The translations under genes and the position numbers were made by a program. Shown piece by piece: positions 1 through 64,000 of a DNA stretch of 64,000 bases (position 1 is the stretch's first letter; every line of letters starts with the position of its first letter). Source of the DNA: Mytilus californianus (taxonomy: Eukaryota); assembly GCF_021869535.1 (NCBI RefSeq), contig NW_026262604.1:10106001-10170000 (forward strand). Direction: 5' to 3'. The notes under the pieces are model-generated. The model was not told the DNA's origin, did not search any database, and worked only from the letters and a program-made list of their open reading frames with translations.

Positions 1-429
1 CAAAAGCACTGTTGTTTTTAATTGGCGGAATATTTTTTAACAAATAACAGTTGGCCAACAGTATATTTTTAAGCCCATTTCGCTCAGTTGAATAGAAATT
101 CCAATTTTAACTGTTCTGTCGTAGAAATGTCATCATGTTATTGTTTGTACGTAGAACATGTATCATTATATTAAAATGTGTCAGTCCCAGCCAAGATTCA
201 CTGAATAACCACGAAATGTTTACAGATGATAAATAAATTTTACACAAAAATTCATGAATCTGTATGAACGTTATGTACGATGAAGTTAATTAAGTGTTCA
301 CAAGAAAGTAAGTATGAATATAAATTTTATTTATAGTCGGAACAAATATATACACTTTAACCGTGAGATAAAATATAAGCTTTGATGAGCTCTATAACCG
401 ACTATCATATAAAAACCGCAATGAATGAA

Positions 430-695
430 CGTTACCAGATTAGAGATGAACGTTTGACAAATGCACATTATCTGATGTACACAGTTATACACGATTGACG
501 AACGCACGATACACGGTTAAGAATGAATGATTAATGAACGCACGATACACGCACGATACACGCACCATACACGATTAAGAATACACGATGCACGCACGTT
601 ACACGGAAAATACACGGAACGATGAATGATGAGCGCACGATTGGTACACGCACGATACACGCACGCAACACGCACGATACACGATGAACGCACGG
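430..695. repeat. Low-complexity tandem array of ACACG/GCACGAT/GATGAAC-type units
   Basis: Many imperfect copies of acacgatacacgc and gatgaacgcacg; explains the R/V/C-rich spurious ORF 531..797. Confidence 0.85.
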
Positions 696-1074
696 AATAA
701 TGGTCAGTTTGAATTTTAGAAGGTCTGTAGTTGTTAATTTCTGTGTCATTTGGTCTCTTGTGGAGAGTTGTCTCATTTTTTTATATAGTAGCTGCAATTA
801 TTTAGACCACAAACGGATTGAAGTGCCACCCGCTTTTCCCGTCGAGGAAATACAAACACGCTCAAAATACTGTAACGCTGTCACACATACTCCATGAAAC
901 GTGAATTTTATGTACAAATATACAACTTGTACAAATCATTTTAATTTTTTAAAGTACATCCCTTATCTTGCAGCGATAGAACAAGACTCACGATGCTGAC
1001 GTTTGTGGCACTTTTTGTCGTATTTGGATCTGGAGGTTAGTATTAATATAATACTGTGCACTGTTTTAGTTTTA

Positions 1075-1459
1075 AGGATGTTCGCTACTTTTTTCTTTAA
1101 CTGTTAATAGACTGTTATAATTTGAAAGTATAAAAACAACAGATTTTAAAAAGCAGACAAAAATGAAAGTGTCCTTGTTTTTGAGATATATATATATATA
1201 AGCCATTGAAAATTTGGCGGGAAATGAATCTCTAGATTTTTCATACATTTAACATTTTTGTATTTTTTTTTATTTTCTAAAACTGAAAAATGACAAGGAG
1301 TTTATAATATTTTGAAATATACCTTTTAAAAAATATAAGTTTTAAAACTATTTAAAAAAGTATTGGTTAGCGCGCAATTTTTTTAATGGCACAACATGGA
1401 TAAAACCAGAGGATTCAGAATATCTGACAAAATGTTAAAAACAAAACTGGGAACATCCT
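1075..1459. mobile_element. MITE family 1, copy 1 (about 385 bp, TIR AGGATGTTC, TA flanks)
   Basis: ta|aggatgttcgct at 1075 and gaacatcct|ta at 1459; interior shared with 7200-7592, 8163-8340, 40970-41220 and 58770-58900. Confidence 0.75.
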
Positions 1460-3619
1460 TACATGTACCATCAATACTATCAGAGGCTGAGCTATTAAAA
1501 GGGAGCCTTTACTAGATCGATTTTATTGAACTTTAACATTATTAATTTATGTAGGATTATTTTAAAATACACTAAAGTCAATTTAAAGAGAAAACCAACA
1601 GCCTAAATTTATAACAAAACATTTTACGAAAAATAAATATGACAGACATGATCTAACGACAACCACTGAAAACCAGACTCCTGAATGTGTAGATTTTAAA
1701 ACTAGGTGATAGAATAGAGCTAATCATGCGAGATCCTCATGGATAATCAAGGTCGCTAAACATCCCGGCTTGGAGTAGATTTTGGTAGTATTTCTGCAGA
1801 GTTTATTTATGTAAATTGGATACATTGTCAATTGGGTTTTATATAAAAAAAAATCAGTCTTTAAAATGCTATCAAAATGTAAGAATCTTAACTCATTTTA
1901 CCTCTCATTACACCACATATTAATTTGCAGTTACAAGACTTAGTGTAACATTACTTTCTTAACCCCCTACATTTTACTATATTCAGTCATATAAATCTTG
2001 GATTGAGACTTGAGAAGAAAAATGTTACTTCAAAATTGCATTCACTATTTGTGAATGATACACAAAAGCACAATACAAGAACACAAATTTCGCTATCCCT
2101 TTGAAATTGGAATTTGATAAAGAAGAAATAACATGTTCTATATTTATCATATATATGTGTAGTTTCAGTTTCAACTATTGTTCTAAATTTAGATTTTATT
2201 TTCCCAAAAATTTGCGGACTGAATAGAAGACACCTGTTTATTTTCTGCACCTTGTGGATAAAGTTGAACACTGAGAGTTGAATGACATAGACTAGTTTTT
2301 AGTTATTCCGAGATAAAAGTTAGAGTGCTTAATGCTTAGTTTCTGTGTAATGTTTTGTGGACTGAATCTGATGGCATTTTTTGTATGTTAATTGTCTTTG
2401 CTCTTTGGCTTGTAAATGTTGCACTAGTGGTCGAATTATCCCCCCTTTTTATTTATATATAAATCATGTCCTATTATTTCAATTGCATAAAAAAGAACAC
2501 GTCAACGTTTTTTTTAGTTAAAAACACAAGTTCAATTGTGGGGTCATTTCTGCTTTGATTTTAATCAATTTGGTACAAATAGAAGCAGAATTGTCACTTG
2601 TTTATTTGTTTATTTGGTTATAATTTAGTTGATAGGCGTTTTTACTTTCTTTTGATATAAATGCAAGTTGTATTGTTTACCCTCTCCTGCGTGTCTAATT
2701 TAAAACAAAAACAGTGGCAATAGAGTCACATGAGCTAGTCAGGCTAACTAGCAATAGGATACTCATATTTCTGATTGGAGTCATTCAAATAATTTCTTTG
2801 AAGTTTTGAGACAGCATAGGCATACATGTTTGGATTCGTAATAGACCGCACGAAGTCATTTCTCTTTCATGTGTACATTTTTCCTTTCTTAGAGAAAGGG
2901 AGATAACTCGCGTAACTAACGACGGACGTTTTTTATCCCGAATTCCGGTAGAGGCGAGCAATTACGTGTACCTCGCCTTAATTAGTGATGATAATGATAG
3001 TGATCACGGTTTTTCATTCGTATTTTAGAATTCAAATTATATTTTTTGAAAAATGAGCTTCCACAATAGAGGGGTTTAGCCATAGAAGTTAAGAATATAT
3101 CTCTGGTATAGCAGGGCTGCCAAGTCTCACGCATTGTCATGCTTATTTGGCGGCATTTTTCTTTGATCTATTGTTTTTTCTCTTTGATCTTTACGATTTT
3201 GGCCAAATCTCACGCATTTGCATTATTAAAAGTTGGCAGAACTGGTATAGAATGGGGATCTCAATCCCTTTGGTGGAATTCAACAATTTATTACATGAGG
3301 TAGAATGGGCATTAAACCCTGGGCTGATATGCATAAAACCACTTAAGGTAAGATATACCGGTATAATACTAATACTAATTTATCGTAGGACATGTAGAAA
3401 AATCCGTCCGTTCGGAACAAATCTTAACTAAAGTAGCTTTATGCATACGGGCCCTGGGCTATACCCTTAGGCGCAATGCTTATGTCTTGACATAGAAATC
3501 AAGTATTATAGTTTATTGTTTTATTGTCTCCATTTGTCGAATGGGGGTTTAAAGATTAAACGAATAACTAAAACACTCGACCACCTTGACTGAAACCGAA
3601 AGCTGAATTTTTTAGTAAA

Positions 3620-3786
3620 GTCTAGGTGGCCGAGTGGTCTAGAGCATTGGACACAGTGCAGGCGGTGTTGTCACGATATCCCAATAGCATGAGTTCGAAT
3701 TCCGGCGAGGGAAGAACAAAAATTTGCTTCCGCAAATTTGCAGATTTAACATTGTTGTGCTGATATTTAGAGTAATTATATATATA
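3620..3786 (+). mobile_element. tRNA-derived SINE with (TA)n tail
   Basis: Pol III A box TGGCCGAGTGG at 3627-3637, B box GAGTTCGAAT at 3691-3700, ends in TA repeats; spacing and lack of cloverleaf argue against a real tRNA. Confidence 0.65.
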
Positions 3787-5201
3787 TGTAGGACTCTAAA
3801 GTGCGATGATACTCTAAAGTGCGAGGGTCATGCTAAAGTGCGATGGTATACGCTAAAGTGCGATGGAGGCAAACGCTAAACTGCAATGGTATGACATGCT
3901 AAAGAGCGATGGTATAACACGCTAAAGTGCAATAGTAAAGCACGCTAAAATGCGATGGTGTAACAGGAATGGGGTTCAGGCAATGGTTTTCGTTTGTTGC
4001 TGTGTTCCTATTATTGTAGTTTTTCGTTTATTATTATATAGATATAGGAAGATGTGGTATGTTTGTCAATCAAGCCGTTGTCTTTCTCTTTTGATTTGTT
4101 TTACACTAGTCATTGTGTTGCCCTATGTATATATAGACTGCTAATCTATGCGGTATAGGCTAAAGGCTGTAGTTATTAGTTGCATATATCAACGACATTT
4201 GGTCTTGGGTGGATATATGTCTCATTTTTTTATTTAAAGTACGATAGTTGTCAAAAAAGTGTAATGTTTACATTGCAGTTGCTAGTGTTTACTTTATGAA
4301 CCTGTCTCAAGCCAAACACATGTAATTCAGTGGTAGCGTTTGTTGTTGTATTTCATATTTGTTTTCCGTTTATTGTTTTGTTTATAAATCAGGTTTGACA
4401 CTGGTCGTTTTGTGGCCCTTTGATCTTTTCAGAATAGTATGCGGTGTTAGCCAATGCTCCGCATTAAAGGCCATGCGGTAACCTATAGTTGCTTACGTTA
4501 ATGACATTTGGTCTATTTGGTCGTTATGTTACTGTCTAGTTGACGTATATTCATATCTTTAAAAGTAATAACGAACCATGTTGTTAAAAAATGTTTTATA
4601 GAATGATTGCATTAGAAAGTAAAAAAGAAGACTTTTTTTCATGCAAGTTCATTACATCTGATTACAAACATAGAAGGAGCTGCTAAATTAAATGTGGACG
4701 AATTTAATTCCTCAACATCCAAGTGAGCCATCTCCAAAATCTCCTTTTCCTCTTAAGTTAATTTATATTTTGTAACCTTAACACAAATAGTAGAAATACT
4801 AAAATTATTTCAGCATAAAGGATCAAATGATCATGCGTATGATTGTCCTGTATATGCATGTGATATTTATCACTGTACGTTCAACAAGCAAAAATAAGTT
4901 TATATTATTTTATTAATTAATTTTACCGAACAACTGGAAAATATGGTTTTCAAAGTCTTTCATACACAGCGTCGCTTTTAAAGTAATCTGCTTTTTCATT
5001 TTTGTTGATTTCCATTGTTGTCGTTAAAACGCACTTTAGCGTATTGAGGCATCGGACTTTATCGTGTTCCATTTAATAGCACATACCATCATACTTTAGC
5101 AATAGCGACTGCGTGTCAAACAATCGCACTTTAGCGTAGACCATCGCACTTTAGCGTGACCATCGCGTTTTAGCGTCCCCATCGCACTTTAGAATCCTAC
5201 A
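3787..5201. mobile_element. Foldback-type non-autonomous TIR element with subterminal tandem arrays
   Basis: Left end tgtaggactctaaagtgcgatg mirrors right end catcgcactttagaatcctaca; about 8 copies of gctaaagtgcgatgg at 3795-3960 and about 7 inverted copies at 5030-5192; TA on both flanks. Confidence 0.75.
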
Positions 5202-5451
5202 TATATAAACAAGTCTTTATTATCATCCAAGTCAAAATTTATAAAATTTATAAAAGTAAACCATTATAGGTCACAGTACGGTCTTCAACACGGAGTTTAA
5301 AAGCTTATTAACAATAGAACGTGATTAAAACGTTCAGTTGATTTTTTCAGAGTTATCTCCCTGTAGTGTTATGTACCACCTTATTTCAGTCGCGGGTGTG
5401 TTCTAGTTGTGTATATAAAAACGAGCTATTTTGACATACTTCAATTTCGAA

Positions 5452-5706
5452 GGGGGTCTCCGTTGTCGAGTGGTCTAAATAGTCGAACTACTTTATCACT
5501 AGCCAGTCAACACTGAGTTCTGAGTTCGAATCCTGTACGGGGTAGGTGCACTCGACTCCAATCTTTATTAACTAGGATTGTTAGTTTTCCTACCGAAGGT
5601 CGGTGGTTCTCTCCGGGCACTCCGGCTTCCGCCGCCAATATAAACTGACCGCCACGATAACATAATAGTGTTGAAAGAGGCGTTAAACACCAATCAATCG
5701 ATCAAT
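5452..5706 (+). mobile_element. tRNA-derived SINE with a V-domain-like core
   Basis: A-box-like ttgtcgagtgg, B box gagttcgaatcc at 5522-5533, core ggtcggtggttctctccgggcactccggcttcc, tail gttgaaagaggcgttaaacacc(aatc)n; degenerate inverted copy at 18412-18570. The V-domain assignment is from memory. Confidence 0.7.
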
Positions 5707-6104
5707 TTCGATGATTATAAAACACAATTTAAAAACATAGGTGCTATATAAACGAGTAATACTTAGAACTTAATACAGAAATTGAAACAAAATGTGATGT
5801 CAAAAATCGAAAAACGAAAACACTTCCGTTATTCATTTTTTGTTTTAAGATATCAAAAATGAAAAACGAAATCACTTGTTTTTCGAATTGGTTTTTGAGA
5901 AATAAAAAATGAAAAACGAAAATACACTTTAAAACGAAACAAATAGACGCAAATATACACGGACCGTTATGCATGGTATACAGAGTTTACTTTAAGCTGC
6001 TCCACTTATTGGCACATGTGCAATGCTTTAAGTGTTCAGTATATAACTAATCTGGTGACAACTTGATTATAATATATTCACAATATCCAAATCTATACTA
6101 ATAT

Positions 6105-6350
6105 AAAAATAAGATGTTGTATGATTGTCAATGAGACAACTATCCACAAGAGACCAAATGACACAGAAATTAACAACTATAAGTCAGCGTACGGCCTTCA
6201 ACAATGAGCAAAGCCCATACCGTATAGTCAGCTATAAAAGACCCCGAAATGACAAATGTAACACAATTCAAACGAGAAAACTAAAGGCCTATTTGCCCTA
6301 ATTTATGTACAAAATAATGAACGAAAAACAAATATATATGTTACACAGCA
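6105..6350 (+). repeat. Dispersed repeat family A (gagacaactatccacaagagaccaaatgacacagaaattaacaactata...)
   Basis: Clearly alignable to 12345-12640; reverse-strand fragments near 4130-4220 and 4410-4520. Confidence 0.8.
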
Positions 6351-6527
6351 ACAAATATGGTCTAATAAGAGATTCTTTTTTTCAATAAAATGAATATTTT
6401 TAAAACAAAAAAATCAAAGCTGTACTTCTTTTCATTAAAATGACATTCACTTGCAGTTTAAAAGTATAATAAAATTATTGTGTATTTCAATAATCAGTAA
6501 AAACATATTTTAAAGAAAATTCTCTTT

Positions 6528-6798
6528 AAACAAGGAATTATTTGAATCTGGAATAATTTTGAATTCTGGAAAATTGATGAGAAATATATGATGAAAACTA
6601 ACCCAACTAAATAGGGTTAGCCATGCGTGCATGGCTAAGGTGGGTTAGTTAGTTCATACTGAAATGATAGTGAAAGTAAAATTAATCTTAGCCATGCACG
6701 CATGGCTAACCCTATTTAGTTGGGTTAGTTTTCATCATACATTTCTAATCAATTTTCCAGAATTCAAAATTATTCCAGATTCAAATAATTCCTTGTTT
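6528..6798. repeat. Near-perfect long inverted repeat (112-bp arms, 47-bp spacer)
   Basis: 6528-6639 is the reverse complement of 6687-6798 with 2 mismatches by eye; each arm carries the internal palindrome tagccatgc-gt-gcatggcta. Confidence 0.92.
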
Positions 6799-7199
6799 TT
6801 AAGGGAAAACAACTCCATATAAGAAATAAAGACCATAACATTTTTCCGAGATTCATTCCTCTAGATCTTTCATCACCTTTTGTAAAGTTATATTTTATGT
6901 TATTTATATGCAAAAGCTTCTAAATCTTTTAAAATATGTTGATGTACAACTACCCATCTGCCGTCCAACCCTCCAATATTTATTTCTGGAATAGCTCTCA
7001 TTTAATTCAGCCTATCAACCACCAGGAATCGATAAAGAGGACAATAAGCAAGGGTTGGACTCTGGATAAATTTGTTGAGCAGCGGAACAAGTTGAAGACA
7101 CTTTCTTACAGATGCAGGACATAGAATTAGGAAATCACAGCGTGCGTTCAGCAAATAGAATACAGAGCAACAGGTCGTACAACAGAGCACATGAATTTT

Positions 7200-7592
7200 A
7201 GGATGTTCGCTCCTCTTGTTTTTTGAATTTTCGTCAGATATTCGGAATCCTCTGGTTTTCGTGCAGTGCCATTAAAATGTTTTGCCTCTAACCCTTACTT
7301 TTCTTTTAAATTTTATTACATATAGTCTTAAAAGCCAAATTTGAAAATCTTCTACAATCCTTGTTATTTTTTTTTATAGTTTTTGAATGAAAAAAAGTGC
7401 CAATATTAAAAATATGAAAAATCTAGAGAGAATCATTTCCCGCCAATTTTTCAATGGCTTATATCTCGAAAACAAGGACACGAACCCTTCCTTTTTTTCT
7501 GCTTTTATAGTTACGTTATTAATTAATATTCTATCAATTTATAACTGTCTTTTAAAAAGCTTGTTATTTTGAAACAGAGTAGCGAACATCCT
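7200..7592. mobile_element. MITE family 1, copy 2 (opposite orientation to copy 1)
   Basis: aggatgttcgct at 7200-7211 and agcgaacatcct at 7581-7592 are exact 12-bp inverted ends; interior matches the reverse complement of 1075-1459. Confidence 0.8.
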
Positions 7593-7914
7593 GAAACATG
7601 ATAGGTTTCAACAAAGTGAAGGAAATATAATTTAATTTTGATGTAACACGTCTTCTGATTGGCTGAAAGTGTTTTGTCAATCAGCTCATAGACATAATTT
7701 TGTCATGTGACCGTGACGTCACCAGCGTTTTTTTCAAAATTTACTCCTTAAAAATGGAATTCAGAATTGAATTATAAGGAATGACTGTAATATTTTTTAT
7801 GTCTATGAAGAAAGGACATCAAAAATGTGTGCACACTGAATAACCCGAGTAGCGAGTTATTTAAAAGTGTGCACCACATTTTTTAGGTTATTTCGAACAT
7901 AACAGATCTGTCAA

Positions 7915-8560
7915 CTATAGAAACAGAAGAAATTTGAAGAAAACAACAGAAGATACAAATGAAACGGATTCAAATCTAGACAAATCAGATATGAAGAAGA
8001 TAAGCCAAATTTTGGAGAAACTACCAAGCACATTAATGAAAATAGGCAAAGTGAAGACCATACGTGGAATAACAGATATTGGAAAAAAAAAACAGTGACG
8101 GTAAGAATTGATGATGTGGATGTGAAGGTGGAACCAAATTTTGGAGCAGATATGAACGTGATTGATGAAAATGAAGGGTCCGTGCCCTTGTTTTCGAGAT
8201 ATAAGCCATTGAAAAATTGGCGGGAAATGATTCTCTCTAGATTTTTCATACATTTAACTATGGTACTTGCCACCTTTTTTCTTTCAAAAACTATTGAAGA
8301 TTTTATTACATTTTCAAATTTTCAGAAAATACCATACGGAAATCCAGTGTTAGAAAGACGCAAAATCACTACCATTAAAGGGAGAATCTACAACTTACTG
8401 TATTAAGAAATGAGACATGTGGCACCGAGACAACATTTATTGTTGTTCAGGAAGAAATCAATTCTCCACCATTGATTAGCAAATCAATCCTTATTGAGCT
8501 AGGATTGTTACAGATGGGTCAATATCCCTAATGCGACTCAAAGTGAGGAACACAAAAGAA
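7915..8560 (+). pseudogene. Decayed Ty3/Gypsy gag-tail/protease remnant interrupted by a MITE family 1 fragment
   Basis: TVRIDDVDVKVEPNFGADMNVIDE resembles the Gypsy protease active-site segment EPDSGADVN. After the insertion (about 8163-8340) a frame reads LRNETCGTETTFIVVQEEINSPPLISKSILIELGLLQM, like the protease C-terminal PLLGR..L..LG motif. Confidence 0.5.
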
Positions 8561-9676
8561 TTGCGTTAACAAAACATCTCTGCAGTGATATTGGACATGT
8601 TTCAATTTTTAACAAGTGACTAAGCCAAACCATTTGCGCTGATTTGGAGAGCAGAGGACCATAGAATAAAGGTGTAAAAACTATTGAGTTATTAAATGCA
8701 TGCAAAGAACTAAATTTTCGGAGAACTTATTGTGTGAAAAAATGGACTTTTTTCCTCGAGAAGCCGCGTCACGAAAGGATTTTCGGGGTGTGCTAATTTA
8801 CGGAAAAATGAATCTCCCTTCGTACCCCGAAAATGTAACCACACATGTGAAAATGTCTCAGCTTCGAAACGAGTCATCATACATATCCAAGTTTACGATA
8901 TAGGCAGAGGAACTGATGAGGAAATGGCTACCATTACCGCCTACCTGAAATGAATTGCGCATATTTACTCAGATCAGAGCTGATGGTTCTTGTGCTAAAT
9001 CAAATCAGTTAAGGATACCAGACACAGAAAAGATGAAACGATAGTAACAGATCAGGGCAGAGTAAAAATGAAACTCACCAACAAAACAGAAAATAATGAA
9101 AATCTACAAAGGAAAGAGAGTGCAACAGCTTAACAGGAGCTGATTACGGGTAACACCACACCAAACTACAATAATATCACCGTAAAAAGCTCTAATTCAC
9201 CGACCCATTAGGACAAAATTAGAGTTTATACAGAGAAAGACTGACAAGAATGAACATTTGTAGTATGATATAAATGAAAGATACAGACGATATATGAAGA
9301 AAATCCCCCCCCCCCCTAAATGTTTAGGTGCGCGTCTGTCTCTTTTTGGTCTATATTCTGGTTCTTCTGATTGATTATTCTGACTTTTGTTATTTCTCTT
9401 AACCTCTATAAGTTGATTGTAATGATGTCTTTTTATCCGCCCCCTCCCACGAATGTCTTGTGGGGACTCATTTGTTTTGTCCTCCGCCCCTTCATGGAAC
9501 GAAATACATGGTTATTGCATATACTTTCTACAAGTCCCACTCTTTACGTTGTCATGTTGGTGGGATCCCCCTTTTTCAAAATCTTGGATCTGCATCTGTT
9601 CATCATGTTATAAAAATAGGCAAGTCATCTGGAATTCCATTTCTTCTTTGTAATCTTTCAAACATTTTAGTTTCAG

Positions 9677-9828
9677 CTCTAGGATGTGAGAAATTATGGG
9701 TACAATTTGAAAACCATTGCTATTATTCAAATCAAATGCCATTTTCTCAGCGGAAAAGATTCGAAAAAAATAGAACAAATAGTGCAGGCATGGTTGAAGA
9801 GATCCAGTTACAATGGGCACCAGCCCAG
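9677..9828 (+). CDS. C-type lectin (perlucin-like) gene, CTLD exon A
   Basis: Acceptor tttcag|, donor CAG|gtaagt at 9829, phase 1 to phase 0; encodes LGCEKLWVQFENHCYY...LQWAPAQ, the CxxxWxxFxxHCYY start of a long-form CTLD. Confidence 0.85.
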
Positions 9829-11689
9829 GTAAGTAAAATGTAGAACTGTAGCAGAACTAGGTTAAACCACATCTTTTTACCGGCTATCGTGCAATCCTGT
9901 ACGCGGGTGTGGATGTGGTCCTTCATTTCTGTATTATTTAATTTTTTAGCCTGTTTTTCTGTATTCTCAATATCTTTGGCCCCTTATCCTCTATTCTTAA
10001 CATTTTAGCACCTCATTATTATCAATTCTTATTTTTCCCCTATTTTTCTCTATAATTTTATATTATTTTGACCCTTTATTCTGCACTTTTTGCCCATTAT
10101 TCTATATTCTATAAACCCCATTCAGACCCTCGTATATAACAGGTAACACTATATAAATAACACATAGCCGAGAGAATGATAGAGCAGATTGTTACCACGA
10201 AGAAACATTGTCAAGCGAGGCGAATTTATTATACTGAATGTTCTGTCATTATTGTCTTTTAAATTTTAAATTGAAATTAATTCGCTATGACGACATGTAC
10301 ATAACAAGGTTACAGATATTAGAAAAACAACAAAAGTGAAGCAAGATGTATTTTTATTTTGGCAGTCTATGAAAAAGTTCTGAGGCCAAAACGTAGAACA
10401 TGAGCATTATTTTTAAAATTATTGATGTAAATTCAATTCATTGTCTTTTAAATATCAATTTTTGATTCGACTGCACGAGAGGGCGATATTAAAAAAATTG
10501 TCTCCCGCTGAACCATTGGATAGAATGAATTATCTCCCTCGTATTAGCCAATCAAAATCTGGCATTTTAAGGTGAAGTATAATGAAAATCATTACCAGGC
10601 AGCTGTACGTACATTTATTGTTGGAAACGCAGACAAAAATCTACTTGTCACGATCGCAGTTTTCACGCTTAACCACAGGACCACCAGCAAAAATTTGCTT
10701 TTTAAATGCCCTTATATATAATGTAGCATGTATTCAAATCAATTAAAGAATCATCCAATGTATAAAAGATTCAAGATTTAATACAATTATTCAAAATTTA
10801 AATTAATATGAGCCAGTGCCTGAAAAAAAGAGATTTTCAAATGAAGGTGGCTTTACATAAAAATGTAATTTTTTTCTACCAATTTAAAATTTTTAAGGTT
10901 TTTGGTTTAAATAATTATTTCAAATATATTCAATGTACCTTGAACATTGGAAAAAAAGTTACAAATATCATACCACATGAGTATAAAATGGTCTTGGTCA
11001 TGTATGATATAAAATTATTTTTTGGTCAATATAGGCCATAACACCTATTTACACATAAAAATGAATACAGAACTGAGAAGCTATAGGAAATAGATTTTTT
11101 TTACTGTTTGCTCATTTCTATAATGTCTATGCTAAGATGTCATGATACAAGAAGTACAATTTATGCTGGTGCAGTGTTTTTTTTTTCAATTTTTAGTATA
11201 AAACTTATGTAATTTTAGTCCCAATAGGCATATAATACATGTACATTGTATTTGATCAAATTACTATCCTACCAAAGAAAATAAAGGTAGTATATTAAAT
11301 GACACAGGTACACTTATCAACATAATTTACTGTCTGAAAACTTTATAAATCTCAAAAACACTATTTTTAGCATAAAAAAACATGTGTGCACTTAAAATTC
11401 TTGTACGAGAGAGGGGGGAGTGACAGGTATTTGCATAACATGATTTGCAGAACAGAATAAAAAAAAAAAAACTTGCGCACTGCGAAAAGTCATAAGGTTA
11501 TAAGGTTATATCAATGGAATAAGCCTGTAAAGTTGGCCTGCTGCTAATAAAACCATGCTTTTCAACACTTTTTACTTTCTGGATCAGTTATGTATGGGAA
11601 CTTAAATATCACCATAAATGAATTCTTTTGTCACCAGTATACTGCATGTTGTTATTTATATCTAAAGTAGATACCAAGATTGGATTTAT

Positions 11690-12060
11690 TATGCCTGCCA
11701 CAAATGTGGATGGATATAGATATAGCCTTGTCCGTCCATAAGTATGTACATCCCTATCCAGTTAAATTTTGCATTTAGCCCCATTTTTCAGAAACTTATG
11801 GTAATATATCAATGATATTTATTCACCACATATATATTGTATGCTAGTAGTATAACACATTACTTGAGTCACTATGACCTACATTTCATGCTTTAGTGTC
11901 TTTGGTTAAGTCTTGCGTTTAGGTTCATTCCACAGAAATCTATAGTGATATATCACCACTACAGTATTCTTTTATAGTACAACACAGCTCATCAACAATT
12001 TGATTACTGTGACCTACATTTAATGACAGGACATCCTGTGTCTTATAGAAACATTTTCTA
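11690..12060. repeat. Non-autonomous repeat with gtcc microsatellite-like head and internal tgacctacattt repeats
   Basis: Architecture (ttatgcc head, tgtccgtcc, tgacctacatt twice, ggacatcctgtgtc end) resembles 57255-57518. Confidence 0.45.
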
Positions 12061-12344
12061 GTTAATACAAATCTAACACACTATTCAACCTGAATTTGTT
12101 ATGTACATAAAACGGATAAATTGACAGATATGAAAAAAGATTAAATGGCTGGTGTATCATGTTCAACTATCTCATGTATTAATTTTTATACATAAACAAG
12201 TACTCCTATTAAATGAAAGAAGAATGTGTCTGTCAAACTTAGATATAAATGGCTCCTCTAATAATTCATTATACAACAAACATAGGAGCTGTCCTGTGTG
12301 TTATATTTGTCAGCTACATGTAAATGTCTAAAATTTCAAATATA

Positions 12345-12640
12345 TATAAAAAGATGGGATTTTATTGCCAATGAGACGCGGCATGATTGCCACTGAGAAA
12401 ACTTTCCACCAGAGACTAAAAGACATAAAAGTTAACAACTATAGGTCACCCTGTGGCCTTCAATAATGAGCCAACTCTATACCGCATAGCAAGCTATAAA
12501 ACGAAATGACAAATGTAAAGCAATTCAAAAAAGAAAACTAACAGCTTGATAAAAAAATAAAAGTATGACAACAACAAATGACAACCACTGAATTACATGC
12601 TCCTGACTTGAGACAACCACATACTACATAGTTATCTAAA
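12345..12640 (+). repeat. Dispersed repeat family A copy
   Basis: attgccaatgagac...aacaactataggtcacc...ggccttcaataatgag...ataccgcatag matches 6105-6350. Confidence 0.8.
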
Positions 12641-15600
12641 CCTATAACTTTTTCACAAAAACCAAGAAAGTGTAACATATTTCATGAAGTTTGCAGAGAA
12701 TCATAATTCCAAATGCCATTAGGCACCTATTTTTGTTGTTGATGGAATTGATGTTTGAGGTTTCCCATATCAGACTTGGAAGAATAGAGGGGAAATTAAT
12801 TTTGTGTATCTATCTAATCGTCTAGTAGACGAGTACCAGAGACGCATTTAGGGGTGCCCAGGGTGCCCGGGCCCCCCTTTTTTAAAAAAAATTTGGTTGA
12901 TTATATAGGGGATCAATGAAGCATGACTGGATCGGGCCCCCTCTTAGGCAGTCAGTGGGCCCCCCACTGAGTACATCTTGTTAATTTGTATGTCCTATTG
13001 ACATTAGATCTAATAAGAAGCAGTTTTCTCAGTAGGTTATAATCTATATAAGTTTGGTACTTTTCCTTCTAAATATTTGGTATAAATTATCTAGATTGTT
13101 CCCTACAATCCAAGTTTGACTATTTTAACAACGGTGACTTTGACAATTGAATTATATAATCATTCAGTTCCTCTTTCCACTTCTTGTTTTACATAACGTA
13201 TTAAAGTATATCTGTAAACTTTGATTTATTAATCAAATGATCTTATAGAAAACACTTCAAAATTTATGAATTAACATTAATTTATGAGTGCCATGACCTT
13301 GACCTTTGACCTTACGATTTGACAATGTGACATAAAATTCAATGTGGTTCTGCATATCACTACGGGGTATGGTAAACCAAAATGAGGTTTTCATTTCATA
13401 TAATTTTGCCTAAAAACGGAAGGAAAAGTTGAATTTTATCAAAAATAGCTATTTTGTTTTTTTGCTTTTTCTGAACTTCACTTATAATTCTCTAATAATA
13501 AAAAGTTTAATGGAAATCTGTAATTTAGTTCTCTTAATTATTAGGATGAAGGTAATGCAGGTGATATTTTCTTTATTAGTCTTTTCCTGCCAAAAATGGA
13601 TAATTGGATTAAGAATGTGAAATATCTTTCTTAAACTAACTATGACCTATATATTCTTTTTAGCTGAACATGCAAAACTATACTTGTGTTTGTTGTAAAA
13701 CAAATTTAAACAAAATCTTATATAAATTGTATCCGTTATTAAAATCTAAGTATGTCAACAGACAACACACAATTTTCCCTATCATTCTTTGGAAAACAGC
13801 AACAAAACCCTCCTTATTTTGGTGGCCTATAAAACGCTTAAATGAACGGTGACCCCATAATTTTATTTCATCATTTCGATCCACTCACTTAAAGGGATAA
13901 AATATCAAGTTTTCAGGAATTTCTTATATAAAGTGTTTGCCTCCTTAATCTTTGCAAAATAACTTCACCTTATATTTTTGTACAATTGTACCGTTAGAAA
14001 TTGGAAAAATACAGTTGAAAGTTCACTTGAGCCGGAAGGAATAATTAATGACTTCCTCCGTGGAGCAATGTGGGTTCATCAGCCGTTTATTTCATATTTT
14101 TTTTTGGACGTTTTAACAAGTGTCTTTTCCGGTGAAAATCACAAATATTTTTTCCGTCACCTCATTTGCATATCAATGCGGATGTTTAGGGGCATTTAAT
14201 CCAATATTTTTTTGAAAGTTGTCGTTTTCTGATTCGGATGCGCTAATCCTTTGGTTGCTTCATTATTTCTTCAATTGTGCCATCAAAAAGCCACGGTAAA
14301 CATTTTATTCAGTTCATAAATGAAACCGCATGCAAATCCCCATTTAGTGTGTGTTTTTTTTTTTTTTCAATTCTATCTTATAAGTCAATTGACCTATGAA
14401 GACGGCCTTCCGTTGACCAATAAAAATCGGGATCCCGTTTCTTACGTCTTAATATCATGTGAGATATCTTGTGCTTGAAGTAAAAGAAATTTGCACGTTT
14501 TCGAAGCTATAAACACAAAATATACTGCAAAACTGAGAAAACTGTTCTTGGTGAATCGGACAAGGTATAGAATGCTTCTAATAAATTATATTTCTCCAAA
14601 TAGTTAAGACCGTGCAAGTCTTTAAACTTGCATTCCCAAGTATGCAGATCATAAATCTAGTAACAACAGGCTGGATAAAAATAAAATATACAAGCTAGAA
14701 AATACATATTTTTGTCAAGTCCTGTAAGTGGTTATATATTGGTATTAAATGGAAAAGGAGTTGATATTTTAACACTTGCACTCCTGAATTTTATCATTCG
14801 CTGGATTCCCTGGCCGAAATCTTATTTGCACGAGCCGTTTGCCTAACCGGAATTAATTTAACATGTGCTACAGCATAAACGACCTCGTAGTTTGATTCAT
14901 TGAACTCCCAGGAACCGTAGCGAATCAGCGGTGACTTTGATAAAATGTAGATAAATAACACAGGTTGAGCGTTCATAAACTTTTCAAAGAGTAATAAGCA
15001 GATTACTTTCAAAACGTGTATCAATAACGTAGGTTGCTTGAGTCGGAAGATATGTTTTTGGCATTGCATCACCGTATATTGCGTTGACTTACATTTGATA
15101 ATATTTCTTAAGCAAAAACGAGTGTTAAAAAGTGCTATTTCTAAGAGCCACTGAATCATTTAGCCTCAAAATCCGTTTCAGTTTTCGTTTTCCTTGTAAA
15201 AATACTTGTAAATCTAGCCTGTCGTTCACGTTGCTTTTTCTGGCCATTTGTTTACGTTTTGGAAAGAAGAAAGATAACTCGAGCTCGATTATCGATAACG
15301 GACAACAACTCTTCCAGAAGAACTATATAATGTTCCCCACGTTGATAAGGGAATTGGAAATAAATTAAACTGCAGCAATAATTGATGACTACTTAACATC
15401 ACTCCAGTAGTGCCTTAATTCTTCCACAAGTGAATAAAATGAAGCTTTCAAATAAAAATCTCAAATTAGACAAAAGGAAATGAAACAAAGAAATGCATTT
15501 TTTTAAGTACTAAATCCATTAAATTTCCAATGAATGTGATCCGTGTTATTGGGGTAGTATAATATACATAAAACAAAAAACATTTAAGCATAAATAAACG

Positions 15601-16539
15601 TACACAAGAAGGCAAACATTCAGCCTTTTCTCAAGAAAAAAGCCTACTGAAAAAAAAAAAAAAAAATGAAAAGAATAAAATAAAATCTAAATTATATAGA
15701 GTCAAAGTAAGTTTATAGTATATTAGACAATATAATATTGATAACTACATATTATTAAACTGATGTTTTTTTATAGAAGCACACACAAATAAGAAAGGCT
15801 GACAATTCATTTTGTTTTATTTTAATGAAAGTTAAATTAGTTAATCACAGTAAAAGTAAGTAAGATTTTTCTACTCGTGATATGCAAACAACTACACAAT
15901 TATTTCTACTTGAGATATGCACACAGTCAGCTGCAAGTCACTGAAAGTTATTGTCAAAAAAAGGAACGGATAGACATTTGAAATATATGTTTTCCTGCAG
16001 AATGCATGCTTTAGTTTTAAAACACATTTATAGAAAACTATACCAGTAAGTAGGTGAGCTGATAGTGTCTCATAACATTTGGAAGTTGTGAGATTTGATT
16101 AATTTTCTTCAGATTATCATGTTGGATTGAATGGGATGGTTTATATCAAAAATCATTTTTCAAATTGAGTGAGAATAATTGAAAGTGAGATTTTTTTGAT
16201 AAATTTTCTGTTTATATTGTTTGGTTGAATGGGAGGGTCTGCCATTAAAAAAAAAATATCAAAATTACTTGAGTGAGGTTATACTATTTCCAGTCTGTTG
16301 TTTAATCGATTGTTTGCCTGACATCCAGCAGCAAGTATTACTTATACTTACATTTAAGCCTAGATATTAATGTAAAATGAAGATTTCCTGCTTTGTACTA
16401 GTGTTATGAAGGAAAAGGGAGGAGGGAGTACTACTTTGTCGAATTGTCTCCCCTTTCCCTCCAAAACGTTAATATTAAACTAAATAACGGGGACGGTCAT
16501 CTATCTATTTGAAACTATTAAGGTCTTCGTGCATTTTGG

Positions 16540-16655
16540 GAATATAGCTTCTTTCGTGGAATCTGGGGAATACTAGCATTTTTCGGGGATTCTAGCTGTC
16601 ACCTGGGGAATTCTAGCTTCTTTCGGTGATCTGGGGAATACTAGCTCACTCATTT
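16540..16655. repeat. Short tandem repeat (ctggggaatactagc units)
   Basis: Four to five imperfect copies of (ct)gggga-at(a/t)ctagc. Confidence 0.75.
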
Positions 16656-18411
16656 CTGGTCTATGTAATACATTCTGTTGATGTGCCCATCTTCTCGGAC
16701 GCTTGTTTTTTCGAGGCCTGGCGCTGGCGAATAAAATACAATATTGTTTTATGATTTATTCTAAACAGCAATCTAAATTGAAGTTGTGATATGTGATCAA
16801 ATTTATTTGAATAGAGAACTTTAATTAAACTTATTCATTTTAATGAAAATCTCTGTTATAAATTTAACTTAAGTTTTTATTATCTAGCTTTATCTATATC
16901 AGAATATAAATTCATACTTAACTTCAATTGAAAATAGTTTAAACTTCTAAAACTTACATACCTGGTGAACAAAATACAATGTTGTTTTATGTTTTATTCC
17001 AAACAGCAATATAAATTGAAGTGTTATATGCAATGTTGGGAGCTTCCCTTTTTAAACCAAACATCACGTGCTGATTGAAACTCTTTTATTCACCTATGAA
17101 ATTTCAGCGCCAATTTTGAATTTTCTTATATTAATTTTTATTGGTCAACTATTCATTTTTTATGTGATAGATTTATATGATAGCATATATTTCATTTAGT
17201 TATGTAAAAGCAATTAACACTTTCTCTCATGAATTATTATTTTTCGCGGAATTTTAAGCCGAAATAAATTATCACGAGACGATTGCCTGACCGGAATTAA
17301 TTTGACAGGTTCCGCGCAAAAATGACTATCGTATGTTTGATCGCTCATTTCTCTGGAACGGATGGAAATTTAGTCTAAAAAATTGACATTCGTAGTCTTT
17401 ATAATAGACGAGTGACATTAACCATAAAATTTTATTTTAAATGCACCCACCTAACATACGGCTAAATCATATACCATTCGAAAGCACATCATCTGCACTA
17501 CCTTTTTTGCCCGGTCGTCAACAAATCGTATGGTGCAGTTTGTTTCTGTGAAATCACAAAGAAAGGTCAAGGACGGACAACTTCTAATTCTACAAGAAAT
17601 CAGCATTTTTTGTATATTCTGTCTTCTGAATAATGATATTTTGTATGGACATATGGAAATCTGTTAGAACAGATGTTAATAGTAACTTATCAAAAGCACT
17701 TTGAAATATTAATGTCGGATTTTTAATAAATAGCGCTGTTTTCAAGAAAATCCATTGAAAATGACAAAAATGCATCAAAATCAAATTTTATGTCTGTGAT
17801 TCAACTGTTATTCACCATAAAACCAAGTAACATATTTTATTTAGTGCTAAGGATGTTTTTGATATCATTAAATTACTGCAATTACGCTTCTTGTTAATTA
17901 AACAGCCAATTATAACAACCATGTAGTTGCCCAAAATACCGCCATCTGCAAGAAAATAGCTTTTTTAGCTGTTCTTTGTTAAAACAATTTGTATGTAGTC
18001 GATATTATGTTGAAAAACACAAATTTTAAAAGTGCAAAAATGTTAAAGGATAGAATACACAGAAAATTCGTGCATTTAGGGAAAAGTTTGGGAGCGAAAC
18101 TTTGATAATTCAATATTTCAATATTTGTATGTTTTCTTGGTTGCTTATACTGCATCTTGCAATGAATGAGGAAGTGAAAACTATTATAACCTAGCCACTT
18201 AAAATTTCTTCATGCCTGGCCAATATATTTAATCCTATCCAACTACGTAATTTCTTGTAAATAAATTGAGACCCTCGCAATTATATTTACTTACATAAAT
18301 TTTTGAATTGGGAAATCTAGCAATTCGCAATAACAATACATGTACATACATTTCCATTAATCAAATTTACTCCCTGAATAGTTTACATATAAATACATTT
18401 TAATATAAAGA

Positions 18412-18570
18412 TGATTGATTGATTGTTGGTGTTTGACGCAATTTTCGGTTTAGAACTTTTGGCTTCTAAATTATTTTGCGGCGATCAGTTTTAAATGGTT
18501 TAGGCCCATGGAATGTCCAAGGAACCACCGACCTTCGGAAAAAAAACTGGCAATCCCCATCAACAATACA
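18412..18570 (-). mobile_element. Degenerate copy of the SINE at 5452-5706
   Basis: gaaccaccgaccttcgg..aaaactggcaatcc and (gatt)n-gttggtgttt are reverse complements of that SINE's core and tail. Confidence 0.65.
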
Positions 18571-20022
18571 TTTGTTATAGCTATTAGTATCAAGGACGAA
18601 TTTAGTCACAACACAAATATACCAATCAGCATTAATCACCTTTTGTAAAAGTAGGCAACCTCTAACCAAACACAGCAGTGTTAATGTTGATGTTTACTTC
18701 AGCTAAATGTTACAAGTAAAGTTTCTTAATAGAAACAAACATACAAATGCATCTGTGTGATATGTGATAAGAGACTTTCTGTTTTGAAATTTCACTCGGA
18801 GTTCGGTAATTTATGTTGTTTTCCTAACTTATTTTGTGCATCAATATCTGAGTTTTAAGTTCTGTTGTCTTTTTTCGCTCAGCTTTGAAATTAATGGTTT
18901 TCTTTTCCTTGATTGAAAGAAGGAATAAAATAATATAGAGGCAGTCTCAAACCATGGTCGAAGAAAAACAGATGACAGCATGACCATGGCGAAAAAGTAA
19001 GACTGACAAACACATCTTCTTAAAACACTATACAGAATTGTGTGAACAATACATAAACCAGTATGGTGATTACAGTTGGTTATGAAGGTTATTCAATCTT
19101 AATTAATCTGAATTATTAATTTTCAGTCATATTTAATAAAACAACTAACAAAGTATATTATAATGGGTTAACATTAAAAGGAATTCGCCGGATTTGACAT
19201 TGAAAAGCAGGGTTCGACACTAACGCTAGTCCGCTAGCCCGAGGCTAGTAAAAATTGGGGAGGGCTAGTAAAGTTTCTATCACAGTAGTCCGACGGGCTA
19301 GTCAAAATTTGTTTAAAACTAGGAATTTCACAAAATTTTAATTGTCAACAAATCCCAGATTTTTTGCTGACCTTTGCTGTCTTTATTGTACAGTTTATTC
19401 ACGTATATATTGATTGTCAGACATTTTTTAACATGAAAGGTACTTTTTGGGGAGGGGAAAGAAACGGAAACAATGATTGTACTTAATACATTGAAAACCA
19501 CGTGTGTTACAAACGCCGTGATGATTCTAATCAGAAACCTGGATCTCAAAAGTGCTTTCATAATATCAAAATAATAACATGAATACGAAATTTACATGTA
19601 TACATTACTACCGATACCATCACTGTTTGGGAAAAATGACATGTACAACTTATTGGGAGGAATTTTAATCCATTTTTTTTAGTAATTGGGAATTTTCTCT
19701 AGGGGAAAAAGCTGTATTTCGAATGTAATTTGAGGCAAACAATATCACTGAATTATTGTCATAAAAGCAAAATTATAGGTCTCTGCAAGGATTTGTATAC
19801 TATACAATTCCTTGGTCTCTGGTAAAAATATACAGATTTTTAGGAATAAAATCTTGTCTTGCAAAAAAAAATAAACTGAAACAACAAGGGAAAAGAAGGA
19901 GTCCATGAAGAATATGACAAAAAACAGCAAGGGCAAACCTTTCCTCTTTTGTGGGTGTATTTTTAAATCCCTAACTTATCCATCTTCATTAAAGACACTA
20001 GTAATAATGATAAGTAATGGAA

Positions 20023-20754
20023 TGTCAAAGATACGCTGAAACCTGAGTTACTATCTTTTATTGCAGACCTCCAGAGAGGGTAAAAAACTGAAAATATACA
20101 AAGATGAAATCTAATAAGCACAATGTTCACAATCGACAATGTTCACAAAATAATGGTACAATTAATATCAACAATGTTCTCCATACATTGAAAAATATGT
20201 CTATCTTATGAAACAACCAAAAAATGATCAAAAAGTGCCATAGAATTACATCTTAGATAACAAAATTATAACACGAAAAGCGTTCCATACACATACTGTT
20301 TTAAGAAAAAATGTACGCCGAAATATATGGCTGTAATGGCGTTCCATACAAAAAATATTTTGACAAACTGACGGAGTAATATCAAAAATCGAGAATTAAG
20401 AAGCTTAAATTGACTAGGACTGGTTTATAATAAATACAGGAATAAAAATAACCATCATATAAACATCGGAATGCTTAATTTAACATGTAAAATCCAAAAT
20501 AAGTGTGACATGAGATATGACTCCTGAGAATCGTTTGAAATCACAATTAAATTCAAAAGGACTGACCTTAGACTTTAAATACGTATATCGGACATACAAA
20601 TGAAGGTTATAAACTACAGTATAACAAAAAACTCACCCCGTGGAGGGTTGAATACCAAAGAAAAGTTTGTTTATCTTTGCCGTGTGGCAGACATCAAAAA
20701 TAAAATTCGAAATAATGACGGACAGATCCGTAATTTCCGGAGTGTGACATAACA
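20023..20754 (-). repeat. Candidate 3' LTR of the BEL/Pao element
   Basis: On the - strand a purine tract AGAGGGGGAG directly precedes TGTT at 20754; AATAAA near 20060 is followed by a TGACA end at 20023. No second LTR is available, so the distal boundary is inferred. Confidence 0.55.
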
Positions 20755-20896
20755 CTCCCCCTCTGATTTCAAAACTGAAATCACCAATATATAAACAAAT
20801 TTGAAAATAACATGAACAAATTATCAATGCAAAATGTTATAAAATGTTCTGACTATCCGAAGATTCAACGAGTTAAAATTATAATCATTAATCTGT

Positions 20897-21111
20897 TTAA
20901 CTTTGTTTTAGTTCCACATGCTCTACCAACATTACTAGTTCGTTGATTGGTCTAACATAACTAACTGCTTTCCCATCACGCACAACACGAATTTGAACCT
21001 TTTTGACTTTCTGATCAAAACTAGGGAATGTCTTTTCAACAATTGCGACTGGCCAATAGTTGCGAGCACATTCACGGTCTCTTAAGAGTACTAACTCGCC
21101 TTCCTTCATAT
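20897..21111 (-). pseudogene. pol: BEL/Pao pol C-terminal segment downstream of integrase
   Basis: MKEGELVLLRD...NYWPVAIVEKTFPSFDQKVKKVQIRV...YVRPINELVML matches the BEL/Pao terminal motif GDxVLxxD..WPLxxVxxxxPxxDGxVRxVx..RPI. Confidence 0.88.
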
Positions 21112-22201
21112 TGTTACGATTTAGTAATCGTATGATTAAATTAATGGATCTCGTGTTGTCCGTAATTTATAGTAGTAATTTTACGAATCAGCTGTTTTGT
21201 TTACGCTTTTACATCGCTGTTTTTTTACGATGGGATTTCACCTCGTACAGAATATTTACGGTTGGTTGGCAGGTACGTTTATGATAGATGATGTGGGAAT
21301 GTGTTTACCTTTTTAACTTACTTATTTTCTTAATATAATAACTTGTGTTTTAGGCGTAATCATCTAAATTCCAACAGTGCCATAATCTATTTACTCGAGC
21401 AGCCATATTAGTTGTGTATTGGCGGTTTATTACACGAGATTGCTTGTTTACATAACAAACGTTTTGATTGGTTGATCTACTGACCCAAAAATTATAAATA
21501 GAAGGTTGATGAAACGAACTTCAGAATTATTCTCATCGTCTGCAAGAGCAGTCACAAAATTAGCTTAGTCGTTTCCATTTTAGTCAACCTGATTTATTAT
21601 AAATATGTCTGAGCCACAGTCAACCTTAAGTCTGGTACGCAGGTTTTAAATGTTTTAAGAAAACTAAACCTTCTGCACATGGCTGTTGTTTGTTTTGCAT
21701 AAGTCAACCTTCAACCTATGGGAAAGTCCCGTCAACCGTTGTTCCACTTAGTCAACCTTCTATCGTTATGATAATAGGAGAGAGGTTTTCTGGAAATCTA
21801 CTTTCATTTTAGCGGAAAGAAATAATATATATATGAATAATTTATTAAATCAACCCTTATAAGTATTTTATACTATCGGCAAAAGAAGGTTGAAAAGTTC
21901 AACCTTCTTCCAAATCAACCTACGGAAACAATCAACCTTAGTGGAATTTCAAGTCAACCTTCCTGACCAATAAATTATAAATGATTACGGCATGTTGTAT
22001 ATCAATATAAATGTATAGCTTGTGATGAATTGTAAATATTTGATTATATAGATGCTACATAAAGTACATCTGAAAGTTATACCTGACTTAGTTATTATTT
22101 CAACTTTATACCAACTCAAAGGATCCATGCAAATTATGTTCGATCGAGCCTCCTTATTCAATTTAACCTACCACTCGGTGTAAAGGGGCGAAATCGTTAC
22201 A
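21112..22201 (+). repeat. Gypsy 5' LTR
   Basis: tgttacgat...aatcgttaca; colinear with 29941-31030 at constant offset 8829, about 14 substitutions counted by eye. Confidence 0.97.
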
Positions 22202-22202
22202 C

Positions 22203-22222
22203 TGGTGTCAGAAGTAGGATTC
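22203..22222 (+). promoter_or_regulatory. Primer-binding site, tRNA-Leu type
   Basis: TGGTGTCAGAAGTAGGATTC one base after the LTR; complementary to the eukaryotic tRNA-Leu 3' end ...CCCACUUCUGACACCA (tRNA sequence from memory). Confidence 0.85.
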
Positions 22223-22366
22223 TATTTAACTTTGAATTTGGTGGTTGAAATGATTATTAAAAATTATACTGAAAAAGCTTTAGTATATTTGATTGATGTT
22301 AAACTGTTTCACTAAATTTTTATAAAAATCTAAATTGAATTAGAAATATCAAAATTTTAGTACATT

Positions 22367-23920
22367 ATGGATGATTCTGGAGAAGTAATTATAGCTATTA
22401 ATCATTCTTTCCAAGAGGAAAATGATGGGGAAATAACCATTCCTTTAGATGAACAGAAGGTTGATAGTGTTGACTGTGCAGAGCAGACAATAAGCCATGA
22501 CAAAGAACAATATTTATTTGTTAATGAATTAAAAAACCTTAAAAGTTTATTCCATGACCAATTAGGGGAGATAACCCATGATTTCTCTAATTGTCAAAAA
22601 GAAGTTATCTGTGCTGTAAATCAGATAAAAAGAGATTTTGAAGATGAAATTTCTTCTATTAAAGGTCGTATAAGCCAAATTGAAGATGATGTACATGAAA
22701 ACAAGAAAAATATTTCTACCATTTATAAAATGATGGAACAAAATAAAGATTTAGTAAATCACAGTAATCACATGAGTGACATGGTAAACACTGAAAACAT
22801 ATCTGAAGTGATATCAGGTGTTGGGCAAGCAGTTCCTGGTGCAAATATTAAGACAAATCAAAATACAGAAAAACAACATCAAAACACAGATAATATTTAT
22901 TTATTTAATAAAGACAAAATGTGTAATGTAAATCAAAACTATGCTGTACTGGATAGACCTCTAGTTCCAAGATTGACCAATTCCCATATCCATTCACCCA
23001 AGTCTAGTAATGTAACCATGAAGCCACAGTTGTATGAGGGAGATGAAGATTTAAATGAATATTTAGCTCAATTTGAAATTTTAGCTGAAATAAATGGTTG
23101 GAATTATGCAACCAAATCATTATATTTGGCTGGTAGTTTAAAAGGGAGAGCAAGAGCTCTGTTAAATGAACTAGATAAAGAGTCTAGAAAAGATTATGAT
23201 AGTTTGGTTAAAGTTTTGGACAATAGATATGGTTCAGCTGAAAAATCCGAATTATTTAGAGCAAAACTCCAGACCCGTATGAAAGGGAAAGAAGAAAGTT
23301 TACCAGAGTTAGCTCAGTCAATTAAGAAATTGACTAGGCAAGCTTATCCAAGTGCCCCATCCACAATAACTAGTGTATTAGCACTAGAACATTTCATTGA
23401 TGCTTTACCAGATGCTGATCTGAGACTAAGACTTAGGGAGTCTAACCCTAAATCTATACATGAAGCAGAAACACTAGCTGTAAGATTAGAGACCTTAAAG
23501 TTAGCGGAGAGACAAAAAGGGCGCATGGTTAGACAGGCAGATACAGTTCATAATGAGAATAATACAATTAATACAGAGTTGAACAATGACAAGGGGGAGG
23601 ATTTTAAATCATTAAGGCACGAGTTGTCTGATTTTAAGAAGGAACTGGTATCTTTAACTAGAGATATTAAGGGTATGTCCCAAAACCAGAATAGGAATAG
23701 CCAAGGGGGAGGTAATCAACAGAGGAATTATCAAAATAGCCAGAGAGGATATAATAACCAGAATAAGAATTTTGTTCAGGGAAACAGATATTTTAATCAA
23801 AGAAATAATAATTTTGGTCAAAGTAGGCAGAATCAACCTAATTACTATCAACAGGGAAACCATTTGAGGTCAGACTCAGGGATCGGAGCCAGGCCAAGTC
23901 AGAATGGCCCAAATCGATAA
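22367..23920 (+). CDS. gag: Gypsy Gag, 517 aa, uninterrupted
   Basis: Capsid-type segment KPQLYEGDEDLNEYLAQFEILAEINGW...LAGSLKGRA...RMKGKEESLPELA...EHFIDAL; N-terminal heptad-rich region; Q/N-rich C-terminus. Confidence 0.92.
   Translation: MDDSGEVIIAINHSFQEENDGEITIPLDEQKVDSVDCAEQTISHDKEQYLFVNELKNLKSLFHDQLGEITHDFSNCQKEVICAVNQIKRDFEDEISSIKGRISQIEDDVHENKKNISTIYKMMEQNKDLVNHSNHMSDMVNTENISEVISGVGQAVPGANIKTNQNTEKQHQNTDNIYLFNKDKMCNVNQNYAVLDRPLVPRLTNSHIHSPKSSNVTMKPQLYEGDEDLNEYLAQFEILAEINGWNYATKSLYLAGSLKGRARALLNELDKESRKDYDSLVKVLDNRYGSAEKSELFRAKLQTRMKGKEESLPELAQSIKKLTRQAYPSAPSTITSVLALEHFIDALPDADLRLRLRESNPKSIHEAETLAVRLETLKLAERQKGRMVRQADTVHNENNTINTELNNDKGEDFKSLRHELSDFKKELVSLTRDIKGMSQNQNRNSQGGGNQQRNYQNSQRGYNNQNKNFVQGNRYFNQRNNNFGQSRQNQPNYYQQGNHLRSDSGIGARPSQNGPNR
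23854..23860 (+). promoter_or_regulatory. -1 ribosomal frameshift slippery heptamer G GGA AAC (gag to pol)
   Basis: Correctly phased X XXY YYZ in the gag frame; the -1 frame from 23860 is open (PFEVRLRDRSQAKSEWPKSIKINESL) into the protease LVDTGA motif. Confidence 0.8.
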
Positions 23921-26900
23921 AGATCAATGAATCTTTGGCAAATAATGAGGAACTATTTGTAAGAGCTAATTTAGCTTTTCTTGTTGATACAGGAGCAAAT
24001 GTTACTATTTTGAGTAAAAAATTTATTAATGAAATCAATCCCTCATTACTTCCAAAAATGAATCCTGTAAATATTAATTTAATTACTGCTACTGGTGATA
24101 GTGCACCATTTATAGGACATGTTGATGTTGAAATTTGTCTTGGAGATCATATTTATCACCACAATGTTTAAGTGGCTGATATTTCCAATGAAGGAATCAT
24201 TGGGATGGATTTTCTTGTGACTCATGACTGTGATGTCTTGTTAAGTCAAAATAAGTTGAAAATTAAAGGGGAGATAATTCAATGTTTTCATTATGCAAGT
24301 AGTGCTAAATCTTGTTATAGAGTTGCTATACAAGAGACAGTAAATGTGCCTCCTAATTCAGAAATGATTGTTTCTGGGGAGCCAAATGAACCTATTTTTA
24401 GAGGTTTAGCTGGTTTAATAGAACCTAAAGAGAAATTTATGGAGAAAAATGGTTTATTGGTGGCAAGATCAATTGTACATCCAGAGATGTATAATATTCC
24501 TTTGAGAATAATAAATATAAATAATGAGCCCTGTACTTTATATAAGGGTACAATTATTGCTACCTGCAATAAAGTAAATGAAGAAGATATTCAAACATCT
24601 GAGTTTGTTAATAATGTGGCTGGTGGCCAAGCTACAATAAATAAGGGGAGACAATCACCTGATTATTTACATGAAGTATTTGAGTCTAGTCAAGTTAATC
24701 TTGATAAAGATCAAAGTGAAAAATTTAAAGACCTTTTAATGGAGTATAGTAATATATTCTCAAAGTCCTCTGAGGACATTGGTTTAACTGATTTAGTTGA
24801 ACATACCATAAATACTGGAAATCACCCTCCAGTACGTCAGCGACCCAGACGAATACCCCTAGCTAGAATGAAAGATGCTGAAGCTGAAATTCAGAAAATG
24901 GTTCAGCAAGATATTATAGAACCCTCTACAAGTCCCTGGAACTCCAATATTGTTCTCGTGAAGAAGTCAGATGACAGTTGGAGGTTCTGTATTGATTTTC
25001 GGTCCGTAAATTTACTGGTTTTACGTCCATCCTACCCGTTACCTCGTATAGATGACACAATAGATTCATTGTCAGGCTCCAAGTTCTTCTCAACCGTCGA
25101 TTTAAAGTCAGGATATTATCAGATTCCTGTAGCCAAAGAAGATAGACCGAAAACAGCCTTTTCATTTCCAGGAGAAGGTCTCTGGCAGTTCAAAAGAATG
25201 CCAATGGGTCTATGTAATAGTGCCCCTGTTTTTGAAAGATTAATGGAAGCAGTTTTATCAGGGTTGACCTGGAAAATTTGTCTAGTTTATCTAGATGATA
25301 TTATTATTTTCCTAAAAATCATTTGAGGAGCATATGAAAAACTTAAAAGAAGTTTTTCAAAGATTAAAAGCAGCTAATTTAAAGCTGAATCCCAAGAAAT
25401 GTAACTTTTTAAAGACAGAAGTTAAATTTTTAGGTCACATTGTTAGCGAAAGTGGAGTAGCTACTGACCCAAATAAAATTCAGTCAGTTAAGGACTGGCC
25501 AGTGCCCAAGAGTATGAAAGATGTAAGAAGTTTTCTAGGATTAACATCCTATTATAGAAAATTTATTCTAAAATATGCTGATAAAGCTAAACCTTTATAT
25601 AAGGTTACTGAGAAAAACCAGAAATTTGTCTGGACAGATGATTGTTAACAATCCTTTGAGGAATTAAAGAATACCTTAATTAGTGCACCTATTTTAGCCT
25701 ACCCCACAAGGGAGGATTTATTTATATTAGACACTGACGCAAGTAATGTTGGTATGGGAGCAGTGCTATCCCAACTCCAAGATGGAGTAGAAAAAGTAAT
25801 TTGTTACTTTAGTAAAACTTTCAGTAGATCAGAGAGAAAATATTGTGTTACCAGAAGAGAGCTACTAGCTGTAGTAGCCTCTATTAAACATTTTCACCAT
25901 TATTTATATGGTAAATACTTCAAGGTTAGAAGTGACCATGGTGCATTAAGTTGGTTGTTTAATTTTAAGAATCCAGAAGGTCAGTTAGCTCGTTGGTTCG
26001 AGGTCCTAGCATCCTATGATTTTAAGATTGAGCACAGAGCTGGAAGGTCCCATAATAATGCAGACGCCCTAAGTCGACGTCCTTGCTATAATAAAGAATG
26101 TCCTCACTGTGCTAGAGCAGAAATAAATTATGAATTGATTCCAACTCATAAAGACAGTTTTACAGTTGAAAATTGTAACGATAGTGTCACTGTTAGTGAA
26201 TCTTGCAGAAATGTTCAAGATGTCAGTGCAGAGTTGTCAGTTACAAAACCTAGTATTAGCTGTATAAATGAAGATAGGAGACCAAACATGACAAGTGACG
26301 AAACGTGCCACAAAGTAAAAAGTCATGTCATTCATAATAAATTTAATAGTAAGGGTCCAGAGAAAAACCCTGATGTACTCCCTGTTCATTCTAAAATAGT
26401 AAGAGTTTGTACCAGATCTAAGGATTATTGTTGTAGTCAAAATGAGAAGGACAACCCAGTTAAAGAAATAAATTTTGAAAATGTTTCAGAATCTCAGTTA
26501 TCTGATGATGTAATCAGTATAATTATTCAGTGGAAAATAGATGAAGTTAAACCCACATGGGCAGATGTATCCCATATGAGTCCTGAAGTTAAATTTTATT
26601 GGTCAAGATTAAATCCTTTAATTCTTGTCAATGGAATTTTATATAGAAAATGGGAAAGCTATAATGAAAAACATTATGATCTACATATTGTTCTTCCAGC
26701 TAATTTTAAAAGGTTCGTGTTGAACCAAGTTCATAACACAGTGACCGGTGGTCATCTTGGTGTAAGAAAAACTCTGTCAAAAATTAAACAGAGATATTTT
26801 TGGTATAAAATGAGACAGGATGTTAAATTTTGGTGTACTAAATGTGATATTTGTGCTTCTAAGAAAGCACCTTGTAAAAAACCTAAGGCCCAAATGAAAC

Positions 26901-27793
26901 AGTATCTTGTGGGTGCTCCTTTTGAAAGAATGGCCATTGACATTCTAGGACCTTTACCATGTAGTGTGAATAATAATCGCTATCTAATGGTAGTTCAGGA
27001 TTATTTTTCCAAATGGACGGAAGCCATACCAATTCCAGACACTGAAGCAGTTACAGTTGCTAAGAAATTTGTAGAAAGAATAGTAACCATTTTTTGGGTT
27101 CCTCTTTCTATTCACTCAGACCAAGGGTCTAATTTTGAGTCTCATGTGTTTAAAGAGATGTGTAATATTTTGGGTATTCATAAAACCCGTACAACACCAT
27201 TCCGGCCAAAATCGGATGGTATGGTTGAAAAGTCGAATTCAACTATTGAAACTATGTTATCTGCCTTTGTAAGCAAACACCAAAGAGATTGGGACGAATA
27301 TATTTATTTATTAATGTTGGCCTATCGGTCATCAGAACATGAGAGTTTGGGTACATCTCCATGTTCCTAGTTATTTTGAAGAGAAGTTAATTTACCAGTA
27401 GATTTAATTCTGGGTAGACCAGAGACTGAAAAGTCACCTTTATATTTAAAAACTGTTTATGCATATGAATTATCTCAAAAGTTAGAGGTAATTCATCAAT
27501 TTGCACGAAATAAATTAAAACTGTCAAGCGACAGGATGAAAAGAAATTATGACATTTCAACAAAAATGCAGAAATTTGATGCAGGAGATCCAGTGTGGTT
27601 GCACAATCCTCGTCGTGTAAAGGGGTTGTGTCCAAAATTACAAAATAATTGGGAAGGTCCATATATTGTGGTAAATAAACCTAATGATGTGATATATCGT
27701 ATACAGAAAGGTCCAAAGACCAAACCTAAAGTAGTGCACCAAGACAGGTTGAAGCCCTATCTTGGGGAAAATGTTCCAAGTTGGTTTAAATAG
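23860..27793 (+). pseudogene. pol: Gypsy Pol (protease, RT, RNase H, integrase with GPY/F tail), disrupted
   Basis: LVDTGA; WRFCIDFR, DLKSGYYQI, MPMGLCN, YLDD; LDTDAS, ELLAVV, SDH; HHCC, D(ILGP)-D(QGSNFE)-E(KSN); WEGPY. Lesions: stops ending at 24171, 25648, 27370 and about 27379, and a frameshift near 25315. Confidence 0.95.
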
Positions 27794-27931
27794 ATATGAT
27801 GGAAATGAGGGAAGTGAAACCCTAAAATTCCATATATCTATCCAGTATAGTACAGTTTTTGGTTATTTTATAGAAATATATAAAATCAAATAGCGAGATT
27901 TTAAAGGAAATGTTCCTTTTTATAATTGCAG

Positions 27932-29390
27932 GTCACAGTATATACCTGTGGAATTTGCCATGATTTCACTTTCAACCAGTCAATAATATGCAAAAGGCAT
28001 ATGACAGAACAACATAGTGGGTTTGGTTGGAGGTGTGAGGAATGTAGGTTGGTGGTAAGCCGTAGAGCTGCCCACAAGAAGTGTGAGGGAATGTTGAAGT
28101 TAATCAACAGGACCACAATGACTTGTACCAAAGAGGAGGAGGATCAGTTCCTTCTGTTCCAAAGACAGAGAGAGGAAAAGATGATAACGTGAGAAAGTGG
28201 ACAAGGAAGAAAAAAAGGAGCTGCAGAAAGATAGCAAAAAGAGGTCTCACAGGAAGGAACAGGACCAGGGGACAAAGAAGCAGAGGACAGTACTTGGGAA
28301 CTTGTATGTGGAGAATAATATAGTATTTGGGGATGGAGGGGAGAAAAAGAAGAAGGAAGTTAAGAAGGTGCAGGAGAAGAAGAGAACACCAGAGGAAGAA
28401 AGGGAGAGAAAGGAGAAGAGGGATGAAAAAAAGAGAAGGAAGGAAGAAAAAGAAGTGGAGAAGGAGAGTAAGAAAGTAAAAGAGGATGAGACGGAGAAGA
28501 AGAAAGAAGAAAAGGAGATGAAGAAGGAGGAGAGGGCAAGTAAGAAAGAGGATGAGAAGCTAAAGGAGAACAGGAAGGAGTCGGTGCAAAAGCAGAAAGA
28601 GGTACTTTCTAATTTATGGAAGGAGATGGAGAATTCCTCAGTGGGAAGTCTTGAGGAAGTTTCACTATGTGATCCGGAGGAGGATGCTTTTTTGGATGAT
28701 ATTGTAGGTTTCACTTCGGTAGTGGAACCTATTTCTCCTCTGCCAAGTGATCCCTGCAAGACCAGCCCCGATCCTGATATGCCATATACAGACATCCCTG
28801 TTATAACCGTCCCCGATATTGATACAGCCATCCCTAGTATTGATGTCTCTGTTGTGGAACTACCATCATTGGAACCACCCCTCACCTCCACTAGTTTATG
28901 TATCCCGTTAGCTACACAGCCTTGTCCAACCTATTCCCCTACTCAGGAACTCCTCTCCCCATCTGAATTGAGAAAGGCTGCTGCCATTTACACCCCTACC
29001 CAAGTGAAGAAATTAAAGTTGGAGCAAATACAAAAGAGCCAGCAATCCCGTTTTTTTATAAATGTTGGTGGAACCAGATTTGAAACCTCAGCCACAGTTT
29101 TTCAGTCCTGTCCAGAGTCCATATTATCTGCAATGATCAAGGAAGACTCTCTTGTAAAGCCTTATATTTTTGATGGGCGCCATACCTATTTTTTGGATCG
29201 TGATGCCAAACATTTCCCCCTCATCTTAAATTATTTAAGGAACCAGGCCCGGACCCATTCTGAAATGCTTCCCAGAGATATACGCAGTTTACGGGAGTTG
29301 CAGGTGGAATGCAACTTCTATGAATTGAGACACCTGGAACTCGCCGTCCAAAAGAAGATCTTGGACCTGCAGCAACTCAGCTTGATTTAG
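27932..29390 (+). CDS. Gypsy ORF3: zinc-finger-like N-terminus, K/E-rich stalk, P/S/T-rich linker, C-terminal KCTD-type BTB/POZ (T1) domain; one frameshift near 28185-28197
   Basis: 28197-29390 is open for 397 aa and ends in FINVGGTRFETSATVFQSCPESILSAM...YFLDRDAKHFPLILNYLR...LP...LRELQVECNFYEL. The upstream 27932-28192 segment has C-x2-C-x13-H-x4-H and C-x2-C-x9-H-x2-C and joins after a one-base correction. Confidence 0.85.
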
Positions 29391-29925
29391 GAATGAAAAT
29401 TGGGCAGTGGATTTTATTAGGACAATTTATTTTAAAGGATCATGTGACGAACATTGGGGGGCGGATATTATATATATATGTGTGTGTTACTTAAATAATT
29501 CTATTATGCATAATGATGATAGGTATTCTTAATGCAGTACAGTATTACCTTAGAAAAGCCCTATGATGTCTTTATGACTGATGAAGTATATTTTATCCTT
29601 TTCTTTTCTCAGGTTTTACTGTCCAGTATTGGCTTATTTATTCACATATAGTAGAAGTATTGTTTATTAATTTGTTATATATTTATGGATTTTATATCCA
29701 TTGATAGTGCTATTGCAGATTTGTTGTTGAATTTGCATAACCCATTTACTGGTATGTGAATAGATGAGTTTTAAGTTAGAGTGTACAGGATGAATTTGTA
29801 TTGTAACAGTAAGACAGTTTTGTCTTATTAAATTTTGTTTTCCCATTTTCAGCCAACCAACCAATTAATTGATTAATTTAATACATGTATAGATGGAAAT
29901 CTGTGCATTTGAGGACAATCGCCTA

Positions 29926-29940
29926 GTGGTCGGAGGGCTG
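29926..29940 (+). promoter_or_regulatory. Imperfect polypurine tract before the 3' LTR
   Basis: agtggtcggagggctg immediately precedes the LTR TGT; G-rich but not purely purine. Confidence 0.5.
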
Positions 29941-31030
29941 TGTTACGATTTAGTAATCGTATGATTAAATTAATGGATCTCGTGTTGTCCGTAATTTATA
30001 GTAGTAATTTTACGAATCAGCTGTTTTGTTTACGCTTTTACATCGCTGTTTTTTTACGATGGAATTTCACCTCGTACAGAATATTTACGGTTGGTTGGCA
30101 GGTACGTTTATGATAGATGATTTGGGAATGTGTTTACCTTTTTAACTTACTTATTTTCTTAATATAATAACTTGTGTTTTAGCCGTAATCATCTAAATTC
30201 CAACAGTGCCATAATCTATTTACTCGAGCAGCCATATTAGTTGTGTATTGGCGGTTTATTACACGAGATTGCTTGTTTACATAACAAACGTTTTGATTGG
30301 TTGATCTACTGACCCAAAAATTATAAATAGAAGGTTGATGAAACGAACTGCAGAATTATTCTCATCGTCTGCAAGAGCAGTCACAAAATTAGCTTAGTCG
30401 TTTCCATTTTAGTCAACCTGGTTTATTATAAATATGTCTGGCCCACAGTCAACCTTAAGTCTGGTACGCAGGTTTTAAATGTTTTAAGAAAACTAAACCT
30501 TCTGCACATGGCTGTTGTTTGTTTTGCAAAGGTCAACCTTCAACCTATGGGAAAGTCCCGTCAACCGTTGTTCCACTTAGTCAACCTTCTATCGTTATGA
30601 TAATAGGAGAGAGGTTTTCTGGAAATCTACTTTCATTTTAGCGGAAAGAAATAATATATATATGAATAATTTATTAAATCAACCCTTATAAGTATTTTAT
30701 ACTATCGGCAAAAGAAGGTTGAAAAGTTCAACCTTCTTCCAAATCAACCTACGGAAACAATCAACCTTATTGGAATTTCAAGTCAACCTTCCTGACCTAT
30801 AAATTATAAATGATTACGGCATGTTGTATATAAATATAAATGTATAGCTTGTGATGAATTGTAAATATTTGATTATATAGATGCTACATAAAGTACATCT
30901 GAAAGTTATACCTGACTTAGTTATTATTTCAACTTTATACCATCTCAAAGGATCCATGCAAATTATGTTCGATCGAGCCTCCTTATTCAATTTAACCTAC
31001 CACTCGGTTTAAAGGGGCGAAATCGTTACA
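29941..31030 (+). repeat. Gypsy 3' LTR
   Basis: Direct repeat of 21112-22201, followed by the ATAT TSD. Confidence 0.97.
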
Positions 31031-31955
31031 ATATTACTGTATTCACTGGTCCATTTTTGTCGAGTTTGTAGACGGTTTAAATATTTGTTACGCCAGCGGT
31101 TCCAAAACTCTTCTGCTAGAACCTGAGTGTGCTTTCATAGAGATTTCAACATGTCTTTATTTCCGAATGTTGGAAACGATACATTGTCCTGATTTATTTT
31201 ATGTGTGAGAAGCATTGCTGGACAAAGTACACATGGTGATTCTGGGTCAGTTGACTCCGGGACCAAAGGTCTCGCATTTACAATTGCTGTTACCTCCGAT
31301 AACAGGGTAGTAGGTACTTCATGAGTAAGAGTTTTTGAACCTTCTCGTAGTAACATAGAATCTAAAATCTTTCGTGAAACACCAATCATCCTTTCCCACA
31401 CTCCTCCCATGTGGGAGGCGTGTGGAGGATTAAAATGCAACAAGACGTCGTTGTTTGAGAGAAAACTTCTCACAGAGTCTTTTTCAACAAATTCAGTGAT
31501 CATATTTAGCTCTTTTGAACTGCCAACAAAGTTTGTTCCCCTAGCAGAACAGAACTGCTTAACTTCACCCCTTAAGGCAATGAAACGACGCAACGCATTT
31601 ATAAATGAAGCACTGCTGAGCTCCTCTATGACCTCTATATGAATTGCTCTGCTGACGAGGCATGTGAACATAAGTGCCTATCTTTTCTGATTAGCTGGTA
31701 TGCCACGAGTGCGTCTATAAGCTATTGGCCATGGGCCAAAGGTGTCAACACCGACGAATGTAAATGGCGGTGATGGTTTTAATCTGTCCTCAGGCAAATC
31801 TGCCATTTGCTGCCAACCGAAACAACCACGAAGCTTACGACATATCACACATTTATGAAGCACTGAAGAAACTAAACGACGACTGCCTAAAATCCAAAAA
31901 CCAGCTGTACGGATAGCACCATCTGTGAGGCTTCTGCCTTGATGAGCCACTTTTA
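31031..31955 (-). pseudogene. pol: BEL/Pao integrase (zinc-binding region plus catalytic core) with two in-frame stops
   Basis: HQG...CVICRKLRG, LPEDR..PSPPFTFVGVDTFGP, MFTCLVSRAIHIEV, FNPPHASHMGGVWERMIG; stops at KR*ALMF (31678-31680) and KSL*KH (31135-31137). Confidence 0.92.
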
Positions 31956-32851
31956 AAGCGCATGGTACGGACAGTTTTCTTTTGAACATTGAACGAGGAT
32001 AATCTTCGTAAATTGTCTTTCCACATCGGGAAACTAATTTTTACCAAATATACTTCTTTTGTTCCTTAAAGTTCTTCCATAACCTTTGTTTAAATATGGT
32101 TGATCATTATCTGCCGATATTAGCAATATTATCTAGCTAAAAAAAACTGAATAATCCCCATTTGCAGATGGTGTTTTTTAGGGCAACTACAAAAGCTTCA
32201 TTAGAAGGCTGCATCTGGACCTACATCATATTAATTGCAGTTTAAATTGATGAAAAAATTCCCTCGGTCCATAAACAATAAATCTATTCTATTTTTGACA
32301 TACAGATATTCAAATTTCAGAAAATATTTAGATTTTATTGCAATTTTATCATTTTTGGAAGTTTTTTCAAGAAATGCAATGTTTTGTTAATATAGCGCAA
32401 TCAAGCACTTGATTTGAAATCATGGTAATTTGTTTTATAAGGTTTAGATCAATTTTAGGGAATAAAATGCCATACAAGTACCTGAAAATGACATTTTGTA
32501 TAATTATAGCAAAGATTTGGAATGCTCAATCTAGACCGTTGACCTTGATTTAACGAAAATTGCACCGTACGAATTATTGACGACCGAGCAAAAACGAAAG
32601 TACAGGTAATAAGCTTTCGAATGATATATAATATAGCCGTATGTTAGGTGGGTGCATTAAAGTCGTTAACTAAGCGTCTTTTTAAAAATTGTCACTCGCC
32701 TATAACGAATTATTGAATCTTGAAACACCGTCGCTCTGTAGTTTTTGTTATATTTGTACACCGAAATGGTTTTATCTATCTCTCAACGTAAGTTTTGTCA
32801 GTGAAAATTGTCCATTCAATTTCGTTTGCGTTTGGGCAATAATTTCCATAT

Positions 32852-34180
32852 TTAACCCATGGATGTTTACTAGAGTGAGCCTACGTACCGTCTGAAAAGA
32901 TTCGTCACAAAGTAAATTTTGTTCGAGTTGTTTTTTCAAAAATATGATTGAAAATCGTCCGACGGTCACGAAGGTGAATGACCGCCATTTTGTACACAAC
33001 AACACTGATTGAAGGGAGACAACACCATCTGTTATTTTGAATTCCCATTTGCAACGCTGGAGCATACTATCATTCAGCTTGTGTCATAAAAAATAATTTT
33101 CTAACATTTTAGACTCCTTCAAAAGTGTTTAATATCAACATTAAACAAACTTTAAGACTTACAAAATTTTCAGTCTGGTTTTCAATTACATCTGAGACCT
33201 TGTCTGCCTGAGTAAACAGCTACTGTCCTTCACAAAAAATCATTTATAAAAAAAATGTCAATGTATTTAATGTTTTTTCCATCCATTTTCTAAAAAGTTT
33301 AACAACAAAACTGTCAACTATAGTCATAAATTCGGAACAAAATTCAAAAAACAGAACATCAAATATACTGGTCTCAATTATAGCAGTTCCTCTCTGTGTG
33401 GTATTTTGAGAAACACTCAGGCAGACACAGGTGTTTATTACATTCCAAACATCCTAACTTATTCTGCTTGATAGGAACCTGGGGATTATTTCGGTGTCTC
33501 ATATAGCAGAGATGGCACTTAGATTTTTTTTCAAAGGAGGCCGGCATGTGACGTTGAACAAGACGGTTCTCAACAGGCATAAGTGATGGTCTTCCTCTAC
33601 GGGTCTCAGAAATATAACCATAAACCAACCCCTTGGCTACAGAAATGGATAAGTCCAGGAATGTCAGATTTGTTTGGTGGTTGGTACTCATGAGAAACAG
33701 TTTGAAAGCATTAAATTTAGCCATTTCCATGAGCACAAAGAAAACTCTTTTGCTCCACTTGTAGGTTTTGTGGTTGTAGCAATAATACTGAATGTATTGA
33801 TCAGCATGATCAACACCACCCATGTTACATGTGTAGTCAGCTACTGCCTTAGGACATTCAAAATTTTGTCTAGTGAAAGTTCCATCATTATTGACGAGCC
33901 TTTTAACTTGTGAAGTTGAATGGTCATGGATTGTTGAAACAGTGTACACATTTTTTTTTGTCACGCCAAACGGTAGCAACTAAAGATCCCTTCTGCCTGA
34001 ATTTCATGCCTCCACGGAGGTTGATAACAGAAGGTTTTTTACACATTATGTCCTTAGGTAACCAGATTGTATCTGACTGTACCACAGGCATAGGTACCAA
34101 AGTTTTCATAAAGATTAGCAAACAACTCAGGACTGGTGAAAAAATTATCTGTATAAAGATGGTACCCTTTACCTACTAAA
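32852..34180 (-). mobile_element. piggyBac transposase C-terminal half plus probable element end, frameshifted
   Basis: KGYHLYTDNFFTSPELF...YACGTVR (about 34070-34180), VWRDKK, MGGVDHADQ, KW.KRVFF and C-terminal CHLC...CLEC..HLC..ECF..YH; TTAA|CCC end motif at 32852. Confidence 0.85.
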
Positions 34181-34899
34181 TTTGAATTTTCGAGGCATCT
34201 CTTTACAACACTGCGTTTTAACGTTGTGGGTTTTTTTCATGAAATGTTTAACTTTTTAACACCGGCAAAACGCATATTTACGAAATCAGAAACTGAACTA
34301 TAGTGTTAGAGTTTATATGTCTTAGGTTTCATTCGCTTGAAAATAATGTCTCTCTTACTAAAATGTCGGTAAGATTTTGTTTCTATTTTTCCGATCGCGA
34401 TGTTTTTCATTCACTTTCGTGAGTAATATGGTTTATACGACAATGAGACTGCACACTTACAACACAATACATTAGTAAAGACATTTTGCTAATGATAAAA
34501 AAGAATGAAATATTAAACTTTGTGGTACAAATCAGGATACCCTCATTCAAAATAAACATATCTAAAATCCTTTTTTTCATTAAAAAGTGAACAATGAAAC
34601 AAGAAAGTGGTGAATAACTTAGTTATCTCTCATCCTGAGATAAAATTCACACTGATTATTGTTGATATCTTAACCTTTTCATTGGCTTCATCAACAAGTG
34701 ACACCTCGCAAGGAATTTGAAAATTCCTTTCTATGCAACTGATAAACTGTAACTGTCATTTTTACTACTGGCACTTACCTTGTAATGACATTAAATAGAA
34801 ATATATATCAAGAGCAGAATTGCTTTAAAGGTAAGTCTTTGTTGATGGATTATTATCAATATAATATTATATGCACATGATCACAATAGTATAAAACCA

Positions 34900-35070
34900 C
34901 AGTGCTGAGTGGTGACCATACATGCATGATCACAGTGGTGTAACCATACATACATGATAACAGTGGTGTGACCATACAAACATGAGCACAGTGGTGTGAC
35001 AATACAAACATGATCACAGTGGTGTGACCATACATGCGTGGTCACAGAAAATATGGTCACAGAAGAGTAT
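34900..35070. repeat. Minisatellite of about 26-28 bp (acagtggtgtgaccatacatg units)
   Basis: About six imperfect tandem copies. Confidence 0.8.
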
Positions 35071-35567
35071 GTGGCCAAAGGAAAGCCTTTTTCAGAATAA
35101 AAGTAATGACAACACTGGAGTAACATCGCAAGATCTAAACCTTTTCATTTTCTAGAATTCTTAATAAACTCTTAATCTAAATAATACCCTGTTTTAGATG
35201 GATTAGGCTTATTTTTTAATGTCCTTTTTGGTAAGATAGCTCTTTAACTGTTTCGGTTCTTGTACATCCTTGGCTTTCAAATATTAGGCTTTGAGCGTTC
35301 CTGATGAAGGTAAATCCAGAAAAGCGCATAGAATGCATAAAATTGATAACGTGTTGTTTTAATTTTTTAGTGTTTACTATACTATTCAAATTAACAGAGT
35401 TCTCAAAAAGTGGTGGTCCGAAGGTTTTGACCAACAAAAATTGCAAAGGACCGACACAATTTTGGTATTTTGCAATAGAACCAATAATGAGGACCAGCAG
35501 ATTTTCTTCAAGGACCACCAGAGAAAAATAGATTTCGAGAACTCGGACTATTTATGGACCAACTGTT

Positions 35568-36150
35568 ATGATTTCATACTTTATACTTGACATGTATATT
35601 AACCAACACCAGAGGGTGTGTCATAATGTTTGTACATCTCCTAGGTCAAACATTAAGGTCAAAAACTTAAGTTTCAGTTGACAACCCCATGTCCTATGGT
35701 ACAGATCATGTGTGCTCTATATCTTGAGAAACGTTATGATTTCAAAGTTATACTTGACATGAATGTTAACCAACACCAGAGGGTGTGTCATAATGTTTGT
35801 ACAACTTCCTAGGTGAAAGTTCAAGAACTTTGGTTTCAGTTGACAACCAAATGTCCTATGGTAAAGATCCTGTCCGCTGTATATCTTGAGAATCGTTATG
35901 ATTTCAAAGTTTATACTTGACATGTATATTTACCAACACCAGAGGGTGTGTCATAATGTTTGTACATCTCCTAGGTCAAATATTAAGGTCAAAAACTTAA
36001 GTTTCAGTTGACAACCCCATGTCCTATGGTACAGATCATGTGTGCTCTATATCTTGAGAAACGTTATGATTTCAAAGTTATACTTGACATGAATGTTAAC
36101 CAACACTAGAGGTTGTGTCATAATGTATGTTCAACTTCCTAGGCCAAATA
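35568..36150. repeat. Satellite-like array of alternating 168/162-bp monomers (A-B-A-partial B)
   Basis: Unit starts (atgatttca) at 35568, 35736, 35898 and 36066; units 1 and 3 share gtacatctcctaggtcaaa, units 2 and 4 share caacttcctagg. Confidence 0.88.
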
Positions 36151-37077
36151 TAATTCTTTAACTAAAAAACATAGAATAAAATCACTCTCAGCACATAACG
36201 AGACTATCTAATAACTTAAAAAAGTGCTTCATATCAGCTTATCCATACAAATGTTTTACCACACGTTATTTACAGCGGGGCCCACAGAGATTGCTCCCAT
36301 CTCAATGACGTCTACTTTTTTTTCTGTTTGCATTGTGATCGTCTACAAATAGAAACGTGTATCCTTAAGGAGAATTTCGGCGTCTACACCGGTGTGCCAA
36401 AAGATAATTTCGGCATGCGCACGATGGTGCCAAAAGGGCACAACATTCGGTTTTAATATCTAAGTCATTTTTTAAAGAAACTTCATAGAAAGCAATACTG
36501 AATTTATTAACCCCCCCCTTTTCCAAAAAAAAAGAGAAAAAAAAAGAACATCAAATTTTCCCTAGCTTATCTTGGCTTATTCTTAATACACAAAAGGAAT
36601 GTGACTAATATGTACTTCTAAACTATTAAGTCTTTTCACTTTCAAATCATATAGATTAGAAATACAATTTACATATAATATCATATTTCATAATGAAACA
36701 GATAAACAAAAACAAAAAAGAAATTTGAAATGAAAAATGAAAGACTTTTATTTCAATACCAAACTTTGAGACAACCCAGAAAATACCAGATTCTTATATT
36801 TTTCAAAATTGGTCAACAAATAAACTGTTTTTACATAAAATATATGCAACACACTGAAGGTGTTTGTAATGCCAGTCATACCTATTTTTTACATATATAT
36901 TAACAATAACAAGTAACTAATTAGAAATGACTCCCAGAAAAAAAAAACTGGTGAAGAGTTGTTAAAACCAATGGTTAAAGGCTGAGTGCACACTGTACAG
37001 CGTTAACGATTCTCAAAAATATAGTTTTTTCTACTTCTAATTTATTTTTCTCAAATGTTCCTCAAACAGTAAATTTA

Positions 37078-37465
37078 AGGATGTAGTCCGGTGAAATTAA
37101 AAGAATCTGAAATTTAAAATTGATACTCAATATCAGAAGAGCATTAGTTTATTAACAAAATAATATAAAAATATTGATAGGTTATGGAAATCTTTTTTCG
37201 AGATGTTTGATTTGATAAAGAAAATGCGGGAAAAGGCTGACTTTGACTTTTACCTTATATTAAGCATTGGCCTTTTTTGGGGTCTCAAATCGTAAGAAAA
37301 GAAATCTAGAATATGCTTAAATTTTGGAATCGATCTTTTGTGAGCTATTGAACTCTTTTATGAAACGAAAATTGGGTGATATTGGTCAAAATTTTTAACC
37401 CTGTATCGTAGGAAAAACCAAGGGAGTCCGAACAAAAAATCCTTAACCTGACATGACTGCATCCT
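37078..37465. mobile_element. MITE, about 390 bp, TIR AGGATG(C/T)AGTC with TA flanks
   Basis: ttaaggatgtagtc at the left and gactgcatccttaa at the right (13/14 inverted match). Confidence 0.7.
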
Positions 37466-38089
37466 TAAGTTTAAACTCCATGATTAAATGATAATGTCCA
37501 CACTAAACGTCAAGAATGCAAAATTTCCACAAAACTGTAAAACAAAGGAACAAACATGAAAATAGTAACAAGTTAATAGTATTTGGCCATTGTGTGGTAA
37601 GCTGTAAAGCACTCAGTTTCCCAAGAGACACTTTCTTCCAATACACACGACACCATAATTTGTTTCCAGCTATGTTCGGCATAGTTTTTCGGATAGTTAG
37701 GCGCGAGAGTTTTTGTGTAACAGATTGACGACCTCTAGCACCAATGCCACAATACCAATCTATCAAACTAGATGCAATGTCGCATGAAAATTAAAGATAT
37801 GTCATTGCAAGTTTGTTTTCAATTGTTTGGTGGTCTCAATAGAAATAGTCTGTACGCATCATATTTCAAAATGTCTAGAATACACGTTTGTATCATTTTT
37901 GGTTTTTTTGGTTAAAGCAATGATACTGCACATATTGATCGGCATTATCTACCCCACCGGTGTATTTGGTGTAGTTGACTATAATTTTAGGACACGGATT
38001 ATCAACTCTTTTTGGTAAAACTGCTTATCCCCTCTAATTTCAATACCAACTGGGCGTTTAATTAAAAAAAATTGATGGAAGGCCACTCT

Positions 38090-38660
38090 TATTTTTACGT
38101 ACTGTACCGCAGATTGCGTGAAGGGAATCATGCACTCGTTAATAGACATCTGCCGATTGGGAACAAATTCCCTTTTCATTGATAAGCTGATTTATATCTA
38201 AAATATTCCTCATTTTGTACAAAACATCATATGGTGGTTCACCTAGTTGTGCAGCAGTGTTGTTATCAGCAAAGTATAAATAACGCACGATTTGCATGAA
38301 TCTGTTTCTCCCCATTCTTTTTCGAAAAATAGGAGATTCAATATTTGGATCTGTAGACCAGTACACCTTTATCTCAGGTTTTCCATCAATACCCATTAAG
38401 AAAGCTTTCATTTCAGTAAGAGATTCTGGTTTAGACAATGAAGACTTGTTCCCATCAGGGTTGTCAGTTATCTGCTGTGCAACAAACCTGTCAGTCTCAC
38501 TTATTATGTACTCAAATATAACGTTATCTGGGAAAAGTTGGTAAAATCAATTGGTCCCTTGTCTGCATTTTAAATAGAGGCTGGGCATGTTTCCCTACTA
38601 GCTGGACCTTTAGGCATGAATAAATGTGGTAAACACTTTTCATGACTTTGGAAATATTGA
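38090..38660 (-). pseudogene. piggyBac transposase N-terminal core remnant
   Basis: SETDRFVAQQ, VYWSTDP...PIFRKRMGRNRFMQIVRYLYFADN, YDVLYKMRNILD, PNRQMSINECMIPF (first catalytic D reads as N); frameshifted. Confidence 0.82.
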
Positions 38661-38685
38661 TGCCAGTAGTCAGGAACAATATCTA

Positions 38686-38860
38686 ATTAGTTATCAAAGG
38701 TACCAGGATTATAATTTAATACGCCAGACGCGCGTTTCGTCTACATAAGACTCATCAGTGACGCTCAGATCAAAATAGTTATAAAGCCAAACAAGTAAAA
38801 TGTTGTGCCAAATACGGCGATGGTAATCAAATCTAAGTCTGGCATTACCTGGGAATTGTT
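38686..38860 (+). repeat. Dispersed repeat family B fragment (tagttatcaaaggtaccaggattataatttaatacgccagacgcgcg...)
   Basis: Near-identical to 42677-42850. Confidence 0.85.
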
Positions 38861-40566
38861 TGGAAAATAGGGGCCTGCTTTTGATGCCTCCGATTCGATA
38901 CCGTAGAACTGCTTGGTCGATTTCATCGGCCTCGTGACCCAAGAATTCCTCGTCGATAGATTCAGATATTTTAATTGTATTCTTTGTTTACAGACGACAT
39001 TTTTCAATCACATGGTATACATGCATGTTTGAAAAAGGGAATCCCAATTTTTAATTGGATAATGCAAGGTCAGAGTTATTAATAAAGGGGAATATTTTAA
39101 AACACATTCCGCCGTTCATTGAAGATAGATAATAAACAAGTTTATATTGTTTTTTTCATCGTAAAATTGGGAGAAAATATGTAAATCCATGCATGATAAT
39201 ACTCTAGCTGTCAGTGGAATATATAATGTAACTTTAAATAAGTTATTAATTTGGTTGATAAAAATAGTAAATACGGTATTACGTAATTATATGCAAATGG
39301 ATTCCGAGAAAACACACTTTATCTTCTGTGTACTGGAGAACCACGTGGTAGTATGAAAACAGTGAAGTAAGTTCTTTCAATTTTCTTCAAATTGCACTTC
39401 GAGAATGATAAATTTTACTCGCACCTGCTTCGAAATTTCAAACACGTATTTCCAGTTTCAGATGATACCTAAGCTTAATTCGGAAATAATTAAGGATGGA
39501 TATTACATATAGGTGGATTACTACAACTCTTCGTGGCATTACGTCAAAAATTCTCGTTTAAAAACAGTTTTTTGTGACGGCAAATCATCAATCCCATGAT
39601 CTAAATTTAAGGTAACTATAGCAGTCGGTTTGTATTGGTATTGAAAATGGCGGCTAAACATATACACACATAAAACAATAGATTTCTGATGAACACTAAC
39701 GAAACAGTTACCAAACAATACATCTACACATGTAAAAAAGTATTTATATATAGGTTAACATAGTACGTTCTCTAAGAACGCTTTGTTTGTTTATCCAAAC
39801 CATTTCGTTCAGATTTACGGAGGATAAACGCTTGTGAAATGGCAGCAATAGACGTTCAACATTGAAATTTTTGGGTACAGGTGCATGTTATTTGTAATTG
39901 AAAACAGACATGTTACTAAAAATAATGATAACTGAATTAGTCCATAACCTGTGAAAATATCGCCAATCCAGCCTAGTCTTTTGACGTTGAATTCAGAAAT
40001 GGCGCAATGTATTCCCGCCATTTCAAATGTGTAGGCCTAATTTGAAATATCTCTTTCGAGTACGGTGACCCCACATTTTTTATCTACTTATTTTGTTTTA
40101 TTAATAACAAGAATATTCCATTGAATTCTCATCGTGATTTTTTTTTTTAAATTTGATGATTACATATTTTTTACCATAAAAATGATTATGGCATCATATA
40201 GTTATCATTTGCCCCCTTCTAGAAGACCATGCTATCAATAAAATATTTATTACAAAGTTAACACGAAAACTATTTTCATGTGATTCGGAATTTTTATAAA
40301 GTATTTAACTATCCATAACTACAAGTTTCGATTTCCAAATTATATGAAAAGATGGCGTTTGTTTAAAATTGAAAACGAGGTTGGTAACCCCAATTTTTTT
40401 ATTGGCTAATTTTATAGCCTTTACTTAGCCTAGGCAGAAGTGAAAAATTTAAAGGAGGTATTATTGGTTGATCGGAATAGAAGGATTTGTCTTTAAGTTT
40501 ACAAGCTGCTTATTTTTTTTCATTATTTCTAAATAATAATAGAATGGAACAACGTCTAATTTACAG

Positions 40567-40663
40567 GCGTCATGCAAAAGGAGAGGTGGATATCTTGTAG
40601 AAATTGAAACCAAAGCGGAAAACGACTTTATAAAGAAACTGGCACAGAAGGTCAAAAAAGCAC
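40567..40663 (+). CDS. C-type lectin gene, CTLD exon B
   Basis: Acceptor aatttacag|, donor C|gtaagc, 97 bp, phase 0 to phase 1; encodes ASCKRRGGYLVEIETKAENDFIKKLAQKVKKA, the CxxxGxxLVxIExxxENxFI helix segment; phases fit exons A and C. Confidence 0.88.
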
Positions 40664-41504
40664 GTAAGCATTTTATCAATTTACAAGTTTAGCGTTTAAA
40701 AAGTTGATGTCAGCAGTATTCACATTACAAATGAAACAGCTATCCACCGAGACCAAAGAATGAGGATGCATGTTTGTATCAAGCTGTCTTATCATCTTGT
40801 GCCCCTGGCGGTGACTTCTTGGTAAACCATTGTTAATTTATATTCAAAATGATTGTTCTGACTTAATGATCGAATAATTGATTGATTTAGATTTTCTATA
40901 TATAGTATCTTTGATTTAAATGCATACAGGGAATACCAGCCATACTTATTTTAAACTTTAGGATTTTTCCTACTCTTGTTTTTGACTTTTGTCAGATATT
41001 TGGGATTCTCTAGTTTTATGCATGTAGTGCCAATACAATTTAAGGGTTAAAAAAGCCATTTTTGAAAACTCATAAGATCTTTATAATTTTTTCATAGTTA
41101 TTGAAGAAAAATAAGTTGCAAATGTTAAATGTAGGAAAATTCTAGAGATAATCATTTCCCGCCAAATTTCAAAATTTATTATATATCAAAAAAAAGGACA
41201 CAGACCTGAAATGTTTTTCTACTTTTTTATACATGCAAACAACAAAAGGAAATTTCGAAGTTTAAAATACTCATTACTTCAGAACTGTGTGAGTCCAAAA
41301 TTCATTAACTTTCTGTTACAACAGCCAAGACGATGATATACGAGTTGATTTCCAAGCTAAATAACTCGAAGGTTCCTGACTCATTGAGTATTGATAGATT
41401 ATCGATGGTTTCTCAAACACTAGTCGGTTTCTCAGCTACGCAGGTAGGTTAATGTACTTTGAATAAAAAATGGCACTGAATATCGGTGGTTGCATCGAAA
41501 TCTA

Positions 41505-41683
41505 AATCTGACGTCATTTACCAAACTACGCGGAATCTGATTGGCTAGATTGTTTCGTCAAGGTTGAGCTTGCACATGACGTGTTACTTCATGAACACCA
41601 GCTGATCGGGCACCTTGTCATGAGTGTCTTATCACGTAAAAACACGTTTAAAAGGTGGATATTGCTATTATTTTGAGGTAAGT
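41505..41683 (+). promoter_or_regulatory. Promoter-like patch ending in a strong splice donor
   Basis: TGACGTCA (CRE-like), CTGATTGGCT (inverted CCAAT) and locally CpG-rich sequence, then GAG|GTAAGT at 41678. Confidence 0.3.
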
Positions 41684-42382
41684 TTGTTTCAAATTATTCT
41701 ATTCTTTTACTGCCAAAGGCTGTATATTTCATTTTTTGAAGAAAGATTAGACATCTATGATCTAGATCAAAATGTACCTTTCTTTAAAAAGGGGTGTTAA
41801 ATTGTACACTGGTGGTTTTTCTGGCTATTTAAAAACGGGAAGGATGAAAGGCAGTGTTTATAGAAAATGAAACTCTTATGTATTATTTTAGGCAAGTCAA
41901 AATTACTTCACTTGTGTTGAAAATAATGTTAGTGTTTATGAAAAAGTGCTATCAGACATGTCATGGTCATATTATTATGGAGGAAAACACTTCAGTATAT
42001 TTTGAGAATAAAATCTTCAAATTACTGTTAATGCACATGATTATGTCACATTTTCTCTTATGTATTTGATTTGTATAATCATATACATATTACAAACACA
42101 AAGAAGGGGGTCAAAGAAAGAAAAAGAGAAAATAGTAAAAAATATGCATGTACATTTGACAAAATTTTTACTGCATCATGGCACAGTATGTGCATATATG
42201 CCAATAGCTTGTTTGAATTTAGTAAATTATCGTAAGTAGGAATTTGATATATAAAAATAACTAGCTTTTATAACTATGTAGTATGATGTGACCATTTTTT
42301 CAAACAAAATATTAATTTCATTCATGTTATAAAATCTCATATTAACATTTTAATTCATCACTTTTTGTGTTCAGACATAGAA

Positions 42383-43361
42383 CAAAGGAGTAAGTTCAGT
42401 AAGGGCCATTGTAGGCCCCGATTATAAAGTTCAATGTTTCAAGATAAAAAATGTTTTAAGTTGACTTAAAGACATGTGAGAAAGTTAAATAGAACTATTT
42501 GTGTCGAAGTTTTCTTCTAAAGCGTTGATTTTATACATCCCAAATAGGTCAAGATAAGAGATTTTAGAGAAATTTGACAAAATCTGCCGGATTTCAACCA
42601 AATTTAGGACCAGGAAACACAGAGCGCAGGCGTCGACAAACTAAATATTCAAGTAAGACATGTACAATGTATTGACAATAGTTATCAAAGGTACCAGGAT
42701 TATAATTTAATACGCCAGACGCGCGTTTCGTCTACATACGACTCATCAGTGACGCTCAAATCAAAATAGTTATAAAGCCAAACAAGAACAAAGTTGAAGA
42801 GCATTGAGGACCCAAAATTCCAAAAAGTTGTGCCAAATACGGCTAAGGTAATCTATTCCTGGGATAAAAAAATACTTAGTTTTCCGAAAAATTCAAAGAT
42901 TTGTAACAGGAAATTTATAAAAATTACCATGTAATTGATATTCATGTCAACATCGAAGTGCTGACTACTGGGCTGGTGATACCCTCGGAGACGAAACGTC
43001 CACCAGCAGCGGCATCGACCCAGTAGTGTAAATAGTTATCAAAGGTACCAGGATTATAATTTAATACAAACATTATTTTAAAAGATCTTTTTTGTCGATG
43101 TATGCGCTCTATGTTTCCTGTCCAAAAATCAATAGATATTTACCCATTTTCATTGATTTTTTCATGGAAAATCAAAATGAGTACTATTTGTGACGTCATG
43201 AATAAAACGCAGGCACGTAAATTTTCAACAAAAAGGTTTATTTCCTATCTAGTCACTGTATTAGCTATGATTCATTGTGATATTGGTCAATAAATCCTTA
43301 TTTTGAAATTTAAGCTAAAAAAGGGGTCAATTTTTTGGGCCTTATCGAACCTACTTCTTTG
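42383..43361. mobile_element. MITE with imperfect TIRs hosting a nested family B repeat (42677-43067)
   Basis: caaaggagtaagttcagtaagggcc mirrors gggccttatcgaacctacttctttg; the nested repeat has terminal direct repeats aatagttatcaaaggtaccagg at 42677 and 43031. Confidence 0.65.
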
Positions 43362-46300
43362 ATTTATTGATTTATTATACTTAAAAAAGTTATATAAACA
43401 CATTAGTGTTATATTTATTAACTATCAAAATTGACATGAAGTCTGTCTGTTGTAACTATTTTTTCTAGTACAGATTAGGAGGACACTTTTATTTATCAAA
43501 AGACATTTTTCAACTATTTGGAGTGTAATGGGCTTGAAATATGCCAGTTATGATTGTATAGTCTTCTTCTTTTGTAGAAAGATTATCACTACACATTAGA
43601 ATGAAATTTCTAATACCCAGAGAAACATATAGTTTCCACAATGGCAAACAAGAGGTCTACATAATGTAAGCATTGATATTATTATATTTTTTGGGTGTAC
43701 ATAACTTTTATGCTTCACTCAGTTTCATTCAGTCAGTGCAGATAATGTTATAAATACAAAGCAGATTGGTGAAACAGTGATTATGTCTCAGAAAGTATCA
43801 TTTTTAGTATCATGTAGTTTAAACTATATAATAAATATTGTTATTTTAAAGAAACTTTTTAATTTGGGAATGCATTTTTAACTAAAAGGTTATATCCAAG
43901 TTAACTTTTATGCTATTTAGGAAGATAGAATTTAAAGTAAAACTTACTATTTTGTATGGATGGGGGTACTTTATTTCTGTATTCTTTAATTTTTTATGCC
44001 ATTTTTCTGTATTGTTTATACTTTTTGCCCATTATTCTATATTGTTTATATTTTAGCACCTCATTATTGTCTATTCTTTATTTTAAAATTTTTTGGTCCA
44101 TTATTCTCTACTCTGTAAACTCCACACCCTCATATATCAAGTATATTTTATCCAATAAATTTGAAAATTGCCAATACAATATTGTTAACAATTCTATTTT
44201 CAGCACTTTGGTGACTTGAAAGCAATGGTATTGTACCACACAAGCAAACTGGAAGAAAAAAAAGACTGTGCACTTCCTTTATTTTGAAAACGAAACACAA
44301 GGAAATTGTGTATCATATAAAAACTACAGAGATGATTTTGGATCTATACATGGAAAGAGAAATATATATGTGAGAATTAGTTTTTGATATATATTGTAGA
44401 AGACTGATTACTGAGCTGTGTATAAGATGATTCAAGACATGTTACATGTGAATTAAAAGGAAAATTGAGGAATAATGCAGTTTTCAGTATGACAACAAAT
44501 GAATATCAATAAGTCAATATTGTTTCTGGAAGATAAAAGACAGAGAAATAAAAATATCAAATCAGAGGAAATACTGTGTACTTGTTTCTTGTGGGGATTT
44601 ACATTCAAAAGGAGATTGTGAGATAAAAAATGTTATAATATTGTGATGTCAGATTTAAAATCTATAAGAAATGAAATGTTTATGACTATTTGTGACAATC
44701 ATTACTAAGATGTCAAAACAGACTGATAGCTTTAAATAACAATATGTAAAGCTGATTTGTGGCATACTAAAAAGTGAATTGAAAATAAACCAGTTGAAAA
44801 ACATTGAAGTCAAACAATGTTTAGTATTACAACAAATGGATATCAAACAAGGCACTAACAACTAATTGCAAATTGGTTCTGGAAGATGTAAGACAGAGAG
44901 ATTTTATAGGTTTGGATGTGATTTGGATTTATTGAAAAAAATTGTGTAGCAGGATTTAATATTTTCAAAATAAAGTGTGAGGCATCATTTATATCAGAAT
45001 TATACGAAGATTTATCAGATATCTTTATAACATTTTTGAAAAGACATTTATTATTTTACTATTCTGACATTTATACTTTATTATGAATTTAAAATTCAAA
45101 AGCTTAATTACAAACCATTGTATATAAAGATAAATAAATGTTTTAGAAATGCTCTACATTTACAGGATGACTGGGTTTTAACAAAGATTCATTCATTGTG
45201 TACAATATTTATTATTATTATTATAAATGAATCCAAAGACTTCATCAGGAAATTGATAATTGAGGACCCTTGAAATAGAATAAGTAGAAGATTTGTATCT
45301 CCATACCTTTTTTTTTTTAAGTCAGTAAGAAAGGAATTGATCAACACCTTCTACATATAAACTTTAATACTTTTTGTCATTTTAAACTATAAAACACATC
45401 AGAATGGTGTCTCAACAGTATGACACAAATTTAAAACTATGCATTACCAATACAAATCCTTTATATTGTATATTCAAGAAAGAATGCTCACATTGTGTGT
45501 TAAATATAAAAGATGAATTACCTACCCTCTTTTTTTTTTCTTTTTTTCCAGAACGTTAGGGCATGGTATTTTTTAATAATTAACTATTGTTATTGACTGC
45601 CATATATGAGTGATTTCCTAAATATGCGTTCATGACATAATCAGAAACAACAGCGCTAGCATGTTTTTATCTTTCATTTTGAAATTCCCGTAAACTAAAC
45701 TTTGGAATGTTTTATCTCGATTACCTCCCTTACGCCGATTAGTAAAGCGTTTATTTAATGGGCGTCATTTCAGACGATATTACGGACAACATACAAACGA
45801 GTAGAACAAGTTACCAACTGCAATATTATTTCAAATCCTTTGAGTTGTTTATAGAAGAATTAGTCAGCTTATTAAAAATTGCTGAACGCTTGTATAAATT
45901 TTTGGTTAGAGGTTCGAGGTTAGAGTTCTTTTACCATACAGTGAAATTTCATGGCGACATTTTTAGTATGGGAACTTGTTTTATAGGCTAAATAATATGG
46001 GAAATAAGTCATATTGTAAAATCACGTAACGACTTAGACACCTCGTGTGACAGCAGAAAATATTTTTCTGGTAGACGTATCAACATTGTGTACCACATAA
46101 AAAATTCTGGAGTTATTTTTCTTTCAAAAAAATAAATAAATAAAAAAGGGGGATGGCTAGAAAATTAATGAAATCCTGCATTAACCTACCTGCATACAAG
46201 CTCAACAAAGGGTGAGAAAAAAATTGTAATTTGAAATAAAACCATTGATAACGCTATTTGTCCGCCATTACTGGACATCACACAAGTTCCCGTAAAATTT

Positions 46301-47586
46301 TGACGTCATAATAAAAAATGTCTGACGCCACAATGGAAAAGTGATTGTTGTATGACGCCCAAAGTTTGAGCGGGACAGATTCTCGGGTCAATCGGGAATA
46401 GCGAAAAGGTGTATCTGTTCGTCGCTATTTTGCCTATGACGTCGTTGATGTTTACATTGACAACGGCACATGCGCCCTTAGTTTCTAGCGATCTTTTTTT
46501 TTTATCTCAAGCGAGTAACTTGATATGAAGAATTATCACCAAAAAAAACCATGAAAAATACACAAATCAGCGTTAATAAAAATTATCACAAAAAAGACAA
46601 AGGAAAAAAACACAAAAATAGCGATAGTTTGTGTTTGAATATCACACAATTGATGTTAGTGATATGATTCTTTTTAGGCTTAAAAGCATTTCAAGTAGTT
46701 TGATTGGCAATTCATATAGATTCTACCACTGCATCGAGTGTGATACGATATCTCTCCACTCGAGACCGTTAAATTTTCATTTTAAAACGCGAGTCTGGCA
46801 GAGCGTTTTAAATATTTGAAATTTAAATGTAGAGAGTGGAGAAATATCGTATTGCGCGAGATTTGGTTGTAGAATCTGTTTCTCTAAAGATTTTGAAAGA
46901 TGATATGCACTCAAAAATAATCCTTCTTTTCCAATGTTCTGGAAAAAAAATTGTGTTTTTTCTATGTAACGTCATCAGGCACGGTCGCCTTTTTTGGTGA
47001 AGTCATAATAGGAAGTACAGAGGAAAGCAAGAAAATTTGACGTCATAATTAAATTTTGACCAATGAAGAACTGAGACCAAACGAAGAAACAAAAACAATC
47101 AACGGATCAGGAAAAGGATACATCGGCTAAGAATTATAAGAGAAATATTTAACACAATTCTACATTCACAAAATATTAAACTGACAATAAGTAAAAAATA
47201 CTGACAAGTTTAACAAAGAAAAATGAAAAACACTACATTGGATAAAGAGGTATACATCAGAGTATTATATTAAGTACACAACACTTTGACTTTAATAGAT
47301 TTGGCTCGTTTAATTTTCATAAAAATTTGTGAAAAAATATTTACTTTGATCTGTTGACAAAAATATAAAATATCAAAGAAATTTGAACCACACAATTTAC
47401 AGGAATAGTTTCACTGGATATATAGCAGTTGGACACGCACTAATGTTGATCATTGAGAAGCTTGATTTCTTTTTACTAATAGTGTGTGATTTAAACGTTT
47501 AGCTGATTTTTAAAGAGTTATCTCCCTATGTTGTTCTGTTCCCTTTAAAATCAACAATAATTTTCTAAATTTGATTTCTTCATAAG

Positions 47587-47831
47587 CTGTTTGGTTAGGT
47601 GGTACGGACGCAGCTAAAGAAGGATACTGGGTGTGGGGATCATCTGGTAAACCATTAACTTTCGTAGATTGGAAGAAGTCTGAAAATTACAGATATGGTG
47701 ATGAACCAAATAATTATGGAGAATATGGTGAAAACTGTATGCAATTGTCCGAATATGACGACTATAATGCGTGGTACGATGTTCGGTGTCAAAGGTTTAG
47801 AGGTTTCATATGTGAAAAACGTAAGTTATAA
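47587..47831 (+). CDS. C-type lectin gene, CTLD exon C (splice donor at 47821, or read-through to TAA ending at 47831)
   Basis: Acceptor tttcttcataag|, phase 1; VWLGGTDAAKEGYWVW...FVDW...DEPNN...ENCMQL...WYDVRC...FICEK supplies the WxGxxD, EPN and WND-like motifs and three CTLD cysteines. Confidence 0.93.
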
Positions 47832-48828
47832 AATTATGTGCCAGGCGCAGATCAAGCCATTTTGAAATTTGGGGGTTGCAGCTTCTGGAACACCATGAAA
47901 CGTTTACATAATTAAAAAAATTTAAAAAAAAAAGACGGATGATTCCAACCCTCAGAACCCCCCTAGATCCGCCATTAAAAAAAATTATTGTGCCAGAATA
48001 TTTTTAAAAAATACGTAAAGTGAATGGCCAATAATTTCGTCCCCTTTCTTTTTGTATTATGTATTTTATATAATACCACATGTTTGCAAAGAAAATTATT
48101 TTGAAGGCATTTACTGTGGGATTCTGACAATCAAACCCTTTCACGGCGGGTGTATCCTGGAGGACACACAATGCGCAGGGCGGATGTATCGTGAAAGATA
48201 CACAGTGCGCAGGGCGAATTTATCCTTCAGGATACCAACATATAAACCCAATAAAAGCCGCGAGTTTACGCTATTTACCGTTCTTAAAAGTTAGAATCAA
48301 CGTTTCAATTAAAATCTACTATATCTGAAGATAGTATTTCAGTTCTTTCAGCTGCTTTAATAACATCGTAAAGGTAAATAAATCAAATCGGAAAATTTTA
48401 TTTTCTAATATTAGAACCTGAAACACGGTATACGGTTATGTGGTGTTTCAAAATGGCTCCTCTCGATAATAGTCTAGTCAATTTAGTGAACAACCTGCAA
48501 CTAATCGCAACACAAAGTTTTTTTCTGAAAAACAAGTCTGTTACTATCTATAAACAACATACTAAAACTATACAAAAATATATTTTGCGGAAAGTGGTGT
48601 AATTCATGTAAATATTTTGCAGTAAAAGTAAGGTTATATGAGTTGCTTCCCCTTATGTGCCTAAGTTGAAAAAAATAAATTAATACAAAAAATGTTCTGT
48701 ATTTTTTAAAACAATTGTAGTAATACAATACAATACATAATGATCTCAATTCAAAAGAATAAAATTACAAATGCATCACTTTCCTGTCCCAAAATTTGTA
48801 TATTTGAATAAAGATATAGACCGAGATT

Positions 48829-49560
48829 GTGTTCTGCTATTTACAATCCAAAGAAAACCAATCGCTGCGTGATGGCATGGATGCGTTAGAACAATACAGT
48901 CGACGGAACTTAATTCGTATCAACGGCATTCCTGACGGTGGTATAGATGAATCTTCCATTCAAACAAACGAGTTAGTCAAAGATCTTATCAAAACCATCG
49001 ATGAACAACTAAAACCCGAAGACATCATTCGATCTCATAGAATTGGTAAACCACGCACAAGGGAAGGCAATGAAGACGGCCGAGTTAACAACAAGTTTCA
49101 GCCTCCTAGACAAATAATTGTCAAGATTAAGGATCATAATGTTAAAAAGAGGATCCTCAGATGCAGAAAATTCTTAAAAGGGAAAATAGAATACAAGTAC
49201 GTCAGAATGAATGAGGACCTGACCAAGCCGAGAAACGCCATTGCATACAAAGCCAGACAGCTCAGCATTGAGCATCATCTAAGAGACACGTGGACAGTTG
49301 ATGGGAAAATTTATGTAAAGGACAATCAAATGCAAGTCCATGTTGTCAACACAATGCCAGCGTTCCTACGTTTTGTATCGATATACTGCTGTCCTGGTTC
49401 CATGGACTTCCTTGATAGGCTAGACTACAACAACAAACAAAACAGACGCGAGTACACACCACCACAACTCATAACATATGCGGAAGCACGAGCGAAGGAA
49501 TTAGCAGAGAGAGCATCTTCAAATGCATCAGCTGAAAACACGAGTGTCCAAATTTCATGA
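48829..49560 (+). CDS. LINE ORF1p, RRM/CTD-type nucleic-acid chaperone, N-terminus likely missing
   Basis: LEQYSRRNLIRINGIPD, SHRIGK, PRQIIVK, MNEDLT, WTVDGKIYVK motifs typical of invertebrate LINE ORF1; the ORF track start is TTG. Confidence 0.85.
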   Translation: MFCYLQSKENQSLRDGMDALEQYSRRNLIRINGIPDGGIDESSIQTNELVKDLIKTIDEQLKPEDIIRSHRIGKPRTREGNEDGRVNNKFQPPRQIIVKIKDHNVKKRILRCRKFLKGKIEYKYVRMNEDLTKPRNAIAYKARQLSIEHHLRDTWTVDGKIYVKDNQMQVHVVNTMPAFLRFVSIYCCPGSMDFLDRLDYNNKQNRREYTPPQLITYAEARAKELAERASSNASAENTSVQIS

Positions 49561-50441
49561 TTTAACTTTGAATAAAACTGCATATATTGACAACATTTTT
49601 TTTTGTGTACGTATTTCTACATGTATTCAGACTATTTGACAGTCCTGTTTCAGAATTTTTTGCTTTTTTTTGTATTGTTTATTTATTTGTTTATTTTTCT
49701 ATAATTACATGCTACACAATTCTTGTACATAATACATCTAATTTGTAATTCATCCAAATTCCTGTTAAATACACGGGAATACTTACCTTGATCGCTGATT
49801 TGTCACGTGACAAATTTTAACGTATTGAAGTTCACAACACAAACTCTCATAGTAAAATAAATTACTCATGCGTGAAAAAGGTAAAACTATAACGGTTGTT
49901 TTTACATGATGTTAAAATCCATGGTAAGGAAATTTTCATGGCTAACTTCAAGCTCCTAAAACAACTTTAAAAAAGAAGATATTACTTTCAATTTGTAAAT
50001 TTTATCGTATACAAGCAATCTTTAAACAAAACGTACAGCGATTTGTACTGTTTAAAACGTGTATGCTTACTATAAATGGTAAATTGTATGGACAGATCTT
50101 GTCAATTCAGCGATCAAATAATCAATCAGGCAATATCAAATCGAGTTGATTTGACACGGCTGGTATTAACAGTTGTACTGAATTACTACGTAGATAAAGT
50201 TGTATCATTTATACATGTGTATACTCATTCCTCCAAACTACTTGTTCAATCCATGTACATGTGCATACTTTTTCTTTTGCTTCATGCATATAACATATTG
50301 TTATTCAATTTTTGTTCTCACAATTTTTTCTTATTTTTTACTTACACTTTTTTCACAAAACAAACGAAATGCTATGGATTATTTAACTTTGTATACGGCC
50401 GCTCTCAGTTTGACCAATTTCAGCCAGATGTAACATAACTC

Positions 50442-53400
50442 ATGGGGGTAGGAATCGAGTTATATCGTACGAGAGTTGGCCAATACTCACCAGGCAAAAA
50501 CATCAAACAAAGACTAAATTATATTGATTTTATCTGTATCAACTTATTTCTCGCTTGTAAAAGTGTCTCGCAGGCACTGGTGTTATCAATTTTAATCTTC
50601 ACGTTGTCGCATCAACTAGGCGTGTGCCCTAAACCTTCAGAGATGAAACATGTAGACTCAAATGTACAAAAAACAACAAGTGAAAATGTGAATCTTAGAC
50701 TATTTATTATTTCATTTTTACTATTTGTTATACAAATTTTGCTAATCCTAGCAGGAATAGAGGTAAATCCAGGTCCAAGTGACGATATCGATTCTTCTCA
50801 AAGTTCAATTAACTCAACTGACATGTCGGATTTCAGTGAACTTTTCTCAAAATCAGTCTCAATTCTTCACTTAAATGTACAAAGCCTAGCCCCGAAAATA
50901 GATCTGATTCAAGCTGAATATTCTGATTTCGACATTTTAGCGTTTAGTGAAACCTGGTTAAACAATAATCATACAGACGAATCAATTGAAATCCTAAATT
51001 ACCAGCACCCCTTCCGTCGTGACAGAGGTCAACACAAGGTTGGAGGGGGGATAATTGTTTATGTAAAAAATGATATACATGTTCAACGTCGAAGTGACCT
51101 CGAAAGCGAAAGTTTGGAAGCAATATGGTTAGAACTTAAATTTAAAGATAAAAAGGCTTTGCTCGGAACCTTTTATATACCTCCTAATAGTGGATCAGAT
51201 ATCTGGGAAAAAATTGAATATTCTCTTGATATGGCGTCTAATGATAATACTATTAATTACATAATGGCCACTGGTGATTTTAACGATAACCAACTAGCCC
51301 CTGTTAATTCAAAAATTACACCTTTGTTAAGCCAATTTAGTCTTACTCAAATGATAGACGAACCTACTCATTTTACTGAATCGTCGTCATCATTGTTAGA
51401 CCTTTTTATAACAAACGATGCTCACATAATAACATACTGTGGAGTCGGACCACCTTTATTAGACCAAATACGTTTTCACTGTCCTATCATTAGTCTTTTG
51501 AACTTTCCAAAATGTCGTCAAAAAACTTTTAAGCGAAAAATTTGGCTATATGATCGAGGAGATTATGACAGATATCGTAACATTTTATCTGAAAAAAATT
51601 GGGATTCCGTAATAAACTTAAATAACGTTGAACAATTTACAACCGAAATAACAAAAACTATCATAGAAGCTGCTGAAAAATGTATTCCAAATAAAATAAT
51701 AATTGTTCGTAAAAATGAACCTCCATGGCTAACAAATGATGTTAAAAAAATGATAAGGAAAAAAAATAGAATCCACAGAAAGGCTAAAAAATATAATAAC
51801 CAATCGGATTGGTCAAAATTTAAGAAAATACGAAATGAAGTTACCAGTTTAATAAGAAAATCAAAGGATGATTATAACAACAATTTAATTAAAAAAATCA
51901 TGAACAGTAACCCGTCCACTACTAATTGGTGGAAAACGGTCAAACAAATATCCGGATTAAAAACAAACGACGCAAGTATACCTCCATTAATGGTTAATAA
52001 CAACTTAATATTTGATGAAATCGAAAAGGCAAATGAATTTAATCGATTTTTTTCTTCCCAGTCAAATATTGATGATTCAAGTGCTATGTTACCTGAAGAA
52101 CTTCATACTATTAGTGATGACATTAGTTATATAGAACTTACGGTTACTGAAGTTGAAGATATATTGAAAATTGTTAATCCCACAAAAGCTTCTGGCCCAG
52201 ACCTCATAAGTCCCAAATTGTTAAAAGAAGCATCTTCTGTTTTGAAGTATCCACTATGTAAGCTATTTAACTTATCGTTAAGTACGTCTACTTTTCCAGA
52301 TCAATGGAAAAGAGCAAATGTCACCCCAGTTTATAAAAATAGTAAACCGAATGACGTTAAAAACTATAGACCTATTTCCTTGTTGAGTGTAATTTCAAAG
52401 TGTATGGAACGTTGTGTATATAAACATGTTTACAATCACTTTAAGCGTAATAATATTTTAACGAAAAATCAGTCAGGCTTTACACGGGGGGATTCAGCGG
52501 TTAATCAATTAATTAACATTTCAAATGATTTTGGGAAGGCTTTAGATAGCGGTAAAGAAATAAGGGTAGTATTCTGTGATATAAGTAAAGCGTTTGATCG
52601 AGTCTGGCATAAGGGACTGCTATTTAAACTTCAACAAGCGGGCATATCGGGTTCTTTACTAAGGTGGTTTGAAAATTATCTTACAAATAGAGTCCAGCGG
52701 GTGGTTATTAACGGTTCAAGTTCCGAATGGTTACCTGTAAATGCAGGCGTCCCACAAGGGTCCATTCTGGGCCCTCTCCTTTTTTTGATATTTATAAACG
52801 ATATAATAGAAGACATTCAAGCTCAAATTAAGCTATTCGCAGATGACACTTCATTGTATATTATGGTTGACAATCCAACAGAAACAGCTACAATTTTAAA
52901 TAACGATCTAGATAAGATTTATAATTGGTCAAAAAAATGGCTTGTGAATTTTAATGCCCAAAAAACTGAAAGTATGATAATTTCAAAAAAAATAAATAGA
53001 CCCTTTCATCCTCCATTAAATATGAATACCCAAGAGCTACAAACAGTAAGTAAACACAAACATCTAGGTGTCTTTTTTTCTAACAACGGATCCTGGAACG
53101 ACCATATTGAATACATAGTTTCTAAATCTTATAAAAGAATAAATATAATGAGAAAAATGAAAAATGTTCTTGATAGGTTTACACTTGAAAAAATTTACAT
53201 ATCATTTGTTCGCCCAATTCTTGAATATGCCGATGTCGTTTGGGACTCTCAAAATCAGAATTTGATTGCTAAACTTGAAAATATTCAGCTTGACGCAGCG
53301 CGTATCGTCACGGGGGGTACTAAACTTACCAGTATAAACAATTTATATGTTGAAACTCGATGGGAAAAATTATCTGAAAGACGACGCAATCATAGATTAA

Positions 53401-53996
53401 TTCATTATCACAAAATTTTGAATAATAAAACCCCAGAGTATTTAAGAGACTTATTGCCCGATTCAGTAGGAAGTAGGCATGATCATAATACAAGACAAAG
53501 AAATAATATTACACAAGTCAATACTCGGACCCGTTTATATTCTGAATATTTCATCCCAGCAACAACAAAACTATGGAACACTCTTAACTTAAACATAAGA
53601 AAATGTGAATCTCTATCATTATTCAAAAAACAAATTAGTACCCAAAATTGTAAGGTCCCAGCGTATTATTATATAGGACATCGTTTTGGTCAAATTCTTC
53701 ATGCTCGCTTAAGAATGGATTCAAGTTCATTGAATTCTCACCTATTCGTTCGTAATTTGGTAGACTCTCCAAATTGTCGTTGTGGTGATGTAGAAACAAA
53801 TTCTCACTTCCTGTTATCTTGTCCCATATGCACTGATTTAAGACATGAACTATTAGATTCTGTTTCAGTTCTTCCTGTCCAAGTTAACACAAAAACTTTG
53901 CTTTTTGGATCAACGGTACTCTCGGATGAGCAAAATAGTCTTTTATTTAGTTTGGTGCAGAAATATATTATTAAAAGTAAACGTTTTAACCCTTGA
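50442..53996 (+). CDS. LINE ORF2p, 1184 aa, uninterrupted: hydrophobic leader with 2A-like motif, APE endonuclease, reverse transcriptase, C-terminal Cys/His motif
   Basis: LHLNVQSL, FSETWL, GGGIIVYV, TGDFN, LLDLFIT, HCPI; GPD, YRPISLL, QSGF, FCDISKAFDRVWH, GVPQGSILGP, LFADD, HLG; CRCGDVETNSHFLLSC. Confidence 0.96.
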   Translation: MGVGIELYRTRVGQYSPGKNIKQRLNYIDFICINLFLACKSVSQALVLSILIFTLSHQLGVCPKPSEMKHVDSNVQKTTSENVNLRLFIISFLLFVIQILLILAGIEVNPGPSDDIDSSQSSINSTDMSDFSELFSKSVSILHLNVQSLAPKIDLIQAEYSDFDILAFSETWLNNNHTDESIEILNYQHPFRRDRGQHKVGGGIIVYVKNDIHVQRRSDLESESLEAIWLELKFKDKKALLGTFYIPPNSGSDIWEKIEYSLDMASNDNTINYIMATGDFNDNQLAPVNSKITPLLSQFSLTQMIDEPTHFTESSSSLLDLFITNDAHIITYCGVGPPLLDQIRFHCPIISLLNFPKCRQKTFKRKIWLYDRGDYDRYRNILSEKNWDSVINLNNVEQFTTEITKTIIEAAEKCIPNKIIIVRKNEPPWLTNDVKKMIRKKNRIHRKAKKYNNQSDWSKFKKIRNEVTSLIRKSKDDYNNNLIKKIMNSNPSTTNWWKTVKQISGLKTNDASIPPLMVNNNLIFDEIEKANEFNRFFSSQSNIDDSSAMLPEELHTISDDISYIELTVTEVEDILKIVNPTKASGPDLISPKLLKEASSVLKYPLCKLFNLSLSTSTFPDQWKRANVTPVYKNSKPNDVKNYRPISLLSVISKCMERCVYKHVYNHFKRNNILTKNQSGFTRGDSAVNQLINISNDFGKALDSGKEIRVVFCDISKAFDRVWHKGLLFKLQQAGISGSLLRWFENYLTNRVQRVVINGSSSEWLPVNAGVPQGSILGPLLFLIFINDIIEDIQAQIKLFADDTSLYIMVDNPTETATILNNDLDKIYNWSKKWLVNFNAQKTESMIISKKINRPFHPPLNMNTQELQTVSKHKHLGVFFSNNGSWNDHIEYIVSKSYKRINIMRKMKNVLDRFTLEKIYISFVRPILEYADVVWDSQNQNLIAKLENIQLDAARIVTGGTKLTSINNLYVETRWEKLSERRRNHRLIHYHKILNNKTPEYLRDLLPDSVGSRHDHNTRQRNNITQVNTRTRLYSEYFIPATTKLWNTLNLNIRKCESLSLFKKQISTQNCKVPAYYYIGHRFGQILHARLRMDSSSLNSHLFVRNLVDSPNCRCGDVETNSHFLLSCPICTDLRHELLDSVSVLPVQVNTKTLLFGSTVLSDEQNSLLFSLVQKYIIKSKRFNP

Positions 53997-55314
53997 TGTT
54001 AATGCTTCATCATTCAATAGAAACCCAAGCATTTCACACCGTATAGATTACAATAATTCATGTTTATTTATTTTTTTTAATTTTTTTTTTTTTTTTTTTC
54101 TTTTCTCATTAATTTTTTTTTTCTTCTTCTTCTTCTTCTTCTTCTTTCACCTTTTTTCATATTGATATATTTATTACAGAGCATGCCAGTATTTATATTT
54201 ATGTATTGTCCAATAAGTGTATTATTTTTTGTAAAAGGAGACAGATTTGTAAAAGCAAATTGCTTGTTTCTGAATCCTTAATATTATTTCATTTGTATAA
54301 TATCGTTTAATGTTGATTTATCTGAATAAATATTGTTTAAACCAAGAATCTAATTCTCCTTTACAGTGTTGGTATGAAACCTATAGATGGAAAACTGTAC
54401 TGAGTTAGATTAGCCAACTTAGTCACAATCCTACTCGGTATTTGAAAGAATTCTGCCCCTGTGTTAAAGGCTGCCGGACAGTTAATTTTAGATGGGGGAG
54501 GGGTTCTCGAAACTCATGTTTTGTCCTTTATAATAAAACATTTTTTTTTCATTTTCCTTCTTGAACAAACATGTTAAGATTTAGAATCCAACAATTGTTT
54601 TCATAAAAAAATAAGAATGATAAGTGTTAAATGATTGTATGTTAAATATTTTTTCACAAATGAAAATTTCAGGCTCCTCGAAGCAAATAGCTACTCATGT
54701 AATTAGCGATTATCTCAGTACTTACATACCAGCGCTGTAACACTGAATCCACTTTCCACTGGTTGCTAATCGGATGTGTACTGCTTTATATTCATCAACT
54801 GTAGTAATTAGCTTTGAACTAGCTATTAGAACTCAGTGTCATTTTGTTAATTGGTTATATACTCCATGCTGATCTTTTTGAGTCGAACCCTTTCCAACGG
54901 AGTTTTACAATTTTTTCTCATGTTGTTTGCTATTTCAAGACTGTTCCTGAGTATGGGAGGGCTGAGTGCTCGCAAACATGGTTAACCCTGCACACTATGA
55001 ATATTATTATCACTAGTAAGTGGCCCTTTATTACTTGGTGGTTAGTGTTTGCTGTCGGTCATATTTGTTTTTCCACTTATTGTCTTAACAGTTTTATAAT
55101 TTAAACGATGAGCTATTATAGTTGTTAATATCCACACCCACATCATTGTTATGTTATCTCTTGTGGAAAGTTTTCTCATTGGCAATCATACAACATCTTC
55201 TTATGTTTTTAAAGTGGGGAGATTTTACAATAACTAATAGTTTCACTGGCAAGTGATCAAACATACTACCAAGAGATCACTGAAAGAGTTTAGTGGACCT
55301 TTAAAGCTAAACAT

Positions 55315-55770
55315 TAATATAATTGAAAACAACACGTTTAATAATTTCATGCGTCCGAAGCGCTTTTCTGGATTCACCTTCATCAGGAACGCCCAAAGCC
55401 AAACATTTGAAATCCGAGGGATATATAAGTACCGAAACAGTTGAAGAGCTATATGACAAAAATACCTAAAACAAATAGCCAAATCATCCATCTAAGGTCA
55501 ACTTTATAAACGGGAAATTTTAGAAAAGTTTGTTATTAATCTTGTCAGTACCGAAGTACTGACTACTGAGCTGATGATACCCTCGGGGACTGATAGTCCA
55601 CCAGCAGAGGTATCGACCCAGTGATGTAAATAATTGAAAACAACACGTTTAATAATTTCATGCGTGGAAGCGCTTTTCTGGATTTACCTTCATCAGGAAC
55701 GCTCAAAGCCAAACATTTCAAATCCGAGGGATGTATAAGTACCGAAACAGTTGAAGAGCTATATAATATT
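55315..55770. repeat. Repeat related to family B, about 311-bp unit plus partial second unit
   Basis: aattgaaaacaacacgtttaataatttcatgcg at 55321 and 55632; shares cgaagt-ctgactact...gataccctcgg with 42955-43030; inverted fragment at 35260-35370. Confidence 0.75.
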
Positions 55771-57254
55771 CTTTAGGCATGAGGTGTATTTTTTAGAATA
55801 TTTTTTTAGTTTTGTTCAAATGAGTTGAATACAGGTCAGCACATTCCGGAAGCAGAAAATCGCGTCTTTAACATTGATATTAATTTCTGTAATAGAATAT
55901 AATTATGAATAAAGAGAGATTTGAGGTTTTTAAAGTCAATGAGAAAGCAACTCAAACGACTAACAAAAACCAACAGACATACTTTCAGATTAGATATGAC
56001 TATCTAATCGCTATCTCTGACCATAAGTCGCCCACTTTTTTACAGTTCTTAGGCTAAAGCTGATTACCTTTTATTTAATTAATTCAATGAGATATCTTAA
56101 AGAAGGAACTTGGTAATGCTTTTCTTTATATATGTATATCTTTGACCATAATATTTTCATACAGCAGACAACCCATGTTAGTACTTTGTCATTATCATTT
56201 GATTAATGTTTAAGACCACCACATACAGGCTTACAAGGTACACACATAAGGCGCTGTAACTATTAACACTTTCAACAGGAAGTGATCCCATCAATTCATT
56301 TAACATGCAGTACTTATCTCATTTTCAACATCCAAAATCTGACTACTTTGGTACAATTACTATTTAAATTCAAGCTCTTGAGGTAAACTTGTAATTATAT
56401 TGACAAAGCTTCCATTGAAATTGCCTTAAACAATATCAGATCTACATTTTATTCTTATTCAGTGAACTAGTATATGTTCCCAAATTTTAAAAGCTTCTAT
56501 ATCTGAAATTAAACGTGGATATTGATATAGCTTGCTAAATAAAATTGGTCTGTGTTTAACTGTGACTTTATGCAATTCAAATGTTGAAAAAGTAGCTAAT
56601 GAAAAAATACACAGTAAAAGGACTACAATCAATGACGATGCAAGGACACTAGAAAAATAACTCTTCCAGCAATTAACATGACAAAATCAAAGTCAGTATT
56701 ACCAAACTGATTAACAGTTATTTTTGAACACAATCATTTTTTTGTTTATTATACCTACACGTATAATTACTATAAATACATAACAAAAACATAAGATAAA
56801 AATTTCAAACTTCCACAAAATGTACTTTTTTAAAACTGAGTTTTACTGTGTATTTATTTATTCTACATTGTCTAGAGAAACTAGGGGAGGGTTGAGTTCT
56901 CACACAACATTTTTTACTCCAGTCACATAATTATTGCACCTATCCCAAGTCAGGAACCTCTAACCTTTGTTTATCTTGTGTTTTTTTTTTTTAATTTTGG
57001 TTCATTTGTATGTATTGGAGTTTTAAGGGTGGTGTCCATTTCGCGGAACTAGTGTACACAATAATTAAGGGGTCAGCTGAAGCCCACCTCCGTGTGCCGG
57101 ATTTACTTGCTATGTTAAAGACCCATTATAGTGGTCTTGTTTTCTCTTTGACACATTCCCTGTTTCCATTCTCCATTTTCGTTTTAAAAATCAAACTGGA
57201 AATAACCAAGATTTTAAAATTTTCATTTTTTAAACCCCTCACATGGGGGTATTA

Positions 57255-57518
57255 ATTATGTTTTTAGGTCTGTGCGTCCGTTTGTTGGTCCGTCTGTCCC
57301 ACTTCGATTAAAGTTTTTTGTTAGAGTTTTCGGTCATGGTAGTTTTTGATGAAGTTGAAGTCCAATCAACTTGAAACTTAGTACACATGTTCCCTATGAT
57401 ATTAACTTTCTAATTTTAATGCCAAATTAGAGTTTTGACCCCTAATTTCACGGTCCACTGAACATAGAAAATGATACTGCGGGTGGGGCATCCGTGTACT
57501 ATGGACACATTCTTATTT
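57255..57518. repeat. Non-autonomous repeat with gtcc-type head and gggcatccgtgtactatggacac end
   Basis: tgtgcgtccgtttgttggtccgtctgtcc head and a terminal GC-rich motif; similar layout to 11690-12060. Confidence 0.5.
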
Positions 57519-59986
57519 TGTAATTAGTTCGTAAAACAAAATATTTCACACAACAAATTGATTATTTTTTATATCGATAACAAGAGGAATACATATGCAT
57601 ATAAACATAAGATAATATAGTCTGTCTATAAAGAGCCTATGAATAACCGAGCTTTTTATTTCCATTTTTCACCATTTTTAAACTACATTAATCACATTTT
57701 ACACAAGAATAACAATTATTTTTAAACACTAATTACTATTGGACTCCTTAAGATAAACATCAGATAGTATTTTCTATTTTCTATTTAGATCCCAATTCGA
57801 AAGTTTTTTAAACCATCAATAACCGAGATTTTTTTCATTTCCAGTTATTGAGTTTTCTGTCTTAAAACATATATTCAACCAAAATTACCTAAATATTAAT
57901 ATTGATAACTAAAGGACTTCACAAAATAAACATAAAATAGTATGTTCTTTTTTCTATATATATCAAATTTCAAAAATATTAACCATTAACAACGGAGGTT
58001 TTCTACGTTTCCAGTTTTCGACGTTTTTTCACTAAAATTCACTCATTTCACCTCAAAATTACTTCAGTATGAATAATAATAACTAGAGAACTATATAATA
58101 TTCTATTAAGATCAGGTTTACAGTCTTCAACAAGCTTTAGGTCTAAAAATGTAACGATAAATAACAATTTTTCTTCTTTTCACGTTTTCCGCATTTTTTC
58201 TCTAAAAACCACATATTTCAGCCCAAAATAACCTTTTCCGCAAATTATATCAATGTATAATTTTAGTATGTTGTGAATACAAGTCTATATTATAATTTGC
58301 ATTAAAAAAACCTTGTGTTGCAATTAGTTGGAGGTTGACTGATTTTAGAGCTAAATTGACTAGGCTATAACAAGCAGTAGAAGTAGTGCTGTTTTCTGTG
58401 TTTCGATGAAGCCTTTTATAATTCTTAGGTAGTTTCAGCTATATAATAAAAATAAATGGTTCAATATATCTTAACTTCAATTTTCTAAGGATCAACCAAC
58501 AGGTGGCCACTTGAAAAAATCATACGACTGGAAAAAGGATTCTTTTGTACAAGCTAGTTGTGTTAAAACCAGAAATAAACAAGAAATGTTGATTCTATTG
58601 TAACGTCTTTATTGTTGCTAGGGACAAGGCTTTCCCTTGGAACCAGGACAAAACATAAACTCCAAACTTACATTCTAAATATGGTAAAACTCAGGTTTTA
58701 ATGCAAGGTTAAATACAAAACATCATTGATGAACAACATACTATGCTTGTTAAAAAAAAACAAAATAAGGATGTTCGCTACTCTGTTTCAAAAATAATAA
58801 GCTTTTTAAAAGACTGTTATAAATTGATAGTATATAAATAAAGGAACTAAAAAAGCAGATAAAAATGAAGGGTCCATATTTCCCAGGGAGATTGTGAAAA
58901 ACACTTTGAACAGTTTGAACGGATGTTGACAACTTGTATGGGTATTATATTTCCGGAGACATGGGCGGATACCTAAGGTAGTAATAAACAGTTAAGAAAA
59001 AATATTAAAATGTTCCCTCATAAATTTTATCATCTCCTTTTCATTGCCTTCTTGCAATATTAAGCTTACTGTTTGTGTGATATATGTGCATATGTATGTA
59101 ATCAGAATCTTCCATATATTTCATATCCAGTATATGAAATGGTAAAATATAATTTCTTTTTGGTGTATCCATGGCAACAATCTTCATTTTTTTGTTATAA
59201 AATATAGCAAAAAGGGGGGGAAAAGATGTCACATATTTCCCCAAAATTTGGCCAAAAGTAGAAGTTCAATCACTTCAAGTAATACCTTTTCTGAAACTGT
59301 TTACATATATCTTTCAATAAATCCAATGAAAATCATATGTCTATCGTCTCATTTTTTTTGTAAAATTGCGTCAAAAACTTCGCGTAGAAAAAAAGTGTTT
59401 GTAAACATTACATTAATTTCTGGACCGATGAATAATCTGGATGTTCTTATAAACCACCTTTGAAGGCTAAATTAGTACTCAGCTGTCTAAAAATGAATTT
59501 TATTACACAATAACTTTCATATTTGAAAAATTCACCGGGGCCAAAATGCGAAACCAATCTCCTAACTGTGTATTGCTACCTAAGACAGAAATCCGAATCT
59601 AATTCACCAGTGTTGGGTGTAAACAGAGACATATATTTAGTTACAATTATATCTATTCTTATTTTCATTTTTGAAATAATTGGTAGAAGATACATTTATT
59701 TAAACACTAATAGTGTATAATTCATTGTCACTTAGCTGCAACTATTTAATTTATAGGTAAGCTTTTTGTGAAAGCTACATTTGTCTATACAATTATTGAC
59801 GTTTACGGCGCTAAATGTATTTGACGTCTTTGCCGTCCGTCTTTATGACGTTAATATTTCTATGATGATGTTATTTTATTTTGTTTACGGCAGTTTATTT
59901 TTTGGATTGTATTAGGACACATAAGATGATTTATAAGAGAGCATAATCGGTAAGCATATATATATCCGACTCAAACATGTATTTCT

Positions 59987-60338
59987 TTAACCCTTTCGCT
60001 GCCAAACAAATTGTAAACAAAACCCCTTCAATGCCAAGGCTTTTTTCTATTGTTTTTACGATTACGCAAATAACGTCGACGTCATAGTACAGGTTTGATA
60101 ACGCCAAAAGATTTAAACTGAAAATTGGCGGGAATTCAACCTTTTAATAGTTATTTTTCATATTACCGACTTTTGACTCCGGAGTTAATAATATTTAGAC
60201 AGGTTACCTACTCTGTTGTAAGATATTCTGGTCCCCGTTCGCGTAAGAGCAACTAGATAAAGTAAAATCAGAGACATATAATACAATTATATGTCTCTGG
60301 TAAAATCAAGCTTACAATTGGTAAAACTTTTTTTTTGG

Positions 60339-60369
<31 letters not shown>

Positions 60370-60971
60370 ATAAACTGATTTATGTTTTCTATACATGACA
60401 AACTAATTTCACTGATTGTAAGCTTGACCCTACTTCTTTCAGTTGCTCTTACTTGAATAGAGACCACTGAGAAATGTCCTACCACAGAGAAGGTAACCTG
60501 TTTAAAAATCATATACTTCAGAGTCGAAAGTCGGTAATATGAAAAAGAACTATTGCAAATTAATTTATCACTACTTATTAAAGAAAGTTTGTGATTATTC
60601 TTTATGAATAATTTCATTACATGAGCTTGGGATACAAAAGTCAAGATTCATATCATATAATCATTTATCAAGAAAGATTTTTTATTCATCAGCGTTACAT
60701 CGTCTGCTGTGTTTCTTATGACATGTTTTATGAACAACTTTACGACAGAGAACACATATAATTATATATGTTTCGACTTTTTCCTACCACCAGGGACATA
60801 TCGTACAGAACATACAGAACAATCTTTTTCTTTTCGACCCGGCAATTTTCTCAAATGTTGGTTATTTCTTTCATCATTCAAGACCCCAAGAGAGGCACGA
60901 TTACTTGTCATATGATCTTCGGAAAATGTCATCAATGAATAATTGTATAAAATGGAGGCGAGATCTAACAT
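59987..60971 (-). mobile_element. piggyBac-like remnant: element end plus C-terminal cysteine-rich domain fragment
   Basis: TTAA|CCCTTT at 59987-59996; - strand HLRKLPGRKEKDCSVCSVRYVPGGRKKSKHI resembles the piggyBac C-terminal Cys-rich domain. Confidence 0.55.
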
Positions 60972-62715
60972 TGTGAGAGTTCTCTTAATATAAAACTTCT
61001 ATCGTACCTTAATATGAAAAATAATGTGTTCTTAATTCTTGACAGGCGTACAATAATTATTCACTGTAATTGTAATTTAAAATTTTATAATTGTTCACAA
61101 AGTTCTGAGGATTGTGTGCGCTTTTTTTTTCTTTCTTTTTTTTAATAAAGACTATTATGGAGGGATAATACGTTGAGAGAAGGGACAAAATAATAAATGA
61201 GTAAACACATGAACCGATCGAAGTTAGATTTTTTGTACCTCTTGTATCCAACCCCTTGATTTATTATTTCTGTTTAACTATTTGGCCTTTCCTATCGTAT
61301 GCCGTATATATATAAATATAGTCTCAAAAATTTGAAGGCAGTAAAGTTTTTTCATTAAAATTTATTCCATGCATAAAAATTCACTGGTGTTTTTTTAAAG
61401 GAACATGGGCTTAAAACTACCTGTTTGTTTTCTAGACAAACTTCTTCATTAAATGAATTGTTGAAAATCAGCATGAAATAGGCAATGGGTCTGGCATTTC
61501 TCGGCACCATTCTTTTATGTTCTACATTTCTAAAATTGTGTGTGATCCCTAACTTCGGCCGAAGGATAAACTCGAAACCAAGGGTTAGGATAAGCCATAA
61601 TCCGATAGATGCATTAATGGATGACGTCATTAGCTCAATCACGTCATTAATGTGTACTGCACTTTTTTGCGTACTTTTCATCTTTTCACGTTTTTGAGGT
61701 TTTTTTTAATTTTTTTACTTGCGTTTTTTCTCACCCATTCTTTGTAAAGGTATTTTGTTCTTATTTGAATAATTTCTATCTTCTATATTTTATGTATTTA
61801 CATTTTTACTTATATTCTTTTTACTATGATACATTTTTTAAAGTAAACCCTTGAAAATTTCAGGAAAGTAAGCCTAAAATGCATATATAAAATATACTGC
61901 AAAAGCGCCGAAAAAAAGAGAGTAAATTTGAGACTCTGTACTTCTAAATATAATAAAATTATTATATCTATTATTCTATAATATTCATAAAAGAATCCTT
62001 ACATAATTTTATTTTCATAAATTTCATAATCCATATTTTTTGATATTGGTAAAAAACGCGCGAAAATTACAAGATGGAGGAATTAAATTTAGCGCAAAAA
62101 CAGCGACGTCATAGTACATTACGTAGTTCATAACATTTGAATTGGCCGATGAATCGGCCCTATGGCACTGACAGGAGTATGACTTTGGGGCGATAATCGG
62201 CCCTGTGGCACAGAACTCGTTAAGAGCCTGTCCATGAGAAAACCATGCAAAACAGTCCGGAAGCAACATTTGCCAATTCTGATGAAATCTTGTTTGTAGG
62301 TTAACCTTACCACATTTATTGTAAATACATATAAACTTTTTGTCTGATTAATATACCTTGGCGGTAAGGGGCGCCACCTCAAATTTTTCATTTTTCAGAT
62401 GAAAACCAATAGAAAATACACAAAATAAGTATATTTTGAAACAATATTTATTGTAATAATAAACATATTATCAACAAAAGTGGCATCAAATGTAAAACAT
62501 AATACAAGGACCTCTTCATAGCCATATCTGCCATAAAAAATAATTGAAGTTAGCCAAGGGCAGATAACTCTGAATATTTGGCAATTTTCGAAAATTCCTA
62601 TTTTCTCAAAAATGCCCAAGTTCCTAAGGTTGTATATACTAAGATAACACTTTTATTTCTTTTGTTTTGCTTTTTTTCAAAATTATTCAAGTCTAACTTA
62701 TTACCATATAATATC

Positions 62716-63870
62716 TTTTGTTTGCATTTGAATATTAACAAAAATATTTGCAACCAATGTACCCCCCCTTTTTTAAAGACTGAAAAAATGATAAATTGAA
62801 GCAACTATTGACGATTCAATAAAGCTAACATCGACTTATTCAAAATGAACACTAAAAGTAAGTTTTTACTCAGATTATAAAAGAGACACATAACATTAAA
62901 TAATTTAAAAATATCTTGGTTGCTAAGGACATTTAAAAATCATTGTGTTTTCGGTCGGCAAAAATTTAAGCTTATTAAAGGCAAAAAAAATAGATGACAC
63001 ATTTTTGCAACAAATCAATTCTACCAGACATTATTTGGTCTATATAAAAAGTAGACCACGAAGAAATGGTATGCATACATAGTGGTTAGAAAATGAAATT
63101 TGGTGCTTAAAGATGATTTGGGGGAGGGGGTCTAAACATCATTTTTAGCATGTCGCAAACAAATCCTTTTTCTATGAAAGTATCTAATCACATATTCTTG
63201 AATAATAACAGAAACTTGAGAGGGCGATTTGTTGGAATGATCAGATTAAAATACAAAACTAATGTACTTATTTATTCAGAGGTTTTGCTTTGCATTTGAA
63301 TATTATCAAAAATATTTGCATTCAAATGCACCCCCCCCCCCCCCCCCCCCCCCCTCTCCCCTTTTTAAAACTGAAAAATTGAGAAAATAAAGCAACTATT
63401 GACAATTCAATAATGCAAAAAGTGACTCATTCTAAATGGACATTGAAATTGGGTTTTTATTTGAGAGACTATATAAAATCAAATAATCCTTTTAAAACAT
63501 CTTGGTTGCTAAGGACATTTAAAAATCGTTGTGTTTCGGTGGCATTGCCATTTGAACTTTTGAAAAATTTGAATTAAACATTTTTGCAACGAATCAATTT
63601 CACCAGACATTATCATTTGGTCGACACAAAAATTAATGAAAAAGAGAATTTAAAGAAGGATATGCATGTGTAGAGGTTAGAAAATGAAGTTTTGTGCTTT
63701 CAGATGATTTAGGGTGGTTGGTTGGGTCCAAATATCACGTTAGCATTTTGCAAACATATGATTTTACTATGAAAATATCAAATCAAAATATTGATGATTT
63801 ATATAACAGAAACATTAAGAGGTTAGAATTATCAGATAAAACTCAGTGTTATTAATGTATTCAAAGTTTT
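62716..63870. repeat. Diverged tandem duplication, unit about 566 bp
   Basis: ttttg..tgcatttgaatatta.caaaaatatttgca starts at 62716 and 63282; shared blocks such as aagcaactattgac, cttggttgctaaggacatttaaaaatc and ggttagaaaatgaa follow in order. Confidence 0.8.
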
Positions 63871-64000
63871 TTTTTAAATCCTATAAACTTAAAGGGTCAT
63901 AAATATCAAATAATCAGAATAAATTCAATTGGAACAAATTACATTTTTCAGAATTAAGTTAACCCCCTTTGTTTATCAAATGTTTTAAAAGTATTCACTA

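What the first reader, a model, noticed from the sequence alone, without database searches (positions are those of the whole stretch)
28197..29390. Gypsy retrotransposon carrying a KCTD-type BTB domain as an accessory gene in the env position
Between the pol stop (27793) and the 3' LTR, and therefore inside the TSD-bounded element, lies a 397-aa open frame. Its last ~110 aa (about 29049-29370) match the KCTD/Kv-channel T1 BTB signature: INVGGTRFET, PESILSAM, YFLDRDAKHFPLILNYLR, LP, ECNFYEL. The domain is preceded by a long K/E-rich stalk and a P/S/T-rich linker, and there is no env-like signal peptide or TM segment. Established: many KCTD BTB domains oligomerise and recruit Cullin-3 to form E3 ligases, and poxviruses use BTB proteins to hijack CUL3. 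I do not know of BTB cargo as a standard Gypsy feature, but I cannot search. Inference: a retroelement-encoded CUL3 adaptor or decoy that could counter host silencing. Some annotated KCTD expansions in bivalves might be such cargo.
Basis: partly seen in the sequence, partly recalled or inferred. Interest (0 to 1): 0.9.

Follow-up and report, generated by a model that had tools for sequence, protein, structure and literature searches.

The report
Mussel Gypsy element's zinc-finger–BTB gene
A dead copy of a mussel Gypsy retrotransposon carries, where retroviruses keep env, a third gene for a protein with two DNA-type zinc fingers and a KCTD-like BTB assembly domain. The gene is conserved and under selection in related elements of mussels, scallops and oysters, where it is often mis-annotated as a host potassium-channel-type gene.

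Summary
An LTR-bounded Ty3/Gypsy element (21112-31030) has an open frame between pol and the 3' LTR whose C-terminus is a BTB_2/T1 domain (Pfam E=2e-16; AlphaFold pLDDT 97; best PDB folds are KCTD1/13/15/10).

ORF3 starts about 27932 with two C2H2-type zinc fingers, and in this copy one frameshift interrupts it. Pol is also dead (about 7 stops and 1 frameshift).

ORF3 is not a one-off capture. The same IN -> zinc finger -> linker -> C-terminal BTB order occurs inside LTR pairs in four Mytilus species, Pecten, Pinctada, Crassostrea and two unnamed marine assemblies, with pol only 45-50% identical. Both domains are under strong purifying selection (omega 0.02-0.13).

A conserved splice-acceptor signature precedes ORF3. 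A RefSeq model in a sister family splices an LTR-borne first exon onto it.

Most likely ORF3 is a BTB-assembled oligomer that binds nucleic acid through its zinc fingers. It is weakened by the absence of a KCTD-style substrate domain and by the closest sequence relatives being KCTD1 and KCTD15, which do not bind cullin 3.

I found no published description. I rate it a new variant of a known kind (accessory ORF3 of LTR retrotransposons).

The parts
21108..21111 (+). Target-site duplication, left copy (ATAT)
   Evidence: Same 4 bases directly flank both LTR ends. This is weak on its own in AT-rich DNA.
21112..22201 (+). 5' LTR (1090 bp, TG..CA)
   Evidence: Direct repeat with 29941-31030, 14 mismatches in 1090.
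22203..22220 (+). Primer-binding-site-like TGG... stretch, one base after the 5' LTR
   Evidence: Read from the sequence. Not matched to a tRNA here.
22367..23920 (+). gag (517-codon open frame, uninterrupted)
   Evidence: ORF list. Weak SCAN / Retrotrans_gag hits. Colinear with the 509-aa gag of the M. edulis copy, with no stops or frame changes.
22385..22390 (+). Candidate 5' splice donor after gag codon 6 (inference only)
   Evidence: A GT in phase 0 that matches the phase of the ORF3 acceptor. It is identical in three copies, but that stretch is coding anyway. A donor inside the LTR, as in the sister family, is equally possible.
23935..27793 (+). pol (PR-RT-RNaseH-IN, ending in an Integrase_p58_C / SH3 domain). 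Broken: about 7 in-frame stops and 1 frameshift relative to the intact 1289-aa pol of the M. edulis copy.
   Evidence: Pfam RVT_1, RT_RNaseH, Integrase_H2C2, rve and Integrase_p58_C on the pieces. Break count. The start coordinate is approximate.
27903..27931 (+). Conserved polypyrimidine tract ending in TTGCAG: putative 3' splice acceptor of the ORF3 mRNA
   Evidence: A block identical in 4 Mytilus copies inside an otherwise variable spacer. The same Y-tract + CAG lies a few codons before the first Cys in the Pecten, TARA, ENA, Pinctada and Crassostrea elements. The RefSeq model in the sister family uses the equivalent site.
27932..29390 (+). ORF3 (zinc fingers - linker - BTB). In this copy it is interrupted by 1 frameshift and has no ATG of its own at its 5' end.
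   Evidence: Two open pieces in different frames that are contiguous in relatives P0006, P0003 and P0011.
27947..28084 (+). Tandem zinc fingers (C2H2, then a C2HC variant)
   Evidence: Invariant C, C, H, H, C, C, C across 8 elements. A profile of them hits tandem C2H2 DNA-binding fingers in the PDB: Aart 2e-9, CTCF 2e-8, ZBTB20 2e-7. Single-sequence Pfam hits are sub-threshold.
28200..28600 (+). K/E-rich charged stretch (lineage-specific low-complexity linker)
   Evidence: Composition. It is replaced by P/S/A-rich or other linkers in relatives. omega is 0.07-1.4.
28650..29050 (+). P/S/T-rich linker
   Evidence: Composition. omega is 0.15-0.4.
29058..29339 (+). BTB_2 (T1/KCTD-type) domain, followed only by a short terminal helix
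   Evidence: Pfam E=2.2e-16. AlphaFold2 on 28980-29387 gave pLDDT 97.1. Foldseek finds KCTD1/13/15/10/16/5 BTB domains with target TM 0.8-0.88.
29391..29927 (+). Non-coding spacer between ORF3 and the polypurine tract
   Evidence: No ORF. 95% identical to the M. coruscus copy.
29928..29940 (+). Purine-rich tract abutting the 3' LTR (PPT-like)
   Evidence: Read from the sequence.
29941..31030 (+). 3' LTR
31031..31034 (+). Target-site duplication, right copy (ATAT)

Best explanation
What is shown (about 0.95). The window holds a decayed insertion of a Mytilus Ty3/Gypsy family. Its third gene, between pol and the 3' LTR, encodes two N-terminal C2H2-type zinc fingers, a fast-evolving low-complexity linker, and a C-terminal T1/KCTD-type BTB domain. 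This ORF3 is an old, selected gene of a whole lineage of bivalve Gypsy elements. It is not a recent host-gene capture.

Expression (inferred, about 0.7). ORF3 is translated from a spliced subgenomic mRNA. An upstream exon, in the LTR/leader or at the very start of gag, supplies the ATG and joins a conserved acceptor a few codons before the first zinc-finger cysteine.

Mechanism (inferred, about 0.55). The BTB domain assembles the protein into a tetramer or pentamer, as T1/KCTD BTB domains do. That displays 8-10 zinc fingers, giving multivalent binding of nucleic acid, DNA more likely than RNA. The protein would then act in the nucleus as an element-encoded regulator or tether. It could act on the element's own LTR or chromatin, keeping it transcribed or insulated, or on target DNA during integration. 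CUL3 recruitment by the BTB is compatible with this but is not required.
For: Architecture:
- BTB_2 at E=2e-16. AlphaFold2 pLDDT 97 with KCTD BTB folds as the best PDB matches.
- The zinc-finger profile hits CTCF, ZBTB and Zif268-type tandem fingers at E=2e-9 to 1e-5.
- Invariant Cys/His ligands in 8 elements.

Family trait:
- The same order, IN -> ZnF -> BTB on one strand, occurs in M. californianus, M. coruscus, M. edulis and M. galloprovincialis.
- It also occurs in Pecten maximus, where gag, pol and a 507-codon ORF3 frame (503-aa protein) are all open and the LTRs are 99.4% identical.
- It occurs in Pinctada imbricata and Crassostrea angulata, in a TARA scaffold and in two elements of an ENA assembly.
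- LTR pairs enclosing the gene were found for the window copy, the Pecten, Pinctada and Crassostrea copies, both ENA elements and the M. californianus sister family.
- Pol identity to the window is only 45-55% in these distant elements.

Control: 80 metagenome loci with ordinary BTB_2 genes have no pol nearby.

Selection: omega is 0.02-0.05 for the zinc fingers and 0.04-0.13 for the BTB in all 10 pairs of 5 copies, with Fisher p down to 1e-43.

Single origin: in an NJ tree, one clade of 123 leaves holds 35 of 38 ZnF-type proteins and all 84 proteins with a C-terminal BTB. It holds 0 of 52 multi-BTB proteins and 2 of 52 metagenome BTBs.

Splicing:
- A conserved acceptor block.
- 3 of 4 Mytilus copies lack an ATG at the ORF3 start.
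- RefSeq XP_052068568.1 in a sister family has an 8-codon first exon inside the 5' LTR, a 6.3-kb intron over gag-pol, and an acceptor 4 codons before the first Cys. It occurs at two independent insertions.
Against: - Nothing here shows binding of DNA, RNA or any protein. Two fingers alone give little specificity, and C2H2 fingers can also bind RNA or proteins.
- Oligomeric state was not modelled.
- None of the five sampled copies of the window's own family was seen to have an uninterrupted ORF3. The window, L001 and L005 copies are visibly interrupted; L002 and L086 were seen only in separate pieces and were not examined further. Two M. edulis gene models share one BTB lesion, so a BTB-defective variant may have spread, perhaps complemented in trans.
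- The RefSeq splice model is a prediction whose RNA support I could not inspect, and it belongs to a sister family.
- The donor for the window's family is not identified.
Confidence: 0.55

Rival explanations
1. ORF3 is a retroelement-encoded CUL3 substrate adaptor or a CUL3 decoy. BTB oligomers dock cullin 3, and the N-terminal part brings in a host restriction or silencing factor for ubiquitination, or the protein titrates CUL3.
For: KCTD BTB proteins commonly assemble cullin-3 ligases (PMC7618933). Fold matches include the CUL3 adaptors KCTD13, KCTD10 and KCTD5. Strong purifying selection on the BTB fits a conserved host partner. BTB proteins are common in large DNA viruses.
Against: KCTD adaptors use a C-terminal domain after the BTB for substrates (PMC7618933). 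Here the BTB is terminal. The best sequence matches are KCTD15 and KCTD1, which do not bind cullin 3 (PMC7618933). The conserved partner domain is a DNA-type zinc-finger pair, not a known protein-recognition module.
Confidence: 0.25
2. ORF3 is not a separate protein. It is a spliced C-terminal extension of integrase (a Pol-ORF3 fusion) and acts as an integration-targeting module, as chromodomains do in chromoviruses.
For: Gene models in M. coruscus and M. edulis join the integrase C-terminus to the ORF3 zinc fingers through the same acceptor (P0013, P0028, P0175). A GT in phase 0 sits near the end of IN. Two elements of two different ORF3 families lie inside arrays of the same 68-bp satellite.
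Against: Those models are automatic predictions. The donor is a poor match to the consensus and lies in coding sequence that is conserved anyway. The RefSeq model in the sister family uses an LTR exon instead. Six other Mytilus loci and the window are not in that satellite.
Confidence: 0.12
3. ORF3 is an RNA-binding accessory protein for export, packaging or translation control of the element's own RNA. The BTB domain provides multimerisation on the RNA.
For: It is expressed like retroviral accessory genes from a spliced message. C2H2 and C2HC fingers can bind RNA (general knowledge). The linkers are basic and K/E-rich.
Against: The finger profile matches classical DNA-binding tandem fingers best. 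No RNA element conserved across families was sought or found.
Confidence: 0.1
4. One-off capture of a host KCTD exon or retrogene, or a host gene that merely lies between two solo LTRs, now decaying neutrally.
For: This copy's ORF3 is broken and lacks its own ATG. GC3 of the ORF3 domains (0.43-0.55) differs from pol (0.26).
Against: The gene sits at the same position in at least 12 elements from at least 8 named species and 2 unnamed samples. omega is far below 1. No host KCTD shared enough words to appear in the word-based search.
Confidence: 0.02

Closest known systems
KCTD family BTB domains (KCTD1/KCTD15, KCTD13/10, KCTD5) and Kv-channel T1 domains
   Same: Same Pfam family (BTB_2). Same fold: target TM 0.8-0.88, rmsd about 2 A, 24-30% identity. 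Homo-oligomerisation is therefore expected.
   Different: In KCTD proteins the BTB is N-terminal and is followed by a substrate- or partner-binding C-terminal domain. Here it is the last domain of the protein, preceded by zinc fingers, and it is encoded by a retrotransposon.
BTB-zinc-finger (ZBTB/POK) transcription factors and CTCF-type finger proteins
   Same: An oligomerising BTB combined with Krueppel-type C2H2 fingers. The ORF3 finger profile hits CTCF, ZBTB20, ZBTB7A and HIC2 fingers.
   Different: The domain order is reversed. There are only two fingers. The BTB is of the T1/KCTD type, not the PF00651 type. It is not a host gene.
Non-env ORF3 genes of LTR retrotransposons (for example GDSL lipase and DEDDy exonuclease ORF3s of bdelloid rotifer elements, PMC5408684) and errantivirus env
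   Same: A third gene between pol and the 3' LTR that is family-specific and thought to be expressed from spliced messages (PMC5408684).
   Different: Neither a BTB nor a zinc-finger-BTB ORF3 is mentioned in that paper or in the mollusc LTR and metazoan env surveys I searched. There are no membrane or enzymatic features here.
BTB proteins of large DNA viruses (pandoraviruses, mimiviruses, poxvirus BTB-kelch)
   Same: A virus-encoded BTB fold.
   Different: Those are DNA viruses with different architectures (BTB-kelch, BTB alone). No retroelement protein appeared among the viral fold matches.
KCTD1 isoform b (Crypton recombinase-derived domain + BTB; PMC3212892)
   Same: A KCTD-type BTB and a transposon-derived module in one protein.
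   Different: The direction of events is the opposite. There, a host KCTD gene absorbed a transposon domain. Here, a transposon carries the BTB.

Membership tests
Ty3/Gypsy (Metaviridae) LTR retrotransposon | Two near-identical LTRs with TG..CA ends and a short target-site duplication | tested here: met
   1090-bp LTRs, 98.7% identical, with a 4-bp ATAT flank on both sides. The TSD is weak evidence in AT-rich DNA.
Ty3/Gypsy (Metaviridae) LTR retrotransposon | pol domain order PR-RT-RNaseH-IN | tested here: met
   RVT_1, RT_RNaseH, Integrase_H2C2, rve and Integrase_p58_C in that order on the pol pieces. An intact 1289-aa pol occurs in the M. edulis copy.
Ty3/Gypsy (Metaviridae) LTR retrotransposon | PBS after the 5' LTR and PPT before the 3' LTR | tested here: inconclusive
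   A TGG... stretch and a purine-rich tract are at the right places. No tRNA match was attempted.
BTB_2 / T1-KCTD domain family | Sequence match above the curated Pfam threshold | tested here: met
   60.4 bits against a cut-off of 21.4. All 52 relatives scanned also match.
BTB_2 / T1-KCTD domain family | T1-type BTB fold | tested here: met
   AlphaFold2 pLDDT 97.1. Foldseek top hits are KCTD1/13/15/10/16/5 BTB domains.
BTB_2 / T1-KCTD domain family | Homo-tetramer or homo-pentamer formation | not testable with these tools
   Only a monomer could be predicted.
KCTD proteins (cullin-3 substrate adaptors) | N-terminal BTB followed by a C-terminal substrate-recognition domain | tested here: not met
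   The BTB ends about 15 residues before the stop. 132 of 176 related proteins have the BTB within 40 residues of the C-terminus.
KCTD proteins (cullin-3 substrate adaptors) | Binding of cullin 3 | not testable with these tools
   Not all KCTDs bind CUL3 (PMC7618933). No complex prediction was available.
ZBTB / BTB-ZF transcription factors | N-terminal PF00651-type BTB with a C-terminal C2H2 array | tested here: not met
   The order is reversed and the BTB is of the BTB_2 type. Only 6 of 52 relatives also touch PF00651.
C2H2 zinc fingers | C-x2-C ... H-x3-5-H ligand pattern and a match to finger profiles | tested here: met
   Ligands are invariant in 8 elements. The profile hits PDB tandem fingers at E=2e-9. 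Single-sequence Pfam hits stay below threshold, and the second finger is a C2HC variant.
Retroviral / errantiviral env | Signal peptide, transmembrane anchor, fusion-protein homology | tested here: not met
   Maximum hydropathy 1.27. No env family in Pfam. No env-like viral fold match.
Accessory ORF3 of LTR retrotransposons expressed from a spliced mRNA | Position between pol and the 3' LTR, shared by family members | tested here: met
Accessory ORF3 of LTR retrotransposons expressed from a spliced mRNA | Evidence of splicing | tested here: inconclusive
   The acceptor signature is conserved across divergent elements. A RefSeq model exists in a sister family. No RNA reads could be examined.

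The most novel reading that the evidence does not exclude
A clade of bivalve Gypsy elements, apparently descended from one acquisition, encodes its own oligomeric zinc-finger-BTB factor. The factor either recruits cullin 3 to destroy a host restriction or silencing protein (a Vif-like strategy in a retrotransposon), or acts as an element-encoded insulator or targeting protein that reads repeated DNA such as the 68-bp satellite. The unusually deep synonymous divergence of its two domains would then reflect old ORF3 allelic lineages kept by conflict with the host.
Probability: 0.2. Interest if true: 0.9.

Novelty: new variant of a known kind. Interest (0 to 1): 0.68.

Why it matters
- Accessory genes are what turn simple retrotransposons into 'complex' retroelements, and outside env very few kinds are known. 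A conserved, selected zinc-finger-BTB gene across mussel, scallop and oyster Gypsy elements adds a new kind. It points to either host-factor manipulation or self-encoded chromatin or targeting control.
- There is a practical consequence. Bivalve gene sets contain dozens of 'BTB/KCTD/potassium-channel regulatory' models that are retrotransposon ORF3s. This inflates reported gene-family expansions and presence/absence variation.
- The question becomes testable with public RNA-seq, small-RNA and proteome data.

Tried and rejected
- No second copy of the element or of ORF3 exists in the window.
- The first metagenome scan, with P0011 alone, found nothing. Profile A3 was too divergent for that tool.
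- The second scan returned 80 BTB_2 loci, none linked to pol. They were useful only as a control.
- The first AlphaFold run, with 8 sequences, was poor (pLDDT 62). It was replaced by a 109-sequence alignment.
- I took a Crassostrea short-read contig (L093) for a spliced transcript. Its two gaps relative to the genome lack GT-AG and have microhomology, so it is no RNA evidence.
- L087 is only a decayed ORF3 fragment without pol.
- The hyper-editing explanation for the high ORF3 divergence is rejected: there is no A>G or G>A excess.
- The bacterial promoter/terminator scan is irrelevant for this eukaryotic element.
- The profile word search for wider taxa was saturated and added only Argopecten.
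- Seven literature searches and targeted reads found no description of a BTB-bearing LTR retrotransposon.
- I did not build or search a joined-exon model of the window's ORF3. Its two pieces were searched apart.
Full report
**1. Observation**

The window contains one LTR retrotransposon at 21112-31030.
- The two 1090-bp LTRs differ at 14 positions, start with TG and end with CA, and are flanked by ATAT on both sides.
- Between them lie an open 517-codon gag and a pol whose pieces carry RVT_1, RNase H, Integrase_H2C2, rve and Integrase_p58_C in Gypsy order.
Its residues 288-381 match Pfam BTB_2 at E=2.2e-16.
- The composition claims (K/E-rich, then P/S/T-rich, no hydrophobic segment) hold.

**2. 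State of this copy**

I compared the window with the M. edulis relative, whose gag (509 aa) and pol (a single 1289-aa frame) are open.
- The window's gag is uninterrupted.
- Its pol carries about seven in-frame stops and one frameshift.
- ORF3 is interrupted once by a frameshift and has no ATG at its 5' end.

It is a dead copy of a fairly young insertion (LTR identity 98.7%).

**3.

- Aligned over eight elements, the ligands C, C, H, H, then C, C, (H), C are invariant.
- A profile of this module hits tandem C2H2 DNA-binding fingers in the PDB: Aart 2e-9, CTCF 2e-8, ZBTB20 2e-7, ZBTB7A, Zif268.
- Single sequences stay below Pfam thresholds.

ORF3 therefore reads: two zinc fingers, a variable linker, then a C-terminal BTB. 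The linker is K/E-rich plus P/S/T-rich here. It is P/S/A-rich or otherwise different in other subfamilies, so the 'stalk' is not a conserved feature.

**4. The BTB domain**

- With a 109-sequence alignment, AlphaFold2 gives pLDDT 97.1 for 28980-29387.
- Foldseek finds KCTD1, KCTD13, KCTD15, KCTD10, KCTD16 and KCTD5 BTB domains (target TM 0.8-0.88).
- By sequence the best solved relatives are KCTD15 and KCTD1, at about 30% identity.
- In the viral structure library only BTB proteins of giant DNA viruses, and weakly poxvirus kelch proteins, appear. No retroelement protein appears.

**5. It is a family and lineage trait**

Close copies:

| Locus | Species | Relation to the window |
|---|---|---|
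| L001 | M. californianus | 97% nt over gag-pol-ORF3 |
| L002 | M. coruscus | 93% over pol-ORF3-3' LTR |
| L005 | M. edulis | Full copy |
| L086 | M. galloprovincialis | Same gene order |

All four carry ORF3 at the same place.

Distant elements with pol or integrase only 45-55% identical show the same order on one strand:
- Pecten maximus (L088): LTRs 99.4% identical; gag, a 1277-aa pol and a 507-codon ORF3 frame (503-aa protein) all open.
- Pinctada imbricata (L094) and Crassostrea angulata (L092).
- A second Mytilus family (L090, L091): two independent insertions, 99.4% identical.
- A TARA scaffold (L003) and two elements of an ENA assembly (L004, L089).
- LTR pairs enclosing the gene were found for the window copy and for L088, L094, L092, L004, L089 and L090/L091.

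The exhaustive profile search found 73 clusters at E<=1e-30.
- 132 of 176 related proteins have the BTB at the very C-terminus.
- 38 also keep the zinc-finger core, and all 38 have a single C-terminal BTB.
- In a rough NJ tree these form one clade, apart from multi-BTB proteins and from 52 ordinary BTB_2 genes taken from metagenomes.
- Those 80 metagenome loci have no pol nearby.

Source names include 'putative potassium channel regulatory protein' (Crassostrea), 'KCNC4', 'DNA ligase 1-like', 'trichohyalin-like' and 'Integrase catalytic domain-containing protein'.

**6. Selection**

I used Nei-Gojobori counts on in-frame pieces only. The results cover all ten pairs of five copies.

| Region | omega |
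|---|---|
| Zinc fingers | 0.02-0.05 |
| BTB | 0.04-0.13 |
| P/S/T linker | 0.15-0.4 |
| pol | 0.14-0.6 |

Where dS was not saturated these are the values. Elsewhere dN stayed at or below 0.13 while synonymous sites were saturated. Fisher p values reach 1e-43. The two domains are thus the constrained parts.

**7. Expression**

The spacer between pol and ORF3 is variable, except for a block ending in a polypyrimidine tract and TTGCAG, which is identical in four Mytilus copies.
- Three of those four copies have no ATG at the ORF3 start.
- The same tract plus CAG sits a few codons before the first cysteine in the Pecten, TARA, ENA, Pinctada and Crassostrea elements.
- In the sister Mytilus family, the RefSeq model XP_052068568.1 has an 8-codon first exon inside the 5' LTR, a canonical GT donor, a 6.3-kb intron over gag and pol, and an acceptor four codons before the first cysteine.
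- Other automatic models instead join the integrase C-terminus to the same acceptor (P0013, P0028, P0175).

For the window's family the donor is unknown. A phase-matched GT after gag codon 6 is one candidate. Splicing is an inference, since I could not look at reads.

**8. Mechanism**

*Shown:* the domain architecture, its conservation, and selection on it.

*Inferred from the established behaviour of T1/KCTD BTB domains (PMC7618933):* homo-oligomerisation into tetramers or pentamers.

*Inferred from the finger matches:* nucleic-acid binding, most likely DNA, made multivalent by the BTB.

I therefore favour, at about 0.55, an element-encoded oligomeric zinc-finger factor. It would act on the element's own LTR or chromatin, or on target DNA.

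[quoted passage not shown] Not all bind cullin 3, and KCTD1 and KCTD15 do not (PMC7618933).
- ORF3 has no such C-terminal domain.
- I could not test contact residues.

**9. Novelty**

- Non-env ORF3 genes in LTR retrotransposons are known (PMC5408684).
- A KCTD gene that absorbed a Crypton domain is known (PMC3212892).
- I found no paper combining BTB, retrotransposon, ORF3 and integrase.
- There is no mention of BTB in the mollusc LTR survey, the bivalve transposon survey or the metazoan env-Gypsy study.

The library is incomplete, and Repbase notes could not be searched. I rate the finding a new variant of a known kind.

**10. Unexplained**

In every pair of copies the synonymous divergence of the two ORF3 domains is 10-40 times that of pol.
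- For example, L001 against L002: pol dS 0.046, linker 0.18, fingers 1.8, BTB 1.3.
- It also exceeds the divergence of the LTRs and the non-coding spacer.
- GC3 of the domains is 0.43-0.55 against 0.26 in pol.
- The substitution spectrum shows no editing signature.

Mosaic recombination among old ORF3 lineages is the simplest idea, but it is untested.

The two pieces of the window's ORF3 and the pol pieces were always queried apart.
- The 500 N in locus L088 were left as they are.
One note writes a hypothetical exon junction in a few residues; it was never used as a query. Several script outputs list match bounds per reading-frame piece in the window's relatives, from which approximate places of frame changes could be read.

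Noticed in passing
window 27926-29390 compared with L001, L002, L005, L086: Synonymous divergence of the ORF3 zinc-finger and BTB segments is 10-40 times that of pol in the same pair of copies, and higher than in the LTRs or the non-coding spacer. GC3 is 0.43-0.55 against 0.26 in pol. There is no editing-type substitution bias.
   Followed up: partly
L005:1-3394 and 19915-21371; L090:3689-8723 and 24965-27541: The same 68-bp satellite flanks, on both sides, two ORF3-bearing Gypsy elements of different families in two Mytilus species. The window and six other Mytilus loci lack it. This could be a sign of satellite-biased insertion, or the satellite may simply be abundant.
   Followed up: partly
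proteins P0006 and P0007 (M. edulis), L005: Two M. edulis gene models share the same lesion in the BTB, while gag and pol of L005 are open. A BTB-defective variant may have been copied, or the locus duplicated.
   Followed up: no
window 50442-53996 (+), with 48829-49560 upstream: An uninterrupted 1184-codon LINE ORF2 (endonuclease + reverse transcriptase), preceded by a 243-codon ORF with no Pfam match that could be its ORF1.
   Followed up: partly
window 33374-33979 (-): A fragment of a piggyBac-type transposase (DDE_Tnp_1_7, C-terminal part only).
   Followed up: no
window 35565-36151: A 168-bp tandem repeat, 3.5 copies, 85% matches.
   Followed up: no
L005:12306-17918: A BEL/Pao element with an 1870-aa open frame lies less than 1 kb downstream of the M. 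edulis ORF3, apparently nested in or abutting the Gypsy copy's 3' end.
   Followed up: no
L088:2710-3589: In Pecten maximus a 29-bp tandem array (30 copies) abuts the 5' LTR of the intact ORF3-bearing element.
   Followed up: no
linkers of P0009, P0011, P0014-P0016: A conserved proline-rich motif in the linker of one ORF3 subfamily reads as PPxY in some members, resembling WW-domain or late-domain motifs. It is absent from the window's subfamily.
   Followed up: no
window 28247-28891 (-): A 214-codon antisense open frame over the K/E-rich stretch. It is most likely a by-product of the purine-rich repeats and not a gene.
   Followed up: no
L092:12933-15796: In Crassostrea angulata a second, more distant Gypsy pol lies between ORF3 and the downstream LTR-like repeat, so that locus is probably nested.
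   Followed up: no
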